Program-made: the position numbers and the translations under genes | The notes under the pieces: model-generated | Database searches by the model: none | What the model saw: the letters and a program-made list of their open reading frames with translations, nothing else | Told to the model about the DNA's origin: nothing | Source of the DNA: Eutreptiella sp. 'Long Island Sound 2002' | Lineage: Eukaryota; Protista; Euglenida | Direction of reading: 5' to 3' | Assembly (NCBI GenBank): GCA_964036045.1 | Contig: OZ038378.1 | Coordinates: forward strand, 65,844,001 to 65,908,000 | DNA length: 64,000 nucleotides | Shown here: one piece after another, positions 1 through 64,000 of the stretch | Position numbering within the stretch: position 1 is the stretch's first letter | Layout of the letters: each line of letters starts with the position of its first letter

Positions 1-2
1 TT

Positions 3-1163
3 GGCCCCTCTCAGCCGCCCATCAACTTTGTTGATGGGAACGGCTACATTGTGCTTCGGGGGCTTGTGGAGGCACGGGATTGTGAGGTGGGGTGGAACAA
101 GGTGATGAAGGCGTGGGGCAGCGGCGACGAAAAAGTCTTCGCAAAAAATTTTGAGCTCCTTTTCAACGCCACGCGGAGTGAGGAGCAGGCCAAGGATCCT
201 GGGCTCCCCCGGCGTTGGCAAAGCAAGAGCACCTTGGGGTCGGGGGTGGGGGGGCCTCTCTTCAAGAAGTTCCACACCCACAACCGAAAGTGTCCCTGGG
301 GTTGGGGACCTCCACCCAATGACGCTCGGCAGCGTCATTGTGGCGAGTGTGGGGAGAGGGGCGCAGCTCCCCCACACCGACGTCGCCACCCACCCCGAGG
401 TCCTCCCCCCCCACGACAGGGAGGTCTCGGGGTGCCACCGGAGTAGCTTCCTCTGCTTGTCAGAGGACTACCAGGTGGCGGTGCAGGCGGGGACGGCCCT
501 GGGGGAGGCGGGGGAGGCGCGCTGGGACACCGTTGAGCTGCATCGGGGGGACATGGTGCTGATGGGGGCCACCGGCCGCCATCTTGGATTGCCTGCCCTC
601 CCCGACTCCAAGGATAGGCTGCACGGGGCTCTTTTTAACTCGCGGACCCCCGACCCCCGACACAAACACCACGAGGCCCACACCACACACTTGGACGCCA
701 CCCCCCCCAAGGCGGCCCTGGACGTTGCTGGGGACTTGTCCAGCTGGGTCTGCCCCAACGTGGACCAGGTGTTGTGGGTGGGGAAGGGGGCGGTTGGGCG
801 GGTGGGGTTGTGGGAGGGGGAGGCTGCCCAGGCCCTCTTCGCTGACCCCCCCCAGACGGTCCTGGCAGGCCCCCCCACCTGCCCCTTCCACCCCACCTTC
901 ATCTCCCGGTCGGCCCCGGCCTCCGACCTCGCCGTCATCGCGGTCGGCGAGCACTGCATGCTGTTCTTCGTGGGCAGCGTGCACCAGCTGGAGGTCTACA
1001 AGGGGGACAATGTCCATGTGGAGTCGGAGATCCACTTCGCCATGACCGGCATTGCCCCCCCGGTGCGGCCGACCACGCTGTGGCACCTGGTGAACACGGT
1101 CCCAGCGTGGCGGTCGCCCAAGTGCGCGAAGACCGGGGCATGGAGCATCACCTGCCCATGCGA
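3..1163 (+). pseudogene. PhyH-like 2OG-Fe(II) dioxygenase (double-stranded beta-helix) with an unknown C-terminal domain; 5'-partial and frameshifted
   Basis: Frame 3 from nt 3 reads FVDGNGYIVLRGLV, resembling the PhyH N-terminal F-x-x-x-GY-vvl motif. After a frameshift near 270-320, ORF 151..1305 gives GAQLPHTD (HxD at 373-381), a hydrophobic strand SSFLCLS, and VELHRGDMVLMGATGRHLG (GD at 547-552, distal His at 580-582). Confidence 0.65.
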
Positions 1164-1206
1164 GTGCAAGCTGTGCTTGCTTGTGTGTTTGCTTTGTTTA
1201 TTGGCA

Positions 1207-1398
1207 TTGGACGAAATTCACGTGAAATTCGTACGAAATTCGTACGAAATTCAAGGGAATTTCGTACGAATTTCGCACCAATTTCACGTGAATACATTTG
1301 TGTGAATATTTTGGAAATGTGAAATTCCTACGACATTCGTACGAAATTCGCACGAATTTCGTACGAATTTCGTACGATTTTCTGTGAATTTCGTCCAA
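1207..1398. repeat. ~190-bp self-palindromic element of GAAATTCGTACG/CACGTG motifs, probably intronic
   Basis: It begins TTGGACGAAATTCACGTGAAATTCGTACGAAATTCGTACGAAATTC and ends with a near-perfect reverse complement. A pyrimidine tract and a CTGCAG acceptor at 1480 follow. Confidence 0.85.
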
Positions 1399-1480
1399 TT
1401 TGCACCTTTTGCTCTTGCATTGCCTCGTGTGCACTCCCCTCTTCTCAATTTGTGCCTTGCACACCTCCCCACATCTGCAG

Positions 1481-2941
1481 GTCCCGTTCACCGCTTGGTC
1501 GCCGGATATTCGGCACCACGCCAAGCGCAACTTCAAGCCCCGGCCTCGATTGCCCGAGGAGCACGCCGAGCCCCCGAAGGCCCCGGTGGCGACCAGCCCG
1601 CAGGCTCCGGTGGTGGACGGCCGCCGAGCGAGGCCGGGATTGTGCGCAGTGAGGGGTTGCGGCGCTTTGGACGTTCGGCAGGCAGCGAGGCCAGCACCGC
1701 CACGGGGCATGCGGCGCGCGAGGTGGTGGTGCCCATGCCGTCCCGCAACGAGTTGGGCGACGCCCACACCAACCTTGAGAGTGGGGCAGGGGAAGGAGAT
1801 GCGGAAGGTGCCCTGCACCCCCCGGGGCTCCAACACCATGTCCCACACGGCACTGAGATGCCGCTGCCGCCCATCGGGCCCGGGCGGCACCTGCTGGGTC
1901 CAGGCCGGATCCGGCTGCCTGGCGGCCAGGGTGACCCGGTCCAGGGGGGGGTGGGGGGCCAACCTGCGTGCGGGGCAGGAGCTGGTGGGCATGTTTGCCT
2001 ACCGGCTTGTGAGTGGGCATTGGCGGGTGCAGACCGGGGTGTCGCGGATCGGGGAGGAGGGGACGATGACCACGGCTGGGGTTTTTGGGCTGAACGTGCT
2101 CACGGGTTGGGAGCAGCGGAGGCCGGAGTGGGCGGCCGTGGCATGGCTTGCCATGCGCGTCCATGTGGGGAGGCAGCGGAAGATGGGGGTGGCTGACGTC
2201 ATGCACGTCGAGGAGGACGAACCCCCCACGCGCAAGCGGAAAGGGCGCCCCGAAGGGGACACGCCCCCCCCCCCCCAAAGCCCCGCGTACGGCCACCCCG
2301 GCGGAGCGGGCAGTGCGGGCGGAGCAGGCGGAGCCAGTGGGGGGGCGGGGCCAAAGGGGGGTGGTGCAGGAGTGGGTGCACCAGCAGCGGGCGGGGGCGT
2401 TGGAGGCACGCGCGATCAGCGCGGAGGCCGCCAACCGCGACCTCGAGGCCCGTCTGTTCAGGGCCAATGAGGACAAGCGGGACTCCGAGTCGCGGTTGGC
2501 GGACACATCAAGGAGCGTGACCGGCTGGCCACCAAGGTGAAAACTCTTGAGCGCGACGTGGCGACGTTGCCCAAGGCAAAGCCAGCAGCACAGCCAGCAG
2601 AGGCAGTGGAGAGGGCTGAGGGTGCCGCGACCCCCCGGGGTGACAAGGGGGGGGGCACTGCCGCCGGTGTCCGGTACCTCCTGGCCGGCGCACAGGCGTG
2701 GCATGCCCAGGCCGAGGCGTGCACCGGCCAGATGTCGGCAGTGTCCACCGGCCTGCGGATGGCCATGTTGGGCAGTGGCCAGCAGGTCGATGTGGACAGC
2801 GTGGCCCCCGACGCCCCCAAGGTGACTGCCGCAATGGAGGAAGTGCGCCTGCAGTACCCCCCCCCGCCGCCTCACGTCGGCGGCCATGGACCCCTCCCTT
2901 GTGGAGGCGGTGGGGGAGCAGAGCTCCCAAGGCTCCGCTAG
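1481..2941 (+). pseudogene. Degenerate coding exon(s) of unknown function with a C-terminal coiled-coil-like region; probably continues the dioxygenase gene
   Basis: Strong acceptor at 1480 (acacctccccacatctgcag|). Overlapping GC-rich ORFs 1400..2470, 2148..2540 and 2537..2941 hand over at homopolymer runs. The segment LEARAISAEAANRDLEARLFRANEDKRDSESRL has heptad character. Confidence 0.4.
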
Positions 2942-3096
2942 CCGGAGCTCTGCTCCAGGGGCGGGGGGTGCGTAGATCACCCTTTACCCTCCGGACCACC
3001 TGTCCTTTCTAACCACCACGAATGTTATCCTGCCCCCCCCCCCCCGCCCAAGCATGGGCAGTTTGACCGACATGTGGGGCACTCCCCCCCCACTGT

Positions 3097-3225
3097 GCGA
3101 AATTTTTCGCAACACTGTTTGTACATTTTTTGGGGTACGCTATGCCCCCTGACCTGTTTGCGATATTTTCTGCGGAACTGTTTGTATTTTATTTTGGGTA
3201 TGCTATGCCCCCTGACGTGTTACAC
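3097..3225. repeat. Two imperfect direct repeats of about 65 bp
   Basis: ctgtttgtacattttttggggtacgctatgccccctgac is followed by ctgtttgtattttattttgggtatgctatgccccctgac. Confidence 0.75.
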
Positions 3226-3344
3226 TGCTGGCTGAGTGTCACCCGGAATGACAACCAGTGGACTGGGTGTGTGATAACCCATGAGCACCATCCTGAGCTT
3301 GCTTTTTGAGGGTCAACGAGGGCAGAAGGATGAGGCTTCGGCAA

Positions 3345-3530
3345 AATTCTGTGACAGTCATGTGAAATTCGTACGAAATTCGTACAAAATTCGTACGAAA
3401 TTCGTACGAATTTCGTGCGAATTTTGTGCGAATTTCACATTTTCAGAATATTCACACAATTCTATTCACGTGAAATTCGCACGAATTTCGGACGAATTTC
3501 GTACTAATTTGTACGAATTTCCTCAAATTG
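3345..3530. repeat. Second GAAATTCGTACG palindromic array, inverted relative to 1207-1398, just upstream of the transposase
   Basis: Its core gaatttcacattttcagaatattcacacaattctattcacgtgaaatt is nearly the reverse complement of the core of the 1207-1398 copy. Confidence 0.85.
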
Positions 3531-3599
3531 CATGCGAATCACAGTAGAGAGAGTTGTCTGCGGGAGGGGGATGGTAGAAACCTTGCGATGACTGCCTCC

Positions 3600-5400
3600 C
3601 CATTCAACAGGTCTTGTATCTCACACCATGCCGCGGACCAAGGAGCCATTCCATCTGCTAGCGGATCGTACACGACGGCGGCGCCTACAAGAGCTCCGGG
3701 AGGTTTTTACCAAGGAGCTTGCAGCACCCTACACCGTCAAGTACCTGCCCGACACGGGGCAAATAGTGCTTACCCCCGAAAGAAGAGTTGTAGCCTGAGC
3801 CCACCGAGGAGGAGAGGTTGATTATGGCCGTCTGGAGGATCCGGTCATTGCACCTCTCTAGGACGGAGTCCCGGTACCTAGTGGGGAGCATGACGTACGG
3901 TGTGGTATGGGACCAGGTGTACGGCATGCTGCGGCAGCTAGCGTTGCCGGAGTCCCGGGCGTTCACCGCCTATACGGGAGACGACATGGCCATCAATGGT
4001 GCGGCCTGCTACCTACCTGACCGCATCGCCCACCTATTCAAGTGTCGCCCACCCCCACCCTCGGACATCATACGGCCCGGGGACCGACGGCTGCATTGGT
4101 TGCCTATTGCGGTGGACGGTACATCGAGGCATGAGGCCTCGTACGTCCATTGCACGCTCGGTGGCACCGCCAGCCCCAACCAACTATCTAGTTGGTGGCT
4201 ACTAGGGGGCAGTGAAAAGTGGGAGATCCTCTACACGGCCTCCCAGGAAATTGATTTTGATGATGAGTTGCGCAAGGCCGCAACCATAAGTTTTAAGGAT
4301 ACGGCAGGGAACGATAGGCAGTCCCTTTTTTTCTGTGTGCAGATGGTAAAGCACAGGTGCTCATGGCGGGCTGCCAAAACAGGAAGGCAGAATCCCCTGG
4401 TGCCACTGTGTGTTGGGTCTGCATGCGTAACCGTGCTCTGTGCCTTCCTACCTTTGGCACAGCAAGGGCGATAGACGGCAACTGGGAACCGGCCGTTGCC
4501 ATAAATGCTATATATAGGACCATTACGAGTGATAGGCGAGTGCCTGATTATGGCCTCCATGGGGTCCTTCGTGTCCTGTTGTGTGCAGTCAACGAGACAG
4601 GACCTAGTTGTACAAATGACACGGAAGGCACCGGCCACTGTGGCACGCACCATGCTGCAACCGGTTCTAGATGAGGCACAGCTTGCTGCACGAATTTGCA
4701 TTCTTGCCTCATTAAATAATGACAAGGCAAACAGCAAGGGGAAGGTGAGGATGGAATGTGCTGCTGCCATCCATTTCATGCGGAATAGGGGTTGGGAGAA
4801 GATAATAGATGCTTGCCTAGAGCAGCCTAGTGTGAGGCAGCATCAAGTAGGGGGAAAAAGTTGGGAGTCGGTGTGCAAAACGTGGTGGCAGAATTTTGCA
4901 AGCATGTGTGTATACGCGTGGCGTTCCGCATGGTTCTCCGGGGCCGACTTGGGGCGGCTCCGGAACCATAGCATAGCCATGGGCGCTGCCCACAATGAGC
5001 TCCAGTGAGGCAAACTTCTGTGGACGCATCTTTGGATCGACCACATGTATTATTTTGCAAAGAAGTGGAGAATCTTGTCAAAGTTCTCCTGCTTTGCCAT
5101 GGAGGAGAAGTCACCGGAGGCTGAAGCGCATGTTGCGCAACAGCGGGGGCCTAAGCCTCCTCCGGGGGAGACTAGGGGTGCAAGTGGTTGTGGACAACCA
5201 CACCATTGACGATAGCCTTTGGTTGCATGGGTAGGATGCGACCAAAAGGGCTCAACATGGGCAAGGGCCCATAAGTGTACAAACGTATGCAAGCCGCACA
5301 AGAAGACGGCTTCTAACTGACATGCAGCACCTTCAGACTCTACAGCGGCGGTTCCGGTGCCGCAAGAGACGGACAGGAGATCACCTTACGAACACAGACC
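3600..5400 (+). pseudogene. RAG1/Transib/Chapaev-like DDE transposase, decayed (about 3 frameshifts, at least 2 in-frame stops)
   Basis: LPIAVDG (D 4115-4117); WWLLGGSEKWEIL; ADGK (D 4342-4344, after a frameshift in the T-run); CWVC (4411-4422); PDYGLH (4546-4560); H-x4-H (5027, 5042); E (5102-5104), exactly 20 codons after the second His. Mouse RAG1 has the same order and the same H942-E962 spacing. Confidence 0.75.
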
Positions 5401-5479
5401 ATTGTTGCCTGTGACCGGGGTGCATGCCGGGGGGCCTACTAGGGGTGTGAGGACAAATCAGGGGGTGCACACCGGTAAC

Positions 5480-5785
5480 ATTTGTGCAAAATCACGTGAA
5501 TTCACGTGAAATTCATACGAAATTTGTACGAAATTCGTGCGAATTTCGTACGAATTCACGTGAATTCACGGCTGTGAATCGACTACAGGCTTGCCGGGTT
5601 CCCGCACCTCTCGTTTTGGGCACGGTTCGGACATGATGGATGCTTTTGGGGCGGGACTTTCATCGGATGATGCGTAACAAAGCTAGGGGAGGAATTTTGG
5701 CCTTGGAATGAACCAAGAATATGGCATTTTCCCCCAAAAACCTCAAAATTTGGGTAAATTCACGTGAAATGTACGCAATTGTTCA
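5480..5785. repeat. Downstream GAAATTCGTACG/CACGTG palindromic arrays (5480-5570 and 5755-5785), probably 3' subterminal repeats of the transposon
   Basis: cacgtgaattcacgtgaaattcatacgaaatttgtacgaaattcgtgcgaatttcgtacgaattcacgtgaattc and aaattcacgtgaaatgtacgc. Confidence 0.75.
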
Positions 5786-5819
5786 AACGGCCACTTAACG
5801 GCCGTTCACGAAGGGTACA

Positions 5820-6360
5820 ATCTCAGTACCCTCCCCTCCAGTCAAGTGTCTGCTCTTCATGTCAATGTAATCAGCCACATCCCGATCAAAGATGTGTCGG
5901 ATGCCGTCCGCAGCCTCCTCTCCGCCGACCCGCGCAGCTTCGTGGATCTAGTGAATGGGGACAGTTCCCCCCTCTCGAAGGGGAAGGTGGTGCTGTCTGG
6001 CTTCTCGCTCATAATGGCGGTGGTAGCATTGGCGGCAAAACACCAGGGTAAAAGCCTATCATGGTCGCTGGCAGCCACCGACACTTGGGCGCCCCTCGAT
6101 GGTATCTCCGACAAGGTGCTGGAACGAGCACTTCGTGGTTACTGGCCCAACGTCTCCGGGGCCATCCCTCGGGACATCTCGTCCCCCCGACCGGCTGGTC
6201 CAGAGCAGGCCGCCCACAGCGGGTCTCTGGCGGTTGGATCTCAGGAGTCCATCAACCCTGGGGGCAAGGCCCATGCTGGGCCGTCGCTAACGGCCGAGGA
6301 TGTGACGGACCTCATCATGCCGCAACTCTTGCTGAAGACCACCAAGAGAACCAAGGATCT
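5820..6360 (+). mobile_element. Internal fragment of the non-LTR element's 5' ORF, a copy of 9232-9771
   Basis: ORF 5846.. (SHIPIKDVSDAVRSLLSADPRSFVDLVNGDSSPLSKGKVV...) is near-identical to the middle of ORF 8981..10018. The similarity ends at ggatct (6360 and 9771). Confidence 0.9.
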
Positions 6361-7690
6361 TTACCAGCCCTCCCCCCTCCCTTGGAATGGCAGCAAATAC
6401 CGGTGTACTCACAGATGTGACATCACAGAGCATACATCAGAATGCCACAGCACACACCACAGGGTGCAGACACCACACAACATGCCGCAACCGGCTAAAC
6501 ACCCAATAAATAACCGAAGCTGCCAAACAACCCAACCTGCCAAGCAACCAACACACCATCCAACCAACCCCACCAACCACACCACATGAAAACATAGCAC
6601 ACCACAGGGCATGTCATGTGACCACAACACACTACCCTCCCACACACTACAACACACCACGCCACTGCACAGTACAGCTCACCATAGCGGATCACACACC
6701 ACAACAGACTACAACACAGCACACCACACCACTTTACACCTTACAAGACCACAATATGGTCATGTGGTGTGGTCGGGTGTCATGTGGTGTGGTCTGGTGT
6801 CATGTGGTGTGGTGTGATGTGGTGGGGTATCGTGCGATAGGGTTGCCTGTCTGCTTGGTTGAAGGGTGTCTTGGTTGCTTGGCAGGTGGGGTTGTTTGGC
6901 AGCTTGGGTTGTTGCGTGTTTGGCTAGGTGGGGCACGCTGTGTGGTGTGTGCACCCTGTGGTGTTAGGTGCCGTATGCTGTTGTGTGCTCTGTGATGTCA
7001 TGTCTGTGGGTACCATGTAATTACCGCCATTCCAAGGGAGGGGGGGGGCTAATGAGAAGTTACTATTTTTGTTCTAGCAGCGTTCGCGGGGATTCTTCTA
7101 GCGGTGATCTAGCGGCGCTGTAGCGGCCGCTAGAACGTCGCTAGATCACTGCTAGAACGCCTCCCTAGAACGCCGCCAGAACAAGAATAGTGACTGCTTA
7201 TCAGCCCCCCCCCCCCCTCCCTTGGAATGGCAGTAATTACATGGTATCCACGGACATGACATCGCAGAGCACACCACCACATACGGCACCTAACACCACA
7301 GGGTGCACACACCACACAGCGTGCCCCACCCAGCCAAACACACAACAAACAAACCAAGCTGCTAAACAACCCTACCTGCCAAGCAACCAACACACCCTTT
7401 AACCAACAAGACAGGCAACCCTATCGCACGATACCCCACCACACCCCACCACACCACATGACACCACAGACCACACCACGTGACACCCGACGACACCACA
7501 TGACAACACAGCACACCACAGGGCACATCATGTTACCACAACACACTACCCCCCCACCCCGCACAGTACAGTACACCACAGCACATCACACACTACAACA
7601 GACCGCAGCACACCACAGCACACCATACTACATGGCACCGCTTTACACCTTCCGAGACCACAACACACCACAACACCGCACTTTATTGCA
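6361..7690. repeat. Three copies of a CA/TG-rich unit of about 330-400 bp (+, -, +); 6765-7500 forms a ~735-bp foldback palindrome
   Basis: cccctcccttggaatggcag begins the copies at about 6372 and 7213; its reverse complement ccattccaagggaggggg is at about 7028. The flanking arms are complementary around a centre near 7125. Confidence 0.85.
7068..7190. repeat. GTTCTAG/CTAGAAC palindromic motif array at the centre of the foldback
   Basis: gttctagcagcgttc...ctagcggcgctgtagcggccgctag...gaacgccgccagaac; the left half is in one orientation and the right half is inverted. Confidence 0.8.
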
Positions 7691-8057
7691 TGGCATACCT
7701 GCAACTTCAAAATTCAACTTCAAATTGCATTTCCTCATCAACATCAATAAAATCCAAGCAAAAACCACCTGTGAAAGGAAGAACAGAACACCACCCAGAC
7801 CCCTGAGTCCAACCCCCCCCCCCCCCAAGGTAGTTCTGAACCCCCCACCTTGAAAAATGTGTGACAAAAGCAAAGTCCCCCCACTAAGGGCTTGAAGGCA
7901 GGGCACCCCTACAGTGCCCGTGCCTATGTCAAAATGTGTGTGTGCATGTGTGTGCTTGTGTGTGTGTACCCAATGTGATGGTTTCCCTGTGTCTATGTGT
8001 CATGGAACCCCCTCCCTTCGCACATTGGTGTGTTTTACTTGCCTAATGTGTGTGCAT

Positions 8058-8375
8058 GGTTTTGTTCTAGCGTCGTTCTAGCGAAGCGTTCTAGGAACGT
8101 TCTAGCGCCGTTCTAGCGGGGCGGCGCTAGAGTGCCACTAGAACGTTCCTAGAACGGCCTATTGTACTTGTTGAGTTTCATGTCAAAAAAGTGTTTTCTG
8201 AAAAACATTGTATGGACCCCCTAGTATGGTAATAGGGGTCCAATTTGCACCCTTCATATCCCCGCCCCCCTATGCCCATGGGTCAGCGTACCCCCCTCTT
8301 TTTTTGGTTTAGCCGCTCTAGAGTGTTTTTGGCTAGAACGAGATTGGGTATTCTAGCGTGTACCTAGGGGTTAGA
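8058..8375. repeat. Second GTTCTAG/CTAGAAC array with associated MITE-like sequence
   Basis: gttctagcgtcgttctagcgaagcgttctaggaacgttctagcgccgttctagc...ctagaacgttcctagaacgg (8063-8160). A ggacccc/ggggtcc hairpin lies at about 8214-8241, and more CTAG motifs at 8315-8370. Confidence 0.7.
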
Positions 8376-8389
8376 GGAAATGACCTACC

Positions 8390-9058
8390 GCCCCCTCACC
8401 CCCGGTGAGCAAGGCACGCATAACTATAGCCAGGGGCATGTTCATGTGGTACTACAATGACACGACACCAGCACGGCGCCGTGTGCGGTAAGAAAGCAGT
8501 GCAATGTGCTGGTTGTACAGCAGCGGAGGGAGTCATGGAAATGCACTTGGTGGGTTTGTGACATATCCACACTGCAATGTTTGAAGGAGCGTTCTGATGG
8601 CTATGCAAGATCCCTTGCTACCAGATCTTTGCTCAGCTTCCTAGCACGCAATAGTTGGATGTGGCTGTACGGGCGCAACTGCCTAGGGTCGCCCCAAACA
8701 AGCATTCGCCCCCCATGGAAGCCAAGTCCAATCCCATCGGGATGATGCTTTGCCTGGACGCCTCATCCACAAAGCTGAAGGCGAATCGAGTTTGTGCCTT
8801 CTCTAGAACAGCCCCCAAAAGCAGCCCATAACGGTTAGCAACCATTCCATGTGTGGCAAAGAACACACCGCAGCTGTTAAGAGCCCAAGTTATCCTGCGC
8901 TTACCACCGGATGTGCGCCCCAGTGTCTTCTGCACCTTACCATTATCAAATGACCTGAGTGCTGCCGGGGCAGCAGCTCGTTGGGCAGGTACACGCACCC
9001 AAGGTGCCGGATGGTCTCTGAGCACATGCTCACGGAACACCTTGTCAACATGACTGCC
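8390..9058 (-). pseudogene. UPF1/DNA2-like SF1 helicase, motifs II-IV (copy 1, part downstream of the LINE insertion)
   Basis: CGVFFATHG; FVDEASRQ (DE at 8762-8767); GDPRQLRP (8670-8693, after a frameshift); SL*YHMNMPLA, resembling motif IV L-x-x-QYRMHP. Confidence 0.75.
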
Positions 9059-12000
9059 AAGCAGGAGATCTCTGGTGTTGCCCTTACAGCTGCCTGGAGC
9101 CGGTCCTTCGTGCTGCTCTGGTCCATTCTGGTGGGCAAGCTGCAGGCTATAGACGTCGGGTACCTAAAGCGCGACTTGTCATCTTGGTACTGGGCGTCGT
9201 GGCCTGAGGTTGTGGAGTACCTACGGCACCATTTCAGTACCCTCCCCTCCAGTGAAGTGTCTGTTCTTCATGCCAATGTAATCAGCCACATCCCGATCAA
9301 AGATGTGTCGGATGCCGTCCGCAGCCTCCTCTCCGCCGACCCGCGCAGCTTCGTGGATCTGGTGAATGGGGACAGTTCCCCCCTATCGAAGGGGAAGGTG
9401 GTGCTGTCTGGCTTCTGGTTCAGAATGGCGGTGGTAGCATGGGCGGCAAAACACCAAGGGAAAAGCCTATCATGGTCGCTGGCAGTCACCGACACTTGGG
9501 CGCCCCTCGATGGTATCTCCGACAAGGTGCTGGAACGAGCACTTCGTGATCACTGGCCCAACGTCTACGGGGCCATCCCTCGGGACATCTCGTCCCCCCG
9601 ACCGGCTGGTCCAGAGCAGGCCGCCCACAGCAGGTCTCCGGCGGCAGGATCTCAGGAGTCCATCAAACCTGGGGGCAAGGCCCAGGCTGGGCCGTCGCTA
9701 ACGGCTGAGGATGCGGTGAACCTCACCATGCCGCAACTCTTGCTGAAGACCACCGAGAGAACTAGGGATCTACCGCCCGAGTCGATCAAGACTGCCGTGG
9801 GGCAGCTCAACACACTGCTGGCCCCCTATCTGTCGATGCCTCGTCTCGGTCAACAGTTACTCAAGCTCTCTGGCGCCCTCTCCCTCTCAGCCTGTCTGAC
9901 GAGCTATGCATGGCCCACAGGAGGGGATCTCCCCCGGATCAAGTGTGCCCTCGTCGCCTGGGGTCGCTACATAGATGAGGCATGCCTCGTCACTATCACC
10001 GATGCTGTCAAGAGCTAGATCCTGCCGGAGATCCTGAAGGCTGTACGTGATGGAGCGGACTTGACCACGTCGTGGAGATCTCTGGCATGTGAGGTGGCCA
10101 TGGACCTGTTGCAGCTGAATGATGATGAGCTACCGCTTTTCCAGCTTGAGGCGGTCAAGGATTTCCCATCTATGGCCCTCCACCTCTCGGAGTACGTGTC
10201 CCGTATCAAGCAACTATCTACCCTGAAGGCCGTGCGAGATATAGTGCGGGAGCGCTGCCGACGTCTCGCCTCGCCAAACTGGGCCGCAGCTGTCCTCCAG
10301 CAAATGGGTGTCCCGCTGGCCCCTACCGGACCCGCCCTTGGAGCGCCATTCCAGTTCACCCCACCCCCAGGAGTGTTGGACCTGGTCCCTGTGCGGATGA
10401 ATCTCAGCCCCGTGGCGGAGGGGCTCCTCTGGCCAGCGTATGTGGCGGCCGTCTCAACCTATTTTAGGTGCGAGGTACATGGTCCTCACCTACCCAGCGG
10501 CCTTGCCACCAAGGGCACAGCGGTGAAGTCCTGCTTCCTCCTTCTCCCAGCGAGTGTGTGGCGGTCTGTCAGTGCCTCGTTGCCACCGCCCCAAATCCCC
10601 ATGGGGCCCTCCGGCCTGATGGCCACCATTACGGATACCCACCCTGATGGCTCGAGCATCAAGCCATGGACCCCACCCGGACTCTGCCTGACACGTCAGT
10701 GGGCGGACTCCCTGAGGAACACCCAGTCCTCCCGAGCCAAGCACGAGCCCACATCTCACTCCGAGCCCCCGCACAAACGGCAGCGGAGTACACGGTCCGA
10801 GTACCGCGAGTGCGATGCCCCCCCCCCCCCCCCGGCTACGCTCCGCGCCGCTCCCCCTCACCAGCACGCTCCACGGCCGACAGCCACCTGCCGCCATCGC
10901 TCCGCTAGCGGCGAGTCTCGATAGATCGGGCCTCCATGGCCTCTGCGGGCCAATCCCACAGCCCCGTCTCGTCTGAAGCTTGCGCTCACCACAGGGGAGG
11001 TGATGACGACCGCCATGTCCCCCGCTACTTCCGTGACGGTCGGGGGTCTGATCTGGGGTCCTTCACGGCACCGTGGGAGGAGTATGAGGTGTCATACCCC
11101 CTGCAGCCACCGCAAGCCCGATACCGCGGTCCCGGCGGCATGTGACTGCCGTTCGCCCTTCCACAGACCACCTGCTGCCCCCCGCTGCTTCTAACCGTGG
11201 CGGTGGCGGCTGTGCTCGCGTCCTGCAGGCCCGGACATCCCCTCTGTCCAGCCGACCTGCATCAGCGCTGTCAACAGGCGCGTATAGTGCTCCCCGATCC
11301 CCCCCCCCATGACCCTAGAGGATGCTAGACTCAGCGTCCACGGTGGCCATCTTGCCTCCGTGTCGGTCCGTGCGGCCTGCGGGACTGTGCAGTTTGTTGA
11401 TGCTCAGTCTTGTGCCTCATGCTCTGAGAGCCACTTTCAGCGCGTTCCTTTCCTAAATGGCCTGGAGGTGTCCTCTGAGGCTGCTGCCAAAATTGGCACT
11501 GCTCTGGGCTGCGACCCACTCGCCCTATCATCCATCCCATCCCCTCTGATGCGCACGGTGCTGTATGTGCTCACCCTGTGGGCAAGCTGCCTGACCCTTG
11601 TCTCTGGTCGGCTGGCCCGCGGTGCTGCCTTCTCCCCCCCTATGATACAAGGAACAATGGTCTGCCTATTGATCGTTGAGGCACCGTGCTGGAGTGACCC
11701 CCCTCAACTCAGGCCTGTCCCCCACCTGCCTGTTCACAGGCACCAGACAGTGAGTGAAGCAGTGTCAGAGTGCGCCGCCCACTCGGTGCCTGGTGGTGTT
11801 CGGTGCTTCGTTTGCCAGCGCCCCCGGCTCATTAACGGACTCCTGTTCCATATGCGTGCTTCTGGGGGCCAGGCCGGGAGTGAGCCCATTTTTTGCCCCA
11901 AGATCCAATCTGAGCGTGTTACCCGCTGCGCTAGCGGGTACACGTTATGGCTATCGAGGCTCTGTGCGTATGGACGGGGTCATGCTCACCTCAGTACGGC

Positions 12001-12100
12001 GCAGGCATGACTGTAGTGCAACTGCTCAGCCCCCTGTGTTTCCTGCCCTTCTCCAACCTCTAGATTTAGACCCGTACCTGGTGGTGTCCTCCCCCCTGGT
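9059..12100 (+). pseudogene. Long 5' coding region (ORF1-like) of the LINE; no recognised domain except a probable RanBP2-type Zn finger
   Basis: ORFs 8981..10018 and 10061..10924 share a frame across one TAG, followed by 10936.. and 11309... The sequence (R)AAC-x10-CASC at 11369-11422 fits C-x2-C-x10-C-x2-C if CGT derives from TGT. Confidence 0.55.
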
Positions 12101-12164
12101 ACCGGGCGGTGCTGAGCTCCTACAGCAGGCGGTCTGCCATATGCAGTCCCTGTTTGAGCTCACC

Positions 12165-15100
12165 CCTCAGCTCAAACTGTGGTGGTGCGGCGCACAAGGC
12201 CACCTACATTATTGCCACTCTATCCGAGCTATCAGTAGATATTGCCTTCCTGCAAGAGCTCTGGGAGGGTTTTGCTGTCAACGAGCTCGATGGCATGGGG
12301 TACAAGGTCTTTTATGATGGGGTTGCGGAGCGTGGGGCGGGTATGGCCATCGTGGTTGCATATGCCCTACTGCCCCGGCCCCGGACAAACAAGGGAGGAG
12401 CTGAATCCGAGCTCGTGCAGTCCTATGAAGATCTGAAGATCCTCTCCCTCACCAGGCCCGGGGGACACCGCATCATCGGGTACAACGTGTATCGACGTCC
12501 TAGACAAGCAATAGACGTTTGGGGGGTTATACAGCGGCGAGTGGCAGAATCCCGGCGCACTCAAAATGATCTGTTTTTTGTGGCTGGCGACCTCAACGAG
12601 ACCCTTAGACCTGGGGCAGGGTCTAGGGTCTCCAAATGCATGCGCCAAGGCAACTGCTGGGCCTTCCTCCACATCCCGTACCCCCTAGGAGAGCCCACGA
12701 TTTTTCAGCCAGTGGGGGCCGGTAAAGTGGCACGTACAGAAATCGACTACATCTTGGTGGATGTGCTTTCCCCTGTCTCCCTTTCAGCAAAGGCGGTCTA
12801 CCCAGGGGTGTCCCACCACGGGGCGCTCTGCTGTCAGTTCTCAATCCCTCCCCATTTCTGTTACAACAAAAATGTCTATGAGCGGCGGCTCAATTTTCGG
12901 AAAGCCTCGCCGGCTTCCATAGCCCAACTGGCTGCGCATGCTTCGCTTCTCTTGTGGTATTGGGCCGTGCTGGGCCTCTCCATAGATGCCTGCATGGCAC
13001 AATATTTTCCTCCGGCCCTACAGTTCATCCCCAGATACATTGAGAGGGTGCAGTCCGATGACTCTGGTCGTCTCAGGGACATGGAGTACAAGGCGCTCCA
13101 GGGAGACAAGTGTGCTGAGGCGTGTGTACAGAAGTGGCGACAACAGACACGCGACAGGGTATGTCAAGCAGGGTTAGCAGTGGAGGCCAAGCCGTTCCAG
13201 CTGCGGGCTGTGAATGTTGTGTCCTCCAAGCCATATAAGTTGCAGAAGAAGTCCTTCAGTGTGGTCACCAGGGTCAGCCCTGATGGGGTGAATTTCCCCA
13301 GTGACCCAGGAGCCTTCATTGATGAGGCCCGAACCCAAGCTCAAGAGCTATACGGACTACGGGCCTTGGCCAATGATGTCCACATGATCCGAGAGCGGAC
13401 GTCCCGGGCCCGTGCTGTGTCAAGGCCCAGGGATGAACTGTCCATGTGTGATTTCTTTGTGGATCTGCTCTGTAGCCTGGGTGAGCCACGGGCTAACAGC
13501 CTGGTGGGGCCTCTGTCAGTGGTGTCCCCACTATCCTTCCGCGAATGGGAGTGGGTTCTAACTAAGCATGGCCATGAGGCCACTGCCTTAGATGAGCTGC
13601 CTGAATGCATGCTGCAGGCCCTTGCAGCGTCGGGGCACCGAGCCCTACTCGATTGGGTCCGGCGGCTGCGGCAGGGCCATTTTTCCAGACATTTTCAGTG
13701 TGCTGTACATATTTGCCTTCTGAAAAAGGACCCGCAGTGGCTCATCCGCAATAGTAGGCCCATTGTCATTGGGCCAGTGCTTCAGAGGCGGGAATACACC
13801 CTGCTTTTCTCTAAGTTCATGTCTCGCAGTGAGTTGGCTGGGCTGATGCCCCCATGGGCGTATGCCTATCGCAAGGAAGTCACCCCCCATGGTCTCGGTC
13901 TGTTTTTGAGATGGCGTATTGGGCGATCAAGTCACCGAAGTGTTGCTGGTGCGCTGATTGGGATGAGTCCAACGCGTTCTGTAACGTGAACAGAGACGCC
14001 CTCATAGCCTATCTCATGGACGACCCCCCCCTAGAGCATGTGGGTGTACTCACGAAGTGGTTCTTTGATGGTCTCATGGTTTACCTGCAGACCCCGTATG
14101 GGCTAGCTCCCCCCCTACTACATGCAGCAGGGAGGTATACAAGGCGACAACATGGGCGTTGGTGGCTATCTGATCCCGCGCATCCTGCGATCCCGGGCTG
14201 TCCTGGATAATGTCATTTGTCCCCCGCACCCTTGTTTGTCCGGGGCGCAAGTCCCAGAAGTGATCTTCTCTGTTGACGGGCGCCAGATGGCCCTGTCGCC
14301 CGACGAAATGGTGCATAATTTAGCTGAGTCCTACCGCCTTGCAGCAGTCTGAGGTGGCACTGCAAATGCGTCCAAGCTGAAGATGTATCATATATGTTAT
14401 GCACAGGGTAAGCTTCGGTACGCGAAAGAGTCCATCTCCTGTGCCCTGGGAAATTTGGACTACCAGCCCCAAGGACTCAAGACAGTGGGCATTCCCTGTG
14501 TCATGGGTGAGTCGTCCAAGTCTTTTCTTCAGGCAGGAGCTGAGTTGTTTGTCCATGTGCTAGCCCGCGTGAGACACACCAGGCCCTCATGCATCCTGGC
14601 TCTGAGGGTAGCGCCGGTGTATGCCGTATCCTCCTTGGACTTCCGTCTCACCCTCGTTCCCATGTATGCGGGTGAGCTGGCCCCGCTGCAGGCTCAGCTG
14701 CAGCAGGTGGCACGGAGCTCCCTGCACCTCCCCTTGTGGTTCCCGTCCCGGTACCTGATGGTCCCTCTCCACTTGGGGGGCCTGGGCTACCCAAACTTGG
14801 AGCTACGCCTGCGCCTGCAACGCATCCTCCTCACATTTAAGGCTGCCAGCGGCCGCAGTGTGTACACCAGGGAGTTGGTGCGTGGTTTGCTGCATCATCA
14901 TGTTTGGGAGCGACTGACGGGGTCAGACCCGTAGGTTCTGCGTGACGAGTGCGAGATGCTTGGCCTAGAGCTGTGTGTGACCCCCTGCACTGACCTTCGT
15001 GATGCTGGCTCTCATGAACAGTGGCTGCGCCGTGATCTCCATCCCCCTGTCACTGTGGTATCTGACGGTGCTTCAGTGCAACGAGGTATAGGTTTTTGGG

Positions 15101-16598
15101 CTGTTCTTCTGGACGCTGCGGGAGAGGTGGCCCATTTCTGGTGCCATGTGTGTGTGGCAGATCCCTCGTTCTGGGCAGCTGAGTGCCTTTGCCAGGCACT
15201 GTCGATGATTATTCCCAGCCGGCTGGAGGTGGCGTCTACGCTACTTCTGGGAGACAACCTGTCCGCGGCGGTTAACGACGGTCTCCGCAAGCCCACCCCC
15301 TCCCATTAGTTGAATGCGCTCATTCGTCATGTCGCGCGGCTTCTCCTCACGCCGCCCCATGTAGAAGGATATATACCCTCCCAACACACCACAGGGTGGC
15401 AGCACCTGATTGCCCTGGCTCAGGCAAGGGCCCATGATCTACCGTCGGTCCCCCCCCAGGGTCCCCTCCCCGTAGAGGTGCCCTTCCTTCATGTCGTGCA
15501 GCCCTATTCGCTGCTCTTGCAGCATGGTGCGTTGTGTATCCGTCCCCCGACTGTCCTGCAGTCCGTCTACGATGTCTCTGTGTTTCCTCCCTCCGCGTCC
15601 CCACCTCTGTCCCTTCTTGGGTACCGCAGCAGCTCGTGGGGCCACCACCTCGCTGAGCTGCGGCTTACAACGACGAAATTCGTGTCTGCATGTGGGTCAG
15701 ATCCTGCCGACACATCCGCCACCCGCCCCCTCAAGCGTACTGTCCTTTCTGTGAGCGGCCTGTCAGTTACTGTGCAGCTCACTTCGCGCTCGAGTGCCTG
15801 CGCCTGTGGGTTGCTGTGGCCTTTGCCTTCCGGTCGCTTCTGTTGGAACTTACAACTATGGGGTTGCCCGTAGTACAGGAGACTGTGCATGCAGCACGTG
15901 TGACCATGGGTTCTCGCAGTCTTTCAGTTTGTGTGGCGCCTGACAGGGACTTGAGGGCGGACCCTCGGGTGCTGAATGTCACCATGTCCAGGCCGGTGAG
16001 CGTATGCTTGGAGTTTGCTTATTGTGTTGCCCTTGTTCCCCTCGACCCCCTCGCTCTTGTATACATTCGGGCGCTGCACTCCGCCACGGTCACAGAGGAT
16101 CTAGGTTTGCTGTTGGAGGCGGGGCAAGCCCACGGTTGGAGCTGCTGCCCAAGCCTGCGTTGGAGTGAGCGCGTGTTCCTGACATGCCTGTCTGCGTGCA
16201 CGGGCGCTGGGTGCTCTGAGCCTGGCGTCCGTCTTCCCCCGTGGGTAGACTGATGTGCGGGAGCCAAACAGGTGGTGTGGTACCCTGACGGCGTCCAGGA
16301 GCTGCACGACGATATCATTGCCCTTTCCCCGGCCCAGAGTGCAGGTGTAATGGACAGTGTCTTCCGCCTCGGGCGGCTCCGGAGCCTACAATGGATGGAC
16401 CCAGTTGGGTATGAGGGCTTTGTCCCTGTCCGTCAACAGTTGCTTTGCCTCCAAGACACCGCCATCTTCCGTGTTGTTGCTTTCAAGGTCAGGGCAAGGG
16501 GCTCGGCAGCGATGTGTAATTCCAGCGAGAGCGCGCGGTGCACTCTAGAGGTGAAACCCACTGGCCCCAGTCATGCCGGGGCCTGCCGGCGGGGCTAG
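12165..16598 (+). pseudogene. LINE ORF2: apurinic-like endonuclease + reverse transcriptase + RNase H + CCHC knuckle + C-terminal extension
   Basis: APE: SNCGG, IAFLQE, FVAGDLNE, IDYILV, SHHGAL. RT: NSRPI, DWDESNAF, GGIQGD, degenerate FSVD, LGGLG. RNase H: VVSDGA, WAAE, LGDN. Knuckle: CPFC-x-H-x-C at about 15730-15790. Several frameshifts and stops. Confidence 0.88.
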
Positions 16599-16804
16599 TG
16601 TCTCAGTGTGTCCGCTCAACCGTCCGCAAATAGCCTTGCTTGGCTGGACTCTCTCTCGCGCCATGCATGGTGCACGTGCCCCACTCACCTGGGCCTCATT
16701 CCTCGGAGTGTGTGAGTGTGTAACGGCTGGACGTTCTGCCGGCGGACGCCCTTTGGCGGATCGTCGGACGACGGCTCTAGCACCGCATGACATGACATGA
16801 CATG

Positions 16805-18140
16805 ACATGACTGCCTTCGTGCACACCTTGCAGCAAGTTCTCCACTTGTGCATTGGTCGGTGATGTCATCACCTTGCATGAACGTGGGATGTTGTCACAT
16901 TCCGGACCACCCACGCTCTTGCCCAGATTGATAGTACTAGGATGGGCCCCATCTTGGTTCTACGCAACAATATAGCCTTGGTGCCGTGCCACGGCTTTGG
17001 TACCTGCCACGAAAGTCTATGAATTACCCATCCCGGCACCTCCAATCAATGGTGTGATGCATGATTGGTCTAGCACTTGGCGTACGGCCAAAGCGTGTGC
17101 GGAGCTCAGGCATTGGCGTTGTACTAGGTGCCGAAGAATCTGTTCGCCACGGTCTAATAATGGAGGGTGCTCCTCCAGTTCCAACCGGATGTGTGCTAGC
17201 AATTCAACCCATGCTACATCTTTTTGGATTTTATTCCGCCAATTGCGATAGGCATTGCAGTTAGCGACAACCATGCACTAGTACTTTCCCAGCACTTGAT
17301 CCACACATTGTCACCAGAGATGCCACCACCATCCACCTTTGCCTTGAAGTCTGGTTTCCGCCAGTCGCACTTAGTGTCGTCCATTTGCCATCCGTGCACC
17401 ATGTCGCCATCCAGCTCATAGTTGCCCCACACTTCCCATTGTGAGGCACACTGCAAGACGCTAGGTGCGTTCCCATCACCATCTTGGTCCAACCACCATT
17501 CCTCAAACCGCAGTTGCCTTTGAGTGCCATTGTGATGTGTACATCCGTTGGCAGACATTTTCTCATGGTCAATGCATACCTCAGGTGCCCTGACCACAAA
17601 CCTGTCGCAATCAACCCATCATTCGGCAAACTGTGACACAAGGTTCTCGTCGGGCCCATAGTCCAGTGTGCACGATGTGATGCCGGGATTCAGGTTGGGG
17701 CTTTTGGGGGCTGTGTTGCCGAGTTAACCGGCTCTAGGGCCCGGATAGGGATGGACGGATGTCTCTCAGGGGCGCCCATTGCTTGTGATGAGGGTTGTCC
17801 ACCGTCTAGTGCGACTGAGATAGGCGGCTCCAGGGCCACAAGGGGGACGGACTGCCAAGCTCGGCGGCACACCGTGTGTCGGATAGGGGTTGGTCAATTG
17901 CCGATGTGTGCTAATCATCCGGCACCAAGGCCGGCACAGGGTGCTGTGGCTCAGGGGTACACAAGAGTTGCGATGAGGGATGCCCAATCAATGATGTGAC
18001 CCGGATTCGAATGGGGTCCTCTACGCTTCATCCACATGCCTAGGGGCCTGCACTAGGGGTGGTTTCGCTGTGACTTTCAGGGGCATTGTGTCGCGGTCTG
18101 CTGAAGCCTTGACCTTCACCGCAACACAGTGCTGCAGCTC
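16805..18140 (-). pseudogene. UPF1/DNA2-like SF1 helicase element, N-terminal part to motif Ia (copy 1)
   Basis: Degenerate Walker A GGAGMGNS* (17017-17043) and motif Ia TSPTNAQVENLL (about 16830-16867). The N-terminal domain (FEEW...DGDG...WEVWGNYEL) and a Pro/Ala repeat unit are homologous to 43100-44370. Confidence 0.8.
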
Positions 18141-18164
18141 AATGCCACGTAGTGGCTGAGGCGA

Positions 18165-18930
18165 AATTCAGCTGAGGGGCACAAGGGCCCCCTGTACGCG
18201 GCATTGGCTGTGGAAGCCTTGGAAGAAGTCCAGCAGGGCACGTGACCCATGGGGGTTTGCTCATGGTGGCGCTGACAGGCTGAGGGACTGTGAAGGGATC
18301 ATGGCAAACAGGTAGTGCAAGGCATTGGAAGTGCTGCTCACACACCTTTGGGGGGGCGTTGTTCGGCCCAATCACTTGGGGGTCACGCTCAGAGACTTCA
18401 CAAAGTGCGCCCTGCCGTACGTCCTCTTCAAGTATTAGGGACAAGATGTTGGGAATCAGGGTGGGTTGGTAAAGGTGGTCCGCGCAGATGACCCGTCAAA
18501 GTGGGAGGGAAGGCGGGTGCAACAATATGTGCACAAGCCGCTGCAACGGCAGTCGGGGTATGTGCATGATGACAAGGCATCAATGTACCGGACTATTGGC
18601 CTCCCTCTCAGGAGGGAGTGTACATCTGCTTAGATTCAGTGCATTTTCCGCAACAGGCTTTTTGCACCCCTGTTGGGGTGTATGTGGCATCCCTGCCACA
18701 TGGGGTTCGCCAGTGCGTGAGGCCTCTCGGTGTGTGTCGCTCTGCGACCTTGCACTCGGGAATTGATGGCCAATGTGCATGGCGCAAGTTGCCCCGTCTT
18801 GTAAAGGACCACATCCTTGGCTGACACTAGACATGCTTACCCTTGCGAGCAGCATAATGTGGATGCAGTCCTGGCGTTGTGGCCACTGCACATTGCCTTA
18901 CTGTGTGTGTCCCTGATCTTGCATTCACCC
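18165..18930 (+). pseudogene. C-terminal (post-helicase) region of the helicase element, oriented opposite to the adjacent N-terminal part
   Basis: RHWLWKPWKK...PWGFAHGGA...IMAN matches RHSLWKAWKR...PMGFAHAGS...VMAN (45200-45330). YVASLPHGV..C..LGVC..DGQCAWRKL matches 45690-45820. Confidence 0.8.
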
Positions 18931-19048
18931 ATGACCTATGACCTCTGACCTGTGACCTATGACCTATCAGCTTCAACCCGTCACCTATGACCTATGACGT
19001 ATGCCCTATGACCTTCGACCTATACCGTTTGACCCATTACATATGCCC
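18931..19048 (+). repeat. Degenerate (TGACCTA)n heptamer array ending the helicase element
   Basis: atgacctatgacctctgacctgtgacctatgacctatc... Confidence 0.85.
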
Positions 19049-19089
19049 TTTAACTGTTCACAATCATTTCTTGCTTTTGCCCGCCATGA

Positions 19090-22000
19090 TGACACTTAGG
19101 TCCATGAGATATGGGGTATCAGCCCCTAAAGTCATCTACATCATCTATAACGTGTAGGATGTCACCGCAGCCCCTGAAAACATGCCTCTATCGGTGGCGG
19201 TGATACGTATCATGGTCCACAAGGTGCAAGACCGCACCGCAGCCCATGAAATCACGTTTCTATGAGCAGTGGTGATATATCCCATGGTCCACAAGGTCTA
19301 CGAAGTCACCAGAGCCCCTGAAGTCGTGTTTCTACGGGCAACCGTGATATGTGTGATGGTCCACAAGGTGTACAACACCACCGCAGCGCTAGAAATGGTG
19401 TCTCAATGGGGTGCGATGATATGTAGTATGGTCTACACGGTGTATGGTATCACGACAACACTTGACACCACGTTTGCATGCGCTATGGTGATATGTAGCA
19501 TGGTCTGCAACGTGTAGGGTATCACCACAACCCGTGAAACCATCTCTCCAGGGGCTACGGTGATTTGTAGCTTGGTGTGCAAGATGTAGGGTATCGTGTA
19601 GCCCTCAAAAACACTTGTGCATGAGCCGCGGTGATATGTACAATGGTGTACAGGGTGCAAGGGAGCACCCCAGCCCCTCAAACCATGCGTGGATGCGACG
19701 CGGTGATGTGCACCATGGTCTGCAAGCTGTGGGGCATCACCGCAGCCCACGAAACCATGTATGTAGGGGTTGCGGCAAAATGTAGTATGGTGTAATAGGT
19801 TTAGGGTATCACCCCGTCCCCCGAAACGATGTGTGCAGGTGCCGTGGTGGTATGTAGCATGGTCTACAAGGTGTAGGGTATCGTCGCAGTCCATGGAACC
19901 ACGTGCCCATGGAACACGGTGATATGCAACATGGTCTACAAGATATAGGGTCTCAGGGGAGCCCCTAAAACCATGTCTGCAAGGGCAGCGGAGATAGGTA
20001 TGATGCTCTGAGCAGGGCAAGGCATCACCGCAGCACCCGAAACCATGTCTCCCTATGCTATGTTGACATCTAGCGTGATCTACAAGGTCTAAGGGATCAC
20101 CCCATCCCCTAAAACGATGTGTGCAAGGACCGCCGTGATATGTAGCATGGTCTACAACGTGTACGCTATCACCATAGCCTCAAAAAACAATGCCTGGTGG
20201 GGCCGCACTTATATGTAGCATGGTCTCACCGGTGTAGGGTATCACCACAGGCCCTGAAACCATGTTTGCAAGGGCCGCAGTGATATATAGCATGGTCTAG
20301 AAGTCATAAGGGATCACACCAGCCCCCTACATCCATGTTCCGAGGGGCTGCATTGAAGTGTAGCATGGTATTTACGGTGTAAGGTATCACCGCAGCCCCC
20401 AAAACCACGTCTGCATGGGCTGCGGTGATATGTATGATGGTCTAGAAGGTGTAAGGGATCACCGCTTCCCCTGAAGCCATATATGCAGGGATTGCGGTGA
20501 TATTTAGCATCTCGGAGTGTAAGGTATCACCCTAGCCGCAGAATCCATGTCTCCATGGGCTGTGGGGATATGTATAATGGTCTGCACAGTGTATGGTATT
20601 ACGGCAGCCGTTGAAACCATGTCTACAGGGGCTTCCGTGGTATGTAGCTGCGGTGACACGTATGATGGACTACGCGGTGTAATGGATCACCACAGCCCCT
20701 GAAACCATGTGTCCATGGGCTGCTGTGATATGTAGCATGGTCTACAAGGTATAGGGCATCACCGCAGGTGCTAAAAGCATGTCGGCATTGGCGGCCGTGA
20801 TCTGTATGCCGGTCTACAAGGTGCAAGGTATCACCGCGGCACTTAAAACCGGGTCTCCATCCGTTACCGTGATATGTAGCTCATCTACAGGGTGTAAGGC
20901 ATCACCGTGAGCCCTTAAACCATGACTGCATGCGCTGCAGTGATATGTATCGTGGTACATTGGTCTTTTCACCGCAGCCCGTGAAACCATGTGTGCACGG
21001 GCTGTGGTGATGTGTATAATGGTCTACAAGGTGTAACGGATCACAGCACCCCCTCAAACCATGTCTGCATGCGCTGCACTGTTATGTAGCATGATCTACA
21101 ACATGTCGGGTATCACCGCGGCCCGTGGAAGCTTGTCTCCACGGACTGCGGTGCCATTTCTGTAGGGGCTTCGGTGGTATATAGCATGGCCCACAAGGTG
21201 TAAGGGATGACGGCACCCCTAACGCCATATCTCCATGGGGCACTGTGATAGGTAGCATGCTTTACAAGTTGTAGAGTATCACCGGAGCCCCTGAAACCAT
21301 ATCTCCATGGGTTGTCGTGATAGGTATGATGGTTTACAGGGTTTAGCGTATCACCGCAGCCCCTGAAGGGATGTGTGCAATGGCTACGGTGATATGTAGC
21401 ATGCTCTACAAGGTGTAGGCTATCACCGCAGCCCCATGTGTGTAGGGGCTGTGGTGATATGTCGCATGGTCTCCAAGGTGTAAGCTATCACCGCCGCCCC
21501 CCAAACCATTCCCGCATGGACTACGGTGATATGTATGATGGTGTGCAAGTTGTAGGGCATCACCGCAGCCCCTCAAACCATTTCTCCTTTTGCTACGGTG
21601 ATATGTAGCATGGTCTACAAGGTGTACTATATCATTGCAACCCTTGAAACCACGTCTACTTAGGCTGCGGTAATGTGTGTCATGCACTACAAGGTGTAAG
21701 GGATCAGCACAGCCCGTTCAACCATGCCTCCATCCGCTGCGGTAATGTGTAGCATGGTCTAGAAGGTGTAAAGTAGCAGTGCAATTCTTGAAACCATGTG
21801 TGCATGTGTTGTGGTAATACATGTAATGGTCTATACGGTATAAGGGATCACCACAGCCCCTGAAACCATGTCTCCATGGGCTAGTGTGATATGTATCATG
21901 GTCTACTAGGTGTAGAGTATCAACACAGCCTCTTCACCATATCTCCATGGGCACACGTGATATGTTTCATGGTCTACAAGGTGTAAGGGATCCCTGTAGC

Positions 22001-25000
22001 CCCTGGAACCATGTTTGCATGAGTTGTGGTGATATGTGGCATGGTTTACAAGGTGTAAGCTATCACCACAGCCCTCCGAAACCATGTCTGCATGGGCTCC
22101 AATGATTTGTAGCATGGTCTACAACGAGTAGGTCATCACCACAGCCCTTGAAAACATGTGTGCAGGGGCTGCGGTGATATGTGGTACGGTGTACAAGGTG
22201 TAGGGTATCACCGCAGCCTGAAAACCATATTTGTAGGGGTTGCGGTGATATGTAGCATGGTCTACAAGGTGTAGGGTATTAGTACATCCCCTGAGACCAT
22301 GTTTGCATGGGCAGGAGTGTTGTGTTGGATGGTCTACAAGGTGCAAGTGATCACCGCAGCCCGAGAAACCATGTCTGCAGGGGCTACGGTGATATTCTAC
22401 ATTGGTTTACACGGTGGGCGGTATCATTGCACCCCTGAAGCCATATCCCCATTGTATGCGATATGTATGTTGGTCTACAAGGTGTAAGGGATCACCGCAC
22501 CCCCTCAAACCATGTCTGAATGCGCTGCACTGATATGTAGCATGCTCTACAGCATGTCGGGTATCACCGCGGCCCCTGGAACGTTGTCTCCATGGACTGC
22601 GGTGCCATGTCTGCAGGGGCTGCGGTGATCTATAGCATGGCCCACAAGGTGTAAGGGATCACCGCACCCCTAACGCCATATATCCATGGGACACTGTGAT
22701 AGGTAGCTTGCTTTGCAAGTTGTAGAGTATCACCGGAGCCCCTGAAACCAAATCTCCATGGGTTGTCGTGATAGGTATGATGGTTTACAGGGCTTAGCGT
22801 ATCACCGCGGCCCCTAAACGGATGTTTGCAATGGCTGCGGTGATATGTAGCATGCTCTACAAGGTGTAGCCTATCACCGCAGCCCGCGAAACCATGTGTG
22901 CAGGGGCTGCGGTGATATGTCGCATGGTCTCCAAGGTGTAAGCTATCACCGCCGCCCCCCCAACCATTTCCGCAGGGGTTACGGTGATATGTATGATGGT
23001 TTACAAGGTGTAGGGCATCACCGCAGCTGCTCAAACCATTTCTCCTTTTGCTGCGGAGATGTGTAGCATGGTCTATCACGTATACCCTTTTACCGCAGCC
23101 CTTGAAACCATGTCCCCATCCGCTACGGTAATATGTAGCATCGTCTGGAGGGTGTAAAGTATCACTGCAGCCCTTGAAACCATATGTGCATGTGTTGCGG
23201 TAATATGCATGATGGTGTATTAGGTATAAGGGATCACCACGGCCCCCAAAACCGTGTCTCCATGGGCTGGTGTGATGCGTAGCATGGTGTACTAGGTGTA
23301 GAGTATCAACGCGGCCTCTGAAACCATATCCTCATGGGCTCCGGTGATATGTGTCATGGTCTACACGGTGTATGGGATCCCCGTAGCCCCTGGAACCATG
23401 TCTGCATGAGTTGCGGTGATATGTAGCATGGTCTCCAAGGTGTAATCTACCACCACAGCCCCTCAAACCATGTATGCATGGGCTTCGGTACTATGTAGCA
23501 TGGTCTGCAACAAGTAGGGCATCGCCGCGGCCCCTAAACACATGTGTGCAGGGCTGCGGTGATACTTACCATGGTCTACACGGTGTATGCTATCAGCGTA
23601 GCCCCTGAAGCCATGTCTGCATGCATTGTGGTGCTATGTAACATGGTCCACAAGGTGCAAGGGATCATTGCAGCCTGTGAAATCACGTCTCCGTGGGCTG
23701 TGGTGATATGTAGCATGGTATACAGCCTGCAAGGTATCACCAAGGCCCCTGAAAGGATGTCCACATGGTCTGTGGTGATATGTAGCATTGTGTGCAATGT
23801 GTAGGGCAGTACCGCAGCCCCCGAAACCATGTCTCCATAGACTGCGGTCCTATGTAGCACAATTCACAACGTGTAAGGGATTACCGCAGCCCATGAAACC
23901 ATTTTTCCATGTGGTGCAGTGATATCTGCCATTGTCTACAAAGTGTAAGGGTTCACCACAGCCCTTCAAACCGTGTCTACATCCGCTTTGGTGATATTTA
24001 TGATGTTCTACAAGGTGTAGAGTACCAGCGCAGCCCCTGAACCCATATGTCCATCGGTTGCGGTGATAAGCGTGATGGTTTACAAGGTGTAGGGTATCAC
24101 CAGAGCCCGTGAACCCATGACTTCAGGGGCTGCGATGATATGTAGCCTGGTCGACAAGATGTAGACTATCACCGCAGCCCCCAAAACCATGTCTTCATGG
24201 GCTGCAGTGATATATAGCATGGTCTAGGTGTAAGGGATCACAGCAGCCCCTGCAACTATGTCTGGAGGGGCTGCACTGAAGTGTAGCATGGTCTTTTGGG
24301 TGTAAGGTACCACCACAGCCCCAGAAACCACGTTTGCATGGGCTGCGGTGAGATCTATGATGGTCTAGACGGTGTAAGGCAGCACCGCTCCCCGTGAAAC
24401 CATCTATGCAGGGGACCGTGGTGGTATTTGGCATCTCGGGGTGTAAGGTATCACCCTAGCCGCAGAATCCATGTCTCCATGGGCTGCGGGGATATGTATG
24501 ATGGTCTGCACCGTGTCCGGTATTACAGCAGCCCTTGAAACCATGTCTACGGGGGCTTCCGTGGTATGTAGCTTAAGTGATACGTATGATGGACTACGCG
24601 GTCTAATGGATCACCGCAGCCCGTGAAACCATGTGTCCATGGGCTGCTGTGATATGTAGCATGGTCTACAAGGTGTAGGGCATCACCGCAGCCGCTAAAA
24701 GCACGTCTGCGTTGGCTGCCGTGGTACGCATGTCGGTCTACAAGGTGTAAGGCATCACTGCAGCACTTAAAACCGAGATGCTTGTAGGGGCTGTGGTGAT
24801 TGCTTACACCTTGTAGAGCATGATATATAGTACCGCAGCCTATGTAGACATGGTTTCAAGGGCTGCGATGATACCGTATACCGTGTAGACCAATGTACCA
24901 TGATACATATCACTGCAGCGCATGCACCCATGGTTTAAGTGGTCACGGTGATGCCCTACACCCTGTAGATCACGCTACATATCACGGTAGCCGATGGAGA

Positions 25001-28000
25001 CCCTCCATCCGCGGCGGTAATCTGTAACATGGTCTAGAGGTTGTAAAGTATCAGTGCGGCCCCTGAAACCATGTCTGCATGTGTTTCGGTAATGTGTATG
25101 AAGATCTATCAGGTATAAGGGATCACCACAGCCTTTGAAACCGTGTCTCCATGGGCTGGTGTGATGCGTAGCATGGTCTACGGGGTGTAGAGTATCAACG
25201 CAGCCTTTGAGACCATATCTCCATGGGCACAAGTGACATGTGTCATGGTCTACAAGGTGTAAGGGATTCCCGTAGCCCCAGGAACCATGTCTGCATGAGT
25301 TGCGGTGATATGTAGCGAGGTCTACAAGGTGCAACGAATCGCCATAGCTCTTGAAGCCATGTCTCCATGGGCTGCGGTGATATGTAGCATGGTCTGCAAG
25401 GTGTAGGGTATTAGTGCTTCCGCTCACACCTTGTTTGAATGGGCTGCAATGTCCTTTTTGATGGTCTCCAAGGTGCAAGGGATCACCGCAGCTTTCGAAA
25501 CCATGTCTCAATGGGCTGTGGTGATATGCAGCATGGTATAAAGCGTGCAGGGTATCGGTGCAGCCCCTTAAAGGATGTCTTTATGGGTTGTGGTGATATG
25601 TAGCACGGTCCACAACGTGTAAGGGATGACGGTAGCCCCTGAAACCATTTCTCCACGTGCGCGAGTGATGTCTACCATTGTCTACAAAGTATAAGGGATT
25701 GCCACGGCCCTTGAAACCATGTCTCCATCGGCGGCGGTGATGTGTATGATGGCCTACAAGGTGTAGAGTACGAACGCAGCCCCTGAACCCATATGTCAAC
25801 GCGTGATGGCTTACACGGTGTAGGATATCACCGGAGCCCGTGAAACCCTGTCCTCAGGGGCTGTGGTGATATGTAGCACGGTCGACAAGATGTAGGCTAT
25901 CACCGCAGCCCCTCAAACCATGTCTTCATGGGCTGCGCCGCTGTGTATGATTCTCTACAAGGTATAATAGATGGCCACAGCCCTTGAAATTATGTCTACA
26001 TGGGCTGTAGTGCTTTGCGGCATGGTCTACAAGGTGTAGTGTATCACCGCAGCCCCTGAAACCATTTCTCCATGGGCTGCCGTGACTTGTAGGATACTCT
26101 ACATGATTTAGGGTATCATCGCAGCCCTTGAAACCATGTCTACATGGGCTGCGGTGATATGTAGCATGACCTACAAGGTATAGGGTATCACGGCAGCCCT
26201 TGAAACCATGTTTGCAGGGGCTGCAGTGATATGTAGCATCGTCGACAAGGTGTAGGGTATCACCGCAGCCCCTAAAACCATGTCTTCATGGGCTGTGGTG
26301 ATATGTATGATGGTCTACAAGGTATAACGGATCACCACACCCCTTGAAATCATATCTACATGGGCTGCAATGATTTGTAGCATGGTCTACAAGGTGTAGG
26401 GTATCACCGCAGACCCTGAAACCATGTCTACATGGGGTACAGTAATATGAATGATGGTCTACAAGTTGTAAGGGATCACCCCAAGCCCCTAAAACCATGT
26501 GTTCATGGGTTGCGGTGATATGTAACATGCTCTAGAAGGTGTAAAGTATCAATGTAGCCCCTATAACCATATCCTTAGGGGCTGTGGTGATATGTGTGAT
26601 GGTGTACAAGGTCTAAGGGATCAACGCAAACCCTGAAACCATGTCTCCATGGGGTGCAGTGATATGTAGCATGGTATACAGGGTGTACGGGATCACCGCA
26701 GCCCTTGAAACCACGTGTGCAGGGGATGCAGTGATATGTAGCATGGTCTACAAGGTGCAACGGGTTACCGCATCCCCCGAAACAATGTGTCCTTGGGCTG
26801 TGGTCATATGTCGCATGGTTTGCAAGATGTAGGGCATCACCGCGGCACCCGAAGCCATTTTTGCAAGGGGAAGCAGTGATATGTAGCATGCTCTACAAGG
26901 TGTTGGCTATCACCACAGCTCTTGAAACAGTGTTTGCAGGGGCTGCGGTGACATGTAGCATTGTCTACAAGGTGTAAGGGATCACCGCAGGCCGTCAAAC
27001 AATGTGTCCATGGGCAGCGGTGTTATGTAGCATGGTCTCCAAGGTGTAGGGTATTACCGTTGGCCTCGAAACCAGGTCTACACGGGCTGCGGTAATATGC
27101 ATGGTTGTCTCCAAGGTGTAAGGGATAACCACATCCCTTGAAACTGTGTCTTCATGGCTGCCGTGATATGTAGTATGGTATGCAAGGTGTAGGGTATCAT
27201 TGCAGCCCCTGAAGCCGTATCTCCATTGGATGCGGTGATATGTATGATGATCTAGAAGGTGTAAGGTAGCACCGTAGCCCTTGAAACCATGTCTACATGG
27301 ACTGCGGTAATACGTATGATGGTCTACACGGTGTAGGGTATGACTGCAGCCCCCAAAAACCATGTCACCATGGGCTGCACTGATATGTATGATGGTCTAC
27401 AAGGCAAAAGGGATCGCCACATCCTCTTCAACCGTGTCTCCATGGGTTGCGGTGATATGTGTGCTGGTTTACAAGGTGTAAGGGATAACCACAGCCCCGG
27501 AAACCATGCCTCCATGAGTTGCGGTGATATGTAGCATGGTATACGGGGTGTAGGGTATCACCGCGGCCCTTAAAACCATGTCTACCCGGGCTACGGTGAT
27601 ATGTAGCATGGTCTACCAGGTGTAAGGTATCACCGCAACCCCTCATCTGCTACGGTGAGATGTATGATTGTCTACAGCGTGTAAGGGATCACTGCAGCCC
27701 CTAAAACCAAGTCTCCATGGGCTGCGGAGATATGCAGCATGCGCTACAGGGTGAAGGGTGTCATTGCAGCCCCTATAAGCATGTCCCCATGGGCTGCGGT
27801 GAAATGTAGCATGGTCTACATGGTGTCGTGTGCCACCGTAGTCTTTGAAACCATGTCTCCATCGGCTGAGATTGTGATACGCGGCATGATCTACATAGTG
27901 TATGGTATCACTGCAGCACTTGCGACCATGTTTCCATTGGCTGTGGTGATATTTTTAATGATCTACACAAGGCAAGGTAATACCGCGGCCCCTCAAACCA

Positions 28001-28390
28001 TGTCTCCATGGGCTGCGGTGATATGTAGCACGGTATACAAGGTGAAGGCTGTCGCTGCAGCCCCTGAAGCCATGTGTGCAGGGGCTACGGTGATATGTAT
28101 GATGGTCTACAAGGTGTAGGATATCACCGCAGCCCCTGAGGTCATGTCTGCAAGGGTTGCCGTGGTATGTATGATGGTCCCGCAGCCCCTCACACCATGT
28201 CTCAATCGGCTGCGGTGCTATGCAGCTTGGTCTGCAGCCCTTGAACCCATGTCTACATTGGCTACGGTATTATGTATGATGGTCTACAAGGTGTAAGGGA
28301 TCACCACTGCCTTTGAAACCATGCTTCCATGGGCTGCACTGATATGTATGATGGCCTGTAAGGTATGAAGCATCACCACAGCCCCTGCAA
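19090..28390 (+). repeat. 72-bp hairpin satellite, variant A (about 9.3 kb) with higher-order duplications
   Basis: By-eye consensus gaaaccatgtctccatGGGCTGCGGTGATAtgtagcatggtctacaaggtgtagggTATCACCGCAGCCCct. The period of 72 was checked at 26130 and 26202. Each monomer has 14-bp inverted arms. Confidence 0.95.
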
Positions 28391-28699
28391 CATTGAAACG
28401 GTCCTTGGATTTAATTTTTGATTTTGATTTTTCCATTAATTTTGAAATATTCAAAATGAATGTTAGTATCAACCTCACAAAAATTAATTGTTTTTTTGCA
28501 AAAATGAACCCCCCTTAAAAATCCCTACAAATACACAACAAGACAAGGAATCCCTTTTTCATCCATTCTTGGCATCATTTTTGGCCATCATGGCCAGTTT
28601 TTGTACTGTGCCACAAATGGTGTCAGTTGTTGGCGTGTTATCAACAAGTTTTGTCACACTTCTTCGCACCCCTCTTTGGGGCCTCACAATTGTTGGGTT

Positions 28700-29880
28700 G
28701 GATGAGGGGTTGGGTAAGGGTTGGAGGTATTTTCTGCTTTGGGGTCAATCGGGAGGTTAGTCTTGGGGTCTGACCGGGGGTGAGTCTTGGAGTCAGTCAG
28801 GGGCGTGACCCGAAGGCTAGGAAGGGGGGGGGTGGTGGCTTTCCCGCCCGTGCGAAAACCCTCAAGGTGTTCATGGGCGGCCTTGGGGGGTGGGGAAGAG
28901 GAGGCTGTGGGCCACCTCATTGAGCGGGGTGTGGCCTGGGTGTTCCACCCACACAATGCTAGCCTTCTTGTGGCCAACACCGCGCACACTACCCACCTCC
29001 ACGCCCCGTGAGTACGGGACCCGGACCTTGGTGCCGACAATGGGGTCGTGGGCACCATCGGATTTGTCTTGGGGGCGGGCGGTGGCCTTTGTGGCCCGGG
29101 GGGGTGCTTGAGGGGGGGGGGGGGGCTTTCTTTTTTGAGGGCGGGAGGGCTCCATTTGATGTGAGTCATCCGACTCAAAATGCATTCCGAAGATTTTCTT
29201 CCCACTAGTTTTGCTTGCTTGGGGTTTGGAGGCTGGTGGTTTGGCCATGGGCGGGGGGGGGGGTTCTGTTCTTTCAACTCCTCCTCCCCCTCCCCCTCCC
29301 AATCACCGCCCACCATCCTTGCCCACACACCCTCATCCTCCGCCTCTATGTGCCCCACTTGTCCCATCTTGGCCCACTCCCCAGCCTTGCACTGCTTGGA
29401 GGCCACCCAGACCTCCGAGCACACCCTCCCCTGCTCCGAATCCCTCAATCCCGTTAGGATGGCCCACCCCAAGGCGGGGTCGGCCGCAAGGAGGCGGTGC
29501 AGGCTGCCAAGGGGTAGACCCTGTGCCCAGTCGCGGTCATGCTAGGAGATGCGCACCGGCCGCGCATCCCCGACGTTCACCACCACATCAACAATCTGTT
29601 AAAACAAAAAGAGGGAAAACGATTAATTTTTGCGACGTCTTTTCTACATTTTCGGAGTTAGTATTAACTGCTAATTTTAATATCTGCGCCGCCGATTGAA
29701 AAATTAGATGTTAACCTACAAAAATTAACCAAAACTGACGAAATATTACTAAGCAAGCAAGCAAGCAAGCATACCTCAAAACCTGTGGATGCCTGTGCAT
29801 GGGGGCTGTCCGGAAGTGCGTGGGGGCCATTGGGGCCTCCACGATATCCCCCATGATGTCGGCGGGAGTGGGGGGGAATT
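28700..29880 (-). pseudogene. Spliced degenerate ORF inside the transposon, with an acidic tract and a possible Tudor/SH3-like module
   Basis: A phase-0 GT-AG intron at 29774-29596 (gag|gtatgc...ttttaacag|att) joins ORF 29664..29936 to the frame of ORF 28684..29472. IVGTKVRVPYSRGVEVGSVRGV...IVWVEHPG is in ORF 28871..29302. Confidence 0.4.
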
Positions 29881-29899
29881 AACACAAAAACGAAAGCGA

Positions 29900-30712
29900 A
29901 ACGAAACGGCCGTATACACGCAGCTTTTTGTACCATATTGTTGCTAGCGCGGTCATGTCCCTATCCCTGCATACGCCCATCCGAATCACCCATAGATAGG
30001 CGGGTGTGGGGGGCCCGTGCACCATGGTTGAGGAGCCCAATGGATAGTTGGGTCCAACTTCCACCGGCGCACGGGTAAGCATCCCCCCGGAGGAGGAAAG
30101 TGAGCGGCCTCTTCCAATCGATGGTGTCCACAAGGGGTGGGCGCAATGGGATGTAGCGGGCCGAGGATTGTAGCGGCCAAGAGCGGCCGCTTGTAGGGGG
30201 CTCCGGCACGGATCTAGCGCAAGGGGCTTTACCAACTCCTTCCATGTGTCCGTGAAGTGGTCACGTGAAGGGATGGGTCGGGAGAACGGGAGGCCAGTGT
30301 AAGCGGCCCCCGGGCGCGCCATGAACTCCGAAACATGCCGGAAGCCGGACTTGGGCACATCCAAGTCCATAAGTAGCCCGATCAATTCAGGCGCCGGGAA
30401 GAGGATGGAGGCATAATGCTTGACGGGTTCAATTTGCTTGTTGCGGATGAGGGGGAGTTGGGCAACCTCCGTGGCCTCGTACCAACGGGCCTTGGCCAAA
30501 GGGGATGAGGCCACCCACTCACCAAGGGGCTGTGAGACCAAAGGGTCGTGCAAACTCTTGGCCCCAATGAAACGCATGCGGGTCATACTTAGCTCCAAAA
30601 TTGTGTCCCGAGAGAAAGGCATAACAAGAGCTACACAATAGAATAGGGTCGTTGCGAGTGGTGTGAGTAGGCGGACCGGGGAGAAGGACGTGGGCCTATG
30701 TAACCCCCCCAA
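29900..30712 (-). pseudogene. N-terminal core fragment of a third RAG1/Transib-like transposase
   Basis: LDVPKSGFRHV...PIPSRDHFTDTWKELVKPL resembles the RAG1 LSCSQY...LLP region. LTFLLRGDA (D 30081-30083) and YLWVIRMGVCRDRDMTAL resemble RAG1 PLCLMLADESDHETL. The second D, CxxC and E were not found. Confidence 0.4.
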
Positions 30713-33529
30713 GAGTATGGAACCCCTCTACCACCCCGTTGTGCACCATTTGACCAACCAAAAACCCTTAATGGGCACAGCACACGCACAAGCAAAGCGG
30801 TGCAAATGACCCAATTGGGTTAACGTGTTAATATTTGGCAAGTTAATTTTAAACCCCTTTCATATGTTAAAAACTAAAATTAGGCATGTTGGTTTTAACG
30901 TAGGTCTCTAGGGAAAGCCTAGATGTGTTGCCGTGTCTAAGTTTGACATCACTCCAATGCCTAACTATTCACCTCGCTCCACATGTGTTCCAGCCACAAT
31001 CAACCGCCACCCCTCCCTAGGCCGCAACCCTGGCTGCAACTTGCCTTCAAGAACCTGTCTTTCAATGCCCCCTCCTCCGCTCCCTCACAAATGCGTAGAA
31101 TTGATGCCACTGTCCCCACCAGTGCATGCATGTGCTAAGCACTGCATGCCATGTGCGGTTTCCGCCCGTTGAATTTGTTTCTCCGATTTTCTCCTTGCGT
31201 GGCTCCCCACAGGCGCCCATAGGGGCGGGTGCAAAGCCTCAACACTGAGTGTATGGACAAACCCCGCACCCTCCCCCCTTGAGACCCCCAAGGAAGACCC
31301 CCACCTCCCTTTACACCACCAACTTTGAGATCCATGCTCTGCTCTCGCACTACGGCCTTATATCAATTTCGCCCTTGCCTGTTTTCGCAAACTCCCTTTC
31401 TCTGCCGCTCTTTGCCAAGGACATCCTTTGCCAAGGATGTGTTGTGATGCCCGGCAGCGCTTCTCGTTGGGTTTCCTCGGTTACCAACATGATGTCCGCT
31501 GTGATCCATGGCGACCATATTTGCAAAGTTGTGCCTGCTTGCTTGATGTACATGATCGCGAGCGTCTCTGGTATCGTTGTGTATGGTAGTGGCCCACTAC
31601 GGTGGTTGTGGTTGCTCCCAAGTGTCGGAGCTGTGCGTCACCTAACCGTCTCCAGAACTACCATTTGGAGGAGTTTACATGTGCTCATCGATTTGGTGGT
31701 TTTGACGCCATCTCTCGGAACGCTTTGTGCAACTTTGCCCTAGTACCGAGCCATGCCGGCCTTTTTGGATGGAAAATGTGTCTCGCTCGCAGCATGTGCA
31801 ACATCGCCACCCAACTGCGGGCCTAGGCTCCTAGCATTTCTGAATGCTTGCCTGCTCTGCTCCTGGACCCGTTAAAAACGACACGCTCTTTTGTGTAGCG
31901 GACGGTGATTGCCCAATGCTCGAAGACCATATGCGATTCTGAGAGCGGTCATCACTTAGATTTCCCACTCAGCCGGCGCCTACAAGTGAGCATAGCCCCT
32001 TGAACCTTCCATAGTGGCCCACATTTTTGCTGCGGCATTGTTACTTTTCCGCTTGAACTGGTCGATGGCGTCCACAAGGACCCAATCCCCTTGGCATATT
32101 GTGTTGGGCACCCATACCCCACTGAGTAGTTTTTTGAGTGGCAGGTTGCTTGCAGTCGGCCGCACCAGGTGGAGGATTTGCTCTTCAAATGATTTGTGCC
32201 GTGTGATGCGCACCGCATACTTGCGGAGCTCTCTTCCGTACCCCTGGAGTGTATCATTGGAGAGCTCCAAGAGCGCAGATCCCATGTAAATTGTGGCGTA
32301 TCCGAGTGACACGCCATCCACAAACTCGTGCACAGTTGTGGCTATTTGCATTGCGTCATCTCTGTGTATTATGACCTCGCCCTCTATAGTGGCGTGCTCT
32401 CACACCGTTGTTGCTAAGGCGACAGCTTGTGGATCCCCTCCTTCGTCTCCTCCCTTGCATCATTGGATCCCGCAATCACTGACTTGCTGCGAGGGTGATG
32501 GGAGGTGGAGCTGAGTCTTTTGATCTAGACGGCTCCCCTGTACACACGTAGTGTGATCCAATGGTAGCACGAGTAGCACTTCATACACGATCTATGTTGC
32601 AATCGGATGTCTGGCGTTAACCAAGTCTCAGAGGGGGCAGGTGTTGACCCTTCCCTGGGCACCTTGTGCTTAGAGTATTACATTCTTCTTTCAGCACCTT
32701 GGAGGTGCAGGAAGGCTCTCCACAACCTTTTTGGGCAAAGTGACCACGTCCTAACCTCTCTAGCTGGTTTGGGGGTGCCCTATCTCTGCACGGGGTGACG
32801 GAGCCGAGGTTGAGTCTGGGCTGAGGAAGCCGGACATTGTCTGTTGAGCCCAGCAGCTAGGCAACCGAACATGGACAATTGGGTTGCTGCGGTGTTGTGA
32901 ACCTCGCATTTTGAGTAGCGTTCGAATGAAATCATGGCCTTTACAATCTTTGATGGGGGTTTCATGTTATTTTTGTTTGGGCTAGATTGCTTTTTACCAA
33001 AGGCAATAGAACGGTGCAACAAAAAAAAGAAGAGTGTTGATCTTGCCAATGACCATGCTGTGCCAGATGTGAGACGTCAGACATAGTGCCCACCACCAAG
33101 GTGGGATAACAAACAACCCTGAAGCCTTTACATTCCCATGCTTGTCTGAAGCATGTCATTTGCAATAAATCTGCATTTCCATGCATGCACCTTTTGCTGA
33201 GGTGTGCTTTGGCATTGGCACAGGGAGATGTACTTGTTGAGCAAGCATTCTCACAATTGATATGCTTGCTTGCTCCCCAATTGTTGCACATGAGCACAAA
33301 GTTGATGGGGCAAGGTTTGATTTTGGCTGTGGACAGTGTGCCATGGATAGAATACAAGTTCGATGGGTTTCGGGAAGACATGCCCACTAATGATGGTGTT
33401 GACGCAGCACATGTCCAGCACAGCATAATGCACAGCGTGCATGCTTGGAATTGGCACATGCTGGTCATGGTGCACAGAAGTCCAAGAGGAACACTGCTAC
33501 CACGCAAAATGACAAGAGACAGTGCGGTT

Positions 33530-33868
33530 GGAAAATTGCTCTGAGAGGGGCTGGGGGTTGTTAGAGCCCCCTAGACCCTGGGGTGCGGGGGTCCTTGAAA
33601 AGGGGGCTCTTCTGTCAGGGACCTAGATTTTGACCATTTTCGGGTAAAAGAACATTTACAAGGAATTTTCATCAAAAGGGGGGCAAATGGTGACTTTTCT
33701 GACTCTCCATGATGTGCTGATTCTAAAAATGCCATTTTCACGTCTTTTCTTTTTTTGGTCCCCGACCGGGTGGCCTGGAAATGCCCTGACAGGTGATCCC
33801 CAACCTCGGGGAGGGGGTCTTGAAAAAGGGGCTCTTCCCGACCCCCCCTACTCCTGGAGCAATTTTCC
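33530..33868. mobile_element. MITE-like element of about 340 bp
   Basis: Perfect 12-bp inverted termini GGAAAATTGCTC (33530-33541) and GAGCAATTTTCC (33857-33868), with looser complementarity inside them. No TSD was identified. Confidence 0.5.
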
Positions 33869-34286
33869 CCCAGCCCAGGGACAGAAGAAGAATCTCTCCG
33901 TCAACCTGCAATTTGTTGAACAGCTGCGTGACAGAGATGCCTGGGCTGGTCCAACGCCTTTGTGCATTGCTTGCATGATCCATCAGGAATTATCTAAACA
34001 CCACCAGGATGTACCAGCAAACATCCAGAAGCCTCCAGAAATGAACAGTAAGCGGATGGCTGGGTGGCCAACAGCCCCCCCCCCCCGTTACCATGGAGGT
34101 GGGAAGATTTTGGGTTGGTGGGATTTCCGCGAAACCTGGGTGTGTGGGTCCAGCAAGTAACTCCCCTTCCCCGGATGGATAAGCACATCCCTGTGACCGT
34201 TACCCTTTCGTTACTGGGAGAACCACCTCAAAAGGCGCACCCACGGCACAAGTACACCCCGAATGAGTCGCCCATGTTGACTTCAG

Positions 34287-34654
34287 ATCGTCGAGTACAA
34301 GGAGATGAACAAGGCATTGCAGGCGGAGTGGGCCGGATGGAAGCTTCCGGCAAGCGAGTTCTCGTATCGTGCAGTAACTCTGCAGTGGCTGAAGGATGAC
34401 CACTACGTGGCTGTGAAGGAGCGTGTGCAAGGCTGCAAGGAGACACTGGCAGAGCAGGCAGCGCAGGTGCGGGACCTGTGGGGCATGACCTGCTACGGCT
34501 TGGGATGGGACTCCACAAAGGGCGTGGGGTTTGAAATGAACGATGCATCCACTGCGTCCACATGCCAGACGCTGGTGGAGGAATACGGCTGCCTGCTCAG
34601 CATCATGCACTCGCTGGAGACCGGGGACGAGGCTGTGCAGCTGGAGTGCCTCAG
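34287..34654 (+). CDS. Internal exon of a host gene encoding an ARM-like helical protein with a probable TIR domain
   Basis: Acceptor ttgacttcag|atc at 34286 with an in-frame TGA just upstream. Donor ctcag|gtatgt at 34655 is phase 2 and matches the phase of the next exon. Confidence 0.8.
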
Positions 34655-35420
34655 GTATGTTGCAAAGGGAGGGTTTTGCATGTCGCGCAACAGCAAAAAA
34701 AGGGGAGCAGCCCACAAGGGTGTAACTGAATGTTTGTCTGTGCCCCCGGTACAAATGCAGTTGTCAAGTCACGCTGTGTCATGCTGAAGGAGGATGCTCT
34801 GGATCCAATGTCTGGAAGGCTGACCTTGTTTAACAGGAGCACATGACGCCGCACACACGCAATCAGGTCAGCTAGGGACAACCAGAGTGGAAAGCGAAGA
34901 GTGGAAAATGTGAAATCGTCCCCATGCCCGAGGTAACCATCTCCAACGGTGCACGCGCTACGCAAGCTCTCCCCCTGAGAGCCGCTCACCAAGCATCTAG
35001 AACCAGTTTACCTTGGGCACGAATCTTTCTCGCACAGGATTCACGTCTGGCGCCCTGCGCCGTCAGTGCGTTGATGAAGACAGTTGAGAAATTGAGTTTT
35101 TGTGGCCCAGAAAGACCTGCCTGACATGAGTTGTCACGTGTTTTGCAGTTTTGACGGGCCGCCCTGATCCGCTCATTTTGGTAGGGGCCCTGACAACACA
35201 GCGCTATCCCCTGCCGTAGTGCATCACCGAGCCCTGTAGCTTGAAAGGGAACACTGTGAGAGCTTTTGAGGAAGGGGCGTTTGGGGTCGTTTTCCGCTCA
35301 GTTGGTTGCTGCCGTGCTGCCGTCACTGGGCACTGGTAAGGGACAGGGAGGCGTTGAGAGCCGGTTGGGGCCTTGGACGTTCAATTTGTGCAGCTGCATC
35401 TCTCGCACGCATATACTCAG

Positions 35421-36117
35421 GACGCTATCGAGGCTGATGGCCTTCGCCAGAGAGAACACGCGGCAGAAGTTTCACGGCACGCCGTCGTGGGGCCCGCTGA
35501 TTGCGCGGCACCTGGACAGACCCGAGGATTCGGGGCGATGGGCACTGTGCGTGATGACGTCAATTATGGGCCCGGAGGTTACGATTGAGGGGATCGATCC
35601 TGCGGACTGTGTGGCCCGCACCATCGCATTGTTTGCAGACGTCGTCATGGGCGGCGGGGGGGGGGCAGGTGGCAGCATTTCGCTGCAGGAGGTCCTTGCC
35701 CCCATCTGCAATTTGGCTGAGAACCACACGTACTGCACATTGCTACTGCACAATGACGGGCTTATGCGGCGCCTTCTCAGCCTTGTCAAGGCGTACGTAG
35801 ACGCGCCTGCGGCAGGCACGGCCCATTGCAGCGCCTGGGCTATCATGGCGCTCGCAAACCTCATGTGTGGGTGCGCAGGTGACGCGATGCTGCGGAACCG
35901 GGCCTTCACGCCGCGCGAAGAGTTCGATGACGTGCTGTCTGCATATGTCCTCCAGACGCCCAAAATCGTGAACCGTCGCGAGGCCGTGATGGTGCTGAGT
36001 TGCCTACGCCATGGCCCCGAAGCACGGCCATTCACCCCCGTCCCCTCGTCAGTGGACCCTGATGAGGACACGCTTGTCATGTTATCGTACAGCGTCCTGG
36101 ATATGGAGCCTGCAGAG
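35421..36117 (+). CDS. Next exon of the same gene: ARM/HEAT-like repeats ending in VMLSY (TIR beta-A-like strand)
   Basis: Acceptor atatactcag|g at 35420 gives a contiguous ...LECLR|TLSRLMAF.... The helical-repeat pattern includes LAPICNLAEN and AWAIMALANL. Donor gcagag|gtgtgt at 36118 is phase 0. Confidence 0.8.
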
Positions 36118-36917
36118 GTGTGTCTCTGCATCGGCTGGGCCCCATCCCCGCCTAATCCCACCCTTTGTTGTACGCAATTCCCTGGCTCTACGTCTGTGTC
36201 TGTGTCCACTGGCCGTGACCCAGTCCCTGTTTCCCTCTACAACCCGCACACAACCACATCAAGTTACATTCTTGACCACAAAGATTGCTGTCGGACGGTT
36301 AAACGGGTCCCCATCCGTAGACAAGGCTGTGCTTGCGGAAGCGGGAGGGGAGGGGATAAATCTGTTGCTTTGCTGATGAGCCCATTATAACAGCAGGACC
36401 CACCGCCGTGCCTGTCAACCACCACATATGTCAGGGTTACCACCGGGCCACACATGTAGACCATAGGACTGCCTCTAGGAGAAACTGGGGACTGAAAATG
36501 TCGGCCACAATGAATGCAGCCCCAGGAGACATGTCGCACTTCGTTCCAAAGTGGATGTCTCTATGGGGGAGGGGGGCTTACGTGGGCGCGGGCAGAACAG
36601 GATGGGTATTTATTGGGGTTGGGTGGCAACAAAGCCCTGGAAAACCATTTTTTCCACCTCCGCCATATGTCCCTCCAATTGATCTGCACAACATGCGATT
36701 CAATTTAAGATATACATTATGGAAATAATTTCTAACACCTGTGAGAAAGGTTTTCAGCCACCCAATCTCAACACACGCACACCCCATCCCACCCCATAAC
36801 AAGGGGGGCGGGGGGCTGTTGTCCTTGCATCTGCAGATGCCCCTGCCCCTCTTTCTGCATGTGCATGTGTTTCTGTGTCTGTCTCTGCCTCCGTCTCCAT
36901 TTCTTCGGCAGCCTCTG

Positions 36918-36954
36918 CTCTGTCTCTGTCTCTGTCTCTGTCTCTGTCTCTGTC
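36918..36954. repeat. (CTCTGT)n microsatellite
   Basis: About 6 direct units. Confidence 0.9.
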
Positions 36955-38773
36955 CTTCTTGTACCTCTGCCTCTGCCCATATCGCTGACTCCGTTTTGCC
37001 TCACCTTTCCTCTCTGCCTGTGGCTCTTTCTGGCTACCACGTATGCCTCATCCGGTACAATCTGCCCCCACACACCCTCCACCCCATACCCCCCACTGGC
37101 AGCTTGTCCAAAGACGGACACCCCGTCTCACTGCGCTTTTTCTGGACCCTTGGTTTTGGAGCGCTAGAGTGAAGAATACAAGTGGCACTCAACAGATTGG
37201 GATTCTCTCTCATCATTTTTTTAGAATGTGTAGTTTGTCTGCTTGCTTGACAATTCAATAACAGTATTTGGGTGAAGTTGCTGTTGTGGGTATCTCGCAA
37301 AAGGAAAGATTCCACACTACGTAACTAACACACACTGGATGCCCCTTTCGGCAGACTTCCATTTCCAATTCGATCACCCTTCCAGTGTCATCAGAGCACT
37401 CCTCGTCTCTTCACGCCCATGGTCACTGTTGGCAGCAGCCCCTGGACGCTGTGCCCCAGCCCTTCCTACAAAGCCACTGCAGGACAGCCCTCTAGGAGGG
37501 GGGGATTTGGGACATTTTTGCCGGCGATGATTTTGCCAGGGGAACATTTGCGACCCTTGCCACCCTTGAAATCCCCAAAGCTCAAAGTGCCATATGGCCA
37601 AGCAATTGACACACACGACATACAAAAGAAGGAGACTCCAAACTTGCAACACATTGCCACAACATGGTCACAGAACTAATAAGAATTAACAGAAGTGCTC
37701 CAAAACCCCATCAGGCACCCCACCCAAAAGCGGAAGTATGTTTCATAGCCTTATGCACTGTGACAACCCCCCAATTTTTGTTGGGGAAAATCACCTTGAA
37801 GATGGTTGTTGGATCCAGAGCAGGCGTGGGCGCCATCTACCCCCCCTTTTGGGGGTCATTCGCATAGGATACCCCATGGTATGGTCCCTTGTAAAATCAT
37901 CATTTTGGAACAGAAAATGTACAATCACTGTGTGCATTGATGACGAAAATCTTGCCTAAACCCCGCCCTCGTCGCTAGCCTCTGTTGTATGTACAGTACC
38001 ATCCTATCCTGCATCCGTGTTGGCCATGCAGCATCGGGTGCATACAACCCATGGTTTCTGAAACAAGATACTTTTGAACCTTTCCATCACCGATTGTCCG
38101 GAAAATCGCTAGTGCCTAAAGCAAAGGCAAATGTTTGGCACAGTGCAAAATAGGCTAGGTGTTGCAAGAGCTAGAAGACTTTCTGCATGCACAGCGGTTT
38201 GACGTCGTGTTGATTGTTGTGTCACACAAGGAAGCTAAAACCCATGCTATGCATTTGCTATATGACCAGGCGACATAACAGCGACAAAAAGATTTTTGGA
38301 TTACTGGCAAGGCAAAGTTGCCTCCCTCATTACGTTTCCTGCATCAAAACAACTTGCATGGGCATTGAAACCCCACTACCCAACGGTTTGCATGAAATGT
38401 GCTGCACGGAGGCTTGTGGCTCATGTACATACGGCCCTTTGCGGGACACGACCTCCCCACGGTGTTTGTGTTGTTCACTGCAAACCAATGCATGGTAGCA
38501 TTGTTCTTGCTTGTGTCGTTCACTGGGCCTGGTATCGAGGTCTGCGATTGATTACACTGGAAGGTGCGCTCTGTTTAGTGGAAATTGAACTCTCTTGCCC
38601 CTGACGGGTGTACATACCACCCGCAACATCCCCTACGTGTGATTGCACTTGATTGAGGCCCGCTGATGAAGCACTGTCCCAATTTTCAAAGGAAACATGG
38701 GGTGATTTTCTAGTATTACAATCAGCCTTTGCGATAGCGTGTCCGTCTTGTGGTATGCCATGTCCAACTTTCA

Positions 38774-39150
38774 CCCTAGGGACCTATGTTAAAACCAATA
38801 TTTCTAATATTTAGTCAAAAATTAATGCATTAACCCAAAGTTGACCCTTTTGGGGGGGGGCAGTTGAGGGGTTTAGACGGGGAAAACTCCACCCCCATGG
38901 GGTGCCTTACGCGATAGGGTGTCATTTTCACCCGGGGTGGGTGGGGGGTCTCACCACTTTCCTTGTAAAAAAATACTAAAACGGTCCTCGGGTTTAATTT
39001 TTGATTTTAATTTTCGATTTAATATTTGAAATATTAAAAATTAATGCGTCGCCGACGTTAATATTAACCTCGTAAAACTCACTTTTTTCTACAAAAATCA
39101 ACCCTCCCTGAAAATCCCTATAAATGCATAACAAGAAAAGAAATACCTTT
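38774..39150 (+). mobile_element. Terminal fragment of the CCCTAG-type transposon family
   Basis: It starts with CCCTAGGGACCTATGTTAAAACCAA, and 38982-39150 matches 28398-28560. Confidence 0.6.
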
Positions 39151-39429
39151 GCACCATGGAAGTTGTTGTACTCATGTTTGTCCCCCATGGCCACTTTGCT
39201 GCCCCCCCCCCCCCCCTTGTCCTTGTGGTTACGGTTTGGGATGGCATGCCCCATTCTTTGTGCAAGCTTTTTTAGGATGGTAGAAATGTAGCTTCACGAT
39301 GGGACAGAGGAAAAGGTTGTAGGTATGTATGTGTGTGTGTGTGTTTGTGCGTTCATCGCTTGCGTGCAGGTTGTAGTTTGCACATTGCCCCAAAGCAGAT
39401 ATAGGGGCTAGTTCCAACTTCATTGGCTA

Positions 39430-39900
39430 CCCCCCCCCCTTCACATTGTGGTGTGTAGGATTGTGATGTTTGGGGCTTTGGTGTCTGGGGGTGTGTTGGG
39501 GGGGTGGGCTGTGGTGTGGGGGTGTGTGGTTTGCAGGGCTGTGTTGTGGGGTTGGGTGGTTATCGGGGTTGTGGTGTGTGGGCCCGTGGTGCATGGGTTG
39601 TGGTGTGTGTGGATGTGGTTTTTGGGGCTGTGGTGTGTGGGGGTGTGATGTTTAGGGCTGTGGTGTCTGGGGGTGTGGTTTCTAGGGATGTGGTGTGTGG
39701 CGATGTGGGCGGGGGGGGGGGGTTTCCACAGCTCTGGTATTTGGGGGTGTGGTGTTAGGTGCTGTGGTGTGTGGAGGGCTAGTTTCCAGGGCTGTGGTAT
39801 GCAGGGTCGTGGTGTTGGCTACTCTGGTGTGTAGGGCTATGGTCTGTGGGCTATGCTATGCGACGTTGTGGTGTTGGGCGCTATGGTGTGGGAGTGTAGG
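39430..39900. repeat. Degenerate TG-rich low-complexity repeat (gtggtgtgtgg)
   Basis: Direct inspection. Confidence 0.8.
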
Positions 39901-40139
39901 CCCATGGGTGAAAATGCCTCGCATAACCCCCCCCCCCCCGGCACACCACCCCCACACTTGGACAACCGCTTAAAGTGTGGCCTGCAGTCTGTTTTTGTCA
40001 AGTTGCTTTTTGAAGGGGTCCACTTAATATCTGTAAACATTAATTTTAGTATTTGGCACGCCGGTCCAAAAATTGATTATTAACCTCAGGTATTAAGCCA
40101 GGCTGTCGAAAAATTGATTAAAAAGAATGGGGGCAGTGT

Positions 40140-40615
40140 TGGGGTTTGGTGTGTGCGCCTGTCCTGTCAGGGTGTCTGAGATGTCATGCTGGGGTGTGTG
40201 GGGTTGGTGGTATATGGTGTATTGGGCTGTGGTATGTGGGGCTGCGGTGTAAAGGGTTGTGGTGTAGGCAGCTATGGTTTTGGGGGCGGTGGGTAGTGTG
40301 TTTGGCTGCCTGATGTGGGCTCTGGCGCGCCGGGTTGTGATGGTTCGGGCTGTTGGGGGTGGGGCTGTGGGCTGTGGTGCTGTGGTATAAGGGGTTACAC
40401 TACACGGCCCCCACGGCCCCACCCCCCACAGCACCACCTCTCACAACTGCAAGCACCATAACTTGGCACGCCACAACCCCACGCCTTGCAGCCCCACGCC
40501 CTGCAGCCCAACACACCACGGCCGAACACCCACAGGACCACACCCCACACACCCCACACCCCACACGCCACACACCCCGCACACGACACACCACAGCCGC
40601 GGGATTGTGTATAGC
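40140..40615. repeat. TG-rich arm followed by a CA-rich arm (loose inverted repeat)
   Basis: Strand composition flips at about 40410. Confidence 0.6.
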
Positions 40616-40972
40616 GACCTAGTCGGCTATCAAACATCAGACATCAGTTTTTTATGGACCACCATTACCCAACCATGAACCCCCCCTTCCCCAAACCCCT
40701 CCATTATGCACTACCTCAGACCCCCCCCTCCCTCCCCGCTCTTGTCCACATCAAACGTATTCACTGGAACCCCCCCCCCCCTGATGGTGAACCCCCCCCG
40801 GTGAGCCGCCCATCCCTCTCCCCACTCTTGGGTGCTTTCAAGTGCCCCCCCCCCCCGGAAAGGAAAAAAGGTGTCATGGAAAACACGCAACCCCCCCGCC
40901 CCCCGGAAAACAATTGCAATTACTTGCATCTCACCTTTGTTGTTGACAGCATTGTATCTGCCAATCCCAATT

Positions 40973-41270
40973 TAATTATGCAGAACACCCTTGAGGTGTT
41001 TTGGTTGTTTGTGGTCTAGGCCTTGCCGCCTACCACCATATACCCCTTCAGTGATGAACATGCTGACAACGGCTGAGAAGGGGTTCTGACATGTTCGCTT
41101 CTGCATCCAATTACAATTTTTTGACAATTTGATTATGTAGAACACCGTTGAGGTGTTTTCATTGGTCGTGGTCTAGGCCTTGGCGTCTACGACCATCTAC
41201 CCCTTCAGTGATGAACATGCTGACAACAAGCTGAGAAGGGGTTCTGACATGTTCGCTTCTGCATCCAATT
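40973..41270. repeat. Tandem direct duplication of about 140 bp (period about 158 bp)
   Basis: ccccttcagtgatgaacatgctgacaac...ttctgacatgttcgcttctgcatccaatt occurs twice. Confidence 0.85.
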
Positions 41271-43099
41271 GGAATTTGCAGACTGCGAGCCCCTTGAATG
41301 ACGATGCATGACACTTGACATATGTTGCCTAGGCCTCTCCGTAGCCCACACCAAGCTTCACGGGATGTGGATTGTGGGCTGTGGATTGTCCATCACGACA
41401 CAATGCTCCGTCACGCGTGGGTTATTGTGTGGACCCTTGCAAGGACCTTTGTCTTATGACCTGTTTTGTGCGGACCGAGCTTTTGAAAATGGGGAAAACT
41501 TCGCAGCTGAGGAAAGGGACATCCCTCACTGTCCTCTGCGCTGTTGCCACCATCAGTCAATTTGTCATGGCTGACCAAATGTGCACCATGTCCTCCAAGG
41601 GCTAACAACCATTTTGAAAACCCTTGTTTGTCAATGTCATGTGCAACCAACATACATCTCAGAAGGGCCTTTGTAGTTGAATTCGAGTCTGATTTGCCAT
41701 TGTGCAATGTTTTTTTATCCGACCCTCTTACTTAGCCTTCAAGGATGTTTGCAATTTGCTGCACTTTGCACCCCTCATGCTTTGTTGTTTATTCGCAGGA
41801 AGTATGGAAAAACATCTGGTGACGACCATAAAACACCCGTTGTCTTTGCGAGCTTTGTCTTGCTGTTCTTTGCATGTTTCCATGCTTTGCTTTCCTTTGT
41901 GCTATTTCTCTAAGAAGTATGGAAAATCATTCAGAAAATACGACAGCGTAGGGAAAACACCCCCCCCCCCCTCTCGTGCATGAGCATATGGAAAAGTCTG
42001 TCCTCCCTTTTTGTATGTAATGTGTCACATGGTCTGTTCAAAGAATGTATGTGTGAACATATGTCTCAGTTGCTTGATGTTCTTGTGCCTACCATAACCA
42101 TTTTATTTGTGGATCCGAATTCCATTGATACCAATTGCAATGGTCATGATGTTGTCCCTTGAGGCAGCAGGGCTTGCCGGCAGTCTCAGCCGTGACGCTG
42201 TGACTGTAGGTGATCTGTAGGTGTCATGTACCCACCCATTTGCCATTGTTTGCCTTTTGTCCTCTTTGCAACCCCTTTAGTGATGATCTCATTCATTGGT
42301 GTACCCTGTGGGGCTAGTCTGCCGATGTTGGGTTTGGGCTGTGCCACAAACCCCTGCAGGGACCTTTTATTTAGGCCCTGTTTAGTGTTGTCAGGAGGTT
42401 GAGAAATGCATTGTTTTGTGCACTGAGAACCGCCCTTTGCAGATTCTGCAACACATGAATGCACTGCACAGCATGGCGACGTTCATGCACTTTGCGCGCT
42501 GAGAAGGCCCGGGCCACCACCAGCCTTTGTGCCACTCATCAGCAAGGAGACAGGTCCACTCTCCGCAGCGACCTCACAGTGCCTCAGAGTGGCAACCCCA
42601 AAGTTCAATGAGCACCCACAGGGTGTTCCTAAGCGGTCCCCCATAGGGTATATCGGACCTTCATATCGAAAAACATGACATCTGAGAAGGGGCTCTGCTA
42701 TGTGTAAAATTCTCTTCAAAGTTGAACATACTTTGTCGCATGGTGCTTTTGTGCTTTGCTTTTATTTTGCTGCCCATGTCCGTCTTCACGCAATGGGAAA
42801 CAAATCGGAAAACGCCCTCCTCCCCCTTCCCATTCGGCGACCGCATCAAAGAGCCTACCCCCCCACTTTTAACAATAGCATGGCGCAGTTATTTACCGTT
42901 CCTGTGGTCCAACATACCCCCATGCCAATCTTCCATGCTTTTCTATACTTGACAGTTGTTTCTTGCCCACCACAACCTACGAGTTGTAGTTTTTGCTGTG
43001 TGGCCTCAACCTTAGCGTTGTAGTCCACGAAGTCGCTCTCCAACCGCTCTCTTCCACTTGTTGCGAACTTCCAAACCATGGGTCCAAGAGTCACCCACA

Positions 43100-45937
43100 A
43101 GACCAAATATGGTGGTCCGAAGCCAAAGCCAAAGCCAAAGGCAACGCCCCTACCACCACCCGGGGGTGTGGATTTCGTCATGGTCCCACCACAACCCTCC
43201 GCACAACCAAAGCTAGCGCGTGCCCTTGAGCCGTAGCAGTCCGCCCCTGTCCCGGCCTTGGCGCCCGTTGACTCGGGATCGCAGGGTGCTCAACCCTCTG
43301 CACACCCACTGCGTGCCCCTGAGCCGCAGCAATCCGCCCCTGTCCCGGCCTTGGCGCCGGTTCACTCGGGCGCGCCGCAGGGTGGTCAACCCTTTGCACA
43401 CCCACTGCATGCCCTTGAGCCACAACCGCTCACCCCTATCCCGGCCGTGGTGCCGGTTGACTCGGGTGCGCCACAGGGTGGTCAACCCTCATCACAACTA
43501 TTGTGTGCCCTTGAGCCACATCAGTCCACCCCCTTCCCGGCCTTGGCGCCGGTTGACTCGGGTGCGCCATCAGGTGGTCAACCCCTGGCACAACCACCAT
43601 GTGCCCCTTCCGCCACAGCCATTTTTCCAACTCCCACAGCACCCAACACCCTTGCCTAGTACTGCCACATGGAAGAACCCGGACTATGGGCCCGGTGACA
43701 ACCTTGTGGCGGGGTTTACACAATGCTGGCTTGACCGTGACAGGTTTGTGGCCAAAGCATCAGAGGTGTACACTGTCCATGAGATGGAGGCTGCTGAGGT
43801 GTGGGCAGAGAAGAACGGCACGAATAGGAACCTGGCCTTTGAGGAATGGTACCCTGAAGATGACGGTGATGGGAATGCGAATGTTCCCCGACAGCCACAT
43901 TTGGCCTGCAAAATGGAGGTTTGGGGCAACTATGAGCTCAGTTATTCAATATGGTGGCATGGTGCATGGGTGGATCGCTGCCAACCGCAATCGGGACGCC
44001 TCGAAACCAAATTTAGAGGCAAGGGTGCATGGTCATGGCATCTCAGGCGACCGTGTCTGGATCAGTTGTGCTAATAAGCCACGAGCCAATCTGAATGCCA
44101 CATACTGGCAGTAAGGTTGTCCCTGGCACGGCTGCCTATGCACCTTGCGTAAGGAGATTCAGCAAGGGTTAGCATGGCCCAAAATTCTGGCAAACATCCG
44201 GGCTGAACCACGGGACGCGCCTCCCTTGTCGAACGAAGACCAAGAGATCCTTAAACACCTTGTCCAACGGCACTGCTTGAACCCCTCACAGGCATTGGTT
44301 GTGCGTCAGGTACTAGACGAGTCATGCATCACAGCATTGAGTGGAGGTGCTGGGACAGGGAAGTGAGAGACCTTGTCACAAGGCCCCGGAGTGCATTTCC
44401 ATGACCCTCTCCGCTAGTGCCGTGGCACAGCATAATGGCCGCATGAACATGCCATTGGCTACGGTTATGCGTAGGTGTAGACGCTTACCGACAAAAGCCA
44501 CACAATGCCGGAGCCACACCATTTGGGCGTAGTGTGTGGTCACTGCCGCCACACATCTCTCGGAGTATGTCCCTGCCTTGCTTGCCACCTCCAAGAAATG
44601 GCACACAAGGAGTCCCTCCTCTTGACTCATTTTCCCGGTTGAGGACAACACATCATCAACATGTAGGGTGTCCCATGCCTCTGACACCAACTACCAGACT
44701 TCCTCGAGGCGTTGTGCCACCAATACGCCCTGCGGTTCTTCCCACCAATGGGGCTTATCTAGGTCCACAATGCGGATGGCATTACGAAACACCGCGTCAA
44801 GAAGGGGGTGGGTGGGTGAGTGGTAATGACCTACTGCCCCCCCCCCCCCCGTGAACAAGGCAGGTCAATACCCTATCCTCAAGGTGGTTGCTCCCATGGA
44901 TTCGTTCCAAGGCCTGCAACACCAAGTCATGTTGGCTTACTTAGGTTACAGGGATCATGACGGACATCTTTAGGGCAAGCACACTGACCAGCAAGGCAAA
45001 ATTTGAACTCCACCTCTTTGGGCGCATCACCCTGTGGGTGCAACACCCCACGCCCAGTGCATGGATCATCACACTAAGTGCTGTCCAACGGGAAGCTAGC
45101 TCAGGTATTCTGAGGGACACCCTTCAGTTGGCTGGGGTTTCGAGGGAGGCCGGACTCATCCCCGACGTGAAGAGGGGCACAATCTATTGGTTGGAGGCTT
45201 CGGTGGTGCGGCACTCGCTTTGGAAGGCTTGGAAGAGGAGCATGAAGCCATGTGCTCCCATGGGGTTTGCTCATGCCGGGAGTGCCCAGTTGTTGGACAG
45301 GGAGCGGGTCATGGCAAACAGTTGGTCCGATGCACTGGCAGTGCAGCTCAGAGATCTTCGGGGGAATCGTGTTTAACCGATGCCCTTGGACGTCACCCTT
45401 CTAGACCTCACAGAGTGGGCCTCGCCGTATGTGCTCTTGGAGGATGACGAAGAAGATGTTGGCAACTTAGGTGGGTTGATAAGGGTGGGCCACACAAGGG
45501 ACCTGGCACAATGGAGGGAAGATTTGTGCAACACCTTGTGCACAAGTCCTTGCAAATGAAGCAAGGTTGTTTGCATACGAACAAGGCATGGTGTGACGGC
45601 ACCATTGACGTTGTTGTTTGGAGGGACGCGTACAACTTTCTGGATGGACCACGCTTTTTGGAGGGGGATTGATGTAGCCCCCTTGGGGTTTACGTGGCAT
45701 CCCTACTGCATGGGGTTGCCCCGTGCTTTGGGATTCTTGGGGTGTGCCCACTTGGGACGGTGCACACGGGGGTTGATGACCAATGTACGTGGTGCAAGTT
45801 GCACCGTTCCCTAAAGGACTACATCCTTCGCCGACACTAGACATGCTGACCCTTGGAGGCAGCATGCTGTGGATGCAGTCTTCGCCGTGGCGCCAATACT
45901 CCACACTGCCTAATCCTGTCAATACGAGATCTTGCAT
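43100..45937 (+). pseudogene. UPF1/DNA2-like SF1 helicase element, copy 2 (motifs Ia-III deleted, many frameshifts)
   Basis: LNPSQALVVRQVL (Q motif); GGAGTGK (44343-44363); RMNMPLA (motif IV); MDSFQG (44896-44913, motif V); TSKAKFELHLFG (motif VI-like TRAK..l.ivG); then the conserved C-terminal region. Confidence 0.8.
43220..43600 (+). repeat. Four 93-96-bp tandem units encoding a Pro/Ala/Gln-rich repeat upstream of the helicase
   Basis: Units start at about 43220, 43313, 43409 and 43505 and translate as ..PALAPVDSGAPQGGQP... Confidence 0.85.
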
Positions 45938-46130
45938 TGACCTATGACCTATGACTTGTGACCTGCGACCTATGACCCCAGACTTGTGACCTATGACCTA
46001 TGTCCTATGACCTATGCCCTATGGCCTGGAATCTATGACCTATGACCTTCAGAATAGGGACATATGACCTGTGACCTATGCCCTATGACCTGGAACCTGC
46101 GAGCTTTGAGCGATACCTATGACGTATGAC
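45938..46130 (+). repeat. (TGACCTA)n heptamer array
   Basis: Direct inspection; same position relative to the element as 18931. Confidence 0.9.
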
Positions 46131-46174
46131 CTTGGTTGTTTACCACGGATCCTTGCTTTTGTTTGCCTTGAATA

Positions 46175-49100
46175 CGTCCATGTGGGATGGGATACAAGTC
46201 AACAAGGAGTAAGGAATCTCAAGAGCCCTTGAAACCACATCTCCATGGGGTCGCTTGATATGCCTAAGGGTCTACAAGGTGTAAAGATGCAGTGCAGCCC
46301 CGAAAACCATGTCTCTATGGGCTGCGGTGATATGTAGGATGGTCCACAATTTGTAAGGATTCACCGCAGCCCCTGTAACCATGTTTCCATGCGCTGCGGT
46401 GATATGCATCATGATCCACAAGGTGGAAGGATTCACCGCAGCCCTTGAAGCCATGTCTCCATGGGTTGTGGTGATGTGTAGGTTGGTCCTCAAGGTAAAA
46501 CGATTCACTGAAGCCCCTAAAACGATGTCTCCATGGGCACCGGTAATATCTAGGATGCTCTACAAGGTGTAAGGATCCACGGCAGCCATGTGAATTGATG
46601 TTGACCCCGTTCGGCAAATCATGGAGGGGTCAACACCATTCAAGGATCACCGCAGCCCCTGTGAATGGATGTAGACCCCCTACGGTGATTCATTGAAGGG
46701 TCCACATGCTTCACCGATTCACTCTCGCCCGTAGATGAGTGTACACCCCCTGCGGTGAATCATTGAGGGGTCTACACCCTTCTAGGATTCAAAGCACCCT
46801 TTGTGAACGTGTGTAGACCCCCTCCGGTGAATCATTGAGCGGTTTACACCCTCTAAGAATTCACCGCAACCCTTGTAGGTGGGTGCACACCCCTTGCGGT
46901 GCTGCAGCCCGTGTATGTGCAGTTAGACCCCCTTTGGTGAATCATTGAGGGATCTACCACCTTCACGGCTTCACCGCAGCCTCTGTGAATGGGTCTAGGC
47001 CCCTTGCGGTGAAACGTAGAGCGGTTTACACCCCTCAAGGGATTACCGCAGCCCCTGTAGATGAGTGTATAGCCCGTGTGGTCAATCATGGAGGCGTCTA
47101 CACCCTTCAAGGATTCACCGTAGCGCCTGTGAATGCGTGTTGACCCCCTCTGATCAATCATGGAAGGTTCCGCACCCTGCGATGATTCACCTGAGCCCCT
47201 TCAAGTGAGTGCACACCCCCTGCGGTGAATCATTGAGGGATCTACACCTTTCAAGCACTCACCGCAACCCCTGTGAATGGGTAGACACGCCCTGCGGTGG
47301 ATGGTTGAGGGGTCTACACCCCTCAACTATTCACCGGAGTGCTTGTGCATGGATGTAAACCCCGTGCGGCGGATCATGGAGGGGTCTACACCCTTCATGT
47401 AATCACCACAGCCCCTGTAGATGAGTGTACACCCCCTGCGGTGAATCATGGAGGGGTCTACTCCCCTCAAGGACTCGCCGCAATTCCTGTAGATGCGTGT
47501 GCACCCCTTTGGTGAATCATAGAGGGGTGGGTCTACACCCCTCAAGGATTCACCGCAGCCCCTATACCTCAATGTACACCCTCTGTGGTCAATCATGGAG
47601 GGGTCTAGACCCCTCGAGGATTCACCGGACCCCTTGTAGATGGGTGTAGACACTTTGTGGCGAATCATGGAGGCGTCTGCTCCCCTCATGGATTCACTGC
47701 ACCCTCTGTGAACGGGTGTAGACCCCTTGTGGTGAATCATTGAGGGGTCTACACCCTTCAAGGAATCACCGCAACCCCTGTGAATGGGTGAATCATTCAA
47801 GGGTCTACACCCATCAAGGATTCACCGCAGCCCCGGTAGCTCGGTGTACACCCCGTGCGGTGAAAAATTGAGGGGTCTACTCCCTTCAAGCATTCACCGC
47901 AGCCCTTGTAGGTGGCTGTAGACCGCCTGCGGTGATTCATTAAGGGGGCTACACCCTTGAAGGATTCACCGCAGCCTATATGAATGAGTGTAGACCCCCT
48001 GTGGTGACTCGTGGAGCGGTCTACCACAATCACTGATTTACCATGTGAATGGGTCTAGACTTTGTGCACTGAATCATGGGGGGGTCCTCACCTGCAAAGG
48101 GTTCACCGCAGTCCTTGTGGATGAGTGTACTCCCCTTGCGGTGAATCATGGAGGGGTCTACACCCTTCAAGGATTCGCCGCAACCGATGTGAATGTGCAT
48201 TGACCCCCTGCGGTGAACCATTGAAGGGCCCATACCCTTCAAGAAGTCACTTCAGCCCCTTCAATTGAGTGTACACCCCCTAAGGTGAATCATTGAGGGA
48301 TATACAGTTTTCAAGCATTCACTGTAGCCCCTGTGTATGGGTGTACACCCCCTGCGGTGAATGGTTGAGGGGTCTACAGCCCTCAATGATTCACCGCAGC
48401 TCTTGTAGGTGTGTGTAGATCCTTTGCGGTGAATCATGGAGGGGTCTACACCCTTCAAGGATTCGCCGCAACCGATGTGAATGCGCGTTGACCCCCTGCG
48501 GTAAACCATTGAAGGGCCCATACCCTTCAAGAAGTCACCTCAGCCCCTTCAATTGAGTGTACACCCCCTAAGGTGAATCATTGAGGGATATACACTTTTC
48601 AAGCATTCACCGTAGCCCCTGTGTATGGGTGTACACCCCCTGCGTTGAATGGTTGAGGGGTCTACAGCCCTCAATGATTCACTGCAGCTCTTGTAGGTGT
48701 GTGTAGATCCTTCGCGGTGAATCATGGAGGGGTCTACACCCTTCAGGGATTCACCGCAGCCCTTGTACGTGGGTGTACATCCCTTGCGGTGAATCATGCA
48801 GCGGTCTACACCATTCAAGGATTCACTAGAGCTTTTACAGATGGGTGTACACCCGCATGCAGTGAATCATTGAGGGGTCTACACCCTTCAAGGATTCACC
48901 ACACCCTTTGCAGATGGGTGTACACCCCGTGTGATAAATCATGGAGGGGTCTACACCCCTCAAGGATTCACCGCAGCTCTCGTACATGAGTGTACAACCC
49001 TTGCGGTGAGTTATAGAGGGGTCTACACCCTTCAAGGATTCACCACACTCGTATACCTGAGTGTACATCCCGTGCGGTGAATCATGGAGGCGTCTACACC

Positions 49101-52100
49101 TCTCAAGGATTCACCGGAGCCCTTGCAAATGGGTGTAGACACCTTGTGGCGAATCATGGAGGGGTCTACCCCCCTCAAAGATTCACGGGAGCCGTTGTAG
49201 GTCGGTGTACACCACCTGCGGTGAACCATAGAGGGGTCTACACCCTTCAAGGATGCACCAGAGGCTTTGCAGATGGGTTTACATCCCCATGCAGTGAATT
49301 ATTGAGGGGTCTACACCCTTCAAGGCTTCACCACAGACCTTGCAGATGGGCCTACACCCCGTGAATCATGGAGGGGTCTACACCCCTCAAGGATTCACCG
49401 TAGCTCCTGTAGATGAGTGCAAACGACTTGCGGTGAATCATAGAGGGGTCTACACCTTTCAAGCATTCAAAGTAGCCGGTGTGAATGGGTGTAAACCCCC
49501 TGCGGTGAATGGTTGAGGGGTCTACACCCCTCAAGGATTCACCGCAGGCTCCTGTAGATGAGTGTACACCCCGTGCGGTGAATCATAGAGGGGTTCTACA
49601 CCTTTCAAGCATTCGCAGTGGCCCGTGTGAAGGGGTGTAAACCCCTTGCGGTGAATGGTTGAGGGGTCTGCACCCCTCAAGGATTCACAGCACCTCCTGT
49701 AGATGAGTGTACACCCCGTGCGGTGAATCATAGAGGGGTCTTCACCCTTCAAGGATGCACTACAGGCTTTGCAGACGGGTGTACAGCCCCAGTGGAATGA
49801 ATCATTGAGGGGTTCACACCCTTCAAGGATTCACAACAGCCCTTGCACATGGGTGTACACCCCGCGTGGTGAATCATGGAGGGTTCTACACCCCTCAAGG
49901 ATCCACCGCAGCTCCTGTAGATTAGTGTACACCCCCTGCGGTGAATCATAGAGGGGTCTACACGCTTCAAGGCTTCACCGCAGCCCTCATACCTTAGTGT
50001 ACACCCCCTGCGGTCAATCATGGAGGGGTCTACACCGCTCAAGGATTCACCGGATTCCTTGTAGATGGGTGTAGACCCCTTGCGGCGAATCGTGGAGGGG
50101 TCTACACCCCCAAAAGATTCACCGTACCCTCTGTGAACGGGTGTAGACCCCTTGCGGTGAATCATTGAGGGGTGTACACCCTTCAAGGAGTCACCGCAGC
50201 CCCTGTGAATGGGTGTTTGCCCCCTACGGTGAATCATTCAAGGGTCTACACCCCTCAAGGATTCACCGCAGCCCCTGTAGATGAGTGTACACGCGCTGCG
50301 ATGAATCATGGATGGGTCTCTGCCCTTCAAGGTTTCACCGCAGCCCCTATGAATGGGTGTACACCCCCTGTGGTGAATCATTGGAGCGTACACACCCTTC
50401 AAGAAGTCACCTCAGCCCCTTCAATTGACTGCACACCCCTTACGGTGAGTCCTGGAGGGGTGTACACTTTTCAAGCATTCACCGTAGCCCCTATGAATGG
50501 GTGTACACCCCCCTGCGGTGAATGGTTGAGGCGTCTACACCCCGCAAGGATTGACCGCAGCCGTTGTAGGTGGGTGTAGAATCCTTTGCGGTGAATCATG
50601 GAGCGATCTACACCCCTCAGGGTTTCACCGCAGCCCTTGTTCATGGGTGTAGATCCCTTGCGGTGAAACGTGGTTCACTAGAGCCTTTGCACATGGGTGT
50701 ACACCCCGTGCAGTGAAGCATTGAGGGGTCTACACCCTTGAAGGATTCGCCATAGTGCTCGCAAATGGCTGTACACCCCGTGCGGTGAATCATGGAGGGG
50801 TTCACACGCCTCAAGGATTCACCGCAGGTCCTGTAGATGAGTGTACACCCCGTGCGGCAATTCATAGAGGGGTTTACAACCTTCACGGATGCAGCATAGG
50901 CTTTGCAGATGGGTGTACACGTGCATGCAATGAATCATTGAGGGGTGTACACCCTTCAAGGATTCAACACAGGCCATGCAGATGGGTGTACACCCCGTGC
51001 GGTGAATCATGGAGGGGTCTACACCGCTGTAGGATTCACTGTAGCTCCTGTAGATGCGTTCAAACGCCTTGCGGTGAATCATAGAGGGGTCTACACTTTT
51101 CAAGCTCTCATAGTAGCCCGTGTGAATGGGTGTAAACCCCCTGCAATGAATGGCTGAGGGGTTTACACACCCCTCAAGGATTCACCACAGCTCCTGTAGA
51201 TGAGTGTACACCCCCTGCGGTGACTCATAGAGGGGTGGGTCTACACCGCTCAAGGATTCACCGCAGCCCCTCAACCTGAGTGTACCCCCCCTGCGGTCCA
51301 TCATGTAGGGGTCTACACCCCTCAAGGATTCACCGGACCCCTTGTAGATGGCTGTAGACCCCTTGCGGCGAATCTTGGTGGGGTCTACACCCCCAAAGGA
51401 TTCACGCACCCTATGTGAACGCGTGTAGACTCCTTGCGGTGAATCATTGAGGGGTCTACACCCTTCACGGATTCGGCGCAACCCCTGTGAATTGGTGTTT
51501 ACCCCCTGCAGGGAATCATTCAAGGGTCTGCGACCCTCAAGGATTCACCGCACCCCTGTAGATGAGTGTACACCCGCTGCGATGAATCATGGATGGGTCT
51601 CTGCCCTTCAAGGTTTCACCGAAGCCCCTATGAATGGGTGTACACCCTCTGTGGTGAATCACCTTCAAGGAGTCACCTCAGGATCTTCAATTGAGTGCAC
51701 ACCCCTTACGGTGAATCATGGAGGGGTCTACTCTTATCAAGCATTCACCGTAGCCCCTATGAATGCGTGTACACCCCCTGCGGTGAATGGTCGAGGGGTC
51801 TACACCCCTCCAAGATTCACTGCAACCCTTGTAGGTGGGTGTAGATCTCTTGCAGTGAATCATCGAGGGGTCACACCGCTTAGGGATTCACCGAACCCCC
51901 TTCATGGGTGTAGATCCCTTGCGGTGAATCATGTTTCACTAGAGCCTTTGCAGATCGGTGTGTACCCCGTGCAGTGAATCATTGAGGGGTCTACACGCTT
52001 CAAGAATTCACCACAGTCTTTGAAAATTGGTTTACACCTCACGCGGTGAATCATGGAGGGGTCTACACCCCTCAGGGATTCACCGCACCCCTTGTTCATG

Positions 52101-53272
52101 GGTGTAGATCCCTTGCGGTGAACCATGGTTCACTAGAGCCTTGGCAGATGGGTGTACACCCCGTGCAGTGAATGATTGAGCGGTCTACACCCTTCAAGGC
52201 TTCACCAGAGTCTTTGAAAATGGGTTTACACCCCGCGCCGTGAATCATGAAGGGGTCTTCACGCCTCAAGGATTCACCGGAGGTCCTGTAGATGAGTGCA
52301 CACCCCGTGCGGCGAATCATAGAGGGGTCTACACCCTTCAAGGGTGCAGCATAGGCTTTGCAGATGGGTGTACACCCCGTGCAGTGAATCATTGAAGGGT
52401 CTACACCCTTACAGGATTCACCACAGCTCTTATAGGTTGGTGTAGATCCCTTGGGGTGAATCATGGAGGGGCCGTTGTTCATGGGTGTAGATCTTTTGCG
52501 TTGAATCATGGTTTACCAGAGCCTTTGCAAATGGGTGTTCACCCCGTGCAGTGAATCATTGAGGGGTCTACACCTTTCAAGGATTCACCACAGCCCTTGC
52601 AGATGGGTGTACACCCCGTGTGGTGAATCATGGAGGGGTCTACACCCCTCAAGGATTCACCGTAGCTGCTGTAGATGAGTGCACACTTTCTATGCTGAGT
52701 CATGGAGGGGGCTACACCTTTCAACCTTTCACAGTAGCCCGTGTGAATTGGTGTAAACCCCCTGCGGTGAATGATTGAGGGGTCTACACCCCTCAAGGAT
52801 TCACCGCAGCTCTTGTAGGTGGGTGTAGATCCCTTGCCGTGAATCATGGAGGGGTCTAAACCCCTCATGGATTCACCGCAGCTCTTGTAGGTGGGTGTAG
52901 AACCCTTGTGGCGAATCTTGGAGAGGTCTACACCCTTCAAGGATTCACCAAAGCCTTTGCAAATGGGTGTACACCCCGTGCAGTGAATCATCGATGGGTC
53001 TACACCCTTCAAGGCCTCACCGCAGCCCTCGCAGATGGGTGTACACCCCATGCGGTGAATCGTAGAGGGGTCTACACCCCTCACCGATTCACCGCAGCTA
53101 CTTTAGATGAGTGTACACCCCATGCGGTGAATCATGCAGGGGTCTATACCCCTCAAGGATTCACCGGACCCCTTGTAGACAGCTGTATACACCTTGTGGC
53201 GAATCATGGACAGGTCTTCCCCCCTCAAGGTTTCACGGGAGCCCTTGTAGGTGGGTGTACACCCCTTGCGGT
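46175..53272 (+). repeat. 72-bp hairpin satellite: about 5 variant-A-like units (to about 46600), then variant B
   Basis: By-eye variant B consensus gatGGGTGTACACCCctTGCGGTGAATCatggaggggtctacacccttcaagGATTCACCGCAgcccctgta is 72 bp, with 11-bp inverted arms and a 12-bp palindrome. Confidence 0.95.
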
Positions 53273-54155
53273 GCCCAGTGCATGGATTACCACACTAAGG
53301 TCTTCCAATGGGAAGCTAGCTAAGGCATTCTGAGGGACACCCTTCAGTTGGCTGGGGTTTCGAGGGAGGCCGGACTCATCCCCGACGTGAAGAGGGGCAC
53401 AATCTATTGGTTGGAGGCTTCGGTGGTGCGGCACTCGCTTTGGAAGGCTTGGAACAGGAGCATGAAGCCATGTGCTCCCATGGGGTTTGCTCATGCCGGG
53501 AGTGCCCAGTTGTTGGACAGGGAGCGGGTCATGGCAAACAGTTGGTCCGATGCCTGGCAGTGCAGCTCAGAGATCTTTAGGGGAATTGTGTCTAACCGAT
53601 ACCCTTGGAGGTCACCCTCGTAGACCTCACAGAGTGGGCCTCGCCGTATGTGCTCTTGTAGGATGACGACGAAGATTTTGGCAACTTAGGTGGGTTGATA
53701 AGGGTGGGCCACACAAGGGACCTGGCACAATGGAGGGAAGATTTGTGCAACACCTTGTGCACAAGTCCTTGCAAATGAAGCAAGGTTGTTTGCATAGGAA
53801 CGAGGCAGGGTGTGACGACACCATTGACGTTGTTGTTTGGAGGGACGCGTACAACTTTCTGGATGGACCACACTTTTTGGAGGGGGATTGATGTAGCCCT
53901 CTTGGGGTTTACGTGGCATCCCTACCGCATGGGGTCGCCCCGTGCTTTGGGATTCTTGGGGTGTGCCCACTTGGGACGGTGCACGCGGGGTTGATGACCA
54001 ATGTACGTGGTGCAAGTTGCACCGTTCCCTAAAGGACTACGTTCTTGGCCGACACTAGACATGCTGACCCTTGGAGGCAGCATGCTGTGGATGCAGTCTT
54101 CGCCGTGGCGCAATACTCCACACTGCCTAACCCTGTCAATACGAGATCTTGCATT
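53273..54155 (+). pseudogene. Duplicate of the helicase-element C-terminus (45052-45937)
   Basis: Near-identical sequence at an offset of 8221 bp; ORF 53348.. matches ORF 44957... Confidence 0.9.
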
Positions 54156-54350
54156 GACCTATGACCTATGACTTGTGACCTGCGACCTATGACCCCAGAC
54201 TTGTTGCCTATGACCTATGTCCCATGACCTATGCCCTATGGCCTGGAATCTATGACCTATGACCTTCAAAATTGGGACATATGACCTGTGACCTATGCCC
54301 TATGACCTGGAACCTGCGAGCTCTGAGCGATACCTATGACGTATGACCTT
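54156..54350 (+). repeat. (TGACCTA)n heptamer array, third copy
   Basis: Near-identical to 45938-46130. Confidence 0.9.
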
Positions 54351-54394
54351 GGTTGTTTACCACGGATCCTCGCTTTTGTTTGCCTTGAATACGT

Positions 54395-57300
54395 CCATGT
54401 GGGATGGGACACAAGTTAACAAGGAGTAAGGAATCTCAAGAGCCCTTGAAACCACATCTCCATGGGGTCGCTTGATATGCCTAAGGGTCTACAAGGTGTA
54501 AAGATGCAGTGCAGCCCCGGAAACCATGTCTCCATGGGCCGCGGTGATATGTAGGATGGTCCACAATTTGTAAGGATTCACCGCAGCCCCTGTAACCATG
54601 TTTCCATGCGCTGCGGTGATATGCATCATGATCTACAAGGTGGAAGGATTCACCGCAGCCCTTGAAGCCATGTCTCCATGGGTTGTGGTGATGTGTAGGT
54701 TGGTCCTGCGGGTAAAAGGATTCACTGCAGCCCCTGAAACGATGTCTCCATGGGCTCCGGTAATATCTAGGATGCTCTACAAGGTGTAAGGATCCACGGC
54801 AGCCATGTGAATGGGTGTTGACCCCGTGCGGCAAATCATGGAGGGGTCAACACCATTCAAGGATCACCGCAGCCCCTGTGAATGGATGTAGACCCCCTAC
54901 GGTGATTAATTGAAGGGTCCACATCCTTCACGGATTCACTCTCGCCTGTAGATGAGTGTACAACCCTTGCGGTGAGTTATAGAGGGGTCTACACCCTTCT
55001 AGGATTCACCACACTCGTATACCTGAGTGTACATCCCGTGCGGTGAATCATGGAGGCGTCTACACCCCTCAAGGATTCACCGGAGCCCGTGCAAATGGGT
55101 GTAGACACCTTCTGGCGAATCATGGAGGAGTCTACACCCCTCAAAGATTCACGGGAGCCGTTGTAGGTGGGTGTACACCACCTGCGGTGAACCATAGAGG
55201 GGTCTACACCCTTCAAGGATGCACCAGAGGCTTTGCAGATGGGTTTACACCCCCATGCAGTGAGTCATTGAGGGGTCTACACCCTTCAACAATTCACCAC
55301 AAACCTTGCAGATGGGCCTACACCCCTTGTGGTGAATCATGGAGGGGTCTACACCCCTCAAGGATTCACCGTAGCTCCGGTAGATGAGTGCAAACGACTT
55401 GCGGTGAATCAGAGAGGGGTCTACACCTTTCAAGCATTCACAGTGGCCCGTGTGAATGGGTGTAAACCCCTTGCGGTGAATGGTTGAGGGGTCTACACCC
55501 CTCAAGGATTCACAGGAGCTCCTGTAGATGAGTGTACACCCCCTGCGGTGAATCATAGACGGGTCTTCACCCTTCAAGGATGCACTACAGGCTGTGCAGA
55601 TGGGTGTACATCCTCAGTGGAATGAATCATTGAGGGGTCTACACCCGTCAAGGATTCACAACAGCCCTTGCACATGGGTGTACACCCTGTGTGGTAATCA
55701 TGGAGGGGTCTACACCCCTCAAGGATCCACCGCAGCTCCTGTAGATTAGTGTACACCCCCTGCGGTGAATCATAGAGGGGTGTGCACGCTTCAAGGCTTC
55801 ACCGCAGCCCTCATACCTTAGTGTACACCCCCTGCGGTCAATCATGGAGCGGTCTACACCGCTGAAGAATTCACCAGACTCCTTGTAGATGGGTGTAGAC
55901 CCCTTGCGGCGAATCGTGGAGTGGTCTACACCCCCAAAGGATTCACCGTACCCTTCGTGACCGGGTGTAGACCCCTCGCGGTGAATCATTGAGGGGTCTA
56001 CACCCTTCAAGGATTCACCGCAGCCCCTATGAATGGGTGTACACCCCCTGTGGTGAATCATTGGAGGGTATACACCCTTCAACAAGTCACCTCAGCCCCT
56101 TCAATTGACTGCACACCCCTTACGGTGAGTCCTGGAGGGGTGTACACTTTTCAAGCATTCACCGTAGCCCCTATGAATGGATGTACACCCCTTGCGGTGA
56201 ATGGTTGAGGCGTCTACACCTTGCAAGGATTGACCGCAGCCGTTGTAGGTGGGTGTAGAATCCTTTGCGGTGAATCATGGAGCGATCTACACCCCTCAGG
56301 GTTTCACCGCAGCCCTTGTTCATGGGTGGAGATCCCTTGCGGTGAAGAATGGTTCACTAGGGCCTTTGCACATGGGTGTACACCCCGTGCAGTGAAGCAT
56401 TGAGGGGTCTACACCCTTGAAGGATTCGCCATAGTGCTTGCCAATGGCTGTACACCCCGTGCGGTGAATCATGGAGGGGTTCACACGCCTCAAGGAGTCA
56501 CCGCAGGTCCTGTAGATGAGTGTACTCCCCGTGCGGCGAATCATAGAGGGGTTTACACCCTTCAAGGATGCAGCATAGGCTTTGCAGATGGGTGTACACG
56601 TGCATGCAATGAATCATTGAGGGGTGTACACCCTTCAAGGATTCAGCACAGCCCATGCAGATGGGTGTACACCCCGTGCGGCGAATTATAGAGGGGTTTA
56701 CACCCTTCAAGGATGCAGCATAGGCTTTGCAGATGGGTGTACACGTGCATGCAATGAATCTTGAGCGGTGTACACCCTTCAAGGGTTCAGCACAGCCCAT
56801 GCAGATGGGTGTACACCCTGTGCGGTGAATCATGGGGGGTCGACACCGCTGTAGGATTCACCGTCGCTCGTGTAGATGAGTGCAAACGCCTTGCGGTGAA
56901 TCATAGAGGGGTCTACACCTTTCAAGCTTTTACGGCAGCCCGCGTGAATGGGTGTAAACCCCCTGCAGTGAATGGTTGAGGGGTCTACACCCCTCAAGGA
57001 TTCACCGCAGCCCCTCAACCTGAGTGTACACCCCCTGCGGTCAATCATGCAGGGGTCTACACCCCTCAAGGTTTCACCGGACCCCTTGTAGATGGCTGTA
57101 GACCCCTTGCGGCAAATCGTCCAGGGGCCTACACCCCCAAAGGATTCACCGCACCCTCTGCGAACGCGTGTAGACCCCTTGCGGCGAATCATTGAGGGGT
57201 CTACACCCTTCACGGATTCGGCGCAACCCCTGTGAAGGGGTGTTTACCTCATTGAAGGGTCTACAACCCTCACGGATTCACCTCAGCCCTGTAGATGAGT

Positions 57301-60300
57301 GTACACCCCCTGCGATGAATCATGCATGCGTCTCCAGCCTTCAAGGATTCTCCGCAGCCCCTGTGAATGGGTGTACACCCCCTATGGTGAATCATTGAAG
57401 GGTCTACACCCTTCAAGGAGTTCCCTCAGCCCCTTCAATTGAGTGCACACCCCTTACGGTGAATCATGGAGGGGTCTACACTTTTCAAGCATTCACCGTA
57501 GCTCTGCGGTGAATGGTCGCGGGGTCTACACCCCTCGAGGATTCACTGCAACCCTTGTAGGTGGATGTAGATCTCTTGCGATGAATCATGGAGTGGTCTA
57601 CACCCCTTAGGGATTCACCGAACTCCCTTCATGGGTGTAGATCCCTTGCGGTGAATCATGTTTCACTAGAGCCTTTGTAGATCGGTGTGCACCCCGTGCG
57701 GTGAATCATTGAGGGGTCTACACGCTTCAAGAATTCACCACAGTCTTTGAAAATTGGTTTACACCTCACGCAGTGAATCATGGAGGGGTCTACACCCCTC
57801 AAGGATTCACCGCAGGTCCTGTTGATGAGTGCACACCCCGTGCAGCGAATCATAGAGGGGTCTACACCCTTCTAGGACTCCCCAAAGCCCTTGCAGATGG
57901 GTGTACACCCGGTGCGGTGAATCATGGAAGGGTCTACACCCCTCAGGGATTCACCGCACCCCTTGTTCATGGGTGTAGATCCCTTGCGGTGAATCATGGT
58001 TTACTAGAGCCTTTGCAGATGGGTGTACACTGTGCAGGGACCCATTGAGGGGTCTACACCCTTCAAGGGTGCAGCATAGGCTTTGCAGATGGGTGTACAC
58101 CCCGTGCAGTGAATCATTGAAGGGTCTACGACCTTCCAAGATTCATCACAGCTCTTATAGGTGGGTGTAGATCCCTTGTGGTGAATCATGGAGGGGCCGT
58201 TGTTCATAGGTGTAGATCCCTTGCGGTGAATCATGGTTCACGAGAGCCTTTGCAAATGGGTGTTCACCCCGTGCAGTGAATCATTGAGGGGTCACACCCT
58301 TCAAGGATTCACCGCAGCCCTTGCAGATGGGTGTACACCCCGTGTGGTGAATGATGGAGGGGTCTACATCCCTCAAGGATTCACCGTAGCCCCTTTAGAT
58401 GACTGCACACCTTCTACGCTGAGTCATGGAGGGGACTGCACCTTTCAACCTTTCACACTAGCCTGTGTGAATGGGTGTAAACCCCCTGCGGTGAATGATT
58501 GAGGGGTCTACACCCCTCAAGGATTCACCGCAGCTCTTGTAGGTGGGTGTAGATCCCTTGCCATGAATCATGGAGGGGTCCAAACCCCTTATGGATTCAC
58601 CGCAGCTCTTGTAGGTGGGTGTAGAACCCTTTTGGTGAATATTGGAGAGGTCTACACCCTTCAAGGATTCACCAAAGTCTTTGCAAATGGGTGTACACCC
58701 CGTGCAGTGAATCATTGATGGGTCTACACCCTTCAAGGCTTCACCGCAGCCCTTGCAGATGGGTGTACACCCCGTGCAGTGAATCATAGAGGGGTTTACA
58801 CCCCACAACCATTCGCCGCAGCTACTTCAGATGAGTGTACACCCCGTGCGGTGAATCATGCAGGGGTCTATACCCCTCAAGGATTCACCGGACCCCTTGT
58901 AGACAGGTGTATACACCTTGTGGCGAATCATGGACAGGTCTACACCCCTCAAGGTTTCACGGGAGCCCTTGTAGGTGGGTGTACACCCCTTGCGGTGCAT
59001 AATAGAGGGGTCTACACCTTTCAAGGATGCACCGCAGCCCTTGCAGATGGGTGTAGACACCTTGTGGCGAATCATGGAGGGGTCTACACCCCTCAAGGAT
59101 TCACGGGAGCCGTTGTAGGTGGGTGTACACCACCTTCGGTGAACCATAGAGGGGTCTACACCCTTCAAGGATGCACCAGAGGCTTTGCAGATGGGTTTAC
59201 ACCTCCATGCAGTGAATCATTGAGGGGTCTACACCCTTCAAGGCTTCACCACAGCCCTTACACATGGGTGTGCACCCGGTATGGTGAATCATGGAGGGGT
59301 GTACAGCCCTCAAGGATTCACCCCAGCTCCTTTAGATGAGTGCAAACGACTTGCGGTGAATCATAGAGGGGTCTACACCTTTCAAGTCTTCACAGTAGCC
59401 CGTGTGAATGGGTGTAAACCCACTGCGGTGAATGATTGAGGTGTCTACACCCCTCAAGGATTCACCGCAGCTCCTATAGATGAGTGTACACCCCTCGCCG
59501 TGAATCATAGAGGGGTCTACACCCTTGAAGGATGCACTACAGGCTTTGGAGATGGGTGTACAGGCCCGTTGCAGTGAATCATTAAGGGGTCTACACCGTT
59601 GAAGGATTCACAACAGCCCTTGCCGATGGGTGTACACCCCGTGTCGTGAATCATGGAGGGGTCTACACCCCTCAAGGATCCACCGCAGCTGCTATAGATG
59701 AGTGTACACCCCTTGCGGTGAATCATAGAGAGGTCTACAGCCTTCAAAGATTCACCGCAGCCCCTATACCTGAGTGTACACCCCCTGCGGTGAATTATGG
59801 AGGGGTCTACAACCCTCAAGGACTCACCGGAGACCTTGTAGATGCGTGGAGCCACCTTGTGGCGAATCATGGAGGGGTCTACACCCCTAAAGCATTCACC
59901 GCACCCTCTGTGAACGGGTGTACACGCCCTGCGGTGACTCTTTGAGGGGTCTACACCGTTCAAGGATTCACGGCAGCCCCTGTGATTGGGTGTTGACCCC
60001 CTGGGGTGAATCATTCAAGGGTCTGCACCCCTCAAGGATTCACCGCAGCCCCTGTAGGCCTGCCTGTAGATGAGTGTACACCGTGTCTGGTGAATCATTG
60101 AGCGGTCTACACCCTTCAAGGTTTCACCGCAGCATATGTGAATGAGTGTACACCCCCTGCCGTGAATCGCTGAGCGGTCTACCACCTTCACGGATTTATC
60201 GCACCCCCTGTGAATTGGTCTAGACCCAGTGCACTGAATCAGGGGCCGGTCCTCACCCTTCAAGGATTCACCGCAGCCTGTGTTGGGTGTACACCCCCTG

Positions 60301-60782
60301 CGGTGAATTGTTGAGGGGTCTACACCCCTCAAGGATTCACCGCAGCCCTTGTAGGTCAGTGACTACCCCCGGCAGTGAATCATTGTCAGGTCTACACCCT
60401 TCAAGGATTCACCAGAGCCCCTGTGAATGGGTCTACACCCTTCAGGGATTCACCGGAGCCCTTGTAGATGGGTTTTGATTCCTTGTGGTGAATCATGGAG
60501 GGGTCTACACCCTTTAAGGATTCATAGTAGCCGTTGTAGGTGAGTTAGATCCCATAGAGTGAATTATTGAGTGGCCTGCAGCCTTCAAGGATTCACCGCA
60601 GCCGCTGTAGATGAGTGTACACCTCCTCCGGTGAGTCATTGAGGGAGGGGTGTACACCTTTCAAGCATTCACCGCAGCCCTTGTAGATGGGTGCAAACCC
60701 ACTACGGTCAAATCATTGCGCGGTCTGCACGCTTGAAGGATTCACCGCAGCCCCTGTAGGTTGGTTTAGACCCCCTGCGGTG
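54395..60782 (+). repeat. 72-bp hairpin satellite (short A-like start, then variant B), a duplicate of the previous array with a ~2.2-kb deletion
   Basis: 54395-54960 matches 46175-46744, and from about 54955 the sequence matches 48985 onward. Confidence 0.95.
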
Positions 60783-60879
60783 GGGCCACATTGGTATTTT
60801 CTCTGCTTACCAGGGGGAAGGGCGGCACAGGGCGTTAAAGACTGAGATTTCAAACAGAAAGTTTCGAAGGACGGGATGG

Positions 60880-61320
60880 ATGAACCATGAGTATATCGTC
60901 CCAAATGGCTGTATTGCATGCAAGACATATTTTTTGGCAAATGTGCTTGGTCAGCAGTGCGTGTCTAGTTTGGGACAGGGTGCCCAAAAGAAGTCCAAAA
61001 CTTCAAAAAGGCTTTGTGTGGCATTCCACCCTTATAGGTTACTTTGGCATAACACGACCGATGGTCACCGAGATTTGGGTTGCTCCAGATGTTGTGCCCC
61101 GGGGCACACCATCACAGTCACGCAAAATGGAAAGGATAAGACAAGGCGCGTCAACTTGGACTGTGATTGGTTTGGCAATACATCAACTCAATATTGCAAC
61201 CGCCCAGGCTTCACAGGGAGTTGTGGTTAGCAACACAACTACCATGTCCTGTGCACTTGCAAACACCAGCCCCATTTCAACATGATTTTCCATGCATTAG
61301 CGTGCCATTTGAGCGTTTTT
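60880..61320 (+). pseudogene. Cys/His-rich degenerate ORF, possibly a SWIM-type finger of a MULE-like element
   Basis: In frame across a TAG: ...RRVNLD...VLCTCKHQPHFNMIFHALAC (CxC at 61252-61260, H at 61291). The third Cys is missing. Confidence 0.25.
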
Positions 61321-62559
61321 GCCATGTATGCCTAGCCAAAAGTCTGTGGTTCACCTACCCCCCAAGCAGCTCAGAACCTCGCAAGCCAGTTTGACGCTGT
61401 TTCAGACATTGGCAGTACTGGCCCTGCCAAAATTGCGGCAGCCAGTAAAGGGGACAAACGGGGTTCTCTCAAAATCAGTTAGTATTTGGAGCCCCATGAG
61501 TTGCAGTTGCCTTTTGGATGCCTACGTTGGAACAAGAAGTGGCTGTACTGATAAGTTTGGGTGATTAACCGAGGATCAATAATTGGAAAAGATTGCAGAG
61601 TTGAAGCCCCGGCCTCTTAGTACTCGACTGCTGCGTATCGTCGTGTGGAGAGACCCCTCTGGTGTTTTCTACGTTCTCAGCGATCAGCATCCGGTGGAAG
61701 ACTGTCGATGTCTTGCGGAGGGGGGGGGGGGGGGGCATAAGATGAAGCACTACTCGGCCCCTGCATGGATAACATCCTTCATAGCACAAGTCATCTGCAC
61801 CGAAACTCTAAACACCCGTGAGTCATTTGCACAACAAGTAACCGTTGCTTGTTGTGCACTCGGTCATCGCATCGCATTTCCAATGCTAAAATAGTGTCCC
61901 AATGTGTGCCCGTCGCTTCCCATTGTGTACTGCCTGCTGTCCATTGGATTCTTCCGAGGAGCATCCTTGATGTTGTCTTTGCAAGCCGTGCAGTCAGCCA
62001 GCCATACACCTCATTTAACAACAAGAATGGAGCTACTATGCACAAAGATCGAATAGGACGAGGACAACGAGACCTCCATGAGGGAACATCCGGCATCAGT
62101 TTACAAAGGTGACGGATACACGGTCAAATAAGGCACACTGGTATGCCTGCTTGCACCTTGTTGGCCACATTCCTGGCGGTATGTGAATGTAGCTTTTTGG
62201 ATAGCGGCCTATGGGTGTCGGTGTGTGGTTCCATACAAACCAGTTAAAATTATTGATTTTGCGCGATGCTTCTCCGTGATCATTTGCCTGGCTCTAGATA
62301 CACTTGTTGTTAACCTCTTTTGCTGTGCATTGCCCCTTGCCATGGATTGAGATGGCCTTTTGTTGGACAAGTGTTTTGTCCCACACAAAATGGTTCAACT
62401 TAGTGGCCTGCGGACGCTTCTTTGTGATTATATGTATGGTTCTAGAAATGATCCTTGAGGCAAAGGGTCCTTTTCCGGCGTTGTACTTAGGACACTGTGT
62501 GCAAGGCCTAGTTTCTGCTGGCAAGCTGAGTGTATTTCTTGGGATCAAATGCATGTACC

Positions 62560-62930
62560 TGCGGCTCACTTGGAAATGTGAAGTTGGGGCTCAATTGGGG
62601 CTAACACTGCTCATTTGGGGCTAAGTGGTGTTTTTCAAGGCGTTTCATGTGAAAAGTTGTGTCTTTTGGGGCTGGCTTGGGGTTTTGGAATGTCCCCAAA
62701 GGGATACCAATCCCTAGTCCAAGAGGATTCGACCGGGGTTTTTTTTTCGACGGCTCAGTTGATTGAGCACCCCGACTGAGCCGTCACCGAGCTGTCACTG
62801 AGCCGGCTCACATAGCTCTCACTTAGCCCTCACTTAGCTCTCACTGAGCGCGCCAAATGGCTCACTGAGCGCTCGCTGAGCGCTCACTTAGAGCTAATGG
62901 GGGGCTCATTTAGGGCTCAGTGAACATGCA
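62560..62930. repeat. GCTCAC/TGAGC palindromic motif array downstream of the second RAG1-like transposase
   Basis: ggctcagttgattgagcaccccgactgagccg...ctcacttagc...gctcactgagcgctcgctgagcgctcac (62751-62925), with sparser copies at 62560-62630. Confidence 0.75.
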
Positions 62931-62957
62931 CGCGCACAAATCTGCCATCATACGCAC

Positions 62958-64000
62958 TTAGTTGGTCCTTTGTCGCAATGCACGTTCCACAATCCTCCGC
63001 ACCATGTTCTCTCTCCCTTTCCTCTCCCGCCGGGGACGTGACCAAGTCGTGTAGTGGCGTTGGAACCCCCTTTGCTTGGTCACAGCCCTACTCTCCACCT
63101 CCCAACCTTCCTTGCGGAGGTTATCATCTAGTGTGTGGTTATCCACCACACATTGCAAGCCCGACCTATCGTTCAGCAAGCTGACCCCCCCACTATTCGT
63201 AAGCCGCCGTTTCAGTCGCACATGGCTGCCCTCCAATGCAAAGCAACTAAGCTTTGCAATGGTCCCGCACCGTGCAACATACACATACGTGTGGTCAATC
63301 CACATTTGTGTCCACAAGGTCTTCCCCCATCCCAGGTCAAGGTGCCTTGCCCCCATGGTCACTTGGCGTTGCAGCAAGGCACGTTGTTTAGCACCACTCA
63401 GAAAGTTGTCCTTCCAGGCCACCTCGGCCATGGCAGCAAACACCCCCCACCACTCCGTAGACACATCAATGCATGGCTTGTCCCCCACTTGATGGTTCCA
63501 CATCACCGGTGCAACCAGCTGCAACAGTGGGCCCCGCATCAAGGCCTTGACAAAGTGCGCAGCAGCCCCCAGCTCAATGCGCACTTGTCTTTAATTTGAC
63601 TTGTCCGCCCCCCACTTTCCACGCTGCACTCTGCGGGCCACTTTCCGTGTCCCGTTTAGAACCCCCTGCACCATGGTAGCCGCACTCTTCCTAGATACTC
63701 CTCCATGGGTCACGAGCTCCCGCTCAATTCCATTGACCCCCGCAATTGGAACATGCATGACTCCATGCACACCGAAGTCAGGAACACGGCGGTCCGCCGC
63801 GATGTCACGAAACACCCCGGTCGGACGTACATGGCCCTTGATCCCTTCCACGGCGACCTCTTGTCCCCCGAACGGGCGCAAAATCGTTTCACGGTTTGTG
63901 CCGCAGCAGCGGCACACCATGGCCCCGGGGCTCTTCTTGGTGAAGCCGTCCCCGCCGGCCGGCATGATGTGGGCCTTGCCATCAGCCTGGACGAAGAATA
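62958..64000 (-). pseudogene. RAG1/Transib/Chapaev-like DDE transposase, second family; 5'-partial (runs off the window), one in-frame stop
   Basis: FFVQADGK (D 63981-63983); CRCC (63903-63914); RVPDFGVHG; WTQMWIDH (H 63291-63293); E (63231-63233) 20 codons later, then GSHVRLKRR. Colinear with 4330-5300. Confidence 0.78.

Follow-up and report, generated by a model that had tools for sequence, protein, structure and literature searches.

Within the 64-kb window, by which we mean the whole stretch of DNA that was analysed, one succession of features occurs three times: a helicase C-terminus is followed by a (TGACCTA)n heptamer array, a conserved linker and then kilobases of a 72-bp satellite, as located by TRF and tblastn. 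A preliminary description had reported this order at positions 18165, 45052 and 53273 (hereafter copies A, B and C), and TRF, tblastn and alignment of the linker bore it out. The triple heptamer-array pattern was expected 0 times in shuffled sequences. Helicase pieces were placed one by one using tblastn with an intact helicase gene (ORF2) as the reference. The features are as follows.

8377..9046, minus strand: continuation of the inverted helicase of A, aa 683-904, with a nested retrotransposon between it and the piece at 16816
16816..17854, minus strand: inverted helicase part of A, aa 307-678 (tblastn)
18202..18827, plus strand: helicase C-terminus of the old copy A, aa 1141-1352 (tblastn)
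18927..19049, plus strand: (TGACCTA)n array of A, about 17 units (TRF)
19211..28390, plus strand: 72-bp satellite of A, S5 type (19211-28285 by TRF)
40600..40650, plus strand: left terminus, a degenerate terminal inverted repeat (TIR) with subterminal ATCAGAC-type repeats; same terminus in 9 other copies
40600..43160, plus strand: 5' region with a decayed ORF1, 74-86% identical to other copies
43162..44375, plus strand: helicase ORF2 fragment, aa ~155-613, Walker A included; younger "52-bp S3" lineage, 84-88% identical to relatives
44481..44861, minus strand: inverted helicase fragment, aa 894-1018; 72-bp lineage, 75% identical to the locus L027
44951..45837, plus strand: helicase C-terminus of B, aa 1054-1352, a pseudogene of the 72-bp lineage (tblastn)
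45938..46132, plus strand: (TGACCTA)n array of B, about 28 units (TRF)
46133..46197, plus strand: conserved linker of B, homologous to the spacer of other subfamilies
46198..53272, plus strand: 72-bp satellite of B (TRF), about 5 S5-type units first and S4-type units after
53273..54055, plus strand: helicase C-terminus of C (aa 1098-1352 at 53303-54055), a 96% tandem duplicate of 45052-45837
54155..54349, plus strand: (TGACCTA)n array of C (TRF)
54419..60782, plus strand: 72-bp satellite of C, collinear with 46198-53272 except for a gap of about 2 kb

The three copies are not equivalent. The claim that diverged, independent copies are present holds for A, which is about 71% identical to B, but C proved to be a local segmental duplicate, 96% identical to B within a collinear 8.2-kb tandem duplication. 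TRF resolved the satellite arrays into 72-bp units together with higher-order periods of 144, 216 and 288 bp, and a 96-bp coding tandem repeat lies at 43218-43619, inside the ORF2 fragment of the younger lineage. All helicase copies in the window are frameshifted fragments, that is, pseudogene pieces of ORF2, and because they are shattered, a Pfam search of the window's open reading frames around the helicase returned almost nothing. An Rfam search of the window found nothing.

The preliminary description had also reported that no TIR was present. This is correct inside the range that it considered (43100-60782), but a left TIR lies just upstream at 40600-40623, reading CGGGAT-TGTGTATAGCGACC... 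/ CGGGAT-TGTGTATAGCG, and immediately preceded by a putative target 8-mer, CACAGCCG. We looked in the window for a right TIR and for a second copy of CACAGCCG and found neither; ORF3 and ORF4, the genes of the transposase half of complete elements, are likewise absent from it. Since the window has a left terminus without a transposase half and without a right end, its copies are dead relics. With neither of these nor a pair of target duplications, they are assigned to the family described below by homology to complete copies and by the one left TIR.

In the 2.28-Gb genome we found 625 DNA candidates, whose scored matches all stop at window position 44375, and 1035 protein candidates, many of which have open frames of 1352-1472 aa. 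Intact elements are about 20 kb long and carry, in order and on one strand, a left TIR, ORF1 (~360 aa), ORF2 (1352 aa), a spacer of ~0.5 kb with three proto-heptamers, the satellite, ORF3 (~1070 aa), an ORF of ~290 aa, ORF4 (~1310 aa), a (TTTCCCC)n tract and a right TIR. Three copies, c23, c10 and c16, share 98% identity over 7.8 kb and keep a collinear order between ~3960 and ~23915; with copies this similar and with intact ORFs, the family was recently active. Diverged subfamilies share the plan: one copy (L028) runs from the left TIR through ORF1 and the helicase into a 52-bp array, and another (L029) from the helicase through a 41-bp array, ORF3 and the ORF4 transposase to the right TIR. 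ORF3 and ORF4 lie beyond the array in every subfamily whose far side was reached. In the searchable literature we came across no account of an element of this kind.

The ends of these elements are well defined. The TIRs read CAG(C/G)(T/A)(A/T)-TGTGTATA, with the left end mirrored at the right end, and ATCAGAC subterminal repeats follow the left TIR (CAG...TGTGTATA). Ten copies, including that at window position 40600, share the same left end, and in ten copies the distance between helicase and TIR is fixed. Perfect 8-bp target site duplications (TSDs), CCGCCCCG, ATGCCCCG and GGGTGCAC, flank 3/3 complete copies inspected, a sample that contains no complete copy of the 72-bp lineage. These data show that the element moves by cut-and-paste and leaves 8-bp target duplications. 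They also bear on a non-mobile explanation, that a host helicase gene family residing beside satellite DNA was multiplied by segmental duplication of one block. The tandem duplication that produced B and C is an instance of such a process, but copies occur at more than 1000 dispersed loci on many chromosomes, with identities graded from 64% to 98%, and their termini are precise while the flanks differ from copy to copy. We therefore reject this explanation on the grounds of dispersal and TSDs, and give it next to no credence.

ORF2 itself is, judging from its sequence, a 1352-aa Upf1/Sen1-like SF1B helicase. It matched the Pfam models AAA_11 (58.3 bits) and AAA_12 (42.6 bits), both against a cut-off of 27, as well as AAA_30 and AAA_19. 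Full-length copies have intact motifs I, II, III, V and VI (GGAGTGKS, FVDEAS, CGDPGQL, LDRFQG and TSRAQ), and the nearest solved relatives of ORF2 are Sen1-type helicases. The AAA_11 and AAA_12 pair and the five motifs are shared with Upf1-like SF1B helicases (Upf1, Sen1, Dna2-type), from which ORF2 differs in being transposon-borne at more than 1000 loci and in having an N-terminus of proline-rich 32-aa tandem repeats. A word-index protein search found no close relatives of ORF2 outside ENA assembly records.

A helicase gene that is always followed by dyad-symmetric repeats, with no transposase between 43100 and 60782, invites comparison with Helitrons and Helentrons, which likewise encode an SF1 helicase and have hairpin-forming sequence near the 3' side of the helicase gene as well as satellite-like arrays. 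The locus could accordingly be read as a self-contained, helicase-driven, rolling-circle element whose terminal hairpin repeats are its replication substrate; the preliminary description had proposed a helicase-bearing element with 3' hairpin repeats as a replication or recombination substrate. However, none of the ORFs contains a Rep/HUH or PIF1 domain: in intact copies, Pfam matched only the four AAA models in ORF2 and nothing Rep-like in ORF1, ORF3 or ORF4. Moreover, the helicase is Upf1/Sen1-like, not Pif1-like, its distance from the TIR is fixed, TIRs and 8-bp TSDs enclose an apparently Hermes-like transposase in complete copies, and the satellite is internal to the element instead of forming 3'-terminal repeats. 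Lacking Rep and PIF1 and possessing TIRs and TSDs, the element was rejected as a Helitron, and we regard a rolling-circle origin as highly improbable. Thus the proposal of a mobile, satellite-carrying element stands, but mobility is not helicase-driven; the transposase lies downstream of the satellite in intact hAT-like copies, and the suggested use of the hairpins as a substrate for replication or recombination found no support. The family is an unusual transposon family and not a new helicase-driven mobile system, and a false lead is thereby removed.

The evidence for a hAT affinity comes from ORF4, in which a ubiquitin C-terminal-hydrolase-like N-terminus is fused to a putative hAT-like DDE transposase, and from the termini. 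Language-model look-alikes of ORF4 and of its homologue P0079 (~26% identical to ORF4 by BLASTP) were hAT/DUF4371/FAM200 clusters, with scores of 0.84 and 0.89, respectively. The AlphaFold2 models were poor, one unusable (pLDDT 32) and one with pLDDT 47 that is usable at residues ~23-150 only. With the latter, the best 10 Foldseek matches of the transposase core were all Hermes (E 2e-3 to 5e-2), and superposition (VIA) on residues 142-266 of Hermes 2bw3_A gave Z 8.8 and an rmsd of 3.0 Å over 119 residues, only ~1.5 Z above the 7.3 reached by unrelated RNase-H-like or actin-like folds. On this weak model, the closest match of the predicted core thus appears to be the hAT transposase of Hermes. 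Distant homologues conserve the motif order D / DGAS / C.H / HRIRW / ER. The hAT dimerisation domain (PF05699) gave no Pfam match at E up to 10 in whole ORFs, eight homologues or C-terminal pieces; by eye, a ..P.E.A.ER.IS.RG.. motif resembles that region. A profile search of PDB sequences with the transposase alignment did not reach Hermes, its sole match being a non-significant one to the piggyBac Cys-rich domain (E 0.22). Word-index protein searches with ORF4, P0079 and the helicase returned copies from ENA assembly records only, and most of what an exhaustive profile search yielded was short fragments; the two full-length relatives among its matches, P0075 and P0079, are distant and contain no Pfam domain. 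Fragment-padded alignments were misaligned by MAFFT and were left out of the results.

Like members of the hAT superfamily (Hermes, Ac, Tol2; Buster/DUF4371-type), the element has 8-bp TSDs, short TIRs that start with CAG (the hAT consensus start (C/T)A(G/A) is present in complete copies), subterminal short repeats and the motif order D / DGA / C.H / RW / ER; its predicted RNase-H-like core appears structurally closest to Hermes, on the weak model. In contrast to known hATs of 3-5 kb, it spans ~20 kb, fuses its transposase to a ubiquitin-hydrolase-like N-terminus, has three further ORFs, among them the 1352-aa Upf1-like helicase, carries a conserved internal satellite of kilobases to >17 kb, and escapes detection of its transposase by the Pfam hAT dimerisation model. 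We conclude, with a probability of roughly 85%, that the three window blocks derive from the 5' half of a giant (~20 kb) DNA transposon of the hAT superfamily, are truncated, rearranged and dead, and belong to a family with more than 1000 candidate loci. The count of copies and the definition of ends by TIRs and 8-bp TSDs, both of which had been proposed as checks, thus identified a mobile family, and the dispersed loci with differing flanks do not trace to one duplicated block.

The lineage represented in the window could nevertheless be a separate, non-autonomous derivative consisting of left TIR, helicase, heptamers, satellite and right TIR, never associated with a transposase half and dependent on the autonomous 20-kb elements for mobilisation in trans. 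Neither the three window copies nor L027, in which the helicase is followed by (TGACCTA)17 and the 72-bp satellite, has ORF3 or ORF4 after the satellite, and every 72-bp-lineage copy seen is old (66-81% identical). The L027 satellite, however, is interrupted by the insertion of another element, which hides what originally came next; no right TIR was found beside a 72-bp array, and in other subfamilies, wherever sequence beyond the array was reached, it contained ORF3 and ORF4. A derivative of this kind therefore seems unlikely to us, and we favour truncation of formerly complete elements.

The antiquity of the helicase-satellite linkage, asserted previously from the window, is supported by its recurrence elsewhere. 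By match coordinates, on which this census rests, at least 37 dispersed loci carry the helicase 3' end of the 72-bp lineage, and the complete junction is found again elsewhere in the genome. It is spanned by matches at C3:111455132 and C2:27299849; at C6:70537674 a match extends across the heptamers and is closely followed downstream by satellite matches. The helicase is directly followed by satellite at C7:40.13 Mb, C7:46.33 Mb, and C1:126.20 and 126.22 Mb. Matches also cluster in two blocks at C4:27.132-27.137 and 27.182-27.193 Mb. The linker (..TTGCTTTTG..GTCCA..GATGGG.TA..) is alignable among A, B/C and the independent L027, which comes from another assembly. Three proto-heptamers are present in all subfamilies, and the heptamer arrays were shown to be expansions of them, to (TGACCTA)17-28 in the window's lineage.

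The satellite occupies the same internal position, between ORF2 and ORF3, in every subfamily examined, with units of 41, 52 or 72 bp; it belongs to the ancestral make-up of the element and has diverged along with it. The five 52- and 72-bp variants have the core GGTCTA[CG]A in common, and the consensus of the B satellite is dyad-symmetric with the core GGTCTACA. The hairpin character attributed to the satellite applies to consensus-unit dimers, which fold at z -6.3 to -7.5 relative to shuffles; single decayed units fold weakly (z -1.3 to -2.0). All consensus dimers fold, at z -6 to -13, with one core in common. The 41-bp variant consists of direct, not inverted, repeats and folds weakly (z -2.2), so hairpin formation is not universal among the satellite variants. 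Expansion of the element-borne satellite into long arrays, as had been suggested, is evident among related copies: arrays measure 1.8-3.1 kb in 98%-identical copies, >17.5 kb in copy c2b and 6-9 kb in the window, showing rapid changes in array length through slippage or unequal exchange. A precedent is Tetris of Drosophila virilis, a foldback DNA transposon in which internal tandem repeats gave rise to a satellite (PMC4079207). Both elements harbour internal tandem repeats that grow into long satellite arrays, but Tetris is short, non-autonomous and without coding capacity (PMC4079207), whereas the present element is autonomous and keeps its array between two gene blocks in every subfamily.

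In the chimeric copy at 45052 two lineages meet, and the history of the window may be reconstructed as follows. Two old copies of the 72-bp lineage, A and the 3' part of B, would have lost their transposase halves; A would then have undergone an inversion and a LINE insertion, and the 3' part of B was presumably fused to the 5'-most 3.8 kb of a younger copy from the S3 lineage. Later tandem duplication of the 8.2-kb unit of helicase tail and satellite would have produced C.

As to function, our best guess, a tentative one, is that the array acts in cis as a set of sites to which a protein encoded by the element binds, and that the helicase assists in the replication or processing of this structure-prone DNA; almost equally probable is an array that is merely carried along, neutral and prone to slippage. 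It is doubtful that helicase and dyad-symmetric array form a functional trans/cis pair giving this hAT family a step absent from ordinary hATs. Such a step might be the processing, replication or extrachromosomal maintenance, with help from the helicase, of a 20-kb donor prone to form cruciforms or, alternatively, the production of array-templated small RNAs for self-regulation. If a pair of this kind did exist, selection would be the reason why all subfamilies, at protein identities of 35-60%, have kept both helicase and array, and the family would represent a new functional class, a helicase-assisted cut-and-paste transposon that seeds much of the satellite DNA of the genome.

Independently of function, what is now on record is a family of 20-kb hAT-type transposons combining a Upf1-like helicase, a deubiquitinase-like/transposase fusion and a conserved internal satellite, which links transposition directly to satellite birth and turnover. 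One internal array has given rise to 41-, 52- and 72-bp satellites, its length shifting about tenfold between related copies, and the family may account for a considerable share of the tandem repeats and unclassified repeats in this genome. The internal array was also observed to be a landing pad for further insertions.

Tandem Repeats Finder and comparison with shuffled sequence, from which the triple heptamer pattern was absent, bore out the preliminary description's order of helicase C-terminus, (TGACCTA)n and satellite at three places in the window, here called blocks A (near 18165), B (near 45052) and C (near 53273). The arrays found were:

18927-19049, (TGACCTA)n array
19211-28285, 72-bp array
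45938-46132, (TGACCTA)n array
46198-53273, 72-bp array
54155-54349, (TGACCTA)n array
54419-60782, 72-bp array

The 72-bp arrays begin approximately 70-160 bp past each (TGACCTA)n and display higher orders of 144, 216 and 288 bp. In a self-comparison of the window, 53273-54600 was 96% identical to 45052-46383, while 18198-19014 matched 45208-46027 at only 71%, and a chunk-by-chunk map resolved B and C as collinear 8.2-kb tandem units, the second without about 2 kb. These identities, together with the tandem map, indicate that A and B are independent, diverged copies, as had been proposed, and that C is a local duplicate of B. The helicase ORFs in the window are short and broken, and the Walker-A piece gave only a weak Pfam match to AAA_30.

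Window 43620-44375, searched as DNA against the 2.28-Gb genome from which the window comes, returned 625 candidate loci. In all 38 other scored loci the match had an end at window 44373-44375; at a few loci it carries on into the 3' part at 64-68% identity. One helicase protein piece returned 1035 candidate loci, many inside open frames of 1352-1472 aa. Three intact element copies fetched from this genome (C23, C10 and C16) shared 98% identity across 7.8 kb and remained collinear for approximately 20 kb. On a single strand they carry ORF1 (~360 aa), ORF2 (1352 aa), a 52-bp array of 1.8-3.1 kb, ORF3 (~1070 aa), a 287-aa ORF, ORF4 (~1310 aa), (TTTCCCC)n and the element end. The last microsatellite, (TTTCCCC)9-13, is placed some 470 bp in from the right end (locus L024:~8380-8445; c10 and c16 copies), and its copy number differs among 98%-identical copies. 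At the left end, CAG(C/G)(T/A)(A/T)-TGTGTATAGCGACC is succeeded by three ATCAGAC repeats; the same repeats come before the right end, whose sequence is the inverted complement of the left. All three complete copies lie between perfect direct duplications of 8 bp (CCGCCCCG, ATGCCCCG and GGGTGCAC). Ten copies, one of them at window 40600-40623, share this left end ahead of ORF1-ORF2. The family is a transposon bounded by TIRs and TSDs. CAG-initial TIRs with 8-bp TSDs are the signature of the hAT superfamily, and judged from the sequence of the element ends an assignment to hAT is well supported.

ORF2 matched AAA_11 (58 bits) and AAA_12 (43 bits) in Pfam, retains SF1B motifs I, II, III, V and VI intact, and has Sen1-type helicases as its closest solved relatives. 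Every copy examined contains, inside the helicase ORF, a 96-bp tandem repeat of variable copy number (4-6 copies; window 43218-43619; L023:~1900-2280), which codes for a 32-aa proline-rich repeat on the N-terminal side of the helicase core.

The N-terminus of ORF4 corresponds to the C-terminal part of the ubiquitin C-terminal hydrolase fold (Pfam UCH, 27.8 bits); Pfam gave no match to a hAT domain in ORF4, and a profile search of PDB with the transposase was blank. A word-index search turned up seven proteins, all ENA-sourced and 67-93% identical to ORF4, and no distant relatives. Of the 202 proteins that an exhaustive profile search yielded, most were fragments; P0075 and P0079 are full-length but distant relatives, with approximately 26-29% identity by BLASTP (27-33% in MAFFT alignments). 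These searches either weigh against hAT or do not bear on it; the comparisons that follow favour it. The alignment preserves the order LLDGSD/CDETSR, VDGAS.LG, C/H..H, (S/A)HRIR(W/F) and a C-terminal ..ER.., a putative instance of the block pattern of Buster/DUF4371-type hATs. Language-model look-alikes of ORF4 (0.84) and P0079 (0.89) belonged uniformly to hAT/DUF4371/FAM200 clusters. The first AF2 model of the transposase had a pLDDT of 32; the second reached 47 overall and 60-85 for residues ~23-150, and its strand-helix elements fit an RNase-H-like core. The top ten Foldseek hits for this second model were all Hermes (E 2e-3 to 5e-2), and VIA-align superposed it on Hermes residues 142-266 with Z 8.8 and an rmsd of 3.0 A over 119 residues, the next unrelated fold scoring Z 7.3. 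Assignment to hAT from the protein is moderately supported, and ORF4 would perform the cut-and-paste step. Past the transposase core (ORF4 ~aa 1130-1170, L024:4168-8091) lies a Cys-rich motif, HDF..R.G..C..C....R.WC..C..C, conserved in P0079; its weak similarity to 6zop, the C-terminal Cys-rich domain of piggyBac, is not significant (E 0.22).

Consensus units were made for five satellite variants, S1-S3 (52 bp) and S4-S5 (72 bp). All five showed strong dyad symmetry, and their dimers folded at z -6.3 to -12.9; the hairpin-forming character ascribed to the 72-bp satellite holds for the consensus units. A GGTCTA[CG]A core at the hairpin tip is common to S1-S5, and ..TCA(C/G)CGC.GCCC.. to S3, S4 and S5; on these grounds the arrays are homologous and have co-diverged with the element. 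In a 41-bp variant the unit is made of direct 20/21-bp subrepeats, in which the motif CCGTG(G)AAT(T)ATTT recalls the S1/S2 arms; this variant folds weakly. The conserved unit may be the arm motif, not the hairpin as such. The satellite array is an internal, ancestral part of the element, and its length is unstable. Every subfamily has a homologous linker and, about 100 bp past the ORF2 stop, three proto-heptamers, TGACCYA-YGGCCTS-TGACCAT; (TGACCTA)n is a lineage-specific microsatellite expansion.

Three loci from ENA assembly contigs show that diverged subfamilies keep this architecture. L029 carries helicase, 41-bp array, ORF3, 287-aa ORF, UCH-transposase (59% identity to the reference) and right TIR, and L028 carries left TIR, ORF1, a helicase with a 7-kb insertion inside it, and a 52-bp array. 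In L027, an ORF3-ORF4 half with right TIR is inserted in the 72-bp satellite of an opposite-strand element, one giant hAT copy's right end lying inside another copy's satellite at L027:13400-13651; internal arrays seem to be landing pads for later insertions. The second L027 element (helicase, (TGACCTA)17, linker, 72-bp array) independently repeats the arrangement first noticed in the window. Genome-wide, at least 37 dispersed loci bear the helicase 3' end of the 72-bp lineage (that of A, C and the 3' part of B) at 66-82% identity. Among the matches listed (40 of 128 and 39 of 503 candidates in two lists), a junction query matched helicase, heptamers, linker and satellite in succession at genome sites C3:111455132 and C2:27299849; at C6:70537674 the match spans the heptamers, with satellite just downstream. 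Listed helicase ends at C7:40.13, C7:46.33, C1:126.20 and C1:126.22 Mb have S4-type satellite immediately downstream, and no junction was among the matches listed in the array-match-dense blocks C4:27.132-27.137 and 27.182-27.193 Mb. The literature searched held no description of a helicase-bearing hAT, a Euglena hAT or a satellite of this kind. The nearest described DNA transposon seeding a satellite is Tetris (PMC4079207).

Judging by the nearest relatives of its parts, B is a chimera of an S3-lineage 5' part and a 72-bp-lineage 3' part:

40600-44375, from the left TIR as far as helicase aa 613, 84-88% identity with S3-lineage copies
44481-44861, inverted, helicase aa 894-1018, nearest relatives 72-bp-lineage copies
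44951-45837, helicase aa 1054-1352, nearest relatives 72-bp-lineage copies

Block A has helicase aa 1141-1352 on the plus strand and aa 307-678 and 683-904 on the minus strand, the latter two parted by a nested non-LTR retrotransposon (~9058-16805, plus strand). The window contains neither ORF3/ORF4 similarity nor a right TIR, and the candidate target 8-mer occurs in it only once. Its copies of the element are dead; they would have been rearranged by inversion, by a nested insertion, through two lineages coming to lie side by side, and by unequal exchange inside the array. The retrotransposon's 626-aa ORF (12109-13989) includes an Exo_endo_phos endonuclease domain; its 3' tail, (CATGA)5, lies at 16786-16811, and both junctions bear an approximately 10-bp duplication, CATGACTGCC. 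The helicase is discontinuous near aa 894-904 in three independent 72-bp-lineage copies (window 8377 and 44861; L027:17261-17924), as one inversion breakpoint, one end of an inverted piece and, in L027, a 660-bp gap; an intron or a hot spot of rearrangement could lie there. The sequence immediately upstream of the left TIR holds G/T-rich 15/30/60-bp minisatellites and a CA/C-rich microsatellite (39447-39839, 40511-40595); it seems that the window element inserted into simple-repeat DNA. A separate dispersed repeat occupies window 458-5819 and shares 90-95% identity with C1:80.5 Mb (L004:1-2981); it bears arrays of an 11-bp unit, GAAATTCGTAC, which turn up again in the neighbourhood of further hAT-element copies.
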